A stretch of 62,913 nucleotides of DNA, filler included, from Reclinomonas americana ATCC 50394 (taxonomy: Eukaryota), in assembly GCA_048213135.1 (NCBI GenBank). It is 9 parts of 9 records of this genome, joined end to end, with 100 filler letters (N's around TTAATTAATTAA, not from the genome) between each part and the next. Parts side by side here need not be neighbours in the genome. Positions count along the whole stretch, not along the records: positions 59,056 to 62,913 come from AFZH01017741.1; 8 more parts are not named here. The stretch is one strand, 5' to 3'. The notes below the pieces were generated by a model. The model made no database searches. It saw only the letters and a program-made list of their open reading frames with translations, and was not told where the DNA came from. The position numbers were made by a program, and so were the translations under genes. This document shows positions 1 to 62,913 of this stretch, piece after piece (the first letter of the stretch is position 1; each line of letters starts with the position of its first letter).

Positions 1-375
1 GAAGAAGAAGAAGAAGAAGAAGAGGGGTATGGAAAGGACAGGGAAGGGGAGATCGAGGGAGAGAGAACGAGAGAAATGAGAAGCGAGAGGGAAGGAAGGA
101 GGGCAAGTGAGAGCTAAAGTGAGAGAGCGAGAGGAAAAGAGAGGTGACAGGGAAAGGGAGAGCGTGAGAGGGAAAGAGCTCTCAGAGAGACAGCTAGCGA
201 TGGGAATGTCGTGTGCGTCAGTTGCTCGTGTGCGTGCGCGAGCGTGAGTTGCGATTTCAAGAGTGAGCGTCTGTCTGTCTTCGAGTCTCTCTTTCCCTCA
301 CTGCGTGCGTGTTTCTCACCACCTAATGCCCACCCTCCACCCATTACTCATTACCCTGCCTTCCCCCTCCCACAG

Positions 376-3256
<2,881 letters not shown>

Positions 3257-3288
3257 TGGTTGCAACAACAAAGAGAGTGTACCTTAAT

Positions 3289-5161
3289 TTACTGTTTTGG
3301 TTTACCCTCCTCCAATGCCACGTAGTCGGTCAGCACCGGCAGCTCCTGCGAGGCATTGCTCGTATTTCTCATTCGTGTCAACTGAGACAGCAAGAGAGTG
3401 AGCGAGTGAGGAGGAAGGCAAGGAGAGGGGCAGCAGAGGTAGCGCACCGTCGCTTTCTTTGCCCATGCCGTGTTCATCAGCACCGTGAGCAGTAGACTCG
3501 ATGAAGCGTCAAAGCACAGGAACATGATGGTGAGCAGGCTGGCGGAGGTGGCAGATGTGAGTGGGTTGGTAGAGGAGAGAGATGAGATGCTCGCACGCAA
3601 CGCCAAGTTCTTGTAGGCGAATGGTTGTGCACTGAGGATGCCCGTCAGATACACTTGCACGGTGAGGACGAATGCGGCCTCCGGGAGCACGATGATTGAG
3701 AGCTGCGAGGGGGGAAGGGGGAGGATAGAGCGAGAGGGAGGGAGAGCGAGAGAGTGGTGAGCGAGAGGGGAGCAGCGAGAGGGGGAGAGCGAGNNNNNNN
3801 NNNNNNNNNNNNNNNNNNNNNNNNNNNNNNNNNNNNNTTAATTAATTAANNNNNNNNNNNNNNNNNNNNNNNNNNNNNNNNNNNNNNNNNNNNCGAGAGG
3901 GGGAGAGCGAGAGGGAGGAGCGAGAGAGGGGGAGATAGCGGAAGAGGAACGACGCAAAAGAACAGGGGAGAGAGGGGACACGGTGAGCAACACGAACACC
4001 ATGAGGGAAAAGAGAGCGACGATCGCCGAACCTTGATGAGCGCCTTGAAGGCCACGAGCGAATGTCGCCGACATAGGCCACGAATTACCGTCACCAACAC
4101 GGCCGCTGCGCAGTGCATCACAATAAGACGTTGCGCTTACAAGAGAGCAAGGAGGAAGCAAACGCAACTCATGATCGTAAACAGCAAAAACGACAAGGCA
4201 TAGATGAACTGGAGAGGGGCGAAACAAATGAATGAAACAAGGAAGCTGTCAAGTGCTGAGAATAGCGAGGACTCAACAGCAGTGTTGGCAGTCAGCAGCG
4301 GCTTGTGCAGCGGCCATGGCGGGTGATTCCACATGAGGCCCTGCGTCGTGTAGATGCCAATCTGCCAACACCGCGTCAGCAACAAGCGAGCACGGAACAG
4401 GAGTGATCCAGAGGTCACGCAACTGCATTCAGCACCACATACACCGCCGTGGCCACAATAACCCACTGACTCAGTTTCGCCACTTTCACAAGAAGCCACG
4501 ACCTACAGACACAGCAGTCAATCGCTCGCCCATTGCCACGCAGGCACAAAGACACGCACCACATGGTAATGAGCAGCATCTGACGGAACAACCCCACGAC
4601 AAAATACGCATTAAACTGCGTACTGGAGTGGGAACTCGGTCCAGCTTGCGGATATATACACAGGAACTGATCATCAAACGCATACACGGCAATACCTAAG
4701 AAAAAACATGTAAGAGACAGGTGGAACATGAGAGGACAACAATCCGACATGTGCGCAACAGATGCACTCTGCAAACGAGGCCACGCGGAGCAACTGATAC
4801 AACCATCGCTGCAACTGACTGTCCATCTTATCCTGCTTGTGCCCAGAGCGAATCATAAATCTGTGAGAATGAGAATGAGAATGATGAGAACTGGTGTTCG
4901 GGTACGGTTTTCATCGTGTTTTCCTCGCCTTCTTCTGCGATCGGCAATGATGTTGTATACAAATGCGACAGCGGTGGCTGCGGAGCCAATGATGCCCTCG
5001 GCCTGTGTCCATTTTTTCTTTATATTGAGAGACATAGTAAGAGAAAGAGATGCGCGCACAGACAAAGACGCGACTTGCAAGATGGAGACCCATGCTTGAC
5101 AGTGTGCAAAGCTCTCGGGGAAGGCGGGTGGGTACGGGTCAGGAGGAGGAGGCCCGCTCAT
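3289..5161 (-). CDS. Multi-pass membrane protein, about 7 TM (GPCR-like topology), family unassigned
   Basis: In-frame splicing from MSGPPPPDPYPP joins hydrophobic segments (AEGIIGSAATAVAFVYNII, VASFAECICIAVYAF, YFVVGLFRQMLLITMW, WVIVATAVYVVLNAIGIY, FLVSFICFAPLQFIYALSFLLFTIMTAVLVTVI, LSIIVLPEAAFVLTVQVYL, LLTIMFLCFDASSSLLLTVLM). The gene spans the gap at 3794-3893. Confidence 0.6.
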
Positions 5162-5222
5162 TACTGTATGTGTGTACTGAGTGTGTGCAGGACACTGTGA
5201 CTTGTTTGTTTATTGTGCTCTT

Positions 5223-6502
5223 ATGATTGAGGTCAAGCGGTTGCTGGTGACTCCCTCTGATTGTGCGATTGATGAGCCGCTGGCTGTGCGACTTGACTTT
5301 CAAGGTGAGAGAGTGGGGAAGGGAGAGAGAGAGAGAGATGCGACGTTCACTCAGTGCTCTCTCTTGTCTCTGTTGTTGGCTCTCAGTCTGTCTGTCTGTT
5401 GTGCCCACTCTTATGCTCTCTCACTCGCTCACTCTTTCAGTGACAGATGAAGGAGAGAGAGACAACTTCGCAGAATGATCATTCTTTCTTTCCTCCCTCT
5501 TCTCTCTCTTATTCTCTCTCTCCGACTGGCTGTCTGTCTCTCTGGCTGTTCTTCTCCTCTCATACGCTCTCTCATTCTCTCACTCTTTCAGCGATTGGTG
5601 ATGCAAGAGAGACAACTTCGCACTGATTGTTCTTCTCATTCTCTCCTCTCTGCTCTCCCTCTCCTCTCTCTGACTCTCAGCCTGCCTGTCTGTGCTGCCT
5701 ACTCTTACGCTCTCTCGCTCTCTCACTCTCTCGTTCTCTGACTCATTCGCTGACAAGCAGAGCGAGAGAGACAACTTCGCAGAACGATCATTCTTTCTTT
5801 CTCTCTGCTCTCACTCTCTTCTCTCTCTGACTCTCAGTCTGTCTGTGTTATGCCCACTCGTATCCTCTCTCACTCTCTCACACTCTTTCAATAACAAACG
5901 AAGCAGAGAGACAACTTCGCAGAATGATCATTCTTCTCTCTTCGCGCTCTCTCTCCCCTCTCACTCGCCCTCTCCTCTGCTGGACTGCCTGCCTGTTATG
6001 TGCTTCCATTCGTCCACTCAGTCCCTTTCTCAGACAGCAAGCACTCGTTGCTCATTCTCTTCTCCTTCTCCCTTCTCCTTCTCCTTCTCCCTCCTTCTCC
6101 CCCCTTCCCCTTTATTCAGTGACCGCCGAGGAAGGCCTCAACAACGTCTACTGGCGCCTCCAATACTCCTACGACGACCGCCGCGGCGATCGCCACGTGG
6201 TCGAGCTGCACCGCTCCGTGGCGCCCTCCTCGCACGACTACGCGCACAACGAAAAGTGCGAGTACGCCATTGACTTGCCGGCACTGGATCTGCAGCAGGG
6301 TGCTCCCGCCGCAGCAGGGGAGAAGAAGCCGCGAATGAGCGCGCACACTGGTCTCCTCTCGTTGGTGTTGTGTCGGCACAAGTCGGCGGAGGATGATCCG
6401 GCGGGCGAGGATCCCGAGGTCTCCGAGATCACTATTCCCACCGAGGTGCGCAAGGAGGCAGGAGGGGAGTTTGTGCGCTCGTTCCTCAATCCGTTTGCGT
6501 GA
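5223..6502 (+). CDS. Small protein with probable ASF1-like beta-sandwich fold (2 exons)
   Basis: Exon 5223-5304 (MIEVKRLLVTPSDCAIDEPLAVRLDFQ) joins in frame to exon 6120-6502 (VTAEEGLNNVYWRLQYSYD...GLLSLVL...FVRSFLNPFA*). The strand pattern recalls ASF1 (V..NPA....P..F.I.F....L...L.W.L.Y). The fold assignment is from memory. Confidence 0.6.
5335..5945. repeat. Degenerate tandem repeat of about 150 bp inside an intron
   Basis: The core GAGAGACAACTTCGCA(GAATGATCATTCTT) recurs at about 5456, 5607, 5766 and 5907. The CT-rich sequences between the cores are also similar to each other. Confidence 0.75.
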
Positions 6503-6649
6503 GGGAGGGGGTTAGGGAGAGGAAGAGAGAAAGTGGGCGAGAGGGTTGCAATGTATGGCTTTGTCGCTCGGTGATGAGAAGGGGAGAGCGAGGGAGACTA
6601 GGAGGTGGGAAGGGCGAGGGGAGTGGGAGGGAGGGAGAGAACGAGAGGG

Positions 6650-6684
<35 letters not shown>

Positions 6685-7455
6685 GGAGAAAGAGGCGCGG
6701 ACGTGCATCGCTCGAGTTGTCTCAGTTGAGAACACAGGAGTGAGGGAGCATGGCAGATCCTGTTCCTTGTCGAACTGTCTCTGCCGACAAGTAGAAGAAG
6801 ACCAGCTGCATGCCTCTTTCTCGTCGATCTGTTGGGAACACAGGAGGGAGGTTGTATGATTGGCTGTGCTCTCTCATAGAGTTATCTCTCTGCTGAGAAC
6901 ACAGGGAAGAGGAGTCATATGCATGGCAAGATTAGCTTTGTCGCTTAAGTTGTCTGTCTCATCGACGTCGAGGATTGTCAGTTGGGGGAAGAAGGGAAGT
7001 TCATGGAACGCAGCAGGGTCTTCTTCGTCACTTGTGATTCTCGGGCTGCAAGGAGAAGAAGTCACCTTCTGCGAAGAGGGAGTGTCAGACTTTTTGCTTG
7101 TCATCGAGTACGTCTCTTGAGAGCACAGGAGAACGAACGTGACACTTTCTTCGTCGACTCTGCTGCGAAGGTATCCATGTTCGAATTCTGCTTCGTTGCT
7201 TGACTTGTCTCTGTCGGAATCGTGAAGAAGCTGTGGAACTGTATTGGCTACAAGGAGGTGAAGCCCGGTTTGGTTTGCCTGGAGAGCGCCGGCTCTGCAT
7301 CTCGTCGAGCTGTGGAACTTCGATATCGACGTCGATCTCCCTTCCTGCAAATGGACTTCTCTAGCAAAGACATCTCCGCTTACAAAGCAAGGGCTATAGT
7401 GATACCCTCCCCCCTCCTCGTCCCACGTCTTGCCTCACTCTCGAGCTGTCCATCG

Positions 7456-9419
7456 ATGTCCCACGCGCAACTTTTTCAATCACACTCTCTTGGAGAGCCA
7501 ATGCTTGTGGTGTACGATCCCTTCACTGGCGTGGGCTCTGGCATTGTGCAAGCACGGGTGCGCCCTCTCTGTCTTTGCAGAGACTCCTTCTGCATGTCTC
7601 TCACTCTCCTGCATGCAGGGAAGAGAGTTCCGCGTGAGTGCAGTCTTCTCACAAGGCCGCGTGGAACGCGTGGAATGCGACGCAGAGATGCGTCTGTGTG
7701 TGCGTGAGCACGAGGAGGTGTTTCGCAAGGTACCCACTCTGTCACACACACACTCTCTCTCTCTCTCTCACTGCGTCACCTCATCGATCAGCAGATATGC
7801 ATTCGCTTTGTCTTTCTCAGTCTCTCATGCTCTTCCATCCCTCTTGCTCATTCTCTCCCCCACACACTACATCGCCTCCTCTTTCTCTCTCTCTCTCTCT
7901 CACACACACACGCATACTGCTTCATCTCATCGATCGCCAGACTTGCATTCTCATTCGCTCGCTTTCACTCTCTCCCTCTTCCTCTCCCTCTCTCTCCCTC
8001 TCCCTTTCCCTCTCCCTCTTCCTCTTCCTCTTACTCTTCCTCCCTCTCGTCTTCCTCTCCTTCCTCTTCCCTCTTTCCCTCTTTCCTCTCCCTCTCTCCC
8101 TCTCCCTCTTTCTCGTCCTCTTCCTCTTCCTCTTCCTCTTCCTCTCCCTCTTCCCTCTTCCCTTTGCCCTCTTCCCTCTTCCCTCTTCCCTCTACCCTGT
8201 TCCCTCTTCCTCTTCCTTTTCCTCTTCCTCTTCCTCTCCCTCCCCATCTCCCTCTCCCTCTCCCTCTCCCTCTCCCTCTCCCTCTCCCTCTCCCTCTCCC
8301 TCTCCCTCTCCCTCCCTTCCCATTGCCCAACCCTTCCCCTTTCATCCCTCCCCCTCTCCCTTCCCCTTTCATCCCTCCCCCTTTCCCTTCATGCCCTTTC
8401 CCCACTCCCTTTCCCTCTCTTCGCAGGCCCTTCAATCCACCTCCACCCCCACCGCCTTTTTTGAAACGCTGCAATCGCTGTTGGAGCGCGTGGTCGTGGA
8501 AGTGGAACAGGAGGACGAGCAGCAGCAGCAAAAGAAGAAGGAGATCGCAGGGGAACCGGAATTCCAGCCTCCACAGTTCTTTGCACAGCTGCTGGCCGAC
8601 CTGGAACGCGTGGGATGGCATCGTGTGCACGATATGGATGCGTCACTGGCGTCGCTGACGGTGCGCCTGGAGGACTCGCAGCAGAGACTGCATGACATTC
8701 GTGTGCGCATTCCCGCCGAGTACCCGCGACGCCCGCTGCAGTGCGAGGTGGATGTTCCGAGGCGGGCGCAACCTGCGCCGCCACTTGTGCTTCCGTCGTG
8801 TGCGTCGTTGGCGCACGTGCCGGCCGTGTACGGGGAGCTGCTGGAGCGCTACGTGGCGTTCTGGGACCAGATGGATGACATTGATGCGCACTGTTGGGTG
8901 CTGGAGCCGGAGCATCCGAGTCGAGCCGACACGCGACGGCGTCTCTTCATCAATCGCTTCAGCTCGGTGCAGTTTGAGGTCGATCCGCAGGCTCCTCGTG
9001 CGCTGCCGCACGATATGCGATTCTTGGGGGCAGAGCGTGAGGTCGCGGCACTGAGAATGCGTTTCAATGAGCGGCTGCGTGAGTGGGACGAGAGTGCACG
9101 CTCGGTGCGAGACAATCTGCAGCACGTGCTGAGTGTGGAGTTCCCCGCTCGACGAGCCGCCGCTCCTTCGGAGAGGGAGGGAGAGGAGAAGATGGAGACT
9201 GACGAGCACGTGGAGTGCGCTGTGTGCTACTCGTACCGCACGCCAACCGGCCTCGCACCCGATTTTGTGTGTCAGAACACTCGCTGTGCTCGTCCGTTCC
9301 ACCGCTCGTGCCTGCTCGACTGGCTCAAGTCGGTGCCCGGCGTGCGGCAGAACTTCGAGACCTACTACGGCACCTGCCCGTACTGCTCCGAGGCCATTGC
9401 CGTCAGCGAGTCTCACTGA
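7456..9419 (+). CDS. FANCL: E3 ubiquitin ligase FANCL
   Basis: Three exons. ELF-like N-terminus (PMLVVYDPFTGVGSGIVQARGREFRV), DRWD region (FWDQMDDIDAHCWVLEPEHPSRADTRRR; VRDNLQHVLSVEFP), and the C-terminal FANCL RING ECAVCYSY...PDFVCQNTRCARPFHRSCLLDWL...GTCPYC. Confidence 0.95.
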
Positions 9420-9487
9420 TTCTTGTGTGTCACATTACTTTGAAAAAAATGTATTCCAAAAATTGTTACATCGCACACTCCCTCTCA

Positions 9488-12400
9488 TTATGATGGTGGC
9501 GAGTGCGAAAAGGCCATGGGTGGTGGCGACGATCTTGACGACGCGGGCCGCGGTGACAGGAGACCAGATAGCCGCTCAACCTCGGCGTCACGCTGGTCCA
9601 ATTCCATCTGCGTCAAAGAAGGTCAGCCACCATTTCTTTTGCTCAAACAATCTCTTCATCTGCCCACCTGCAGCAGCTTTTGCCGCTCCTCCAATTGCTG
9701 CTCACGCGATTGGATCTTGCGCTGCAGTTGCACAATGAGCTGGCTCTGGTACGCCACCTCGCCAGCCTCCCGCGCACGATCTTCCTCCATTTGTTGGACG
9801 CGGCTCCTCTCCGCCTCCAGAGCCGCCGTCAGCGCACGAATGTGCTCGTCGGCGTCGCGGAACCGCTCCGCTGGCGGTCGATTGCGCAACTCCACTTCGC
9901 ACTTGCGCAGATGCGCCACCAGAGTCTCCTCTCGACGCTTGCTGGCATCCAGCTCGTTCTTCAGCGCCTCTGACGAGTCGTACACATCGCGAATGGCCGC
10001 CAGCCCCTCCTGGAAGCGCGCCTGCATCTGTCGCAACGAAGCATTCTCCGTCACAATGTGCTTCAGCTTGCCCTGCATCTCCTGAATCGTCGTCTGCAGC
10101 AGCCGCCTCTCCTCCTCGCTGTGTCCATGGGTAAGCGATAGCTGCACGCAGGCACAGCAGGGCGGCATCATACTCCACGTACCCCTTCTTCACTTTCCGC
10201 TCCTGCCGGGCAAAGCGATCCATCAGCCGCCGATTGTTGTTCTCAAAGTCGGAGCTCCGCGACATCTCCTCGTCGAGTGAGTTCTGCAGCAGCTGGATTT
10301 GCGACTCGCGCGCCGACAGTGCCGCCCGCAACGCTCGCGTGTCGGTGTCGTACAGATCCTGCAGCTCGTGGAACTCGTCGCGCAACGCCGCATATTGCGT
10401 TTGGCTCTCCGAGAGGCGTGCCTGCAAGTTGCGCAGCTTCGGCGACATGTGCTCCCCCATAGCCGGCGACGACGATAGGGAGGCGAGCTCGGCGCTGGAG
10501 TTGAGAGAGGATGGCGGCCGGTCGGGTGAGCCCAGCACACTGCCGCCGGCCGCAACGGCTGCCAGCACGGCCTCTTGTTCGTCGCGCAGGTCGCTTGCAT
10601 CCGCCTGCGCACATTTATAAGAGCAAGACCACGCACTCACAATCCTTGCCTCTCGTACACGAACTCCTTCTCTCATCAGTCCTCTCTCACAGAAAACCCT
10701 TGTTTGTCTTTTACTCTCTCTCTCTCTCTCTCAAACACACACTCAGACGCCGCCTTCATCTTTCACACATCTTCACTGCATTCTCTCGTCTTGTCGCTCT
10801 CCGTCTCTCTCCACAAGATTCTAATACTCTTCCTTCTTCCTCGTGTCATTCCTTGAAGTATGCCGCTTTCGCTTTCTTCCTCGTCTTTGCCATTTTCGTG
10901 CGCGCTCCCCCTCCTTCTTCTCCCCTCCCTGCTCCAAGCCNNNNNNNNNNNNNNNNNNNNNNNNNNNNNNNNNNNNNNNNNNNNTTAATTAATTAANNNN
11001 NNNNNNNNNNNNNNNNNNNNNNNNNNNNNNNNNNNNNNNNCTCTCTCCTCTCCTCCTCTTCCTTCCTCCTCCTCTCCTCTCCCTCTCCCTCCCCTCCCCT
11101 CCCCTCCCCTCCCCTCCCCTCCCCTCCCCCTCTTCCCTTTTACCCCCTCCCCTCTCCCTTCCCTTCGCCTCACCTGACTCTCGGCCAGCGCCCGCGAAAG
11201 ATTATCATTCTCCCGCTGCAACTCCTTTGCGCGATTCTTGACCTGCTGGAACGACCGCTGCAACTCCTCCATCACACTGTGCGCCGCCTCCAAAGTGGCG
11301 CGCATGCGACTGTTGGACTTGCGCAGCACCAGATTCTCCTGCTCGACCGTGCGCGACGAGTGCTCCAGTTCACCCGCCAGCGATGTGGCGTGCTCGTCCA
11401 CCACCACAAACATTTGCCGCAGCGACGAAATGTCGTCCTCCAAATTGGCCACGGCCGCACTCGAGGTGGCCAGCCGTTGCGCCAGCAGCGCATTCTCCGC
11501 ACGCGCATTGTTGTACAGTCGGATGGCGTCGGCGTGCTCGGCACGCAGCTGCGCCAGCGCCTTTTCCAGCACGCCGGTGGTGTGCTGCAATTGTTGTTCG
11601 CGCTGCGGAGGGACATGAAGTGAGGAGTGTGCAAGAGAAGGGGGAGGAGAGAAAAGTGTGAGTTGCGCACCACACGCGTGGCGTTGAGCAGCGCCTGCAT
11701 GTCGCTCAGCTCCTGCCGCAACCGCGCAACATCGGTCTCTGTACGCATATCAGCAGGTGAGTGAGCACGGAGAGGATAATGAACAGCAAGTTTCCAGTCA
11801 GCAGTACCATTACCGTCGACTCCGATCGCCGCCACGGCCGCCGCGGTCGCCGTACCTGGTGATCCCGGTTGTTGCTTGGCGCTCAGAGCGTCGGTCAGCA
11901 TCTGGATGCGCTGCTTGTGCACATGCAACGCCTCCTCCATCTGCCGCAGCGCAGCGGCGTCTCTCCGACTCGACTCCAGCTCGCTGGTCAGGTACTGGCA
12001 CTGTAGCCGTGACGCATCCAGCTGCGCACGCAGCTCATGGACACTATCACCGCCGCCGCCGCCACCACCACCTCCACCATTCCGCATTCGCGCCTCGGCA
12101 GCCTCACGCGCCGTCCGCTCCTCCTTCAGCTCGCGCAACACTCGCGCCAACTCCACCGCCACTCGTTGCGATTCGCGCTCCGCTGCCTTCACTTGCTCCT
12201 CCAGCTGTTTGCTTCGCCGCCGGGCACGATCCAACTCGCGACTCAGTGACTGTGGGAGATCGCTGTCAGCGATGGGAAGAAAAGGGAGAGACACGTGCAT
12301 TGACATTGCCAAACCTCTTGCTCTCCGGCGCCGGGGACGGGCGACAGTGAGGGGGAGATGACACGACTGCGCTCCGTTTCCAACTCGGACTGCAGCCTGT

Positions 12401-14782
12401 CGACCGCATACTGCGACTCCTCCAACTCGGCGCCCAATGTGGCCGTGATCTTGCATTCCTCTGCGAATGGGGGGAAGAAAAGAGTGAGACAAAGTAGGCA
12501 AACTTTACCCAGTTAATCTTTGTGTCAACCCAAAGCTCAGTCTCCCTCTCTCTTTTCCAACTGTCAATCTCCCCATCCGCATTCCCTCAATATTTGTGCT
12601 CTCTCTCTCTCTCTCTCCCTGCAACTGCCAATCGCTCCAGCCCGTATTCCCTCAATTACTCGCTCTCTTTCTGTCATTGTCTGCCTCCTCTCCCCGTATC
12701 TTCTCCGGCATTCTACCTGTCTCTCTCTACGCCCTTCTCCCCTCCCTGTCTCCATTCCCTCCTTCCCCTATTACCCTTTCCCCTTAACCTTCCCCTAATA
12801 CCCCTTCCCCTTTCCACCCCCTTTCCCTTTCGGCGCACCTTCGAGCTCCTTGCTGAGCTCTGCCACCCGGCTCTGCAACTTGTGACACTCGTCCCGCAAT
12901 CGCGTGTTCGTCACCAACGCCTCACTCAGCTGATCCTCCGCACGGTTGCGTGCCGATGTCTCCGCCCGCAATTGCGCCTCCTGCATCTTGAGCGCCTGAT
13001 CCTCACCACAGTCAGTCAAGAGCTCAACCCATTTCCTTTTGACAACAACCGCATTACCTCAGCATCCGCCTCCAGACTCTTGCGTGCCTCCTCGAGCTTG
13101 GCGACCAGGCCCTGAATCTCGGGCCGACTGTGCTCGATGCGATCCTGCAGCAGTGCGCAGTCGGACTCCGCGGCAGTCAACCTCTCGCGCAGCTGGTTGC
13201 GCTCCAATTCCAGCAGCTGAATGCGATCGGCCAGCACACTCGGCGTCTGGTTCGCCATGTGCGCACGACTGAGTGCCTCCTCAGCTCGCTGCTGCGCGGC
13301 GGCGTGTGCCAACCGCGTCTCACGCTCGGCCAGCAGCTGCGCTCGCGCCTCCGACAAGTGCGAATCGTACAATGCGTGTCGTGTGCGCTCCGTGGCCAGC
13401 GTCGACTCTGCCTCGCGCAACCGGCTCTCCAGCTGCTTCACTCGGTCGTGCTCCATGTTCAAGCGTGCCTCCACCGCCGACAATTCCTGCGTGATGGCAA
13501 GTATGAGAGGAGTGCATTTCCGAATCACCCACACACAGAGAGAGGATCGTAACTTGCTGCAGCTGCGCCGACTTGCGTGACTCGCTGTCCAACGAGCTGC
13601 GCAGCGATGAGACCACCATTTTCGACGACAACAACTCCTGGTCCAGTGAGATGCGGCGGCCCTGTTGCATCGCGGGGTCAATGAAGAGAAGCGCACTATG
13701 AAATCAACGGCGAGCGTCACGCACCTGGTTCTCCGCCACGGCCTCCTCCAGCGACGCCGAGCGGAACCTCTCATCCTCCACCGCCGACTCGAGAGCAGCC
13801 AGTCGCTCCGTCACTCGATACAAGTCGTCGGCGACCGACTGCTTCAGACGCCGCTCGTTTTCCGTCTGCGTGCGCGCCTCATTCACGTCTCTTCTCAGTC
13901 GTGCCGACACGGCGCGCTCTGCAAGGGGGGAAAAGACGCAAAATCAGTGGTACTGCAAGCAGAAAAAAACACAACTGCAGTACCCACCTTTCGCCAGTGC
14001 GCCATGCATAAACGACCACGCCAGCTCCACTGCCGCCTTGCCCTCCAACTTCTCCTTCTTCGCCTCCGCCACCAGGTGCCGCATGAATGCCGTATTTTCC
14101 ATGCGAGGTGATGGTGTCGGCGCGCGAAGCGGCGATCCAGTGCGCGGCGTGTGCAGCAGACGCGGCACAAAGTCCGGCACCGTCACTCCCACATCCTCCG
14201 CCTCCACCGCCTCCACTTCGTGTGTGTACTGCTCAATGTCACGGAAAAGACCGTCGCCATCGGCGTCCGCACTGTCGTCACCCTCCTGTCCATCGCCGCC
14301 AAAGTCGTCATCCTCCTGCCCGACTCCACCAGCCGCATAGTCGCCCGCGTCGACGGCCGACTGTGAATCAGCAGCTGCCGTGGCGGCTGACGCTGATGAC
14401 GCCGACATGACCGGCACATTCTTGCGCGCCTTGGCGGGCAGCCGAATGCGCATGGCCTTCGAGGCCGTGACGAGAGTCGTACGCGCCTCCTGCGCACAGC
14501 TCTCGCTGTCGTTCACGCACGCAATCATGAGGGTGTAGCCGTTGGAGGTGAGACCCTCGTGCAGCAGGCGCGTCAGCTTCGAGTCGCGGTACGGCACGTG
14601 ATTGGCCACCAACGACGACTGATTAGCGTCGCGAGAGGCCGCTCGGAGCGCAGTAATGACACGACCCAGTGCCGACACATCTTGATTGACTGCAGTCACC
14701 TGAGGGAGAATGAAAGGGTGGTGATGAGGAAGACAACCAACGGCGGAGAGTAGATGCGACAAGGGCATCACACACGCTCTCA

Positions 14783-14813
<31 letters not shown>

Positions 14814-16643
14814 TCTCTCTCTCTCTCTCTCTCTCTCACGCACGCATAGACACACACTCACACACTCTCAAACACTTCCTTGCACCCACCTCTGGCGGAA
14901 AGTTGGCATTCAACAACTCCTCCTTTGATTGCCGCTGTGTGCGCACGAAACCAGCCGTGTCCACGAGTCGCATGCAACACAGTGGTCTTGGTCGTCGTAC
15001 ACCTGGGCGATCGCACTCAGCACACCATAGCGAGGGGGACGAGAGATCTGCTGGCAAACCATCGGCAACGGGATACAGATTCAACACGAGCACCGCATGC
15101 GACAGCGAATCCTGTTGCTGTCGCCCACCGACCGTCCTCCTCCTCAATCCACGCTCAATCACCGCATGGCACTCGCCGGCCGTCGGCGGAGTCGCTTCGA
15201 CGGCACCCTTTAATACCGTGCCGTGACGCGACTCCTCGATACGCACCACCTGTGTGACACCACAACAAGAATGAGAGAATGCAATGAATCTTCTTCCACA
15301 AGGCACCGCACCGTTCCACGCTTGGGATCGGCCAGCAGATCGACCACCGTGTCGTTGCGAATCTCCACAAAATTGACCACCACCTGCACGGCTAACCGTC
15401 GCGCCTCAATCAATGCGTACACATCCTCCACGGTGCGCTGCACGACGCCTCGCATGTCCGGTCGCAGCAGCATGCCCATCAGCTGACTCTTTCCGGTGCA
15501 TTTCTGCCCATAGGCAAACACACACACATTGTTGCCGTTCAGGAACGGATCCACCAGCGGCGACACGGCGGCCTCGTACGCGAGACTGCCATTGTCCTCG
15601 GGCGAGAACACATTGCTGAAGCGCAAATGCTGCTCCACACAGTCGGGAAATCTCGCATGCAGCGTGCAACTCGACGACTGCTGCACCGTGGGCGACGTAT
15701 CACCGCTACCACTGGCATCCTCAGCACCAAGGTGCCGAATGCACACCGCCACCTGCAACGCAGCCGCACTCCGATCCAGCAACTCGCCCGCTGCGCCCTC
15801 GCTCACCGCGAACTCGTCCAGCTCGTCTCCGCGTGGTGTGGCGGTGCCCGATCGCTAGGAAGCGAAGGGAGGGCGAATGAGTGAGGCAATGGAGAGGGAG
15901 GAGGAGGAGGAGGAGGAGGAGGAGGAGGAGGAGATGAAGGAGAAGAAGAAGGAGAACAAGAACAAGAAGAACAAGAAGAAGAACAAGAACAAGAAGGAGA
16001 AGAAGAAGAACAAGAACAAAAACAAGAAGGAGAAAAAGAACAAGAACAAGAGCAAGAAGAAGAAAAGAAAATGTACAAAGAACAAGAAGAAGAACAAGAA
16101 GAAAGAAGAAGAAGAAGGAGAGGAGAAGAAGAAGAACAAGAGCAAGAAGAAGAAAGAAGTCGCTGAGGAGGCCAAGGAGAAGAAGAGGAAGATCAAGATC
16201 AAGAAGACGAAGCCAAAGAAGCAGAACAAGGATGAAGGAAAGAAGGAGAGGAGAATGAAGGAGGAGTGCGGATCAAGAGAAGCAGGCACTGAGCATCAAG
16301 GAGAGAGACGCACCGGTCGTGTCCGCGGAGACACCATTGTTGACGACGAAGCCGACGATGCCGGTGCCTTGGCTGAAGATGCCGGCGCCTTGGCCACCGA
16401 TCGCGACACAGGACTACGCCCAGCCGCCGCCGCAGTCGCAGTACTCGGTCTCGCACCTCCACCTCGCACAGTCGTCGTCGCAGCAGCAGCAGCACGCGCA
16501 GTGGCCGGTCTCCCTCCCACCAGCGACGAGCGACCACCTCGTGGAGTTGTCTCTGTCGAGGTGGCCGTGGAAGACGACGATGACGTGGCCTTGGTCGCCT
16601 CGGCATTCCACTTGGGCAACAGCTGACTCTTGTACGACGCCAT
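9488..16643 (-). CDS. Kinesin-like protein with a degenerate motor domain and a long coiled-coil tail
   Basis: Motor motifs: F.NVF, NVCVFAYGQKCTGKS, NFVEIRNDTVVDLL, SHAVL, LVDTAG, VNQDVSALGRVITAL, HVPYRDSKLTRLL, TLMIACV. Many coiled-coil exons follow, ending at TAA 9488-9490. The gene spans the gap at 10941-11040, so the single-gene model is inferred. Confidence 0.8.
15895..16260. repeat. Intronic GAG/AAG/AAC microsatellite tract
   Basis: Low-complexity purine-rich run inside the first kinesin intron. Confidence 0.85.
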
Positions 16644-17025
16644 CCCTGCCTGCCTCTGCGTGTGTGCGTTCTCTCACACACTTCGGAGACGCGGAATATC
16701 AAGAGAGGAAAGTCAGTGGCGATTCGCAATCACATGAAACAAGAAGAGAACACATAGTTGTGCAAACAGAGTAAGACACGCACGCGAGTGCACAGACAAG
16801 GACTGTGAGAAGAGTGTGCGCGTTGTCATGGTACAATGGCGCGCTCTTGCGGGCCCGCTTCTCACTCTCACTCTCTCACACACACGCGCACTCACTGCGC
16901 CTCGCCACAGCGCACATACATAGAGCAAGAGATGCGACTCACCCCACACACAATGCGCACAATCACAGTTGCGTTCACCACTCCAATCCAATCAACCAGC
17001 AATCCTGTATCTCATCATCTTGACA

Positions 17026-18520
17026 ATGGAGACCGCGTCGCTCATGCCGCCTCCGCCCGCGCTTCCTCCCGTGCGATTCACACGCATCGAGATCGACGGG
17101 ATGATCAGCGCAAGCGAGTCGGGATTCTCATCTTCCGCTGATTGCTCAGAAGACGAAGAAGAAGAAGACGACGCGCCTGCCTCACTGTCATCAGTGACGA
17201 CAACTGCCGTGACAAGAGCAAGTGGAGATGACGCTGACAGGTGAGCAAGGAAGAGGTCTTTTGTGCGCCATGTGCACATTCACATCATCCACTTTTTCTC
17301 TCTTTGTGTAGAACGTGTGCCATTTGTCAGCGGAGGTTCACGAAACCCGCGCGTCTTCAGCGTCACATGCTGGTGCACACGGGCGAGCGACCACACGCGT
17401 GTCCTCATGAGGGATGTGAGAAGAGATTCCGGCGATTGCATCACGTGCAGAGGCATGTTCGATCGGCGCACACGGGCGAGCGACCGTACGCGTGCACTGT
17501 GGAGGCGTGTGTGTCGCGTTTTGCACATGCGCATCATTTGCGGCGACACATGCAACAGGTGCATGGTGTGAAGAAGGAGGAGGACGACACGCAGCGGGAC
17601 AAGTCGGTGATTGGCGAGGTGTGCGATGATCGGCTGCAGTGCGACGAGTGTGGGCGACAGTTTGCCAAGAAGAAGGATCTGCGAGTGCATCAGCGCGATG
17701 AGCATTTGCGCAATGAGTGTGGAGTGTGTCATCGGCGATTTGCGACGCCGTCCAAGCTGCGACGGCATGCGGAGATTCATGATGCGACGTTGTTGCGGCA
17801 CTTTTGCACGCAGTGTGGCGAGGGATTCCATGCGTATCGCCAGCTGCAGGCGCACACGCGGGAGGCGCATGGAGCGAGGCAGCCGCGGCCGCGAAAGCGA
17901 ACTGCCGAGGAAATGGGAGACGAGGACGAGGAGGGAGAGCGGGAGCTTCTCGCTGGCGTGATGGTGGTGGATAGTCAGCGTGTGGCATGCCCCTATCCAG
18001 GTGAGGCTGTTGGAGCATGAGGATGAGGAGAGCGACGCGGCGTGTTGACCAACAGCAATGCTGCATTGCAGGGTGCGACAAGACGTACAGCAAGCAGAGC
18101 AACCTCAACGCGCACATTCGCGCCAATCACCTGGCGGAGAGGCCACACACGTGCTCCGTGTGCCAGACGGCCTTTGCGCACAAGCACCTGCTGGCGCGTC
18201 ACATGCGAACTCATCGCGAGGCACCAGCAGCAGCAGCAGCAGCTCCGCCACTGTCGATCGACATGTCGGTGGTGATGGCGGCCTCGCGCAGCACCGCAGC
18301 CACTGACGCAGTCGCCATGCCACCACCTCCACTGCTGCTGCCGGTGGCAGTCGAGTCGCCAGCCACCAAACGTCGACGCACGTCGGCAGCTGCGATCATG
18401 TCGCCAATCTCTCCGCTGCCGCCGAGCATGGCCTTCGACATGGAGGTGTTTGCCAATGCGCGGGCGCGGATGGATGAGGCTCTTGTGCAGCAGCTGTTGC
18501 CGAGGTCCACGACTACATGA
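17026..18520 (+). CDS. GTF3A: C2H2 zinc-finger protein, TFIIIA-like (8 fingers)
   Basis: Three exons encode eight C2H2 fingers with TGERP linkers. Finger signatures resemble TFIIIA: F..PARL..H, F..PSKLRRH, YSKQSNLNAHIRANH, FAHKHLLARH. The orthology call is less certain than the C2H2 call. Confidence 0.7.
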
Positions 18521-18582
18521 ACTTCACATGTCCTAGTTTCATGATTTCTTCTTCTTCTTCGCGCTGTGAGAGCAAAGACAGT

Positions 18583-19929
18583 ATGAGTGGCGGTCGCGAT
18601 CCTTACAGCTGTGCACGAGAGGCCAGTGAGGACGATCATCATCACCATCATCATCACGGGGACGCAGGGCATGTTTGTGATGGAACTTGTGACCACGACC
18701 ACGGTGATGGTGAGCGCGGTTTACACAACGCACAGAGGCAGAGAGTGCGTGTGTGTGTGTGCGTGTACATGAGAGACTTCAGCTTTCTCGCGCATGTGAG
18801 CATTGCTCGGAATGAGTTGTCTCAAGATCAAATGTGCTTGTCGATGATAATAGCTGGAGAAGGTCAGGAAGACACACTGTTCAGTGTGATGGACTTGGAT
18901 CGCATTCGAGCGATGAATGTGCAGGATGATGAGGATGGAGCGCGACGTGTCTTCAAGCCGTGGTACAAGAGGAGAGATCGCACGGAGGTAGGGAATGGAT
19001 CTTCGACTTGTCTCCCTTCTCCTCCTCCTCCCCTGCTCCTTCCTCCTCGTGTTCTCTTCCTTCTCTGTTGGTATCGTCTTCCTTTTTCCCCTTCTCCTGA
19101 ATCTCGTCTTCTCCTTATGCTACTTCCTCTCCTCTCCTCGTCCTCCGCATGCACTTCGTCTTGCTTGTCATCATCATCTCCTTCTTCTTCTTCGTTGTCA
19201 TCATCTTCCTCTCCTCTCCTCTCCTCTTTCCTCTCCTCTTTCCTCTCCTCACCTCTCCTTTTCCTCTCCTTCCTTCTTCGTTATCATCATCTTCCTCTCC
19301 TCTCCTCTCCTCTTTCCTCTCCTCTCCTCTCCTCTCCTCTCCTCTCCTCTCCTCTCCCCTTCACCCTTTCCCATATATCCCCCTTAATCCCCTTTCCCCT
19401 AATCCCTTTGTTTCAGTTCATGGAGAGCGACGCCGACGACGAGATGTTGATTGTGGTGCCCTTCACCTCCGCCGTCAAGCTCAAGAAGATCGTGATCCTG
19501 GCCGACGACGGCGGCGCCTCCCCCGACAAGGTCAAGCTGTTTGTCAATCGCGAAGGCATTGATTTTGACGATGCGCAAGCCCTGGAGCCGGCGCAGACCA
19601 TTGAGCTGGCGCGCACTGACGGCCACTCGCCGGCGGTGGAGATCGAGTATCCGACACGCATTCAGAACTTCCAGACGGTGCACAACTTGACCATGTTCTT
19701 CCAGGGCACGGCCGGCGGTGTGGAGCAGTCGCGCATCTTCTACATTGGCTTCAAGGGCGAGAATACGCAAGTTGCGGCATCTCGTCATAGTCGCCTTTGT
19801 CGTCATTATTCACTGACCATGTGGAAACAGCTGAAGCGCGGCGTGGTGGAGGCCGTGTACGAGGCGCGGGCGCAGTTGTCGGACCACAAAGTGCGTGGTG
19901 AATCGTCCGGCAGCCGCACAGTCAACTAG
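18583..19929 (+). CDS. PITHD1: PITH domain-containing protein 1
   Basis: His/Cys-rich N-terminus followed by VFKPW..R, MESDADDEMLIVVPFTSAVKLK, VKLFVNREGIDFDD, EYPTR, SRIFYIGFKGE and VYEARAQLSDHK. Confidence 0.9.
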   Translation: MSGGRDPYSCAREASEDDHHHHHHHGDAGHVCDGTCDHDHGDGERGLHNAQRQRVRVCVCVYMRDFSFLAHVSIARNELSQDQMCLSMIIAGEGQEDTLFSVMDLDRIRAMNVQDDEDGARRVFKPWYKRRDRTEVGNGSSTCLPSPPPPLLLPPRVLFLLCWYRLPFSPSPESRLLLMLLPLLSSSSACTSSCLSSSSPSSSSLSSSSSPLLSSFLSSFLSSPLLFLSFLLRYHHLPLLSSPLSSPLLSSPLLSSPLPFTLSHISPLIPFPLIPLFQFMESDADDEMLIVVPFTSAVKLKKIVILADDGGASPDKVKLFVNREGIDFDDAQALEPAQTIELARTDGHSPAVEIEYPTRIQNFQTVHNLTMFFQGTAGGVEQSRIFYIGFKGENTQVAASRHSRLCRHYSLTMWKQLKRGVVEAVYEARAQLSDHKVRGESSGSRTVN

Positions 19930-20033
19930 ATCACCAGAGAAAGCAGCGAGTAAAAAAGCAAGAGGATTTGCGCATGTAATTTGTAGATTGATTGTCTCTC
20001 CTGCAAAGAAGAGAGAACACACTCCCATACCCC

Positions 20034-21291
20034 TCAGCGTTTTGAGGACATCATCTTCCAGTCGCCCGACATATGCACCGTGTTGCGCACAAGCATGACA
20101 AAGGCGTTGACGTCGACCAGACGCATCAGCAGGCGCATAAAGAACGTGAACACGCCAGTGTCGAGCCAGGTCATGTGCGACACGCTGCGCAGCACCACAT
20201 CGGCGACCTCGTCGGGCGTGTTGGCCATGGCCACTGTCGCGGAAAGAAAAGGTCAAACAAAGCCGATCGCCAACAATCAATGTGCACGGTGTGTGCGTGT
20301 ATGTGTGGAGACGCAACAGAACGGCTTGAAGGAGCCGAGCTGCGGCACACTGCCGCTGACGTTGCTGGTGTAGAAATTGGTGGCCATCGGACCCGGCTGG
20401 ACGCTCATCACATCGATGCCATACGGTGCCGCCTCGGTGGCCAGCGAAGCCGCAAAGGCTGAGATGAGGGCCTTGCCCGACGAGTACATGCTCTGCGCGG
20501 GCGCCGGGAACAGCGCACCCGCCGACGACGTGAACACGAACGCGCCTCGCAGCTTCTTCTCGACCAGGCGCGAGTAGAAGACGTGCGTGAGGCGAATGCC
20601 GGCCACCACATTGCACTCGAGGTTCGCCAAGTGCCTCTCCAGCGAGTGATTGGCAAACGTGCCAATCAGCACGTAGCCGGCGTTGTTGAACACGACTTGC
20701 ACATCAATGTCCGCCGTCGCCTCGGCCACGACCTTGTCGTACTCACCGCGGCACAGATCAACGCCCACTGTGCGGAACTCCTGCTGCGGGAACTCATCGC
20801 GCAGGGCGGTCGCGGTGTTGTGCAGCAGCGGATCGTCAAGTGCCACCAGTACCACATTGAGGCCTTGCTGGGCGACTCCGCGAGCAAGTGCGGCGCCCAC
20901 GCCGGAGCTGGCTCCGGTGACCAGTGCCCACTTGGCACCGTAGCGGCGACGCAGGTCGGTGCGCGTGAACACAAAGTGCGCGGCGAACTCCATCACGAGG
21001 TAATAAGTGGCCGTCCACAGAAAGATGGCACCGATCCACTGGGCGACCAGTGAGGCCATGGATGCATCGTGATGGTGATGGTGATGGTGAGCGTGCTCAT
21101 CAGCGTGTGAGTGACCGCGGGTGGTGCACCATGCAGAGCAGGCTGCAATGCGTGTGTGTGAGAAGTGGTGGGGAAATGTCGTGCACGCAAAGAGAAGCGA
21201 CGCAACTGGCAGCCCAGGCGAGGTAGCCGACAAAGCTGACAATCGCCACAGAGGTTGGGAAGCGGAAGGACCACTTGCTGAGGAAGGCCAT
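20034..21291 (-). CDS. Short-chain dehydrogenase/reductase (17-beta-HSD / 3-ketoacyl-CoA reductase-like)
   Basis: RRYGAKWALVTGASSGVG, GLNVVLVA, FNNAG, FTSS and the catalytic YSSGK. N-terminal hydrophobic segments flank a His tract. Three exons. Confidence 0.9.
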
Positions 21292-21440
21292 TGCGGACGG
21301 AGAGATAAGAGAGGGTGAGAACTTTTCGCAGGACGGTCACTGCCTCTCTGCGACGTCGACATGGTATTGGCGTGTTGCTTGCAAAAACAAACTCCTTTTC
21401 CTTTACAACTATATTATCTACAACACACTGTGAAAAAATA

Positions 21441-24400
21441 TTACAAGGCGACGCGGCCGCCGAGCATGGCCACGCGAGAAAGCATTTTTCGCGGGTCTCC
21501 GCCAGCGCCACCACCGATGGCGACAACGCCACCTGAGCGCCGTCTGGCTCGCAGAATGTCGCTGCCGGCTGCGTCGCTGAGCGGGATTGAGGATTTCCGG
21601 TACGGCACCGATGTCGGTGGCGAGTCGGCGACGACCTCGCGCAACACGTAGACGGCAGGCGGGCGTGTGGACTCGTCGTCTTCCTCATCATCGTCTTCCT
21701 CCTCCCCCTCGCCGTGGTCTACGCTGTGCAAGCTGGTGTGATCGATGCGGTGCTCGGTCGGCGTGACGTCGTCGTCGAGAACGTCGCCATGGGCCGACAC
21801 CACCGACATGCGGCGTGCACTGCGGTGGCTGCCACCGCTCGTGTCGCGGTCCATGGACAGGTCGAGGGCGCGCATGCCAAGCGTGTCGTGCATCACCATC
21901 ATCGCCGAGGAGTCGTCGGGTGGTGACAAGTGGCCGGTGGGAGGCATGACCGGTGGCACGCGGCCGCTGTTGGAGTGTGCCAGCGATGATGTTCCGACGC
22001 CGACACCAACGCCGCTGCTTCCAGGCGTGCCATTCGTTGGCATGGCTCCAGCAGCCGCCACCACGGCGGCCATGGTCGCAGCGTCCAAAGTTTTCGACAC
22101 ACGACGACGGCGACTTGGCGACAACTCAAAGTCGTCGACCATGGCGCGCAGCGAGTGGCTGGCTTTCGGCGAGGCGCGATAGTCGCGTGCACGCAGTGAC
22201 GACGGCGACTGCGGGCTGTGCTCAATGGAGCCCATGGAGCCGAGACTGTGAATTCCCGACGAGCCATTCAGCTGCGCCGGTGGCGATGTGAACAGCGCCG
22301 CGCGCACAGTGGCCGGCACACCAATCTCCAGCGGTGGCGGAGGTGCGCGTCGGATGCTGCCCACTCGCTGATGCTGCTTCTGCGGCGTGAACGCGTCAAA
22401 CTGTGGCTGTGGAAGATGTCGCTCGCCACCTCCACGACCGCGTTCCCTCGTCGCCCTCCACTCGTGACTGCCAACACGTGCCGGAGCATACGAGTCTGGG
22501 TGTGGTGCCGGCTGATCACTGGCGGCGGCGCCTGCTTCCGGACTCATCAGCAGCACGTTGCCGTTGCCGTTACTGTCGCCCCCACCACCCACTGCCGCCG
22601 GCGTCTCCGTTTGTTGCGACTGTCGCCGCAAGAGGACGCGGCGACTCTTGATGGCCACCACACGGCTGGCATTGGGCAACGAGGGGCGTGAGCGCGCCAA
22701 GGCGGCCGCCACCACCGCCGGGTTCACCTCGGACGGCGACAGCACCGGCGAGGCGACCGACATGTGCAGACCGCGCGGTCCCGCAGCCGGCGACAGCACC
22801 GTCCACCGCATGTCCGTGGCCTCGTCGGCGTACTCGACCTCGTCGTACTCTTCGTACTCGGATTCAACCGTCACTGGCGACACATCGTTGACGGGCGAGT
22901 AGGGCGCTCGTGTCGGAATCGGCGAGGCCAGTGGTGGCGGCAACGCCGCGCGACCAGTTGCACCTTCACCATCGTCGTCATCATCGTGGGTCGACGGAGG
23001 CTTGCAGAACAAGAAGCACGTCAGTCGCGCCAGCCACGTTGGTGCAGTGGCACAGCGACACTCGGCCTGTTGTGCCATGTCGGGCGTCGGTGCTGGTGGG
23101 GCTGTTGGCAGTGGCGCTGCTGCAGCAGCAGAAGAAGAGGCGGCAGTCTCCGCACCCTGCCGCGTGACCAGCTCGTATGCACGTGACCTGTCGGCCAGTG
23201 CGCGCTCATGCACTGCCATGTGCTCCTCGGCAGAGCGCCCTCTCCTAGAGTTGCCGGCCACCAGCGCGGCGGAGCGATTCGCCAGCGGCATGCCGTACAC
23301 ACTGGCGCCGTGACCGCCGTGGCTCTTTCGCAGCGGTGACACCAACGGTGGAAGGTCCGCATCGCTGCCACTTGATCCACTCTGCGTGGACGGTCGCCGT
23401 GGCTCTGAACGCACAGCCGGCGCTGGTGGTTGACTTGGCGTGCCGTTCAACGTCGGCTGCGGTGAATAGCCGTCGACGGCGTTGGCCAGCGCAAGCACCG
23501 CCTCGGCGCTGCTGGCCGACGACAGCTCACCAGGCGAGTGACTGTGCGTTGGAGGAAGAATGTGAGGAGATGTGAGCAGGAAAAGTAAACAAGGCAAGGG
23601 CGCACGCACGTCGGGCGTCCAAGCGAGCGACGATTGACGGGTCTCTTGCGTGCAGTGACCTGCAACTTGTCCACGCCGCCACTCTCCTCGTCGTCTGCAA
23701 CGCACAACACGCAATGAGTCTTCATGAAAAGGGACAAGGCTGCACGAGTCGAAGCAAGAGCACGCAACCGAGCATCGAGTAGAGCGCATTGGCCGAGTCG
23801 CATGTGAAACGCGCAAATGTCTCCAGACTGACCGCACCGAGTGGCAGTCGCACATTGCCCTCCTTGTCAAGCCACAAGTGACCGTTCCACGAAAAGGGCA
23901 GCCGGTACTTTTTGTACAGGTCGCATGCCGTGAGGTAGATGCGGCGAATCGTGTCGCGCGGCCGGAATTCAGTTAGACGCGCCGGCGCCTTGAGGGTGCC
24001 AGTCAGCAACAATCGCCGGCAATCCTCGAAGCGTCGTTCTCGGAACGCCGCCAGAGCCTCTTCCAGCTCGTGGTCCTCGCGCATGGGCTCGTCGGGCAAC
24101 CGCTGTGTGGGCGAGAGGTGAGGTGCAAGCAGACACACACTCTCTCACTTCTGTCCGCGTCTCACCAGCTCGTACAGCGACAGCGGCTCGGTTCGTCCAC
24201 TGACAACTACATCGCCGAGGAAACGCTTGGCGTACACGTCGCGATCGGGGACGCGGCTGAGCACGTCGCCAGAGACCAGCACTTGTGTCGAAAAGGCCTT
24301 GGTCAGGCCCTCTAATCTCGACGCCTGCAGCATGTTCTCTTGGTCAGCTCACAATAGCCAAACCTCATCAATGGCCCTTCCTCTCTCCTCCCACTCACCG

Positions 24401-27400
24401 TGTTGACCGTGTCCGCAATCACCGTGCCCTCCATGCGCGCATCGTGACCGATGGTGCCCAACATCACATTGCCGCTGTGGATGCCAATGCCAATGCCGAT
24501 CTTGCCGACACCCAAGGCGGCTCGCTCCTCGTTGAAGACGCTGAGAACGCGCAGCATGCTTTGAGCGGCCAGCAGAGCGTTCTCCTGCTGCCGCGGGAAG
24601 AGAGCCATGATGGCGTCGCCAATGAACTTGTCGATGAAGCCGTTGGCGTCGGAGATGCACGGCGTCACTCGGCGCAGGAACTCGTTGATGAACGCAAAGC
24701 TCTCCTCCGGGGTCATGTTCTGCGACAGCCGCGTGAAGCCACGAATGTCCATGAAGAGCACCTGCCAAAAGTAGAAAATGGTTGAGATTCACAATAAACA
24801 AACCCACCAACACTTCAGAAAAAGCAGGCTCACCGTCATCTCCTTGCTGATGCAGTCGCCCAGGGAGACGTCGGTGACCGACTCCTTGCCGAGCTCACTC
24901 AAGAACTGGCGCGGAAGGAAGCGCTCGTAGGCCGCATTGGTGCGCTTCAGGTCCTCGTACAGCTGCGCATTGTCGACCGAGATGCTCACTTGCGACATGA
25001 TGGCCTGCAGCAGCGGCAGCCGACTCTCCACAAACGCGCCATCCACACGATTGTTCTCCATGTACACAATGACACGCACGCGGCCCTTGTGCACCACGGG
25101 CAAGCAGATGATGGAGCGCGTCTGCATCGCCTGCACACGAGCTGCATCTTGCGAGTACACGGGATCCCGAGTGGCTGCGATCGAAACAACAAGGCTGAGA
25201 TCACGATACGCATAGTCCCCCTAGCACTGCACTCTGTGCACACTCACCATCACGGATAATCACTGGTTTTCTTGCACGCTCGGCGGTTCGCACCACTTGC
25301 GTGCACACCAAGTGCGAGGCGGCCTCGCTGGCCAGCGGCGTGCGTGTGGTGGAAGCAGGGTTGAGAGATTGCTGCGATGAGCGGCGCACGTCGCCGACCG
25401 ACTCAATGTACAGCTCCTGGTCGGCCTTGTCGCGCAGCAGCATCACGCCCCACTCGGCGCCGGTGTTCTCCATGAGGATGCGAATGACCTTGTCGAGCAG
25501 GTGGTCGAGGCGAATTTCCATCGACACGGCCTGCATGGCCTTCATCACACTCGACAGATCCATGCTCGACGAGATGTCTCCGGCCGACACCATCACGCCA
25601 TGCAGCGCAGCATTGCTGGCCGTGGCCGTCAGTGGTGGAGGCATGAGCGATGCCATGGCATCGTCGTCCAGAGGAGCTGCCGACTCGAACACGGTTTCGT
25701 CGCCCGCTGCACCACCACCACCACCACCGTGACTGCCAATGCCCGTGAGGTGACTGGCGGTCGAGCCGTGGCCACCAGTGCCGCTGGCGACACTGACAAT
25801 GCTCTGCCGATGAACAGTGGAGCCAGGCATGTCACCATGGCGTGTGCTAAAGGGGTCGCCGAGCCGGAGAATGTCGAGACCACCCGCCATAGAGTCCTCG
25901 GAGGTGAGCGGCGGTGGTGGGAAGCGCGGGCTCAGTAACAGCCGTCCCTGGCTGTTGGAGTTGTAGGCTGCGGAAATCAGCAGCCCGCTGTCCAGCGGTG
26001 CCAGTGGCAGCTCCCACGGTCCATTGGCCAGCACTGGATCGTGGCGATGGTGAGCACTGCTGAGAATCAACAATGGTGATGGCAGTGACGACATACCTCT
26101 CAAGTTGGGCGCGCTCTTCTTCACTTGCACATGCAGTCGCTGCATCGAATCGGCAGGTGTCAGTGTGCCCACGGCAGTCTCCGATGGCGAAGCACGCGGT
26201 GACGGGAGCGGAGTGGATGAGAACATGTGGCGGTAGTGCGAGCTGATGGATCGCACGCGCACGCCGACGCCCAGGAAGGCATACAGTCGCAGCGCCTGGC
26301 GTGCGTACATTTGCACGAGGTCGGAACCGAAGCCACCGAACTGGCAGTATGCCGTCAATCGCTCGGTGATGAGGGCACGGAACTGAGAAGCGAGCGCGAG
26401 AAGGTGAGTGACACGACAGTAGAAGTCAGTAAGCGTGTTTCTGTGCTCACCAGAGCAAAATTGCCTCGATGGGCGTCGTTGGCCGCCTTCTTGTACAGAC
26501 CGAATGTCTCCACAGTGGCAAAGGAGCGCACCGTCGTCGGCTTGGACACGAGGCTGACACCGACCGAGTCGCCCTCTTGTTGTTGAGCTGCGCCCTCGTC
26601 GTAGGCCCGCCGGCACTCGGTCTCCTGCCTGAACGCTTCCTCGGCGGCAGCATAGTCGACCACGTATCTGACGAAGATGGTGAGACGAAGACGAGAGGCG
26701 AGCGGGGTAAAATAGGCACTCTTGCGCAACTGATAGTTTCCCGGGCTCTGCGCGGCCCACTCGCGAACAGTCTTGAGGCTCGACTCCAGCACGCGGCGTG
26801 CATCGCGCACCTCGGACGCTGTGAACTGGCGGTTGTCGTCACGAGCGGCACGGGACGACTGCCATTGACTCGTTGCCTCCGTAAATGTGGTTTCGCCACC
26901 AGAAAAGTCGCTGCTCTGCGCCTTGAACATCATGCTCGTGCCGAGAGTGGTGGCCGAAGCGAGAACCATGGTGCACACAAACACTTCGAAAACAATGAGG
27001 AAGTGTGCCGCAGGGAAGCCGCCCCAGGCAAACGCCACCTGCCGCCAAATGTGAGGGCGCGTGCATGACGATGTGGATGGGAGTCACCAAAATTACGCAC
27101 CACACGAGCGTCGCGGAGTGAGCGGAAGGCGCCAACGAGATTACCGCACAGGAATTCGGCCACTCCACGCCACAGCGAGTAACTCATGGTGCACATGGGG
27201 ACACCGGTCAGCAGGCCCTCGGGAATGAACGCATCCAGTCGCTGAGCCAGCTGAGTAAATGGTGAAACTGATCCGAGGCCCTGTGTTGTGCGTACAGATG
27301 AGCCGGCGTTCCAGTGGGTCTCGCAGCGAAAGACGCAACGTCTGGCACGAAATCAACGGCCTCGAGTGGCATTTGCAAGTGGCGCACGACCTCGACAAAC

Positions 27401-30400
27401 ACCGAATCCTGCGACTCCTTGACGTACTTGTTGTACAGCACCAGCTGAGATGCGATGCGCGTAAATGGCACTCCAGTGGCGAACATAATGTGCACTCCGT
27501 TGACCTGCTCAGCGGAGATGATTGGACGGAAAAGACACAAAGGAGGTTAAGCACAAGTGCACGCACCGCAGCAAAAGCACCGAGCGTATGACAGCGGTGA
27601 TGCCGCGCAATGTCGACTGCACTGTCGAGCCACGGGAGGGTCTTTTGGATCGACACGCCCCACTGTGCCGTGGCACTGCCGTGCACCAGAGCTGGCACGA
27701 GTTGGACAACGTTTGCGGGGAAACGCTGCGGAGCAAGAAGCAGAATATTCAGTGTGTGATCAACAATTACACAGCGATATCATTCCCCACCTGCGCCAGC
27801 TGCCAGGCCACCTGTCCAAACTCGAACGCCAGATCCAGGTTGCTGAAATACGAGTGCAACGCAAACGCGAAGAATGCGTACGCATCAGCACACACCGCAT
27901 GGCTCGCCTCCAGTTGAATCGAGAGCAGAGCGGCGAGTGAACCCAACCACGCCAGCAGCTCCTGTACACCCCCAATGAAGAGCAATATGAGTTGCAGTAA
28001 TCAATGCCGACAGTGCCCTGTGGTGGACGAACCGAGCGATGCTCAAACTGCCCGTTGAGGTAGACCACATTCCACGCCGCCGAAATCGCCTTGATAAAGT
28101 GCAGCACCTCCACAAGATCACATGCTGCGCGAGGAACCAAGGGAATGAATTTCATAATGGCATCCAGAAGCAGCGAGAGTTGACACATACCACCCTCAAA
28201 CACGCTGCATGGATCCGGCTCGGCAATCGCCGATCCACCGCAACGCAACACGTACTCAGCAGACTGATCGCCGTCGTCCAGGATCAGCTCGCGTGCGAGC
28301 AAATCGCGAGGCTCATTCATGCCCGCCTGGCGCATGTGCTCCATCACTTGCTGCTGTGTCACAACCACCACTTCGCGCAGTGGATCGTCACCTGCATGCC
28401 ACACATGATGATGAGATCTTCAGCGCATTCAGCAACGATGCAGAGAGAGTTGGCACGCACCCTCAAGCGGAACAGCCAGACTGTACTCTTGCAACATGCG
28501 GTCGACGGCCTTGGTGCCGAGTTGCAAGTCACCCAGCGCCTGCAAGATGCCAAAGTACATGGCGTAGACTGGCATCCGCTCGGATCGCTTGGTGGCCTTC
28601 TCCAGCACCAGTTCGCACAACTCGCGGGCGCGGCTCAGATTGCCCATGCCTTGCTCCAGAGCAGCCAGCAGACCATACGCTTGCACAATTAGCTGATGTC
28701 GATCGCCCCACGAAACCGTACGCGCACGAGATGTCCAGTTCACTGGCGATGTTGACGACGATGTCGCTGATGATGATGACGGTTGGCGTGGTGAAGCGCC
28801 CTCCTGGTGTCGCAGAATCTCTTGCAGCAGCTCGTGTGCATTCAACAACGACGGTTGTGGTTGTGATTGTGGTGCACCTGGAAAAAAAGTGTGAGCCATT
28901 TCAAATTCACAACCAACATTCCCTCTCCCCCTCACAAACCATGACTGCGCGGCATCGCCTGCTGCAGGAGGTGCCTCTGCTGAATCAACCACATTTCGTG
29001 AATGGCCACCGCATGCCGTGCAAACTCCAGGCCCGTCTCAAAGGAGCCACTTCTCCGCGCCTCGTAGCTCGCCAGCACATTGATGGTGGCCACCAACACC
29101 TGGTACGAAGGATTCTCCACCATGTCGAACAGCTTGAAGCCCATGTTGAAGTGGTTGACCATGTCGAAGAGCATCGACGGATCAATCGTCTGCCTGCGCA
29201 CCTGCAGCTGCTCCTCGCGCCGCAGTCGCTCGTACTGCGCACGCAAGTGCTGCACGCGAGACAGCTCCGACGCAAATGGCACCGCCGAGAACAGCACCAC
29301 CAGATTGGGGAAGCGGTAAAAGGTCTTCAGTGCCAGGTGGAAGTGCAGAAGCGCACTCTGCTCTGGCGAGTTGAGGCTGTAGGCGGCTCCCCGCACGCGT
29401 GGATGCACAAAGGTGTAGGTGCTCTCCAGCTCGGTCGAGTGTCGCATCGACAACTCCAGGGAGTGCACCGAGGCCGAGGCTGAGGGTGTGGGAGGAAGGG
29501 GGAGGGGGTGAGGGGGAGGGGGGGAAGGAGGGGAAGGAGGAGAGGGGGAAGGAGGCGAAGTGGAAAGCAAGAGAAAGGAGGGGGAGGAAAGGAGAAAAGC
29601 GAAAGAAAGGAGCGAATAAAAGATGGGCAGAGAAGAAAAGAGTGAAATGAAAGGGATTGGGACGGCGAGCTGAAAAGGACTGAAAAGCAGAGCTGAGAAA
29701 GAGGGGAGCAAAGCTGCGGTAGAGTTGAGCACAGCGACGACCAAAAGAGACCGGGGGAGAAGAAGGATTGGATAGAAGCGAATTGAAGGAGAAGTGAGGA
29801 AGACAAGGCTGGAAGAAGTAAAGAACGAAGCAACACACGAGAGGGAAGGGAGGAGATTAAAAAGCATGAGACTGAGGAAGACGAAAGGAATTGTTTTGAA
29901 GGAAATAAGAAGCAGAGCTGAGGAGAAATGAGAGGCAGAGCTGAGAAATAGGAGAACAGAGCTGCAGACTAGGAGAGTAGAAAGGAGGGGCAAAGAGACA
30001 AGGGAAGAAGGAGGAATGGATTTGAAGGAAACATGAAGGAGAGCTGAAGAGGAATGTGAGGCAGCTGAGAAAGAGGAGAACAAGGCTGCAGAAGAGGAGA
30101 GAACAAAGTTCAGGCAAAATAGACTGAAGAAGAAGAGAAGAGCAAGTTGGAAGAGAACGAGAAGGACGAGCAGAGTGGAGCGGCTGACCAGATGTGATGA
30201 ACAACAAAGGTGTATAGCGAAATGATAGAATAAGGATGGAAGAAAGAAAGAAGAAGAGTGGAGGGAGAATGACTATCCGAGCATGATGAGGAAGTAAGGA
30301 ATCATCAATTTAGGCACGCAACTGGCAAGTGGACCAGACACGGCCAGGGAGTTGGTGGTGGGTCCGCTTTCGGTGAACCAACCCTCCTGGACGCACTCAA

Positions 30401-33400
30401 ACAACAGGTCGCGGAACTCTTGCACAGTGCGAATCGAGTGCTCCTGCACCACACTGCCTGTTAATAGATGGTGTCACCACAATGAGTCGCCCACTTCCAA
30501 TGACAAACCGTATCGGTGTTGGCCGACTCGACGAGCAGCAGCTGGCGCACACTGAAACGCATGCCGACAATGGCCGCCGAGCGCAACAGCCGCTGCACCT
30601 TCACCGAGCCACGCGACTGCAACCGGTGGATCATGAAGTCCACCACGTTCTCCGACGCTTGCATGCGCGTGTGCAGCTTCGCCAAGTCCACCTTCCACTG
30701 CTGTCGCTGGTAGTCAAAGTGGAGAATGCTTTCCTCGTAGATCTGCAAGCGGCACAGTGAGACTCGCCAAGGCTCGTAAAAAGAACTGAAAGCACCACGA
30801 ACCGTGTGCAACCACTCGCGCACGTAGAACGGGTTGCCCTTGGTGCACTGCATGATCGAGGAGGCGAGGTCGTGGAACTCGCCCTGGCTGGTGTCACAGT
30901 GGAGAGTGTCGCGGATCATGCGCGCCACGTGCTCGTGATTGAGCAACTCCAACTGGATGTCGCACACCTCGGCTCCACAAGCCGCCAGCGCCGACACCTT
31001 GGCACTGATGCTGTTCATCACATCGCTCGCACCACCCCCATGCCGCGTGTCCGTGGCATCGTCGCGATACGACAAGGCAATGGCCAGACGACCGCTGCTG
31101 TACTCGGTGGGCGCCACCGTCGACATGAGTGTGGAAATGAGCTGCGCCGTGCTGGCGTCGGCACAGTGGACATTGTCAAAGGTGACCAGCAGCGTGTTCT
31201 GGCGGCCTGGTCGGTCGTGCAGCCCGTTTCCGGCGGCCACGGCCAACAGAATTGAGACGACAGCGTCGCGCACAGCATCCATGGCGGGAATGCCTGGAGT
31301 GGTGGTTTCAGAGAGAGCACCCGCTTGCGGGCCACTGTTGTCGGCATTGTTGGGCGTGTGCACGTCGCCAAAGAGCGCATCGCCCTCCAGCAACGGCGCA
31401 AACTCGGGAATCAGCGGCAACAACATGCTGCCGCGATCTGCGAATATACAGAAAAGGAGAAAAGGTGTGATTACTCGTCACAGAATCACTCATAATTTGC
31501 ATGGCACCAACCTTGCAAGGCGCGCATCACCACATCTCGCCAAGCGTGAAAATCAACGTCACGTTGCGCAATCAAAAACGTGACCAGCTGGCGCATCAGC
31601 TCACGAATGGCAGCCGATGGTCGCGAGTGGCTGTACTCGTCAAAAGCCACTGCCAGGCACACGGCCTGTCCAATAGCGGCCGTTTCCGAGTCGTCGGTGG
31701 ACGCCTCGGTGACCAGCTGTTGAATCTCCGACAGCAGCGCCGTCTTGCCGGCACCGGGTTCACCATGCACGAGGACCACGGAGACTTGTGGGGCGGACAT
31801 GGCCGAGGCTGTGAGGGGAGAGGGTGGATGAGAAGGAGAAGACAAGGGACGAAAGGAGGAGAAGGTGGAGAAGAAAAAACAAGGAGTAGAAGGGGAGACA
31901 ACCGCAGAACAAGAAAGCGCAGAAGTGACAAGAAGAAACAGTGGAGAGCATAAAGAATGCAGAGGAGGAGAAGGGGACAGGAACGCGCAGAGGGAAAGAA
32001 TAAGGAGACGAATAAATACACAATTAACATCAACGAATCGAGAAAGAAGAGGAAAGCCGGATGATAAGACGACAGGAAATGTAGTCGCAGGAGAGACAAA
32101 ACGAGAACCAGATGGAGAATAGCAAAACAACAACAACAACAACAACAGCAATAATACCAAGAAGAAGAAGATCAAGAAGAGTAAACCCAAGAAAAATGCA
32201 GAAGAAAATGCAGAGAAGATCTTAGATGCGAGAGGATACAGGAGGAGGAACTGGATAACAGCTGACGGAGGACATGACGATGAAGAAGAAGCGAGAGAAC
32301 AGAGGTGGAAAAACTGCAGCAACAACAGCATCAACAAAAACACGAATCACGAGTTCATGATGTAGGCAAGTGACTCGAGACGATTAATGGGAACGGACAT
32401 GACATGCGAATGAAAGAGAAAGGAGTGCGTTGCGAGACTTCGGTACATAAGACACATCGCCTTTCGACACAGAAGAGCATCAATGAGATATCACCATGAA
32501 CATATTCCCTTGACTATCCTACTTCCCTTTCTCCCGTCTCCCCTTTTCCCTTTCCCCTTCCCTCTTCCCCCTCTTCTCCTCTTCCCTCGTTCCCCCTTCC
32601 CCCTTCTCCCTTCCCCCTTCCTTTCCCCATACGCACCACGTCGCTCGAAACGATTACGAGCAAACGGCGAACTCCCGTGCGACAGCGAGCGTGACGAGCG
32701 CCGACTCCGCCGCTGCTGCATGTTGCGCGCAGCAATGGCTTGCATGGCCTGCTGCAGCGCTGCCTCGCGGCCGTACAGCTTGTTGGGAATGTGGAATGAG
32801 TTGTCGACCTCGCACTGGCCGGCCACAAACGACTCCAGTTCCTGATAGAACAAAAAGAGATGAGGACGAAGAGATTACAAAAGAAGCATCATTGCATGCG
32901 TGGTCACCTTTTCCGCCAAAAACAGTCGATCGCGCACAAACTCCATGTCGAGAGCCAAGCCGAGGGCCGTCTGGTACCGATGCGCAGGATCCTTGGCCAG
33001 CAGCTTGGCCACAATGTTGGAGATGCACTGCGGAATCACCATGGTGCCGTCGGCCGTCAGGTGCGTGAGGGAGCGCGACTGCGAGTTGCTTCCGTGTCGG
33101 TGTGTGGTCGAGGTGAGTGGCGGCGGCACGCGCGCAATGTGGCTGTGGATGAGATCCAGCGGATCGTCGCACGTGAATGGTGGCTTGCCCGCCAGCAGCT
33201 CGTACGCAATGACGCCCAGCGTATACAGATCGCTGCGGTCGTCGACAGCCACACGCCCGAGACGGCCCGTCTGTTCCGGACTGGTGTACAAGAAGAACTG
33301 GCGCACCGACTGACCCTCGCTGAGTGGCTGCTGCGACGCCTGCACAAAGTGCTGATCGGTGGTGTTGCGAAAGGCCACCACCGAGGCCATGCTGAGGTCG

Positions 33401-34522
33401 AGAAGGCGCACTCGCGCATGTCGAAAATCAAGATCGCTCAGCGGCAACGCCGCCTGTGCGCCATCGTCATACGACGATGAGCCCGACACCGGCTGCGACC
33501 GGCTGTACATCAGCAGGCCGTCATTGGCACTGAGATCGGTGGCCGAGCCGTGTTCGGCGGTGAGCGGTGGGAATTCGAGCACAATGTTGTAGGGCTTCAG
33601 GTTGCGATGCGCAATGTTGGCCGCGTGCACCCGCTGCAGCGCATGCGCAATCGCCGGCATGATCTCGCAAAACACCGACACGGAGAGGCGACGCGACTGC
33701 GCAAACTTGACCTGGATCAGGTCTTGCAACGACAACACCGTGGCGGTGGAGGGAAACGGCGGCAGCGAGTCCTCCGGGTACCACGTGAGAGCCAAGGCGG
33801 CGCGACCGGCACCCAAGTCGACGAACTCGAGCGGGCGAAACACAGAGCCAGTGGCCACCTCGTGCAGGCGACGGCACATGGCCCAGTCTTGGAGGAGAGC
33901 GCGCTGCATGTGCTCAGTCTGCGTATTGCGTGAGCAGTCGCCCCTTCAACAACAACAATCGCCTCGTGAGACAGCACGCAACTGGGAACTCGGCATTGGG
34001 TGCCACCAGCAGGCACGGCAGTCCATCCTCGCGGCGCACACACTGGAGAACCGACCACTCGGCGCCCAGATACGATCGTTTCGTCAGCACCGCAAACGAT
34101 TCCTGAATGTGCAAGTGCAGCGGCTGATCGCCGTGATCGCCATCGTCGCCGTCCACCGACACGGCTGGGTCCTCTGAGCGCTCACTCTCTGCGACACCAA
34201 CGCCCGCCGTGGTCGCAGTGGAGCGCGACAGCGACGGCGAGGCAATCACACTGCCACTGCGCAGACGCGCGGCAGACGGTGTGTACGACAGCGATGCGCC
34301 TGAGGGTGGCGTTGTCAGCAGCTTGCTGGCTGTTGGTGTGCGCTCGAGTGGCATGGCGAGGGAAGGAGGCGGCGGTGAGGCCATGGATGAGAGAGGTGTG
34401 CCGCCAACCGCACTAGCCGAGGATATGCCAATGGTTGTGCCTCGTCGCTCGCGGTGTATGCCGCGCGAGGCCATCATCTCCCGTTGCACCGCCAGTGGCG
34501 GTTGCAGGCGTCGCGAGGACAT
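21441..34522 (-). CDS. Giant multidomain sensor: kinase-like domain, AAA/STAND-type ATPase, helical region, GAF, class III adenylate cyclase, long low-complexity tail
   Basis: Kinase-like: HRNLKPYNI, YTSPEQTGR, DDRSDLYTLGV..YELLAGKPPF, KLLAKDPAHRYQTALGL. ATPase: IPNKLYGRE, GEPGAGKT, TKGNPFY, YTFVHPRV. GAF: MDLSSVMKAMQAVSMEI...RSIICLP...DNAQLY. Cyclase: LFMDIRGFT, DKFIGDAIM, GIGIHSG, EGTVIADTVNTASRLEGLTK. The tail joins in frame through the intron at 23768. Confidence 0.85.
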
Positions 34523-34737
34523 TCGAGGTGAGGCTGAGATGCGTCCGTGCGTGATCGATCTCAATCAAAGAAAAACTATCCGTTATGCGATTTCTCGAAA
34601 ATCGATGAAAAAGTGATCTAAGGCTTGCATTGCCATTGCGCAGTGAGCTTCATTGGGAGGGATCGCATTAATTATGGATTTCGATTCCTCTAGGTGACGA
34701 GTGACCCAGGGGCGTGAGCGCAGAAAAAGATTGTCGA

Positions 34738-36047
34738 TTATGACCGGCGCTCAGAGTTTGGTGCTGCTGCCGCGGGTGCTGAGGACGGGATGTCTACGAC
34801 AGTCTCCTCCAACATGTGGTGGCGCGGGTGCACGGGCTTCACCAGGCTGTTGGAGACAAGCGCAATGGCGAGCACGCCAGCCATCGAGTACATGCTGCAA
34901 GGGATTCATGGTCAGCACTTGTGAAAATCACGAAACAAGCGCAGCGTAAGGACGAAACGTGGTGTTGTAAAGAGCTGCAGCATGGAGGTGAGTGAGTACG
35001 TGATGAGAGAGCAAGAGGGGATTCTCCTGTTTGCCAAACCTGGAGTCGGGTCCAGTGTGCCCGGCGGAGCGATTTCCATCAGACGTGCAATGGTGACCGT
35101 CTTGTCGCGCCGCAGAGTCAGCAACGCATGGAAGATTGCAGAAAACAACTACGATCGTACGCCAAACCTTGGCCTCTGTGAGTGCCTTGAGGTCGGCCAG
35201 TGGAGCACCGAAAGCCTGCTCAAAACGTGCGGGATCGACAGTGGCCGCCAGGTCACGAATGGCCTGGTGCACCGACGACTCGCGCAACTTGGTAATGGCC
35301 AGCGGGCCAAACACGCCGGCCGCACTCCATGCGGTCAGCAGACTGTAACGTGAAGTCAAAGGTGAGCTTCGTGTGGAGACAGACACAGAGGAGGGAAGTC
35401 TCCTTCGCACACACCGTCCGTGGATGCCACCGACATATTTCGTGCCAAACATGTCGGCCAGGTACGCGGGGATGGTGCTGACGCTCGACGGGTGAGAGGG
35501 GGGAACAAGAAAGCGTTTCAACAAGAGGGCGATGAACTCACGCAAAACCGCCGCCATAGAACGTGAAAATGGCCATGGTGGAGCCGTAAAAGAGAAGCAG
35601 CGGGGCGATACCGGGGCTGGCGCTGACCCAGCTGGCGGCGAAGGGGATCGACAGGTACAATGGAATGCCGCCCTGCACCACACTTTTTAAGCACACCAAA
35701 GGATACAAGCAAAGCATGGGGTCGACGCACCGCAAAGAACACCATGTAGGTGTTCTTCCGGCCAATCACATCGCTGAGACTGGCCCACAGGAAGCGGCCG
35801 CCCATGTTGAACAGTGAAATCTGCGCATTACAGCAATGAGAAATACGCTCAATATCCCTTACCTCTCCCCGCCCCACACGCACCATGGTGACATAGGTGG
35901 CGGCAAACGAGGCGTCCACAATGGTGGGCAGAGCACCACCGAAAATGTCGCGCATCATGGTCGCCGCCACGCCGAGCACGCCAATGCCGGCAGTCACATT
36001 GCAGCACAGGTTGATCCACAGCAAGTAGAATTGCTTCGTCTTGATGG

Positions 36048-36081
<34 letters not shown>

Positions 36082-37017
36082 CGCACAGGTGGGTAAGGAG
36101 ATGCAGGTGAGTGGAGAGAATGAACAACAACACACCTCGTCAATGTGCACATTGCGGGTGGTGATCAGCGAGTGCTTGCCCGTGGAGGCACCGGCTGTCG
36201 GAGGGGTGTATCCGGCGGGCACCCAGGTCGGCGACGGAATGCGGTACGCAAAAGCCGCCAGTGTCATGATGGCCCAGTAGACGGCGCCAAGGGTGAGCAT
36301 GGTGCTGGCGGCTCCCGTTGAGCCCGTGCCAACCAGATAGACGCCTGCCGAGCATGCAATGTCACAAAGAGAAGGAACAACACACAAATGGCGAGATGCG
36401 GGGCCAATCGTAACCTTCTTGCAGACCGGGGAATTGCGACGAGGCCAGATCGGCGTGCGTCGCCACCACCACTTCGCGCAGTTGATCGCCGATTTGGACA
36501 ACGCGCTGTGGGTCGATGGTTGAGATGGGAGGATGCAAGGGGAGGAGACGGGTGAAGGGAAAGAGAGATGGGGAAAAGCGAAGGGGGAAGAACAAGGGGG
36601 AAGACCAAGGGGGAAGAGCAAAGGGGGAAGAGCAAAGGGGGAAGAGCAAAGGGGAAGAGCAAGGGGGAAGAGCAAGGGGGAAGACAAGGGGAAGACGGAA
36701 AAATGAAAGAAAATCGCTCTCTCGATGCCTGTCACCAACCTCGCCAGTCTCCTGCGTCACCACGTGCACGTCGTGCACGGAGCCGACGTACTCGGGTGGT
36801 GACTTGTAGAACCGCAGCAGTCGCTCAATCAGCGGCGCAGCAACCATGGCGCCACCACCGAAGCCCTGCATCAGTCTGCGATCAGACATGCATCTCGGGA
36901 GCCACAACGAGGGATGACAAGGAATCGCACCATGATGGACAGGCCAGCCGCCATTCCTCGACGGTCGATAAACCACCGGATGAGAGTACTCACAGGCGAC
37001 ACGTCTGCAAGAGGGAA

Positions 37018-37048
<31 letters not shown>

Positions 37049-37874
37049 CAAGGAGAGGGACTGTGAGAGGGAGAAGGAAGGTAGAGAGAAAGAGAGTGCA
37101 GGAGATACAATGAGACAGCGACACCAATGAGAGAGAGAAGGCGAGGGAGAGAAAGAGTGGGTGTGTGAGAGAGAGCAAGACACCAATGAGAGAGCAAGAC
37201 ACCAATGAGAGAGGGTGAAACAGCGAGACAGTGTGCATTCGACAGTGTACGTAGAAAAGTGAGAGCAGGGGTGAAGGAGAGAGTGAAGGAGGCAGCGAAG
37301 GAAACGCAGAGAGACGGTTGCACCAACGAGAGAGGGTGAGAGAGAGAGAGAGAAACTTAGAGGCAAAACGAGAGACAGTGAGACAGTGTGTGCGAGACAA
37401 CTATCCACGAGGAGCGAGAAACAGAGACAGTGCTCACCAACGAGAGAGGGTGAGTGAGAACAGGCAACGTCCAACGCTAACACGACAGTTACAACGTTTA
37501 CACGCCACGACAAATCAACAGAGTGACAGGGAAGAGCATCGGAGACAAGAGGAGTGACACACACGAGTAATAGTCTTCATATTACCCAATGCAGCCCCGA
37601 TTCCTCTGCCTCCTCTGTCTCGCTTGTCCTCCATTCCTTTGCCCCCCTCGCCCTCCCCTTCCCCTCGATCCCCCCTCCACCTCGCCACTCACATCCCAGG
37701 CCCAGTCCGCATCCACCCAACACGCCATAGCCCAGATACAGCAGNNNNNNNNNNNNNNNNNNNNNNNNNNNNNNNNNNNNNNNNNNNNTTAATTAATTAA
37801 NNNNNNNNNNNNNNNNNNNNNNNNNNNNNNNNNNNNNNNNNNNNCTCTCTCTCTCTCTCTCTCTCTCCTCCCTC

Positions 37875-37906
<32 letters not shown>

Positions 37907-38230
37907 GCTCTTCCCGTCCTTCTCCCCTCCCTCCTTCTCCCCTCCTTCTCCCTCTCTCCTCTCCCCCCTTCTCCTCCTCCCCTCTCCCCCACCAACTCAC
38001 CCAATACACAAATGCACACCCAACGCCGCTGGCGGCACCAACCACCGATTGAAACCCGCTCGCGCCACAATGCTCTCCTTGCGAAACACACGCGGAATGC
38101 GCGATTCCTTGCCCACAGAAGAAGAAGAAGAAGAAGAAGAAGATGCAGGCAATGATGACGACGACGAGAGCAGTCGCATGCCAGTCGATAACAGCAAAGG
38201 CCGCCGCATTGCGCGGGAAAAGCCCAACAT
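34738..38230 (-). CDS. MFS transporter, oxalate:formate antiporter (OFA / YhjX-like) family
   Basis: [101 protein letters not shown]...VGGIHGRLLTAWS. The gene spans the gap at 37745-37844. Confidence 0.9.
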
Positions 38231-38578
38231 ATTTGCCGGTGTGACAATCGTCGGCGGCGAGCACGACTGTCACCATCGAACATCGCACAGCCAGTGAGAG
38301 AGACAGACATGGGCCACGAAGTTGCGCAGTGTGTATGTGAGAGAGAGCGTATGTGTGTGAGTGAGAGAAGAGATCACGCATATGTCTTGTGCTGGAGTGT
38401 TCACTGAACAGATTGTCGGAAAATATAGTGTCGCGCATTGTGTGTGTGTATGCGTGATGCACAGTGGAGAGAGAGTCATCGCACACTGTCGCGCACACTC
38501 TGACACCGAGTGAGAATCAGTGACGCACGCGGGGTGCGACATGTCGTCATTCCCCTCAACGCCTCTCTTCCCGCACAG

Positions 38579-40127
38579 CACGGACAGCCTACTCCCGCGT
38601 CACCGCCGAGCCAGCAAGGCGGTTACCCGCCACAGGGCGGCGCGCCTGGTTACCCGGCGCCTCCGCCTCCGGGTTACCCGCCGCAGGGCGCGCCCGGTTA
38701 CCCGCCACCGCCGGGCTCCCAGCCGGGTTACCCGCCGCAGCAGGGCTACCCACCGCAGGGCTACCCGCCACAGGGATACCCGCAGCAGCCTGGTTACCCG
38801 CCGCAGGGATACCCGCCGCAGGTATACCCGCAGCAGCCGGGGTACCCGCCGCAGGGTTACCCGCAGCAGCCGGGATCGTATCCTGGACAGGTACCGGTTC
38901 GCTTGCTCTCTATGGCCTCCTCTTTCTCTGCTTGTGTGTGACTCATGCTCTGTGTGTAGCCTGGATCGTACCCGGCTCCGCAGGTGTGTCTGTTGGTGCT
39001 GCTTTGCAACTGCTGCAACGCGCGCGCGCTGAAATGCATCTTGTTGTTGTCGATATAGGTGACTGTCGTGCAGACGACGGTGAAGGAGCAGGGCAGCTGC
39101 ATGGAGCGCTTCAAGCTGGCGATTCCGCGCATGCGTCTGTGGTGGGGCATCATCTGCTTCATCTTTGTTGCGTCTTTGCTTGCAGTGCATGATCGCCAGC
39201 CGGTGAACTCACGTTCCTGTTTGTTAGAACCTCCTGCCGGGTGCGCTGGGCACGCTGATTGGTGCCATTGCTGGTGGCAGTGAGGGTGCGTGGCATGTGT
39301 TGCAATGCCTGTGTCTTGTTGTCCAGTGCTGACTCGTGTTGTGCAGAGTGCTGCTGCCCGATCCCGGTTCGCCGCGAGTGCATCATGCGTGTGTGGGCGA
39401 GGATGATGTGCATTGATTGCTCACGTGTCATCGTTACTGTGTGCAGAAGGGAGACGGTACCGCCAAGCAGGATGTGGCCACGGGTTGCGGAGGTGAGTTG
39501 GAGTGGAACGTGAATTGTATCTATGCGAGAGATGCTGATTATCATGTCATGTCTGTGCAGTGTTCTGGATTAACTTCTGGTTCGCCTCCGCTGCTCCGTC
39601 GTGAGATTGGTGTCCTGTTCTAACCTGTGTCTCGCTTTTTTGCGACTCGCCATGACCAATAGGGTGTGGTGAGTGATGCACGATTGCAGCAGCTGTGCAA
39701 GCCAAGAGTTCGTTGCTGACCATCTCTTCTTTCTTCTCTCTCTCTTTGCAGGGTCCTCCAACTCGCCAGCACACTGATCTTCTTTATTGGTTTGTCGAAA
39801 TATTGCTACCTTTCCTTCCTTTGCGTCCTAGCTTAATTCTTACCTTGCCGTTCTGCATCCCAGGCTACGTGTGGTGTGTACGCAACGCCATCAACCACGT
39901 CGTACTCGTGCAGTCTCTTACTGCTTTCTCGTGTGCAGGGGCATCATGTGGGGTGTGCTGATGCTCACCTCGTCGATCGAGGTGTCGTCGCAGGGCAACC
40001 GCGAGGGCAAGGTTCGCCACCTCTACTCACCACCGCACTCCTCCCCTCAATCCACCCATTCACCTCTCCTCGTTCCTTCCTGCCTGCACAGCAAACCACG
40101 ACGCAGACGGTCATTGTCAACAGCTGA
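38579..40127 (+). CDS. SPEC3/stum-like membrane protein with a GYPPQ-repeat N-terminus (start codon unresolved)
   Basis: PGYPPQ repeats, then [30 protein letters not shown]...[31 protein letters not shown]. This matches the SPEC3/stum pattern (N..PG.GT; LQL....GW.W.I.WG). It is built from many tiny exons. Confidence 0.75.
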
Positions 40128-40769
40128 GCACAATCTCTCGGCCTCGTTTTTGTGTCATTTTTCTTGTGCGCTCCTCCGCCGCTACTTACCCAGCGACGGA
40201 GAGTCTTTTTATATATCATTTCTCTCGTGTGCGCGCCCATGAAAGAGTCATTACATACTCGCCCAATTTAACGCGGTCCATGATTACTGTGAAATTTCAG
40301 CACGTTCCGGCCGATTACTTTGAGTGCTGTGCTCAGTGAGAGAGTGTGTGCACAGACGCGTGACTAGTGCAACCCGCGCGCGTGTGTGAGAGAGAGCGCG
40401 CACAGTGTGCCCTCACTTGCTCTTCACAAAAGATGATGGTGTGCAAAAAAATCGAAAAACTGTGGCCGTTTGTTCCATTCTTGCGCAATCACTCACTCTC
40501 TCTCTCTCTCTCTCTCTCTCTGTTATATTCGTAATGAGCACAGAAGTTTCCGCGCACAGTGTACACAGGCAGCCGAGCCAAGGAGGCAAGTGCTCTTTCA
40601 ATCATCTGAGGCAGTGAGCGTTGACTGACGAGCTCTCTCTCTCTCTCTCTTTCTCTGTACATGTGCGTGTGTCTGTACCATGTGTCTGTCTTTGTGTGTT
40701 TGCTTCTGTGTCCATTTCTCGAACTCCCCACTGCTCTTTCCCTGTCTGTCTGTCCTCTCTCTCCCTCTG

Positions 40770-40842
<73 letters not shown>

Positions 40843-40852
40843 CACTGAACAG

Positions 40853-43800
40853 GCAAAGCTCGGTCGCCTGTCGACACTCAAGCGCAATGCACGAGCTGCG
40901 CACTTGGCCTTTGACGAGGACTTTGAGTCGGGCAACCTGAGGAAAGCCGTGGCCATGTTGCGTCTCTCACGCAGACAGGAGACAGAGAGAGAGAGACTCT
41001 TCTTTCCTGTGACGTTGTCCGATTTCTGACTCGTGGCACACTCAGCGGACTGCGCACGTATGACTTGTACATGAGAGCAGATGTCGCCGGAACCACCATG
41101 ACGGGCTGGTTCTACTTTGCCGCCACCAACTTTGAGGCCAATCAGGTGCCGTTTTCACGCAGCAGAGCAGCAACAGTGTGGACCTTTGTTGCAAACTCAC
41201 TCACTGGTCCTTGTGATGTAGGCGTATCGCTTCCGTGTCATGAACTTTTGGAAGAAGAGCTCGTTGTATAGCTGTGGCATGTTGCCGCTGGTGTTCTCCA
41301 CGTCGACGCCGGACCGTGGGTGGATGCGTCTCGGTCAGGATGTGGAGTATAGAGACAACGAGGAGGATGCCAAGCCGGGAGTGCGTCTGCGAACGTGTGG
41401 GAAAGAGGGAGCGGGTACAGCTGCTCATTGCTACTGTTGCTGGTTGTGCAGGGTGGAAATCAGCCGTGGCGTATCATGGCCTTTAGTTTCTCGATGGATG
41501 CCGAGATGGCCAAGGGCACGCTGTTCTTTGCGTACTGCTTCCCGTACACGTACTCGATGCTCGGCAGGTGAGACGCTGATGCCGCGTGTTGGGCATGACG
41601 TGGTGGTGAGTGTCTGACTCGCGAGGCGTGCAGCTATCTGGAGCAGCTGTGCAACGATCGTGTGCGCTCACCGCATGTGCGGCGGAAAGCGCTGTGCAAG
41701 GGGCGAAGTGGGATGAAGTGCGTCCCTCTTTCCCTCTTTTCCTGTATCCCTCCCTCCCTCGTTGCTCACCCTCTCCATCCGCAGCGTGGACGTCCTCATC
41801 ATCACCAACTACGGACCGTGCGTAAACCCGATTGAGAATCGGAGGGGAGTCGTGGTCACCTCGCGCGTGCACCCGAGTGAGAGCAACTCGAGCTGGTGCG
41901 CAAGAAGCGAATGTTGCCGTTAACCCACCTGCCAGCATTTTTTCACTGACCTCTTCTGTCACCTGCAGGGTCGTACAAGGCTTCATCAATTTCATCTCGG
42001 GACCGACAGACGAGGCTCGCTTCTTGCGCGACATGTACGTGTTCCACGTGGTGCCGATGCTGAATCCGGAGGGCGTGGTGGCCGGCAACTCGCGATGTTC
42101 GCTCAATGGGCTGGACCTGAATCGCCAGTACCTGCAAAGTCGGCGAGGACTCGAGCAGAATGCGCCTGTCGTTGCGTCTTACCACTGCCACATGCTCATT
42201 TGCCGACGGTCGACTCACGCTTGCCGCGCAGGTGCTGAGCGTCAAGTCCATGATTGAGAAAGTATGTTCGCAGCGCGAGGTCATTCTCTACTGCGACATG
42301 CACGGGTGCGTACTGTAAAAAAAGATTGAGGCTGGAGAGTTGAATCGATTGCTGAGTGCCGTACTCTTGCACAGGCACTCGCGCAAGAAGAACACCTTCT
42401 TGTACGGGTGCGAAAACTCGGGCGGATTTACGGGGCACGAAAAGATCTTCCCGCTGATGTTTGAGCGATCGTCGGTGGCGTTCTCCCTCTCCGACTGTGA
42501 CTTCCGCATTGTCAAGTCGAAGGAGAGCACTGGACGTGTGGTCGTGCGCCGTGGATACGACATTATTAATTCGTACACGCTGGAGACGAGCATGTTTGGA
42601 TCACACAAGGTTGGTGCAACAGATGCAGTGTATGTGAGAGAGGGATGAGGAAGGAGAAAGCAACTCTTGGTCTGTGTCCGCTGTAGCTGTAGGGATCCGA
42701 CCAGATTGAAGCAGGACATTCTCTTCTTTCTCTCCCCTCTCCTTCTGCCTGTTTATGTGTCTGTGTCTGACCTGTCCTCCTCTGCACTCTGGATTTTCGC
42801 TCACACACCCACGCTCTCAGTTCGGCCACTTCACCATGGACGACCTACAAGACATTGGTGTGGACTTTGCGCTGGCACTCGTGGATTTCACCTCGCTGGA
42901 GAACTGTGTCGCGTGTCTCGAATTGCTGCGACAGAACGCCAACGAAGGTACGGGAATCGTCTTGCCCCGTCCATTGTTACGACAGTCGGTGACGCAGTCG
43001 AGTGCAGGTCGTGCGGTGCCGTCGGTTGTGGATTTCGACGGCTTTGTCGATCCAATTCCAGAGCACAATTCACAGTGGGTCGAGCTGGAGGCAAAGATCA
43101 AGGTCTGTGCTTTGCTGTCATTCTTCTTCTTCGTTACGCGCGCCTCACACATGTCTCTTCTGCAGGCCGAGGCATCGATACCGGCAGTGGACACGGCCGC
43201 CGAGGCCATTGCGTGTTCTGTGGTGCCCGACGATGAGGAGAAGGAGCAGATTGACGAGGGCGGCGAGCCGTCTGCCGCAGCGACAGCAGCAGCTGCTGGA
43301 TCCGACTCGGAACGCCGACGACTCAGTTCCAACACCGCTCGACGCATCTCGGCGGCATCGATTCGCGTGCCGGCAGCTTCAGCACCAGCCTCCTCGGCCT
43401 CTTCTTCGTCGTCATCGTCATCGTCTTCTTCTTCATCGTCATCCTCCTCGGCGGTATCGACGGTGGTGACCATTCCTGCCCCGACTCCACTGTCGCCGGC
43501 CCGTGCAAGTATGGAGGGCATTGCGGATATGATCATGTCGGCGCGAGTTCCATCAGCGGCCTCGGTGCGCTCGCCGACTCAGTCGTCGCCCGTGATCGCG
43601 CCTGCCAAGGAGCCTGACCGCGCGGCGGAACCGTCAGAGACACCGCGCAGCCCACCCACTGGTTTGTTTGCGTATCTTTCTCTGTATCTCTCTCTGTGCA
43701 AGTGTGTGTATGAGAGAGAGAGAGTGAGTCTGCATGTGCGTGTGTGTGCGTGTGTGTGTGTGTGTGTGTTTGTGTGTGTGTCGCTGTCTGTCTCTCTCTT

Positions 43801-45849
43801 TCTCTTTTCCTGTCTGTCCTCTCTCTCTCTTTGTACGATACCTGCTGCGTTTCTGACTTGCGTGAGGGTGCAGCGGACGAGATGCTGCGCCGAAGAGGTG
43901 CAGACGAAGCGGTGAGTCTCGCAGGCGACACGGACGATGATGCAGTGGACACACCGAAGAGTGCCGCTGCCGGCAACAGGCGGCAAGAGGTGTCGTCGGC
44001 TTCCGGTTCGACTGGCGTCAATCTGCCACCCATCGGCTCGCCGAGTCCCACATCGCACCTCGCGACTGGCTCTCCACCAAAGCAGCGACCGGCACGGCAC
44101 ACATTCGAGTCGCAGTTGAGATTATACGAGCAGAGTATGGGCGTCTCGTCGGCGTCGGCCCCGCTGAATCCGCTGCTTCACTATGGAAGCGAGGCAACGG
44201 CTTCGTACAGCGACGGAATGGCTGACGCTCTGCCGAGTGAGCGTACTTCGGCACGCAGTCTGCGATCGCACGAGGTATGTGTGTGTGTGGTCCCTTGAGC
44301 CACATAGTGTGGCACTCACCTCATCTTGCCATGTACAGTCGGGAACGACGCCAAGGCTGACACCGACTGCGGGGCTGGGCAGCGATGGTTTGTTTGTGTG
44401 AAGAAGCAAAGCTTCTGGTGCATTCGCTGAATTCTCTCGCTACAAAGGTACACGCGCCTCCGTGCCACCACTGGCCGCCGTCGGCACTGCGCCGAGCGCC
44501 GAAAGCAGCGGCAACGGCAACAGCAATGGCGTCAATCCGTCGTCGGGGCGCAAGTCGTCGGCTCGCCGCGGCGTTCCTCTGGAGACTGTGACCTCTATTG
44601 AAAGCACACCACCAAACACGAGATTCTACGGCCGATTCTCGCCACAGGTGCGTTGCGGTATTCTTCTGCCATTGGCGTGATGGGGTTGAGTGCGCTGACT
44701 CGGTCCGCCCACACAGCGCGAGTCGTCGGCCTCGAGCAAGCAGCAGCAGAATCGGAGACAGCAGGCGGTCACCCCGCCGCCACCTCCACCGCCACCACCA
44801 GCGCAAGGGCCATCATCGTTCGCCGCCGCCATGGCGTCTGCCTCGCTGACGACCACCACGACCACCACCACGACAACGACGACGACAACCACGACCACCA
44901 CAACGCTGAGTAGTGCGACTGGCAAGGGCGACATTGTCGGTCCGCGACCACCGCCAACACAACGGCAGTCGAGCATGATTGGGGATGCGGCGTCGGTGCT
45001 GCTGGCGAACCCGGCTTTGCAAGACGAGCGCACGCTGACCATGCTGCGGCTGACGGCATTGTCCAATCCTTCTTCGGCGGCGTCGGGGCCTGTGCCCTCG
45101 AGCATGCACATTCGATCGTTCAGTGCGGTGGGACTCAGCGCCGACAGTGGCTCCGTCGCCTCGGGCGGCGCTGGCAACGACGGCAGCGAGAACGGCGACG
45201 GAGTCGGCAGTTCTTCCTTGACGCGCGTTCTCAGCGAGCTCGACGTCCATGCGGCCGCTGACAAGGCCTCACGCAGTCCCGATCCGATACACGCCCACGT
45301 GCAGGAGGCGCTGCGGCGTCAGCATCAGCGAAACAAGGTAGGCGTCGCAAGAAGGGCAAGGCGATGGGCGATCCAGATGGCTGACTTCTATTCACAGGCT
45401 CGACGGAGGTCACCCGAGGCGCTGGTGGCCGACGACGGCAGCGAGTCGGCCGAGTTGAGACGCATCCGCACCGCCGACGAACCGTTCACGACCATGGAGT
45501 CGAGACATGCGGATCCCACTCGCTCCGTGTCGCCCGTGGTGCAGGGTCCAGCGCGTCGTGGGTGCGTTTGACAATCAAACGGCGTGTGACATCTTCGAAG
45601 AAGCTCATTGTGTCTCTCTATGTTCAGTGGTGGTGGCAACCATGCGGCGCGGCAGGAGAGACGGCGATCACACGGGGCCAGTGGGAATGCACCGCGGGGG
45701 GTGTTGCAGTCGGGAGATATAACGGAGATGGTGGAGCAGGGTCTGCTGCCGAGTGCGGCGCAAATGGCCAGCGGGGTGCGGTTCCCGCGGATTGCGGCAG
45801 TGTCGGTGGCTATGAGGAGGTCGGCGGCGTCCAGGTGATTGAGCAAGGG
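40853..45849 (+). CDS. Cytosolic carboxypeptidase (CCP/AGBL, M14 tubulin deglutamylase family) with a long S/T-rich tail; N-terminal exons unresolved
   Basis: FESGNL, WFYF, YRFRVMN, FFAYCFPYTY, SRVHPSESNSSW, PMLNPEGVVAGNSRCSLNGLDLNRQY, YCDMHGHSRK, KESTGRVV and SYTLETS. Confidence 0.9.
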
Positions 45850-45949
45850 NNNNNNNNNNNNNNNNNNNNNNNNNNNNNNNNNNNNNNNNNNNNTTAATTA
45901 ATTAANNNNNNNNNNNNNNNNNNNNNNNNNNNNNNNNNNNNNNNNNNNN

Positions 45950-48566
45950 TGATGATGATTCCAGCGAGCAAGATGGCGACGACGGAGATGATGGAGGAGG
46001 CCGACGCCGCACGCGAGGTGACTACGTGGACGATGACTATCGCAGCAGGAGCAGTGGCAAGTACAGCTCCCGACGCAGCGGCAGCATCGCCACGACCGGC
46101 AGCGCCAACGGAGTCCCGCCACTCGTGCTCGACAAGATGAAGCGAGGATCAAGTGCGTGCTTGGATTGGGATGTGTGGTGGTGACGGCGATTGATGGCTG
46201 ACACTGTTGGCGCAGACGCATCGGTGGCATCGTCCACTTTCATCACTGACGTGCAGGTGGTGTCGCGACCAGTAAGTGGACAAAAACCACCCCGAGCGCA
46301 CACCCCGCGAGAGGTTCCGCTGAGTCGAAGAGCTCCGCGCGATCGCGACATTGTGGCGATGGATATGCTGGCCATTATTCGTTGCGTTCAGTTCGCAAGT
46401 GAAATAGTGCACATCAGTTGCTTACCGATGACTCTGCAGAGCGAGTGGAGGCAATGCAAGCTTCGGCGCACACCGTGCTGGCTCCGCGAACAACTAATCA
46501 CGGTAGGAGTCAGAGCAATCACGACTATTATATCGATGTGCAGCGATGCTCACCGGCAATGCACCCGATCAGATAACGTGCCGCAGAGTCGACATGGGAA
46601 ACGCAACGCATCAAGTCGTCCGACGACGCGTGAGCAAGACATGAATGACATGCTGCCGAGCGAGCGCTTGGCAGCCACGGCACAACCGCAGTCGTTGCAA
46701 GAGCGTGTCGAAGCAACTTGCCGCTATTACTGTGAAAACCCGACCGAGTATCGCGCGCTGTGCGCTCGTGTTGGTGCGTGGGCCGCGGGGAAACAGACGC
46801 ACAAATGATTTGCACTCGACTGACTTGTGGTGCGCACAGCCGAGTTCTTGGACGAGAAGCGCCAGCGACCGCTGCCGAGTGGCATTGATTTTGTCAAGCG
46901 CAACGCCACCGAGGGTGTGCAAGAGATGACGCCGCGGCTGCGTCAGGAGCACCTGGATGCCGCCATCGCCGAGACACACCGACGTTTGGCCACGGCTGCC
47001 GAGCGACACGAGGAGCACGAGAGAGCGCGCCTGCAAGACCGCGAGAACCGCGTCATGCGGTCGGCCGTCAAATTGCAAGAGGTGTGTGCTGTCATGCTTG
47101 TGTTTACCATCACGTCTGTGGACACTCATGGAAACCTACACAGGCACAAGAGAGAAAGGAGCACCTGCAATGGCTGCGACGGCTGCGACCCGTGTTTCGC
47201 AGTTGGTTCTCCATGCTGGTTCTGGTGCGCCGCGCCGCTGTCATGTCGGAGGCCCTCAAGCGAGATCGCTTGTTGCGCTACTGGATGGAGCGACGCGAGA
47301 AAGCGGCGCTTGTCTTGCAACGACGTCTGTGGAAACGATTCCGTGCATGGCGATGCCGCGTAAAGCTGTTTGCCTCGGTTCGCATTCATCGGTGAGAAGA
47401 GTGTCCTTTCGTCAACACCACTGCCGCTTCTGCGCCCACTCTGATGTTATCTCGTGGTGCAGGAACTTTTGGAGATTATTGCTGAGCGCCCGAGTGCAAC
47501 GCAAACGTCGAGCAACCAACACTATCAAGAAGTTCCTGATCAATTTGATCGGCACGCGCAAGGTGAGTGATCAGTATTCGTTTTGCTGCTTTTGTTAAAA
47601 GTAGCACCCTAACTCCAGTCAAAAAAAAACCCAGTTTGCCGCTGCAGTGAAGCAGTTCAGGTTTACTGTGCGCACGGCGCAGCGCGTCAGTCGGGAGTTT
47701 GTTCTCTGTCGGTGCGTGCAAGATGCATCTCCATACGCATGTTGTTGCTAGCTGGCCAGCGCTTCTCACTCGATGTGCAGTCGTGCGCAAATCGCCGTCA
47801 ACCACGCCAAAGTGGTGGCGTACTTGAGCATTCTGCATCGCTTCTCTATTCATTCGAATGTGGAGACCGATTGGACCGACGGAGCGTGCACGGTGCGATG
47901 CTTGCTGTCGCCTTCGAGTGCTGCTGTGAGTGCTGACATCGAAAATGGAACAGATTTCGCTCAAGAAGCTCATGGAACGCGCCTGTATGGACGAAGACAC
48001 ATTCACCAACATGCGAGAAGATCTTGGCTACTCGGCTGGCGCACCACCGCCGACCAATCAAGTCACCTAGTTGCGTCCCCCACTGCGTCAGTCTTGTTGA
48101 CGAGAGAAATGCGCTTCTTTGCTGACTGAGTACGATCGCACTCAGTGTTGTCATTCGCCGCCTGGTGCGTGCAGAAGTGTTGAAGCGACGACAGGCATAC
48201 TTGCGTGCACTGCGCGAATGGGAAACGTCGAGGAGATCGCGGCTACGTGAAACCTCGGTGCGTGTGCCGTCCGTCAGCACCTTCTCGTTTTCGTCGTCGT
48301 CGTCGTCGTCGTCTTCTCACATGTGCACTTGGTTCGCCCAGGATCGCTTCTTGCGCGAGGCCCAGCGCGTCAAGATTCTCTCGGCTCTGCACAATGGCCG
48401 CAACCCGTCGCTTGCCGACGCCCTCAGCCACGACGAGTTGACAGTGTTGCGTCGTGCAGCTGTGTCTTCTGTCGAAGCCCTGTGCCCGCCCCCACCGTGT
48501 CGGCGAATCATGACGCACGAAGAGTGCGTGGCCGTGATCAATCGTATTCTGTCAAGTATCCACTAG
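45950..48566 (+). CDS. Basic coiled-coil / IQ-like protein region (either the C-terminal part of the CCP gene across the gap or a separate gene)
   Basis: In-frame exon chain DDDSSEQDGDDG...AALVLQRRLWKRFRAWR...NFWRLLLSARVQRKRRAT...VAVINRILSSIH*, with no start codon found after the gap. Confidence 0.55.
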
Positions 48567-48694
48567 TCGAGCCTCGCCTGCATTGCCTCGCCTGCATTGC
48601 CTTTGCCTTGCCCGCATCATTCCTGTTTCCTTGTCTCCTCTGACTGCTGCACCGACGACCCCCCAGTGTTTGCACTGTTGTTGCGTTACAATAA

Positions 48695-50898
48695 TTAACT
48701 TGCAGCAGTCTGTCCCTCTCCATCTTGCTGTCCCTCTGCGGTTGCTTTCAGTGCTGTCTCGGCCTGCTCGGTGAGATTATTGATCACAGCCGCAAAATCG
48801 GCCAGCGTCAGCACGTAGCGGTTGACCGGCGGCTCAATCTCTTGTTCCACCAACACGCTCGCCTCGACCTCAATACTTCTCGCCTCTCGAGCCTTGGCAC
48901 GATCGTCGAGCACCGTCGATGTGTCGCCACCGTCGTCACCGCCACCGTCGCTGTCCCCTGCCAGCAACGACCGCACGCGCTCGTGCTCCCTGGCGGCCGC
49001 CAATTCCACCTGCACAAGTTCGAAAGGAGGGCACGGTAAGGACTGCGGCGACATTGCACGCAGGAGCAGTGCAACACAGGGTTGCGTACCACAAGCTCGG
49101 CCATGCGCTCCTTGCGGCGTGCATTGAATTCGACCCACCGTCGACAGTACTCTTTCCTGCTGTACGAGACTCGCACGCCAACCTCCTTGTCGATCATGCT
49201 CCTGGTGAAGAGGAACGTGGGGGCGGCTCGAGACGACAGGAGCTGCCTGAACCGTGCCGCGTCGTCGAAACTCAGCCGCAGGCGCTTCACGGACGGCAAC
49301 ACTGGTGGTGCAGTGGAATCCGACTGCACCGGGCAATTGTGAGAAACAAAGGAATACGCCACCGACAAGAAAGAGCAGCACGCATGCATGATGCAACTGA
49401 GGGCGGCGGTGTGTCCATCCAGTCGGCGGCCAAGTGCGAATACTCGCCAGTGCGGTGCAGCATACCGATCAGCAGAATGCACTTGCGCACGTTCATGGCT
49501 CGTTGTGCTCGCCTGCGCAGGAAAGAGGAAGGTGTTAGTGGAGTGAGGAAGGAGGAAGGAAGAATCGGAGCTCGCGCTCACCTCGAGTGCACCACGCTTT
49601 GCATGCAGCGTTTCATAAAATGCACCGCAGAACAGAAACGATGTGCGGAGGCCACCCACTGCGCACGTGCACGTGCAAGCTGGTGAGTCATACTGACGGC
49701 AAACAAGAAAGGCTCCGAACCAAGTGTGACAAACCAGGTTGCACTTGACGTAGGCGACGATTTGCACGCGAATGATGTGCGTCGCACGCCGCTTGATGGC
49801 GATACGGAGCCACAAGCGGAACCTCCACAGGTTGCTGCAGATGCGCCACACTAAAGTGAGAAGCTACGAATGCAGGGTTGGTGTGGGCTGCATTGAGCGA
49901 ACCGTGTAAGCGTCTGCTTCGCCTTGGCCACACGAAGCAGGCGTCGGGCGCGCACAATCGGATAGAATTCGCGTTGCAGTTTGATCACCGCCCACCAGAT
50001 GCGGGTCTGAAGTGCCTTTCCTTCGCGGTGATGCTTTGGGCAGAAGAATGAGTACTTGCCACAGTGGGGACGCGACTGTAAGGCGTGCAGGAAGTGGCTG
50101 TACCGTCAACGCGAATCCAAGCATTTCCAGACGGCGCAGCGTGCAGCACAAACGCATCCACAGCTGAATCGATGGACGGGCACGTCGGAAAAATGCCATC
50201 CGTTCATGCGTCTCGGCCGCCTGCATGCACCAACACCACAATTGGCTCCTGGCACAACACATACGAGATGTATCGCCTCTTCACACACGTACCAGTGCTT
50301 GCCGCTCAAACGTCTCCTCCACCATGGACTGCAGAAGTGCAGTGCGAGAGGCGTCGAGCAACTGTTTTGACTGCAAACACCGCTCCACTCTTTCCTGCAA
50401 CATCGAAGCCTGTCCGAGTACGACAACGGGTGAGTGCTGATGTGGCGACAACGACTGCATGCCATTCGAATCCCACCTTGTTCTCCACCAGCTGCTGTCG
50501 CGCATCCGGACTGCGCGGTATTTGTGCGACGGCCACCACATTCCGTTGCACAATGTCGTCGGCGTGGTTGCGCAGGGGCGACTCGGGAGCAGAGAAAGAC
50601 GAGGGGAGTGGTGGAGTCGGTTCTGCAAAGCAAAATGTGAGACTCACAGAAATGCCGTTTCCTGGAAACTGACAAGCACACAAACCATCAATGTACCGCA
50701 TGACACGAACGTGCTCGTCGGGGTTGATCTTGCAGAGACGAATGGTGGCACGCACACGCTCGGCGGGAGGCAGACCCAGCGCCTCAATGTCGTCCAGTGT
50801 CATCAGCTCCAGGTTCAACGGTTGCATTGAGGGTGCCTTGGAGGTGGGTGACCGGTGTCGAGTGCGTCGACCTGGAGGCGAGTGTGCCCTGTGGTCGG
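48695..50898 (-). CDS. Basic coiled-coil / IQ-like protein, 5' end in the gap; paralogue of the opposite-strand region
   Basis: Exons include AVIKLQREFYPIVRARRLLR, SNLWRFRLWLRIAIKRRATHIIR and EPPVNRYVLTLADFAAVINNL. Stop at 48695-48697. Confidence 0.55.
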
Positions 50899-51042
50899 NN
50901 NNNNNNNNNNNNNNNNNNNNNNNNNNNNNNNNNNNNNNNNNNTTAATTAATTAANNNNNNNNNNNNNNNNNNNNNNNNNNNNNNNNNNNNNNNNNNNNGA
51001 GCGAGAGCTCGCTGCGGCTGAAGTGCGGCGATCAGAAGGAAA

Positions 51043-51124
51043 CGTGTGCTGACCGTTACACCACCGGGGTATCAGGAAGTCACCCCGGGCGGGAGTCGAA
51101 CCCACATCTCGTGCGTGATAGGCA
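51043..51124 (-). tRNA. Circularly permuted tRNA gene, Asp-type body, anticodon ATC
   Basis: On the minus strand, the 3' half 51124-51081 (TGC CTATCAC GCACG AGAT GTGGG TTCGACT CCCGC CCGGGGT G) comes first, then the spacer ACTTCCTGAT (51080-51071), then the 5' half 51070-51043 (ACCCCGG TG GTGT AACGGTCA GCAC A CG). Re-joined, the halves give a fully paired 72-nt cloverleaf. Confidence 0.85.
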
Positions 51125-51244
51125 AAGAACTGATCTGCCAAGGTCAGCCAGCGAGCTCTCGAGAGGTCTTCATTCACCAGCTAAGGGAGGAATGAGAAGG
51201 CGGGGAAAAAGAGAGAAAGAACAACAATGGCACGTGTGGGCGCC

Positions 51245-53815
51245 TCACTGACGCTGGCAACGCTGAGCCGCCGTCTGCGCAATGTGCGCCGCGGAGAAGC
51301 CAGCCGCGCATGCTTCCACAAAAAAACACTAGTGAGGCGATGAACGAATAGTAACACTGCGACTCAGTTGTGTTCCTTCACCTTGGCGCAGGAAGCGAGC
51401 GTACTTGAAGCCGTAGGTGTTGTCCATGAGGCTGTCGTCGCCCGGGCAGGCGCTGTCCAGCATCTTCATCGCCGACAGCATGCAGTTAGTGTCCACCGGG
51501 GTTGAGCTGCATGGCGGGTACATATTATGAGGCATGAGGTGTGTGCATCCAGCACAACAATCCTTTACGCAACGTGGTGCACACGTCGTCGCCAGCACGA
51601 CGCTGGTCGAGCGCCTTGGCGCCCTCGATGCCGAACAGATCGACCGCCAGCATGCCAAAAGTGAGATCCACGCGACGGCGGTGCTCCTCGATGACCGCCA
51701 GGCGTGCGCCAATCACCAACTGCATCAGCCCCACAGAGGAGAATTCAGATTAAAAAAGCACGATGCACGCTGCGCAGAGTGGAGAACAGCGAAACTCGCT
51801 CCTCCTCAGACGTCGCATCCTCGTACATGAACTGGTGGCGCTTCAGCTCCACATCCTGCGAGAATGGTCGTGAGAAAAATATACACGCAAGGCATTTTGA
51901 TTTGGTCGTCAAACACACAGACACACCCACGACGGCACAGGGGCGCGACGAGCGGCCTCGCGAGCATTGGCAGGCGGCGTGCGGGTGGCCCGTCGGCGCG
52001 CTGGAAGCGAGAGAGAGAGAGGGAATAGGTGAGAATTGTGCGAGAAGCAAATCGGGTTCACATACACATGCTCACCAGCGCGGTGTGCGCGCGAGAACGG
52101 CGCGTTGGAGAAGAAGTCGCTGATGGGCAAGCTGCGCGATGACGGAAAAATTGTTTGTTGAGTGGATAAGTAACGAGGGGGGGGGGGGGGTGCACATGGC
52201 ATGAGAACGCGCACCTGGCCATCGACGAGTCGCCATACTGTGACGCGCACACACGCACACACGCGCATTCAGCGAAGTGAGGACATGCACGAAAAGGAAT
52301 GTGACTTTTGACGCACCTGGCACACGTGCGACTCGGTGGTGTTGGCGCGCACGGCCACAAACTGCTCTTGCAGCGTGTACGTCGAGTCCGACACCTCCTT
52401 CTCGGTGTTCAGCAGGAAGTCAATGGAGAAGCAGTCCTGGGAAGCGAGGAGTATGTAAGCGAAGGAGAGACGTGTGGGCGAGATGAGCTTGGCCGACGAC
52501 TCACATTCAGGTACGTCTGTGCGTGTGCATGACAAACAAATGAGAAACGAACATGTTAACACGACACACAACGACAAAGCACGGCACGCACATGGAATTT
52601 GGAGTCGTAATCGCAGGCGTAGCTCTGCAGTGTACCGAGGGTGAGTAACAGAGTGCGACGCTCACATCACATCACTTGTGCACAAGCGCACGCAACGCTC
52701 TCGTCCGGATCGGCGGCCGTGACAGCGTAGACGTTGGGCGGCAGCGTCTGACCGGCAAACATCGAGCCACTCTCGCACGCCTCCACGTAGATGACCAGCT
52801 GGCTGTACATCTGCTGCTGGTGCATGGTGTTCAGCGTCTTGATCAGCTGCTCCACCGTCAGCACCTGCGAGTGGAAAAACGTGCCGGGGAACGCCACCAG
52901 GCCCGGAGCGCCGTGGTCCGCAAAGTAAATCGTCACACGATCATTCGGGCCCGACTGCACAGAGGAGACATTGGCACGCACGCACACACGACGAAGAAGG
53001 GGGAGGAGAAGATGAACAGCACCTTCAACGTCTTGCCAGTGCCGCCCGACGGAACTTGGCCCTGCACCGGACGGAATGCGTAAGCAAAGCAGACACGAAA
53101 GACGGAAGAAAAGAACGGGAAGTTGGCTCACCGTCAGCACTTTCATAAAGTTCTCCGGCGACACCAGGTGCTTCGTGTAATCCTTCGGCACACCCGGGTA
53201 CTCGTTCGGACCCTGCACCATCACAGTGTGAGACAAGCATCGCAGACAACGAGGCCACAACTGTGCAAGCATGCGAAACTCCAGGATCTGCATGCACACA
53301 CACACGCACGGGGAGGTCAGTGAGCACTGGTGAAGCAGGAAAGCACAGTGAGCTCACACGCAACAGTTGATCACAGTGCCCTTGTGCGGGTTGTCGATGC
53401 TGTCGGCAATGTCATCATAGTGGAACACAATGCTGTGATTGTTGTTGTTGCATGTCAGTGTCATGAGAGAACACAACAACAAAGAGTGCATCATCGTAAC
53501 ATGTTGGAGTCGGGAATGCCATTGGCTGCGAGAAAACGCGTGTGTGAGAGAGTGTGTGTGCTTCTTTTTTTGCACTCGTTCTCACATACACACACCATGC
53601 AGCATCTGATACGCGTGGTAAATGTCGCTTTGATGGCGCTGCGTGAGAGCGTGTGAGACAAAGAGCATGTGTGCATGTGTGTATGAGAGAGAGAGAGTGC
53701 GCACATAGTTGTCGTATCCCTTGCTGCCGGCGACAATCACTGCCCAGTGAGCGCCAGTGGCCGAGGCGCAGGCCACCGTGCCCAGCAGAAGCACGAGGAA
53801 GAGAGCAGCGCGCAT
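51245..53815 (-). CDS. LGMN: Legumain / asparaginyl endopeptidase (peptidase C13)
   Basis: Signal peptide, [36 protein letters not shown].G...Y.GVPKDY, the catalytic YFADHG and YVEACESGSM, YAVTAA...ESSYAC, SHVCQYGD, and a C-terminal prodomain. More than 15 exons. Confidence 0.95.
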
Positions 53816-54148
53816 TTATCTCGTCCAACACAAAATATCCCGCGTACTTTTAGTCAAGGACGAAGAGCTTAAGGTGGTCCTTAGCTCTTGATACCTCGCG
53901 TACTCTGCTTTCTCATGTGCTCTTCGACAATGGAGACCGCGCGCGCGCATGATGAAAGACAATTGTGATATCGAAGTAATGCTTGCAAACGAGCTCGAGG
54001 TGCGGGCCCATTCCACTCATCTCTACAATGCGCCAGTGTCAAACTCGACAGCCACTGCTTCCATTTCCACAGTCGACGTCGCAGGCGGACGACCCTTGAA
54101 AAACCTGTCAATATCCGGCGGACACTTTGCTTCTTCCTTCCTTCGCTC

Positions 54149-57100
54149 ATGGCGAGCGCTGGGAACTGCCCGGAGTGTGCGTGCACTGCGGCCGAGTTCA
54201 AGTGCAATGCCTTCAAGGCCGCCTCGCTCGCATGCATCGAGTGCTATCACACACACTTGCCCGCGGAAGGAGGCGCATCTGCTGTTCCCTCTGCTGCGGC
54301 TGCTCCACCCCCGCTCATCCAGATGAATCCCTCGGGCGCTGCTCTGGCTGCCGCGCGTGCAGCAGCTGCACAGAATGCGCAGGTGTGTGTGTGTGTATGT
54401 GAGTGCGTGTGTGTCTTTGATTGTGGTCTCTCTCATCTCTCGTTGTGCACAAAGGCGGCGGCGAATGAGCGGCCGCCGCAGAGCAACGCGAATGCACCTG
54501 CCCCGCTCTTCTCGCCTCTGCGTCAGCAGCCGCAGCCGCAGCAGCAGCCACAGCAGTCTGTGCGACCGCTTGTGGTGGCGGCACCTCCACAGCAGGTGCT
54601 GCCACTAGTGCAACCGCCTGCGCGAGAAGTAAGCTCTCCGCCACTGCCTCTGGTGCAGCCGCCGTCTGCTGCACAGCAGGTGCTGTCGCCACAGCCAGTG
54701 CGCCCTCCTCCTCCTCCGCAGCAGGCACAGTCGCCGCCTGTAGCCCAACAAGTGCTGTCGCCACAATCGGTGCGCTCTCCACCACAGCAGGTGCAGTCTC
54801 CGCCACCAGTGCCACAGGTGCGCTCTCCACCGCTGCCACCACCGCAGCAACAGCAAGTGGTGTGTGTGTGCTATTGTGCTGTGTTATGAACTCCGTGCAT
54901 GTTCGGTCTTCTCACCTGGATCTTCACGCAGGCCCCAACAGGCTTGCGCGAAGCCGCTGTCAAGGTCACTTCCCTCTGACTCGCCTCCGTCGACTACATT
55001 GTGTGGTGCTCACTCCTGTCGTGCGCAGCGTGTTTGCGAGGCTCTTCCGGACCTGTCGCGGTCCGACGCGGAGCGTGAAGTGGACGCCATCGATGTGAAT
55101 GAGGTCCGTGCGGTGCAGGTGCTCATCGACCGGCTGCGTACGCAGAAGCAGTCGGTAGGCATGGCAGCGGCCCTGGTGCCGACACCGGTGCGGCCGACGA
55201 CGATGGCGGACCAGGCAAATATTGCGGCCAGGAAAGTTTACTTGAGCGAGGTCTGTTGTTGCAGTATCGTCACCCGAGTGCGTGTGCTCTCTCTTCTCAC
55301 ACATATTTCGGTCTCTACCATCACAGAAAGTCAGAGAATTTGCGCCTGAGGTGAAGGATCGGGTACTGAACATGGCGTTTGCGTCGTACGAGTCCACGCT
55401 CTTCGATGACACTCGAATCATGGACCAGCTGATGACGTTTGTGTTTGATCATATAGATGATTTGGTTCGTGCGCTGGCCATTGTGTGTGTACGTGCTTTG
55501 CTGGTTCTGAAGTAGGTTTGCTGCGCGGGCAGGGTCCATCAGGATCCGCAGCAGCAGCAGCAGTACCGGCGGCACCAGCAGCAGCAATTGTGGAACCGAC
55601 GGGCGTGATGCCGCCGCCACAGCCGGGCCGTCGGCCAGAGTCGCCAAGGCCACAGATTACGTCCCCATCACACGCAAAGGTACCGAGCGCCTCATCTTCG
55701 CAGTCATCCGCTGCAGCCGTCGTCGACATGTACCCCAACGAGGGTCCCTCGAATCCGCGACCTGTACAGGTGCTACAAGTCGCTATCCCTTGCTCCTGTC
55801 CATCTTGCCTCACAGTTGTGACGTGCAGTCGCCTGTCGAAGCGAGCAACGACCCATCATATGCTGAGCTTTTTGCTGCTGCTCACCGTGGCTATGTGCCG
55901 GAAGTGACACCCGGCGGGCCGACTCCTGGCGGGCCAGAAGATGACATCCCAGTCGGTATGCACTCGTGAGAGAAGCAATGTGTTTCTCACATGACTGATG
56001 CCGTTCGTCTTTTGTTGCACAGATGTGCTGTTGCGCACGTTGCTGGAATCTGCGTGCGCTGTGATGGACTTGCGTGTGAGAGTACTGGAAGAGATTCGCA
56101 GTGCTGCATCACTGGTTTGGACTGTGTGCGATCGTTGAGCTGTTTCGTGCGGTGTAATTACCGTACCGTGCCTTCTCCTTTTTTTAGGCGGACCTGGACG
56201 ACGCCGAGGAACGGTACGGCAAATTGGTGGAGCGCAGTCAGACCATCCACGGACGAACCGTGGACCTCAACGCACCCATGGCGGAAAAGTCGGATATCTT
56301 CAGAGAGCTTCGTCGTTTACTGCCGGCTGATTTCCGCCACGCTGCTGACCGGCGACGAGCGGCGCTAGAGGAGGAAATGTCTGCCGCGGAGTGGGGCGGT
56401 GACGGTGAGTCGTGTTTTCGGCATCATGTCGTCTCTACATGCTCTCATATTGCTGCTGACTTTTTGTATCGTGCGCTGTCAACGCAGACTTGGAGAGCTC
56501 TGTGGTGAGTGCTCGTGCTTGACTTTCAATGATTTTTGNNNNNNNNNNNNNNNNNNNNNNNNNNNNNNNNNNNNNNNNNNNNTTAATTAATTAANNNNNN
56601 NNNNNNNNNNNNNNNNNNNNNNNNNNNNNNNNNNNNNNACTCTTGCTGACTGTTGAGCTTTCATGTACAAGGATCATGGTTTTGATATGATGGTGGCGCA
56701 GGTAAGAAATGCAATACTCTTTTTTCCTTTCCACTCTCGTACAAAGCTAAGCGGTGGCCTCGGTTCTCAGCGACCACCTGGTGCTCCTGGCGCGGCCGCT
56801 GCCGCCTTCAGCGTGGCCGCCGACGACGACGACATCTTTGGCGGACGAGGTGCGGCGGCCACGCTTATTGTACGACCACAACAACCGCAGCCACCGCCGC
56901 TTGTCGGTGGTTACGGTGGTCCTAGTGAGCTGCCTGGCGTGAGCGCTCGCTTGGATCGTGGTCCGGCTGGGCCACCGGCCGGGGCGCGTGATGGCGGTCC
57001 TCCCCCCGTGAAGGGTTTCGTGCCGGTCGCTGCCGGTGGTGCCGGTCGAGCACCTGGTGGATTTGCTCCCGCTGCTGGTGGTGCTGGTCGAGCACCTGGT

Positions 57101-57695
57101 GGATTTGCTCCCGCTGCTGGTGGTGCTGGTCGAGCAGCAGGTGGTGCAGCTCCCGCTGCTGGAGGTGCCGGTCGAGCGCCAGGTGGTGCGGCACCAGGTG
57201 CTGGTGGTATGGCAGGCGCTGGTGGCATGGCTCCCGGCGCAGCTGGCCGGCCGCCGAGTGATTTGCCACCGGGGTTCGAGCCTTTCAATGCGCAGCAGCA
57301 GGGTGCACCAAGAGTTGGACCTCCGCCAGTGGCTGCGCCGCAGAGGACAGATCCGCCACGTGGCCTCACAGAAGAGGTGCGCGGTGCTGCCGTGTGTGAG
57401 TGTGTGACGACTGAGACGCTGACAGCGTCATTTTTCTTGTCACGTATGGTATGTAGGAGTGTCGACGGAGACTGGAAGAGCTTCAGATCGAGAGCTACCA
57501 CGCTTCCTACGTGGAGCAGCGACTGCACTTGCGCGACGATCGTCTTCCACAGCCTCCCAAGTTGTGTTCTTTCTCTCGTGTCTTGCAGCCGTTGTGTCGT
57601 GAAGTACAGAGCCTCACCTGCGCCCTTCATCGTCGTGCAGTGTACAAATTCGCCGTCCGCCAGAGTTGCGAACGGACGACAGAGAGTCATGCTCG

Positions 57696-57727
<32 letters not shown>

Positions 57728-58415
57728 ATTGTTGTTGTTGGCCACGCTGATTGTATGTTTTTCTGTGCTGCAGCGTGCACAACCCACGTGGTGGCAACAT
57801 TTTCGATGGAGCTGTTCCATCTCCTGCTGTCGCTGTGCCCGCTGCCGATGTATTCAACGCCCCCGCGTTGCGTTACCCTTTTCTCACCTTTGCGGTGCGC
57901 AGTCGACTCATCACAAGATGTTGTCCTTACTTCAGAGAGCTCCGTGTAGCCCCCGTCGTTGTTGCCGCTCCGTTGCGTTCGAGTTCGTCGTTGCTGCTTA
58001 CGAATGTAGTGACTCATCGAAAATTTGCACAGAGCTCCAGCCGATCCACGTGCGCAGACCGCCTTGTGCTTGCTGTGTGCTAGCGCTCCAGTTGTCTCAC
58101 TGTATTTTGTTTCTGCTGCAGCTGCGGAGCTTCTTTTCCGCCGCACAGTTTGTATCGAGGACAAGTACATGGATGCACCGGCCGTCGATGTGAGGGTGGT
58201 GTGTGGCGACGCGTTCACATTGCCCCGGTGCTCCGTATTGGTGATTCGCCACGACTCGGTGAGTTTGCCTCTCCTGCAACTTCTCTCAGGTGCAATAGTG
58301 TTTCACCAGCCTTCAGAGCTACTTGCGTCGAATTCGAGAAGTCTATCCCGAGCTCGGCGACCACCTCCGGCAGCAGGTGGACGACTTTGCCCTTCCCGAT
58401 GGCAGAGGTGTGTTT

Positions 58416-58456
<41 letters not shown>

Positions 58457-58955
58457 ACTCCTCCGTGGAACCTCACGACCATCACACAACGCAGACTTTG
58501 ACTTCGCGGCTCGAGTGAAAGACGTCACATTCGCGGCAGCGCAGCTGCAACACATCAAGGCAGTCGTGGTGGTCTGTTTCCGCAACGGTCTCAAGTCGGA
58601 GGTACGTGCCATGCCTTGCGCTGTGTAGCCTGTCTGTTCCCTTGTTCACCGTCGCCTGCTGGGTGTGTTGTACACAGCCACTGATGCGCGCCCTCAAGGG
58701 TCTCGTTGTCCAACTCATTCTTGACTACGAAGGAGAGAAGATCGTCTTTGCCTGTCTGCACAAGTAAGTCAGCTTGCATTTCTTGTTGCTCGAGACCATT
58801 GCTGAACCACACTCGCACGCAGAAACGTGTCGGCCCTTGGTTCGGGCTGTCACTATGGCGTCCTCGCCGCCATGCACGATCTGCACAAAGAGCCGCGACG
58901 TGCGAAAGTTCCCGAGGGTCATGTCTTCTGCTTGTCGACGAGCGTGGGAGTTGAT
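54149..58955 (+). CDS. Large protein with an N-terminal Cys/His motif, P/Q-rich and G/A/P-rich linkers and several Cys-rich segments; probably the N-terminal part of the PARP gene
   Basis: MASAGNCPECACTAAEFKCNAFKAASLACIECYHTH, SPPQQV repeats, CSCPSC...CCCARC and CTICTKS. The region is interrupted by gaps and the exon chain is only partly resolved. Confidence 0.45.
57028..57200 (+). repeat. Coding 42-bp tandem repeat (AAGGAGRAPGGFAP), about 4 copies
   Basis: The unit GCTGCTGGTGGTGCTGGTCGAGCACCTGGTGGATTTGCTCCC is repeated with variants. Confidence 0.8.
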
Positions 58956-59055
58956 NNNNNNNNNNNNNNNNNNNNNNNNNNNNNNNNNNNNNNNNNNNNT
59001 TAATTAATTAANNNNNNNNNNNNNNNNNNNNNNNNNNNNNNNNNNNNNNNNNNNN

Positions 59056-60165
59056 TTAAGCCAATCTCGCTGTTACGAGACTCTTTTGTCAGTGTGCGTG
59101 TGTGTCTCTGTACTGCAGCTCACTTTCCCTCTACCATTGCAGGTTCCACGGCACGCATGAAAAGGCAGTTGACGCGATTCTTGATCGCTCGGTGAGTTTG
59201 TGACTCAAAGTGCCTGCATTGCGAATTGTGGTGGTTGACATGGAGCGCGCAGATGATTCCGCCGGCGGACTTCAACGTGGATGTTGGCTGCCAGGTGGCC
59301 GTGGCCGTGGGTGATGGGCGAGCAAATGTCAACTGCTTGGCCGACTGCCAGTTGTGCCGCCAACATCGACACGTTCGCAATCAGAACCCCGCCTGCCACA
59401 TGTTCGGTCTTGGAGGTTTGTGCGTGCAGTGACGAATATATTATGTGAATGACCGAGCTCACCATAATGTCGCGAGCGCAGTATACTTTGCCAATCTGTT
59501 GCAGTTGCGAGAGTGCAGTAAGTGCGACTTGTGATTTGTCATTGCCGACTGATCGTGCGTGTGTCTGCCGTATCGCAGGAAAGCCGACGTGTACACGTCG
59601 CCCCGACCGAACGACAATGCGGTGTGTTGCTATTTTGTCTGTTTGTGCGCAGCAGAGTGTCGTGCGTCCTCACATGCGTGTGTGTACAGCGAGCCATTCT
59701 CATGTGCTCCGTGCTGCTTGGAGACATGGAAACGGTATGTGTGTTTCCGCTCACTGCCCTACTGTGCTTTTTCTTGACTGGCAAATGCAACGTGCAGGTG
59801 AACGCTTTGAACGCTCCAGACGAGCGACACGATCATTTCCTGCCGCCTCGCATGGGCCAGGGGCGTGACAGCCGCCGCTTCCACAGCGTGTACGTGAAGG
59901 GATCGGGAAATTTTGCCGGACGTGACGCTGTGACCGTCAAGAACGATGAATGTGAGTGGGAGTGGCGCGGCTGCTTGGTGCGATCAGATAAACTTACTCA
60001 CTTGCTACCCCACATCTGCAGAGTTGCGCGAGGATATCGATCGAGCACTGCACAGGTTTCACCTGCTTGTTCACTCACGTTTCTCTCGTCGTTTGCGTAC
60101 CGCGCAGTGTCATTTTCCACCCGTACCAGATCCTCCCAAATATTCTCATCCACTACACCAAGTAG
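59056..60165 (+). CDS. PARP / ADP-ribosyltransferase catalytic domain (H-Y-E type)
   Basis: Spliced product: SLFHGTHEKAVDAILDRSMIPPADF...HMFGLGVYFANLLQKADVYT...RAILMCSVLLGD...FHSVYVKG...KNDEYVIFHPYQILPNILIHYTK*. Stop TAG at 60163-60165. Confidence 0.85.
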
Positions 60166-60446
60166 TGAGCAACGTGGAGGCACGAACAATGAAGGAGACA
60201 TGTTTCGATCCGTGTCCTGCCAAGTGCAAGTGTCAATAGTTCACAGAAGGGCTGCAGCAGCTGTGATACTATGACGAACAGAACAAGAGGTCGTCAAGCG
60301 CACCAGCGCACTGACGGCAGACCAACAACAAACCGACGTCGACTTGTCCCGCTTGATATCAACGGTCAAATCACGAAAAACGACGTCGGTGCACTCTCCA
60401 AGCAAGCCAGCACACCGACACCCGTCTCTCTATCTCTCTATCCCTC

Positions 60447-62913
60447 ATGGCGGCATCAGCAGGCGCTGCCAACAGCAGCACAGGTGCCAGCAGCAGTGGG
60501 ATCATTCACAGCGGCAGTGCCTCCTCCGCCAGCACCACTGTCGTCTGGTCTCAATGCCACATGCTCGGTGCTCTTCCCGCCCCTCGCCAAGGCCACTCCA
60601 TGGTCGCAGTCGACAAGCGCGTGTTCCTCTTTGGCGGTGCGCGCACACGCCCACACACACACTTGTCCGCGTTAGAGCTTTTTCAATATGTGGTTTTTTC
60701 TGACCCTCTGTGGCGCGCACAGGATGGGGTCTGGTGGCCAGTAGCACACCATCGTCCTCCTCGACCTCTTCATCATCGTCGACACGAGCGACAGGGCGAT
60801 CGTTGGACGATTTGTTTGTGTTTTCGTTGGAGTCGCATCGGTGGGAGCGTGTGGAGACCACCTGTTCGGCATCGTCGCCGAGCTCGTACACGGGACCATG
60901 TGCGCGCAGTGAGCATACGATGTTCTCGTCGGGTGCACAGCTGTTTGTGTTTGGTGGCATCGATCAGGATGGACGAGTGCTGCGCGACATTCATGCGCTC
61001 AATCTTGGTGCGCCAGTCGCGCTCCCCTTTACACGAGTGGCGAGTCTTGTCTGATGTATATGTCTGTCTCTCTTTGTCAGTTACCATGCAGTGGGCCGAG
61101 GTGCTGCCGACGGGCATCAAGCCGCCAGCACTGTATGGCCATGTTTCGTAGTGGGGAGTTGATGCTTTTCCGATGGCTTGTTTGTTGTGCTGACGACACG
61201 GCTGCAGAGTGCCACTCGCATCGGCACATGTGTGTACATTTTCGGTGGGCACACCGACAGCACGATCAACAGCCTCTCCAATCGCCTCTTCATGTTCAAC
61301 TTGCAGTCGTACTCGTTGGTGGAGCTCACCCCTCGCGCTCTTGTCGGCAAGGGGGTGCGTGTGTGCTCGTTCGTGTCCTTGCTATCCTTTCGCTCACGCC
61401 AACTGTGGCGCAGTTGCCGAGTGCGCGTGCGGGTCACGGCGCAGCCGCCGTCGGCGACGTGATCTACTTCTTTGGTGGAGTCACCGACACTGGTGAGTGC
61501 GGCTGCTTGCGCACCATGACTCATGCTGCTGCTGCCTGATAACATGGTCGCCACGCAGGCTTTGAGAATGACTTGTGGCTGTACGACTCATCGGTCAACT
61601 CGTTCACGTTGCTGGGCGAACAAGAAGATGTTGCGCATGGCAGAGGAGGGGGAGGAGAAATGACTCGACCCTCATTCACCTCCTGCTGCGCAGATCTGCA
61701 AGCGCGCGTACCAGACCATGGCGGCGTATGGTCGCACTCTGGTGATCTTTGGTGGGTGGAATCCGGGCAAGGGCACGTTTAATGATTGCTACATTGCCAA
61801 TTGCGGTTGCGTACTTGCACGTGAATCACCTCGCTGCCTCTTGAGTTCGCTGACAAGTATTGCTGACACAGAGAAACTCGAATGGGACAAGGCCAGCGCG
61901 GCGTACTCGGTGGTGGGCGAGCACCCGCTGTCGCCAACGTCACCGAAATCGCCAGACGAGGCACGCAAGTATGTACGCCCCCGCAGCAAGCACGCATGGA
62001 GCCTGGTGTTTGGCGCCCGCCAGATGCAGCTGTTCCTCTTTGGCGGCGTGTTGCGTCATCCCCTTGCTTCTCGTCTGCCGTGGCTGCCATCGCGTGATTG
62101 CATCGCTCACTTTGCAACGCAGCGGAGACTTCTCCGACCCATTGCAAGACTGCTACATGGGCACATTCACGGCACCGTTTCGCCGAACATTCCGCACCGG
62201 AGGTAATTCGTGATCATCTATCGCTGTCACGAAATGCTCTGCATGGACTCACGGCGTCTTTGCGCAGTTATGCAATCACCCAAGGAGCGGCTGCGTCAGA
62301 TCAAGTCGCCGAGCTCCGACAGGTTAATTGCGTGTGCTTGGCGTGTTTTGCTCTCCCCCGGCGTCGCACTCTTCTTACCTGCCTCCATTGACAGTGAGAG
62401 TAGCGAGGATGAGCACCGATCGTCGGCATTCCCGCACACATCGCGTGCGCAGTCCTTTATCAACAAGCTGTCGGAGAAGGCCACAGAGCCCTCCACTGTG
62501 TTTGGTTTGAATCTGGAGCACGACGAGATGAGGAAACAACGACCGTTTCGTACTCTAGAGTGTGTCGTTGTGGACGGCTGCTGGGCTCTCATCTCACTTT
62601 CATTATCCCTCCACCAGGCTTCGTCGACAGTCATCTCTTCTCGCCGGTGCGCTTCTAACTACTGGCCTCTTCTGTGCATTGCTGAAACTGATCGATCTGT
62701 CTTGCAGATGACGACGTGACGCGCGACGCCAATCGCGCCCGCACTCTGAGGTTTGCTCTCGAGGAGATTTTGCCGCGTGATCAACCAGTTGCGCACGCTT
62801 TTGCACCGTCCCACTCTAGGCAACCGCTGACTCGAGCACAGCAATCTGGCGCCGGGTCGAGGAGGAATTCCCTTAGTGGTGCTCGCCGGGCCTCCTCGCT
62901 CTCCATGCCAGTA
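60447..62913 (+). CDS. Kelch-repeat protein (runs off the window end)
   Basis: Repeats PAPRQGHSMVAVDKRVFLFGG, ARSEHTM...LFVFGG, LYGHSATRIGTCVYIFGG, SARAGHGAAAVGDVIYFFGG, RAYQTMAAYGRTLVIFGG and RPRSKHAW...LFLFGG. Confidence 0.9.

What the first reader, a model, noticed from the sequence alone, without database searches (positions are those of the whole stretch)
51002..51161. Circularly permuted tRNA gene with its junction in the anticodon stem
Seen: on the minus strand the tRNA 3' half (51124-51081) lies upstream of the 5' half (51070-51043), separated by a 10-nt spacer that closes the acceptor stem (CCGGGGT-G-acttcctgat-ACCCCGG). Re-joined, all arms pair: acceptor 7/7, D stem GTGT/GCAC, anticodon stem CGTGC/GCACG, T stem GTGGG/CCCGC with a TTCGA loop, 72 nt in total. 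No other 5' half lies between it and the legumain stop at 51245. Established: permuted tRNAs occur in Cyanidioschyzon merolae, some prasinophytes, the Bigelowiella nucleomorph and Thermofilum, and in C. merolae they mature through a circular intermediate. The junctions I recall are in the D loop, at 37/38, in the T stem or in the T loop. Inference: the junction here is at 28/29 or 29/30 (a shared T makes it ambiguous), which would be a different class and possibly a new host lineage.
Basis: partly seen in the sequence, partly recalled or inferred. Interest (0 to 1): 0.95.

Follow-up and report, generated by a model that had tools for sequence, protein, structure and literature searches.

The report
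Back-to-front tRNA-Asp copy beside scaffold gap
An unidentified GC-rich eukaryote carries a perfectly formed aspartate-type tRNA written back half first and clamped by a long hairpin, but its odd anticodon, the missing splicing motif and an adjoining assembly gap make a DNA-rearrangement by-product more likely than a working gene.

Summary
On the minus strand a tRNA 3' half (51124-51081), a 10-nt spacer and a 5' half (51070-51043) rejoin into a 72-nt cloverleaf that ARAGORN calls tRNA-Asp(AUC). This geometry occurs once in the window and in 0 of 1000 shuffled windows. A roughly 28-bp leader/trailer helix brackets the halves.

A junction at 28/29 or 29/30 is absent from the 34 permuted genes listed in the 2014 review. 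No annotated genome is close to this organism.

Four things count against a working permuted gene:
- There is no central BHB helix at the junction.
- Anticodon AUC is one that eukaryotes avoid.
- No polymerase III terminator or TATA element is in view.
- The element ends 3 nt before a true scaffold gap. That gap could hide a hairpin loop, a second leader and a second 3' half.

My odds:
- Duplication or rearrangement by-product, or an intermediate stage: 0.5.
- Working permuted gene: 0.25.
- Mobile element: 0.1.
- tRNA-like RNA: 0.07.
- Misassembly: 0.05.

No RNA data, genome or homologue could be obtained. The scan has noted permuted tRNAs on other DNA, but none resembles this one.

The parts
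51125..51165 (-). Leader: 41 nt upstream of the 3' half. Bases 51161-51130 form one strand of the leader/trailer helix and 51129-51125 (UUCUU) are unpaired. The first 10 nt (51165-51156, CTCTCGAGAG) are a palindrome.
   Evidence: Duplex fold. 13-nt perfect inverted repeat 51149-51161 / 51002-51014. Sequence.
51081..51124 (-). tRNA 3' half (nt 29-73): three pairs of the anticodon stem, loop CUAUCAC with anticodon AUC, a 4-nt variable region, T arm GTGGG/TTCGACT/CCCGC, 3' acceptor strand CCGGGGT and discriminator G. No CCA is encoded.
   Evidence: The Rfam tRNA model aligns its 3' part here with high posterior probability.
51071..51080 (-). 10-nt intervening sequence ACTTCCTGAT, joining the discriminator base to nt 1. 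It has no T run.
   Evidence: It lies within the 1-74 bp range of known permuted genes.
51043..51070 (-). tRNA 5' half (nt 1-28): 5' acceptor strand ACCCCGG, U8, D arm GTGT/AACGGTCA/GCAC, A26, C27 and G28.
50999..51042 (-). Trailer: 7 unpaired pyrimidines (UUUCCUU), the second strand of the helix (51035-51002), then CUC and the scaffold gap.
50899..50998 (.). Scaffold gap (44 N + TTAATTAATTAA + 44 N) directly downstream of the trailer. Its content decides between the rival readings.

Best explanation
The locus is a real, circularly permuted copy of an aspartate-type tRNA. I think it is a by-product of DNA rearrangement, and that the permuted unit is not itself the organism's working tRNA-Asp gene.

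Inferred history: a tRNA-Asp-type gene was interrupted in the 5' strand of its anticodon stem (between nt 28 and 30) by a hairpin-forming sequence of roughly 85 nt. That interrupted gene was then duplicated head to tail with a 10-nt spacer, or copied from a circular form. What is visible is the second arm of the hairpin, a 3' half, the spacer, a 5' half and the first arm of the hairpin.

Either a second hairpin arm and 3' half follow in the adjoining gap, or the locus is a stand-alone remnant. In the first case the visible 5' half is exon 1 of an ordinary-order gene and the upstream 3' half is an orphan. This is the intermediate stage of the duplication-and-loss model.

Shown: the order of the parts, the perfect cloverleaf, the helix, the absence of a central BHB helix, the AUC anticodon, and that the gap is real.

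Inferred: the history, and that the permuted unit does not itself yield a decoding tRNA.
For: 1. No BHB at the junction. The central helix forms 1 of 4 pairs (register 28/29) or 2 of 4 pairs (register 29/30). Of the 13 other registers tried that do have a 4-bp helix, none coincides with a junction that restores the tRNA.

2. Anticodon AUC. A34 in two-codon boxes is described as expected to be deleterious and avoided in eukaryotes (PMC5372738, passages). GAU is an ordinary codon here (35 GAT and 43 GAC in 1344 domain-supported codons). GAU is normally read by a GUC tRNA (recalled).

3. The block ends 3 nt after the last pair of the trailer helix. Those 3 nt (CUC) repeat the first three of the four bases (CUCU) before the leader helix. 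That is what a contiguous hairpin (trailer, CUCU loop, leader) would give. The linkers are true scaffold gaps: the blocks on either side of 3794-3893 share the same 18 nt at their edges.

4. The helix is far stronger than a processing motif needs. It is -47.0 kcal/mol and about 28 bp, matched or beaten by 12 of 17320 background placements and by 0 of 2000 shuffled trailers. It starts 5-7 nt from the junction, which fits the two arms of a foldback sequence.

5. [quoted passage not shown] The element starts 84 nt after a same-strand stop codon.

6. The duplication-and-loss model and observed intermediate stages (tandem intron-containing genes, and an extra 5' half beside the O. lucimarinus tRNA-Cys gene) are described in PMC3978253 (section 10 read).
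Against: - All 21 stem pairs and the conserved positions (U8, A14, the GG of the D loop, A21, U33, T-loop TTCGA) are intact. An old pseudogene should show damage, so any inactivation must be recent, or the halves are still under selection.
- The two halves meet at exactly the same tRNA position, and the leader/trailer helix brings the two ends together. That is the design of a working permuted or split tRNA.
- Relaxed 'no H' motifs are accepted for some known permuted genes and introns, including a 27/28 intron. The missing central helix therefore does not exclude splicing.
- The block start GAGCGAGAG is the kind of GA-rich motif at which 4 of the 8 gaps in this window sit. The break may have nothing to do with a repeat of the element.
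- The CUC match is only 3 nt.
- A mutation landing on nt 34 alone is itself improbable for a neutral orphan.
- GAA is rare here (5 of 80 Glu codons). That would lessen the miscoding cost of an I34 tRNA-Asp.
Confidence: 0.5

Rival explanations
1. It is a working circularly permuted tRNA gene. One transcript runs from the leader to the trailer, and the long helix brings the ends together. An endonuclease trims both flanks at 28/29 or 29/30 and a ligase closes a circle. RNase P and tRNase Z then open it at the 10-nt spacer, and CCA is added.
For: - Exact permuted geometry with all arms and conserved bases intact.
- The spacer length lies within the known 1-74 bp range and has no T run.
- No CCA is encoded, as in eukaryotes.
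- The leader/trailer helix is significant.
- 'No H' junctions and a 27/28 intron exist in accepted cases.
- The cloverleaf-compatible fold of the precursor is only 3.3 kcal/mol above the free minimum (-74.2 against -77.5).
Against: - No central BHB helix, and the required cut on the 5'-half strand lies 6-7 nt from the flanking helix, where BHB geometry puts it 1 nt away (geometry reasoned from the canonical 37/38 case).
- Anticodon AUC.
- No terminator or TATA element in view.
- The element abuts a gap.
- No homologue was found to show conservation.
Confidence: 0.25
2. It is a small mobile element (MITE-like). It has 13-bp perfect (about 22-bp imperfect) terminal inverted repeats, CGAGAGCTCGCTG... 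and ...CAGCGAGCTCTCG, flanked by a 3-4 bp target duplication (CTCT / CTC-). The permuted tRNA is internal cargo.
For: - The inverted repeat sits at the very ends of the element.
- The bases just outside both arms match (CUCU and CUC).
- The helix ends abruptly on both sides.
- A multi-copy element would explain why the assembly breaks at its edge.
Against: - No other copy of the 13-mer (2 mismatches allowed: 3 other matches, all with 2 mismatches, against 5.76 expected by chance).
- No other copy of the inner leader or trailer 20-mers (3 mismatches allowed) in 63 kb.
- Only 3 nt of the putative duplication are visible.
- No known class of element carries a permuted tRNA (recalled, not searched).
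Confidence: 0.1
3. It is a tRNA-like structural RNA and not a decoder. It would be either a Y-RNA-like molecule (long terminal stem, pyrimidine-rich internal loop, permuted tRNA-like head, as in bacterial YrlA) or a tRNA-like module in the 3' UTR of the upstream gene, cut by RNase P or tRNase Z.
For: - Rfam YrlA aligns over the T arm, closed acceptor and D arm (17.8 bits, E 0.26).
- The element has the same strand as the upstream gene and starts 84 nt after its stop codon.
- No AATAAA lies between the stop codon and the element (sequence).
- The internal loop is UUCUU / UUUCCUU.
Against: - The YrlA score is far below the gathering score of 69, and any permuted tRNA would align this way.
- A complete anticodon arm with a 7-nt loop, U33 and A37 is not expected in a mimic.
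- YrlA is bacterial and phage-borne (recalled).
- No Ro60 gene was seen among the window ORFs scanned.
Confidence: 0.07
4. It is an assembly artefact: the permuted order was created by collapse or mis-joining of repeated tRNA sequence at a contig end.
For: - The element is the last thing before a gap.
- tRNA genes are commonly repeated (recalled).
Against: - The upstream side runs without a break into unique sequence and the legumain gene.
- The leader and trailer are imperfect complements with bulges and loops, unlike the exact fold-back an assembler or amplification chimera makes.
- No part of the element recurs in the window.
Confidence: 0.05

Closest known systems
Circularly permuted nuclear tRNA genes of Cyanidioschyzon merolae and Mamiellophyceae (Soma 2007 and Maruyama 2010, as summarised in PMC3978253)
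   Same: The 3' half lies upstream of the 5' half on one strand. A short intervening sequence (10 nt here, 1-74 bp known) links the acceptor ends. The rejoined cloverleaf is canonical and no CCA is encoded.
   Different: - The junction is in the 5' strand of the anticodon stem (28/29 or 29/30). Known junctions are 15/16, 20/21, 37/38, 50/51 and 59/60.
- There is no central BHB helix.
- A helix of about 28 bp is set 5-7 nt back from the junction.
- The isoacceptor is Asp, with the avoided anticodon AUC.
- No TATA element or T-stretch is in view.
- The organism is not close to any annotated genome.
Permuted tRNA-Ser(TGA) of Ostreococcus lucimarinus with a 56-bp 'no H' intron at 27/28 (Table 1 of PMC3978253)
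   Same: A eukaryotic tRNA gene interrupted in the 5' strand of the anticodon stem by a sequence of tens of nucleotides, without a central BHB helix.
   Different: There the 27/28 interruption is an intron inside a half and the permutation junction is at 37/38. Here the interruption is itself the permutation point. I could not compare sequences because none was available to the tools.
Archaeal introns at 29/30 and 30/31, and split tRNA-Ala genes of Caldivirga maquilingensis split at 29/30 (PMC4090602)
   Same: The same position of disruption. Complementary flanks bring the two pieces together.
   Different: These are archaeal and BHB-dependent, and the halves lie at separate loci or in normal order, not permuted. 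The window is eukaryotic, with spliceosomal introns, kinesin and FANCL.
Intermediate stages of the duplication-and-loss model (tandem intron-containing tRNA genes; the extra 5' half beside O. lucimarinus tRNA-Cys; PMC3978253 section 10)
   Same: A partial tRNA copy lies directly beside a related half with a short spacer.
   Different: Whether a second 3' half exists here is unknown, because it would lie in the gap.

Membership tests
Circularly permuted tRNA genes | The 3' half is encoded upstream of the 5' half on the same strand, joined by a short intervening sequence at the acceptor ends | tested here: met
   1 real hit against 0 in 1000 shuffled windows.
Circularly permuted tRNA genes | The rejoined halves give a canonical cloverleaf with the conserved tRNA bases | tested here: met
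   ARAGORN calls tRNA-Asp(atc), 72 nt. The minimum-free-energy fold is the cloverleaf.
Circularly permuted tRNA genes | The leader and trailer form a BHB motif (strict hBHBh' or relaxed hBH / HBh') at the junction | tested here: not met
   The central helix forms 1 of 4 or 2 of 4 pairs in the two possible registers. Only a flanking helix is present. This would have to count as a 'no H' form, which the review allows for a few cases.
Circularly permuted tRNA genes | An upstream TATA-like element within about 50 bp and a T-stretch terminator downstream of the 5' half | tested here: inconclusive
   No TATA element in the 200 nt upstream and no run of four or more T in the 44 nt before the gap. A terminator could lie in the gap.
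Circularly permuted tRNA genes | A circular RNA intermediate and a joined mature tRNA are detectable | not testable with these tools
   No sequencing run was listed and no genome is held.
Circularly permuted tRNA genes | The product fits the organism's decoding set | tested here: not met
   The anticodon is AUC. A34 in two-codon boxes is avoided in eukaryotes (PMC5372738). The organism's other tRNA genes could not be examined.
tRNA genes with a non-canonical intron in normal order | Exon 1, intron and exon 2 are collinear | not testable with these tools
   Exon 2 would lie in the gap 50899-50998.
YrlA / Y RNA-like | Reaches the Rfam RF02553 gathering score | tested here: not met
   17.8 bits against 69.
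MITE-like DNA element | Terminal inverted repeats, a flanking target duplication and multiple copies | tested here: inconclusive
   Inverted repeats are present. Only 3 nt of a possible duplication are visible. No second copy in 63 kb.

The most novel reading that the evidence does not exclude
A eukaryote from a lineage far from all annotated genomes makes a tRNA-Asp from a circularly permuted gene whose ends are joined inside the anticodon stem. It uses a long leader/trailer helix and no BHB motif, which implies an end-joining route different from the BHB-dependent one known for algae and archaea. It may also use an A34 (or I34) aspartate decoder in a genome that almost lacks GAA codons.
Probability: 0.2. 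Interest if true: 0.85.

Novelty: new variant of a known kind. Interest (0 to 1): 0.5.

Why it matters
Permuted tRNA genes are known from only a handful of algae and one archaeon, and in every case the junction carries the splicing-endonuclease motif. A working example with its junction in the anticodon stem and no such motif, in an unrelated eukaryote, would show two things. Permutation would have arisen independently again, and some other cut-and-join route could repair it.

If the gap instead holds a second 3' half, the locus would be a caught-in-the-act intermediate of the duplication-and-loss model for how permuted genes arise. If it is a dead remnant, it is a curiosity. Closing one gap and running one RT-PCR would decide between these outcomes.

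Tried and rejected
- Whole genome: none is held for this window.
- Sequencing runs: none was listed for 51002-56500, and no RNA holder was listed. Read laying could therefore not be used.
- Earlier notes: none exist on this genome, and there is no look-alike by sequence.
- Metagenome scan for the permuted arrangement (T loop, 3' acceptor, 1-31 nt, 5' acceptor and D arm): 0 matches.
- Metagenome scan for a 20-nt stretch of the 5' half: 6 loci, none related. Four had no tRNA call and lay in what looked like protein-coding sequence by eye. One was called an ordinary tRNA-Gln and one a tRNA of undetermined type.
- Placing the organism:
  - Pfam over 261 stop-to-stop ORFs showed eukaryotic families but no lineage marker.
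  - The FANCL region had 1 hit, at 35% identity, and its cluster has no further members or names.
  - The PITH region had 6 hits, the best at 45% identity.
  - The atlas look-up of a kinesin exon gave mixed taxa.
  - A full-text search for the linker TTAATTAATTAA gave only a pipeline lead (listing only).
- Decayed tandem pair of intron-less genes: rejected.
  - Leader against 5' half: 4925 of 5000 shuffles score at least as well.
  - Trailer against 3' half: 2821 of 5000 shuffles score at least as well.
  - The ACCUUGG acceptor partner occurs in 478 of 11228 background 41-mers.
- BHB inside the long helix: its loops are a 1-nt bulge, a 3x4 internal loop and a 2-nt bulge. I judged by eye that these are not two 3-nt bulges four pairs apart.
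- Amplification or assembler fold-back: rejected because the arms are imperfect complements.
- Dada-type tRNA-targeting transposons (recalled, 6-7 bp duplications): this does not fit the single shared T at the junction. I did not search for them.

Full report
**What is there.** Read on the minus strand, the stretch 51165-50999 has five parts:
- a 41-nt leader;
- a tRNA 3' half (51124-51081);
- the 10-nt spacer ACTTCCTGAT;
- a tRNA 5' half (51070-51043);
- a 44-nt trailer.

After the trailer the block ends at a 100-base linker. I joined the halves by coordinates in a script, at 28/29 or 29/30 (a shared T makes the two equivalent). The 72-nt product is called tRNA-Asp(atc) by ARAGORN, and its unconstrained minimum-free-energy fold is a clean cloverleaf of -29.7 kcal/mol.

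The product has:
- a 7/7 acceptor stem, a 4/4 D stem, a 5/5 anticodon stem and a 5/5 T stem;
- U8, A14, the GG of the D loop, A21 and U33;
- a 7-nt anticodon loop and a TTCGACT T loop;
- discriminator G and no encoded CCA.

ARAGORN and Rfam at gathering thresholds find no tRNA anywhere in the 62.9-kb window. In a permissive Rfam search the tRNA model aligns confidently only to the 3' half (19.5 bits, E 0.098). The YrlA model aligns over the T arm, closed acceptor and D arm (17.8 bits, E 0.26). That is what a permuted tRNA should give.

**More than chance.** A scan for a T arm followed by a closed 7-bp acceptor finds only this site in the window. I then added the D arm and an anticodon stem completed across the junction. 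This gives 1 hit in the real window and 0 in 1000 shuffled windows, while the partial pattern alone gave 187 hits in those shuffles.

**The flanks.** The leader and trailer pair over about 28 bp. Running outward from the tRNA: 6 bp, a 1-nt bulge, 4 bp, a 3x4 internal loop, 6 bp, a 2-nt bulge and 12 bp, for -47.0 kcal/mol. Only 12 of 17320 same-geometry placements across the window are as stable, and 0 of 2000 shuffled trailers. The outer 13 bp are a perfect inverted repeat found nowhere else in the window. The inner 20-mers of both arms are also unique. The helix begins 5 nt (leader, UUCUU) and 7 nt (trailer, UUUCCUU) from the junction. The whole 167-nt precursor folds at -77.5 kcal/mol, z = -5.57. 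Forcing the T, acceptor and D arms costs only 3.3 kcal/mol and keeps the long helix.

[quoted passage not shown] The review treats that motif as the recognition element for the splicing endonuclease that circularises the precursor. I derived the expected geometry from the canonical 37/38 case: a four-pair central helix, with each cut two bases into a three-base bulge on the 3' side of its helix strand. I then tested both registers. The central helix would form 1 of 4 pairs (28/29) or 2 of 4 pairs (29/30). None of the 13 other registers with a 4-bp helix restores a tRNA. The cut needed on the 5'-half strand also lies 6-7 nt from the flanking helix, where the motif puts it 1 nt away. The review does accept 'no H' forms for a few genes and introns, among them a 56-bp intron at 27/28 in the permuted O. 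lucimarinus tRNA-Ser(TGA). The missing helix therefore weakens the case for splicing-type maturation but does not exclude it.

**The anticodon.** AUC places A34 in a two-codon box. A review of eukaryotic tRNA gene sets (PMC5372738, passages read) states that such tRNAs are expected to be deleterious and avoided, because inosine at 34 would misread the neighbouring box. The exceptions it lists come from very large tRNA gene sets of unknown function. In 1344 codons from Pfam-supported stretches of this window, GAT (35) and GAC (43) are both common, whereas GAA is rare (5, against 75 GAG). GAU is therefore an ordinary codon. It is normally read by a GUC tRNA (recalled). The cost of an I34 aspartate tRNA misreading GAA would be unusually low here. 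I recall that G34 is also an identity element for yeast aspartyl-tRNA synthetase; I did not check this in a paper.

[quoted passage not shown] There is no TATA element within 200 nt upstream, and a T5 run sits 45 nt before the leader helix. The element starts 84 nt after the TGA (51247-51245) that ends the same-strand reading frame attributed to legumain. Pfam support for legumain (Peptidase_C13) lies upstream at 52670-53353. The next minus-strand ORF begins at an ATG about 70 nt beyond the gap.

**The gap.** The window contains eight identical linkers of 44 N, TTAATTAATTAA and 44 N. They are true scaffold gaps in genomic order. The blocks either side of 3794-3893 end and begin with the same 18 nt, and 4 of the 8 gaps are flanked by GA- or CT-rich simple repeats. 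The block holding the element begins (plus strand) with GAGCGAGAG. That is the same kind of motif, so there is an ordinary reason for the break at this spot.

On the other hand, the block ends only 3 nt beyond the last pair of the trailer helix. Those 3 nt, CUC, repeat the first three of the CUCU that precedes the leader helix. If trailer, CUCU and leader were contiguous they would make one hairpin. In that case the gap hides a loop, a second leader and a second 3' half. The visible 5' half would then be exon 1 of an ordinary-order gene carrying a roughly 85-nt hairpin in its anticodon stem, and the upstream 3' half would be an orphan. This is the intermediate stage of the duplication-and-loss model for the origin of permuted genes. 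The review reports comparable stages in green algae. The same 3-4 nt could instead be a target-site duplication around a small element with terminal inverted repeats.

**Rejected along the way.** Neither the leader nor the trailer is a decayed tRNA half. 4925 and 2821 of 5000 shuffles align at least as well. The ACCUUGG in the leader that Rfam used as a 5' acceptor strand has an equivalent in 4.3% of background 41-mers. The imperfect arms argue against an assembler or amplification fold-back.

**Organism.** The window is eukaryotic:
- GT-AG introns in the legumain gene;
- kinesin, C2H2 zinc fingers, FANCL, PITH, a GAF-cyclase gene, a protein kinase and Kelch repeats.

It is 58% G+C. The best public relatives of the FANCL and PITH regions are 35% and 45% identical. 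No annotated genome is therefore close. That makes C. merolae, Ostreococcus and Micromonas unlikely sources (inference; that their proteomes are public is recalled). I could not name the lineage.

**No comparative or expression evidence.**
- No genome is held.
- No sequencing run was listed.
- Two metagenome scans gave nothing related.
- The scan's own notes hold no look-alike.

**What is known.** The 2014 review lists 34 permuted genes with junctions at 15/16, 20/21, 37/38, 50/51 and 59/60, and none for Asp. A 2026 review still names only C. merolae, O. tauri and the B. natans nucleomorph among photosynthetic eukaryotes (PMC13578239, passages read). My full-text search for 'permuted tRNA' returned 74 papers, 30 of them listed. 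No listed title or abstract start reports an anticodon-stem junction (listing only). Position 29/30 is nonetheless a known site of archaeal introns and of split tRNA-Ala genes (PMC4090602, passages read). The original papers of Soma 2007 and Maruyama 2010 were not read; I know them only through the reviews.

**Verdict.** The permuted order is real as assembled, and its junction class is not among those described. Whether it is a gene is open. I put:
- 0.5 on a rearrangement by-product or intermediate, in which the permuted unit is not itself the working gene;
- 0.25 on a working permuted gene;
- 0.1 on a mobile element;
- 0.07 on a tRNA-like structural RNA;
- 0.05 on misassembly.

Gap closure plus one RT-PCR would settle it.

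Noticed in passing
window 3776-3793 and 3894-3911: The blocks on either side of the linker 3794-3893 end and begin with the same 18 nt (CGAGAGGGGGAGAGCGAG). This gap probably has zero or negative length inside a GA-rich simple repeat. 4 of the 8 linkers in the window sit at GA- or CT-rich repeats.
   Followed up: partly
window, 10 Pfam-supported coding stretches (1344 codons): Strong avoidance of GAA (5, against 75 GAG) and TAT (4, against 28 TAC), while GAT/GAC (35/43) and AAT/AAC (21/24) are nearly balanced. This is an uneven third-position bias for a 58% G+C genome.
   Followed up: no
window 24315-32346 (-): A run of minus-strand ORFs carries adenylate/guanylate cyclase, GAF and AAA_16 domains. 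It may be one large multi-domain signalling gene.
   Followed up: no
window 7638-9419 (+): A 593-codon open frame with FANCL domains 2, 3 and C-terminal. Its only relative found in the word-indexed collection is 35% identical, from a eukaryote protein set. The organism is poorly sampled.
   Followed up: partly
window 51138-51144 (-): The leader bases ACCUUGG can pair 7/7 (two G.U) with the 3' acceptor strand, so Rfam's tRNA model draws a D-arm-less tRNA from the leader plus the 3' half. The background rate is 4.3%, so this is probably chance.
   Followed up: yes
window 51156-51165 (-): The leader begins with the 10-nt palindrome CTCTCGAGAG, and each arm of the 13-bp inverted repeat contains the palindrome GAGCTC. 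Palindrome-rich ends could favour breakage or recombination at the tip of the helix.
   Followed up: no

Follow-up and report, generated by a model that had tools for sequence, protein, structure and literature searches.

A candidate one-nucleotide exon within the catalytic motif of a PARP-like gene of Reclinomonas americana

The adenine at position 60022 (A60022) of the DNA analysed here is probably a constitutive exon of one nucleotide in a PARP-like gene (ADP-ribosyltransferase fold) of Reclinomonas americana ATCC 50394, as judged from the genomic sequence. The window, that is the whole stretch of 62,913 nucleotides that was analysed, consists of small contigs chained via N44-TTAATTAATTAA-N44 linkers, identifying the source as a draft assembly, and contains ordinary eukaryotic genes, including those for FANCL, kinesin, C2H2 zinc fingers, a PITH protein, a short-chain dehydrogenase, legumain and a Kelch protein. 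A model with two introns around a one-base exon was the best supported on every computational test that was run. The same arrangement, with the single base completing a Tyr codon, had been put forward in an initial annotation of this DNA; splice signals, intron lengths, micro-exons elsewhere in the window and PARP profile scores all speak for it, while splicing of the RNA through A60022, a sequential order of intron removal and an active protein product are what we infer from them.

Structure and reading frames of the PARP-like gene

The last contig of the window begins at position 59056, within an intron of the PARP-type gene, and the 5′ part of the gene is missing. Since the gene is cut by the contig start, its intactness cannot be demonstrated. 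In translation, the visible exons resemble a PARP-type catalytic domain over its C-terminal two thirds, and the following features, all on the plus strand, were assigned (slashes in sequences mark exon-intron boundaries).

59144..59191, plus strand: exon E1, encoding Phe-His-Gly-Thr..., with the candidate His of the H-Y-E triad assigned by eye; outside the local profile alignment
59253..59415, plus strand: exon E2, ending ...His-Met-Phe-Gly-Leu-Gly; the profile alignment begins at its last residues
59482..59503, plus strand: exon E3, 22 nt, encoding Val-Tyr-Phe-Ala... with the triad Tyr; a GTTGCG donor follows at 59504
59579..59621, plus strand: exon E4, 43 nt, from the gene model and profile alignment
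59690..59734, plus strand: exon E5, 45 nt, from the gene model and profile alignment
59798..59951, plus strand: exon E6, 154 nt, ending AAC GAT GAA T (Asn-Asp-Glu plus T) at a phase-1 boundary
59952..60021, plus strand: intron 1, 70 nt, donor GTGAGT, acceptor CTGCAG, branch motif TACTCACTT
59956..59961, plus strand: rival donor GTGGGA, which would make a single intron of 152 nt and the sequence Glu-Cys-Asp
60022..60022, plus strand: proposed one-base exon, A, predicted middle base of the Tyr codon
60023..60107, plus strand: intron 2, 85 nt, donor GTTGCG, acceptor GCGCAG, branch motif CACTCACGT
60108..60165, plus strand: last exon, with the third base of the Tyr codon, 18 codons (Val-Ile-Phe-His-Pro-Tyr-Gln...) and a TAG stop at 60163–60165

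The least certain part of the gene model is exon E2, where a long Cys/His-rich insertion separates the His motif from the Tyr motif. All seven introns in the visible part of the gene have intact signals and are of typical size, the five upstream of E6 measuring 61–75 nt. The branch-point adenine of intron 1 lies at 60000, in a CTCAC motif 22 nt upstream of the exon base, and that of intron 2 at 60077, again in a CTCAC motif, 31 nt upstream of the last exon. The Tyr codon would thus be assembled from bases 59951, 60022 and 60108 in three exons. The letters and coordinates given for positions 59952–60107 in the initial annotation proved correct in every instance on re-reading.

The exons flanking A60022 end and begin in phase 1 and phase 2, respectively, which are incompatible, and the single base reconciles them. 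Translation with A60022 included gives Asn-Asp-Glu-Tyr-Val-Ile-Phe, and omission of the base by joining the GTGAGT donor directly to the acceptor at 60107 gives a frameshift, for which reason this splicing was rejected. Removal of intron 1 alone creates a TAG immediately after the Glu codon, made up of T, A and the G with which the second unit opens. A donor at GA/GTGGGA with a 152-nt intron yields Glu-Cys-Asp-Val-Ile-Phe in frame and without a stop. These four outcomes (NDEYVIF, frameshift, TAG on reading on, and NDECDVIF) reproduce the translations first reported for the locus. The last exon is in frame under two canonical splicings only, one using the one-nucleotide exon and the other the GA/GTGGGA donor. 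Both the sequence anatomy and this frame logic are direct observations.

Further arrangements were tried and discarded. A middle exon of 34 nt (60022–60055, donor GTTTCA) gives TAG; an acceptor shifted by two bases to 60023 puts the last exon out of frame, as does the combination of the GTGGGA donor with the acceptor at 60021. A TG-AG intron starting at 59953 is in frame (Glu-Cys-Val) and was rejected as non-canonical and 155 nt long.

Intron lengths, splice signals and micro-exons in the window

Introns were predicted with our own dynamic-programming gene parser, whose score is built from codon log-odds and from terms for donor, branch, acceptor and length. Training was iterative and used the same ~63-kb window; ORF pieces with Pfam support served as the starting point, and donors were at first required only to have GT. 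The first passes over-predicted (586, then 218 introns), and the final prediction comprised 174 introns, of which 136 were 57–89 nt long (median 68), 2 were 101–139 nt and 36 were at least 140 nt. The last group had mostly negative scores and was located where neighbouring genes had been wrongly chained by the parser. With a flat length prior, 127 of 180 introns still measured 55–89 nt and four fell at 90–139 nt; a few predicted introns of 150–160 nt scored positive under this prior. All intron statistics come from this parser, whose output was checked by homology for the legumain gene and for a portion of the PARP gene.

The legumain model (51386–53815, minus strand) has 16 introns, needed no sequence correction and matched a profile of 58 homologues with 428 bits in one continuous alignment; its introns all lie within 66–83 nt (16/16). 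A search of a protein collection with the legumain protein gave best identities of 40–56%, with nothing from R. americana or a close relative. Judged by the predicted, the legumain and the upstream PARP intron lengths, introns of 70 and 85 nt fit the norm of this genome and one of 152–156 nt would be about twice that norm. Intron 2, with 85 nt and its branch point at −31, sits at the upper edge of both distributions. Parser and legumain model together therefore describe an extremely intron-dense genome with a narrow intron size class and with tandem introns a few bases apart.

The second of the two introns begins with GTTGCG, which the initial annotation had treated as a real, shifted donor, and this view held up. 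It was the commonest donor hexamer among the 136 short introns (22), followed by GTGCGT (21), GTGTGT (10), GTGAGT (9) and GTGCGC (9), and it also ranked first in the early parser passes, which were blind to donor sequence. A strong 3′ end was found 48–105 nt downstream in 29 of 79 GTTGCG occurrences against a background of 14.6%, a significant excess; the hexamer-enrichment test is noisy, and GTGAGT did not reach significance in it. GTTGCG also starts three of the 16 homology-checked legumain introns as well as one PARP intron (59504) that is spanned gap-free by the PARP profile. Given its top rank, its enrichment and its use in the legumain and PARP introns, GTTGCG is a genuine common donor type here. 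A literature search for GTTGCG or GUUGCG as a splice donor returned matches to primers only.

Donors with T at +3 (n=52) have the consensus GTTGCGT with no preference at exon position −1, and those with G at +3 (n=69) have the consensus G/GTGCGT, with G at −1 in 57 of 69. The first consensus equals the second shifted one base out of register. The donor of intron 1 has T at −1, unlike the 57 of 69 donors of its own class with G. An Rfam search of the window returned no families, and hence no snRNA gene with which the donors could be compared.

When scored against the 138 predicted short introns, intron 1 had a donor score of 2.52 (46th percentile), a branch score of 7.71 (99th) and an acceptor score of 4.7 (38th), and intron 2 had scores of 2.30 (43rd), 5.57 (51st) and 6.1 (73rd), respectively. 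All six splice signals are thus within the range of these introns, and both lengths fall within 57–89 nt, so that the fit of the locus to the signal and length statistics of the genome is observed. The internal acceptor-plus-donor site scored 14.7, compared with no more than 9.2 for the best split in 11 predicted introns of 115–185 nt. We also scanned both strands (124,418 positions) for tandem units, defined as an acceptor followed by a donor within 0–12 nt, with partners 52–95 nt away. Two sites passed, the A60022 site and an 8-nt legumain exon, and 20 windows simulated with a first-order Markov model gave none; as the thresholds (donor at least 2, acceptor plus branch at least 10) were set just under the target's scores after these had been seen, and the scoring model was trained on the window, the counts show rarity and do not constitute a formal test. 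A rough estimate assuming independence gave a chance of ~1.3e-4 for such a site in a random 156-nt interior.

Other very short exons occur in the window. The 8-nt legumain exon (53287–53280, minus strand) is flanked by introns of 77 and 67 nt and is needed for a gap-free local alignment near the conserved Ile-Asn...Gly-Val-Pro-Lys-Asp-Tyr block; a 12-nt legumain exon (52516–52505, minus strand) is likewise needed for a gap-free local alignment. Exons of 10 and 16 nt were also predicted by the parser. A looser scan for exons of 1–7 nt with coding flanks, which was unable to score A60022 because of the stop 55 nt downstream, gave one site only, a 3-nt exon at 51719 that conflicts with the homology-checked legumain model and was discarded.

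PARP family comparison and alternative explanations

Reference sequences were collected in two steps. A degenerate DNA pattern for two PARP motifs retrieved 109 stretches from viral contigs, of which 97 had the motifs in frame and 95 a domain-length ORF; 72 unique domains were kept as set 1, and all eight members of a sample were assigned to PF00644 with E-values of 1e-21 to 7e-28. Set 2 combined these with 120 further PF00644 proteins (120/120 listed with PF00644), giving 192 sequences. The initial annotation had suggested aligning the translated product to PARP homologues as a check, and the Tyr model came out best with both sets. It scored 24.6 bits against the set 1 profile (72 sequences), compared with 19.3 for the Cys-Asp protein, 19.0 for the protein truncated at Glu and 4.0 for the best of 768 control ORFs, the latter being the six-frame ORFs of the window. 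Against the set 2 profile (192 sequences) the values were 26.8, 19.6, 19.4 and 6.9, respectively. The gain of the Tyr model over the alternatives was therefore 5.3–7.2 bits, and its fit to the PARP family pattern is an observed one. The match is modest (25–27 bits), the references being PARP1-like viral and environmental sequences and not the gene's own subfamily.

The aligned part of the Tyr model extends from the Gly-x-Tyr-Phe-Ala block over Asn-Asp-Glu-Tyr-Val-Ile-Phe and into the final strand. Joined across the introns on either side of it (66 and 75 nt), exon E3 aligns gap-free to the G-I-Y-F-A block in the PARP profiles, and the Glu of E6 falls in the invariant Glu column. Gly-Val-Tyr-Phe-Ala (Tyr block) and Asn-Asp-Glu-Tyr (Glu block) both match invariant profile columns. 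The His of E1 (Phe-His-Gly-Thr, by eye) is not aligned by the profiles because of the long insertion in E2. In both reference sets a Tyr, Phe, Ile, Val or Trp comes directly after the Glu (70 of 72 sequences in set 1, and 117 of 118), and an insertion between the Glu and the strand occurs in none of the 192 references. The last exon aligns to the C-terminal PARP strands in the Tyr model only; as no reference has an extra residue, it can be read as PARP sequence only when one hydrophobic or aromatic codon connects it to the Glu, and the lone A supplies such a codon.

Searches with single exons or read-through ORFs of the PARP gene gave no Pfam families and, in the PDB, only a chance match to a starch synthase (E = 1.3), and E6 found no relative in the protein collection. 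Three metagenome loci considered as relatives (L001–L003) were dismissed as chance pattern matches with stops in their frames or low-complexity text. No orthologue or paralogue with the same arrangement was found in the protein collection or the metagenome scan.

The simplest competing account is a single intron of 152 nt from GA/GTGGGA (59956) to 60107, giving Glu-Cys-Asp-Val-Ile-Phe, with the internal sites a relic or rarely used. Such an intron would be in frame and stop-free and would require no exotic exon; GTGGG-type donors occur in four of the 136 predicted short introns, one of them GTGGGA itself, and the few positively scoring introns of 150–160 nt also favour it. We nevertheless regard it as unlikely. 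Its donor scores −2.28, lower than all 138 predicted short-intron donors, and a GTGAGT of the consensus class stands 4 nt upstream; its length is outside the 57–89 nt of the 136 predicted and the 66–83 nt of the 16 homology-checked introns, and the well-formed internal 3′ and 5′ sites, with a chance of ~1e-4 and absent from all 20 simulated windows, would be left unexplained. The resulting Cys-Asp protein gains nothing in PARP score over the truncated one (19.3 versus 19.0; 19.6 versus 19.4) and requires an insertion that 192 of 192 family members lack.

Two further explanations concern the state of the gene and of the assembly. If only intron 1 were spliced and the protein ended at the Glu, or if the gene were a pseudogene, the PARP-like stretch downstream would be a relic and the arguments from reading frame would be void. 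Splicing of intron 1 alone does place a stop right after the Glu, and the gene is cut by a contig end and carries an odd Cys/His-rich insertion in E2. Yet the last 18 codons are open and then end in a stop, and they add 5–7 bits to the PARP match only if joined through the A; the seven visible introns are intact in signals and typical in size, and a domain stopping at the Glu would lose the last strands, which are present in all reference sequences. A decaying or truncated gene is accordingly quite improbable. An assembly or sequencing error, either a one-base indel near an exon boundary or the loss of bases from a longer micro-exon, could have arisen in a fragmented draft of small contigs joined by N linkers, and one extra base at the end of E6 would allow a single 156-nt intron to give the same Glu-Tyr-Val. 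This we consider very improbable, as there are no homopolymer runs around either boundary, an intron of 156 nt would remain double the customary length and would keep a full acceptor/donor pair in its interior, and the 16-intron legumain model in the same window was obtained from uncorrected sequence.

Possible mechanism, significance and comparison with known systems

For the favoured model with two introns and a one-base exon, the following course of splicing appears most probable. Introns would be recognised as short units of fixed size, ~57–89 nt, from donor through branch to acceptor (intron definition). The 156-nt stretch from E6 to the last exon contains two such units and would therefore be excised as two successive introns, and either order should work because each removal leaves the signals of the other unit intact. 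The A between the units would be kept in the mRNA, linking the phase-1 to the phase-2 boundary and completing the Tyr codon next after the catalytic Glu. Translation would then continue in frame through the final two strands of the domain. The size rule would disfavour removal of 152–156 nt in one step and in this way may secure inclusion of the A. The initial annotation also raised the possibility that skipping of the A serves as a switch for catalysis; this is speculation without support, and skipping would need an intron of 156 nt, about twice the length normal in this genome.

A more radical reading is that intron definition is strictly ruler-type here (57–89 nt only) and operates with a second major class of 5′ splice sites, GTTGCGT, one-base exons being a regular by-product genome-wide. 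Exon size would then be irrelevant to splicing, one-base exons would result from the very high intron density and be no freak, and retention of intron 2 (TAG after the Glu) or skipping of the A could act as a regulated off-switch. We hold this reading to be decidedly unlikely.

If transcripts confirm A60022 as a constitutive exon, it would be one of very few one-base spliceosomal exons and, as far as the literature searched shows, the first outside plants and fungi; it would also place a one-base exon within an ADP-ribosyltransferase's catalytic motif. Gene finders would get the structure of this PARP gene wrong, either truncating it or inserting Cys-Asp. Intron size is so uniform here that length alone flags hidden micro-exons, and a genome-wide search for introns of about double length whose flanking phases disagree could recover further exons of this kind. 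As the phenomenon is already documented, the gain would lie in breadth and annotation quality and not in a new principle.

Some superficially similar arrangements can be set apart from the A60022 locus. In a stwintron, one intron is nested within a splice signal of another, and the signal of the outer intron comes into being only once the inner one has been excised. The A60022 site is not a stwintron because both units are complete in the genomic sequence, each with donor, branch and acceptor, and neither interrupts the other. In the mitochondrial cox1 gene of placozoans, a single-base exon flanked by self-splicing introns was reportedly missed by annotation; the mechanism there differs, being organellar and not spliceosomal. 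At a recursive splicing ratchet point, as outlined in excerpts of a paper on a plant micro-exon (PMC4674806), a 3′ splice site abuts a 5′ splice site and the intron is removed stepwise with nothing retained. The stretch around A60022 would likewise be removed stepwise, but there is one base between AG and GT, the frame depends on it, and the whole stretch measures only 156 nt, unlike the very long introns concerned; since one base is retained, the site is not a zero-length recursive splice site.

The initial annotation had called one-nucleotide exons very rare and named the APC11 gene of Arabidopsis thaliana as a known case. The APC11 exon stands, but its company has grown to include a Fusarium gene and 13 exons of Coprinopsis cinerea, and one-base exons are rarer in print than in nature. 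The single-nucleotide exon of APC11 was proven by cDNA and by GFP-fusion assays in protoplasts, and its authors propose intron definition with the two introns removed successively, according to the portion of their article available (Guo and Liu 2015, PMC4674806). As described there, APC11 shares with the model proposed for our locus one base between two spliceosomal GT-AG introns, inclusion that is constitutive and a requirement of the frame, and the same mechanism may apply to A60022. The cases differ in that A60022 is known from genomic DNA alone and in that its introns belong to a narrow size class, one of them with a GTTGCG donor, whereas the plant that carries APC11 has introns of more varied size (PMC4674806).

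The one-nucleotide exon of the P450 gene CYP621A in Fusarium is, in the part of the report to hand, documented by 20–24 orthologues that keep AG-G-GT, an intronless relative and SRA junction reads (Nelson and Syed 2026, PMC12940212). As proposed for R. americana, the apparent intron there is more than twice the median (139 versus 56 nt, compared with 156 versus 68 nt here), and the exon leads from phase 1 to phase 2, forms the middle base of a codon in a conserved motif and is missed by automatic gene models. Unlike CYP621A with its orthologues, intronless relative and reads, A60022 is supported by the sequence of the window and by protein families (PMC12940212). In C. cinerea, long-read annotation lists 13 one-nucleotide, 57 two-nucleotide and 27 three-nucleotide exons in the section of the study available (PMC12230235). 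That organism is a fungus with long-read transcript support, in contrast to the R. americana locus, and resembles it in that its genome is rich in introns, these are short, and tiny exons belong to ordinary gene structure (PMC12230235, same section). These counts show that one-base exons need not be unique oddities, and the A60022 locus is best described as a candidate one-base spliceosomal exon of an already known type rather than a new type.

Intron length and candidate micro-exons

Introns predicted by our gene parser, which was trained on the same window, had a very narrow length distribution across the whole window, with 136 at 57–89 nt (median 68) and almost none in the 90–140 nt range, also under a flat length prior. 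Given this narrow distribution, an apparent intron of ~130–180 nt in itself flags a hidden micro-exon. The gene encoding legumain (peptidase C13), whose spliced model scored 428 bits against a profile of 58 homologues, has a coding sequence of ~1.3 kb with 16 introns, each of 66–83 nt, and includes exons of 8 and 12 nt. Additional candidate small exons were predicted elsewhere.

51386–53815, minus strand: legumain gene, spliced model compared with homologue profile
53287–53280, minus strand: legumain 8-nt exon
52516–52505, minus strand: legumain 12-nt exon
39601–39751, plus strand: predicted 151-nt 'intron'
39864–39873, plus strand: predicted 10-nt exon, typical introns on either side
34974–34959, minus strand: predicted 16-nt exon, typical introns on either side

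The 151-nt 'intron' can be divided well around a candidate 6-nt exon (39663–39668, plus strand), leaving 62 nt on its 5' side and 83 nt on its 3' side; a GTGAGT donor follows the candidate exon directly, at 39669. Judged from the sequence, this is a possible in-frame micro-exon of 6 nt.

Classes of 5' splice site

The most frequent 5' splice-site hexamer was GTTGCG, found in 22 of the 136 predicted short introns of the whole window and at the donors of 3 of the 16 homology-checked introns in the legumain gene.

2574, 19771, 42171, 59504, 60023 and 61630, plus strand: GTTGCG donor examples
53364, 52696 and 51573, minus strand: GTTGCG donor examples

Donors with T at +3 (n=52) showed no base preference at −1 of the exon, and their consensus was GTTGCGT; those with G at +3 (n=69) had the consensus G|GTGCGT, with G at −1 in 57. 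The GTTGCGT consensus looks like G|GTGCGT shifted by one base of register. A literature search found no report of a GTTGCG-type donor class.

Setting of the PARP-type gene and its exon E2

The window consists of small draft-assembly contigs placed end to end and joined by eight N44-TTAATTAATTAA-N44 linkers, and genes at contig ends are truncated, among them the PARP-type gene at 59056. The next gene 3' of it encodes Kelch repeats, starts ~275 nt past the PARP stop codon, continues beyond the window end and is interrupted by numerous short introns, of which several have a GTTGCG donor.

1482–1581, 3794–3893, 10941–11040, 37745–37844, 45850–45949, 50899–50998, 56539–56638 and 58956–59055: linkers
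60440–62913, plus strand: Kelch-repeat gene
59253–59415, plus strand: PARP gene exon E2, Cys/His-rich stretch

Exon E2, located between the exons carrying the candidate His block and the Tyr block, contains a 57-nt GT...AG intron candidate. Its Cys/His-rich stretch could represent a metal-binding insertion, or else an in-frame intron that has gone unrecognised. Owing to this stretch, the distance from the His to the Tyr block is much greater than in reference PARP domains.
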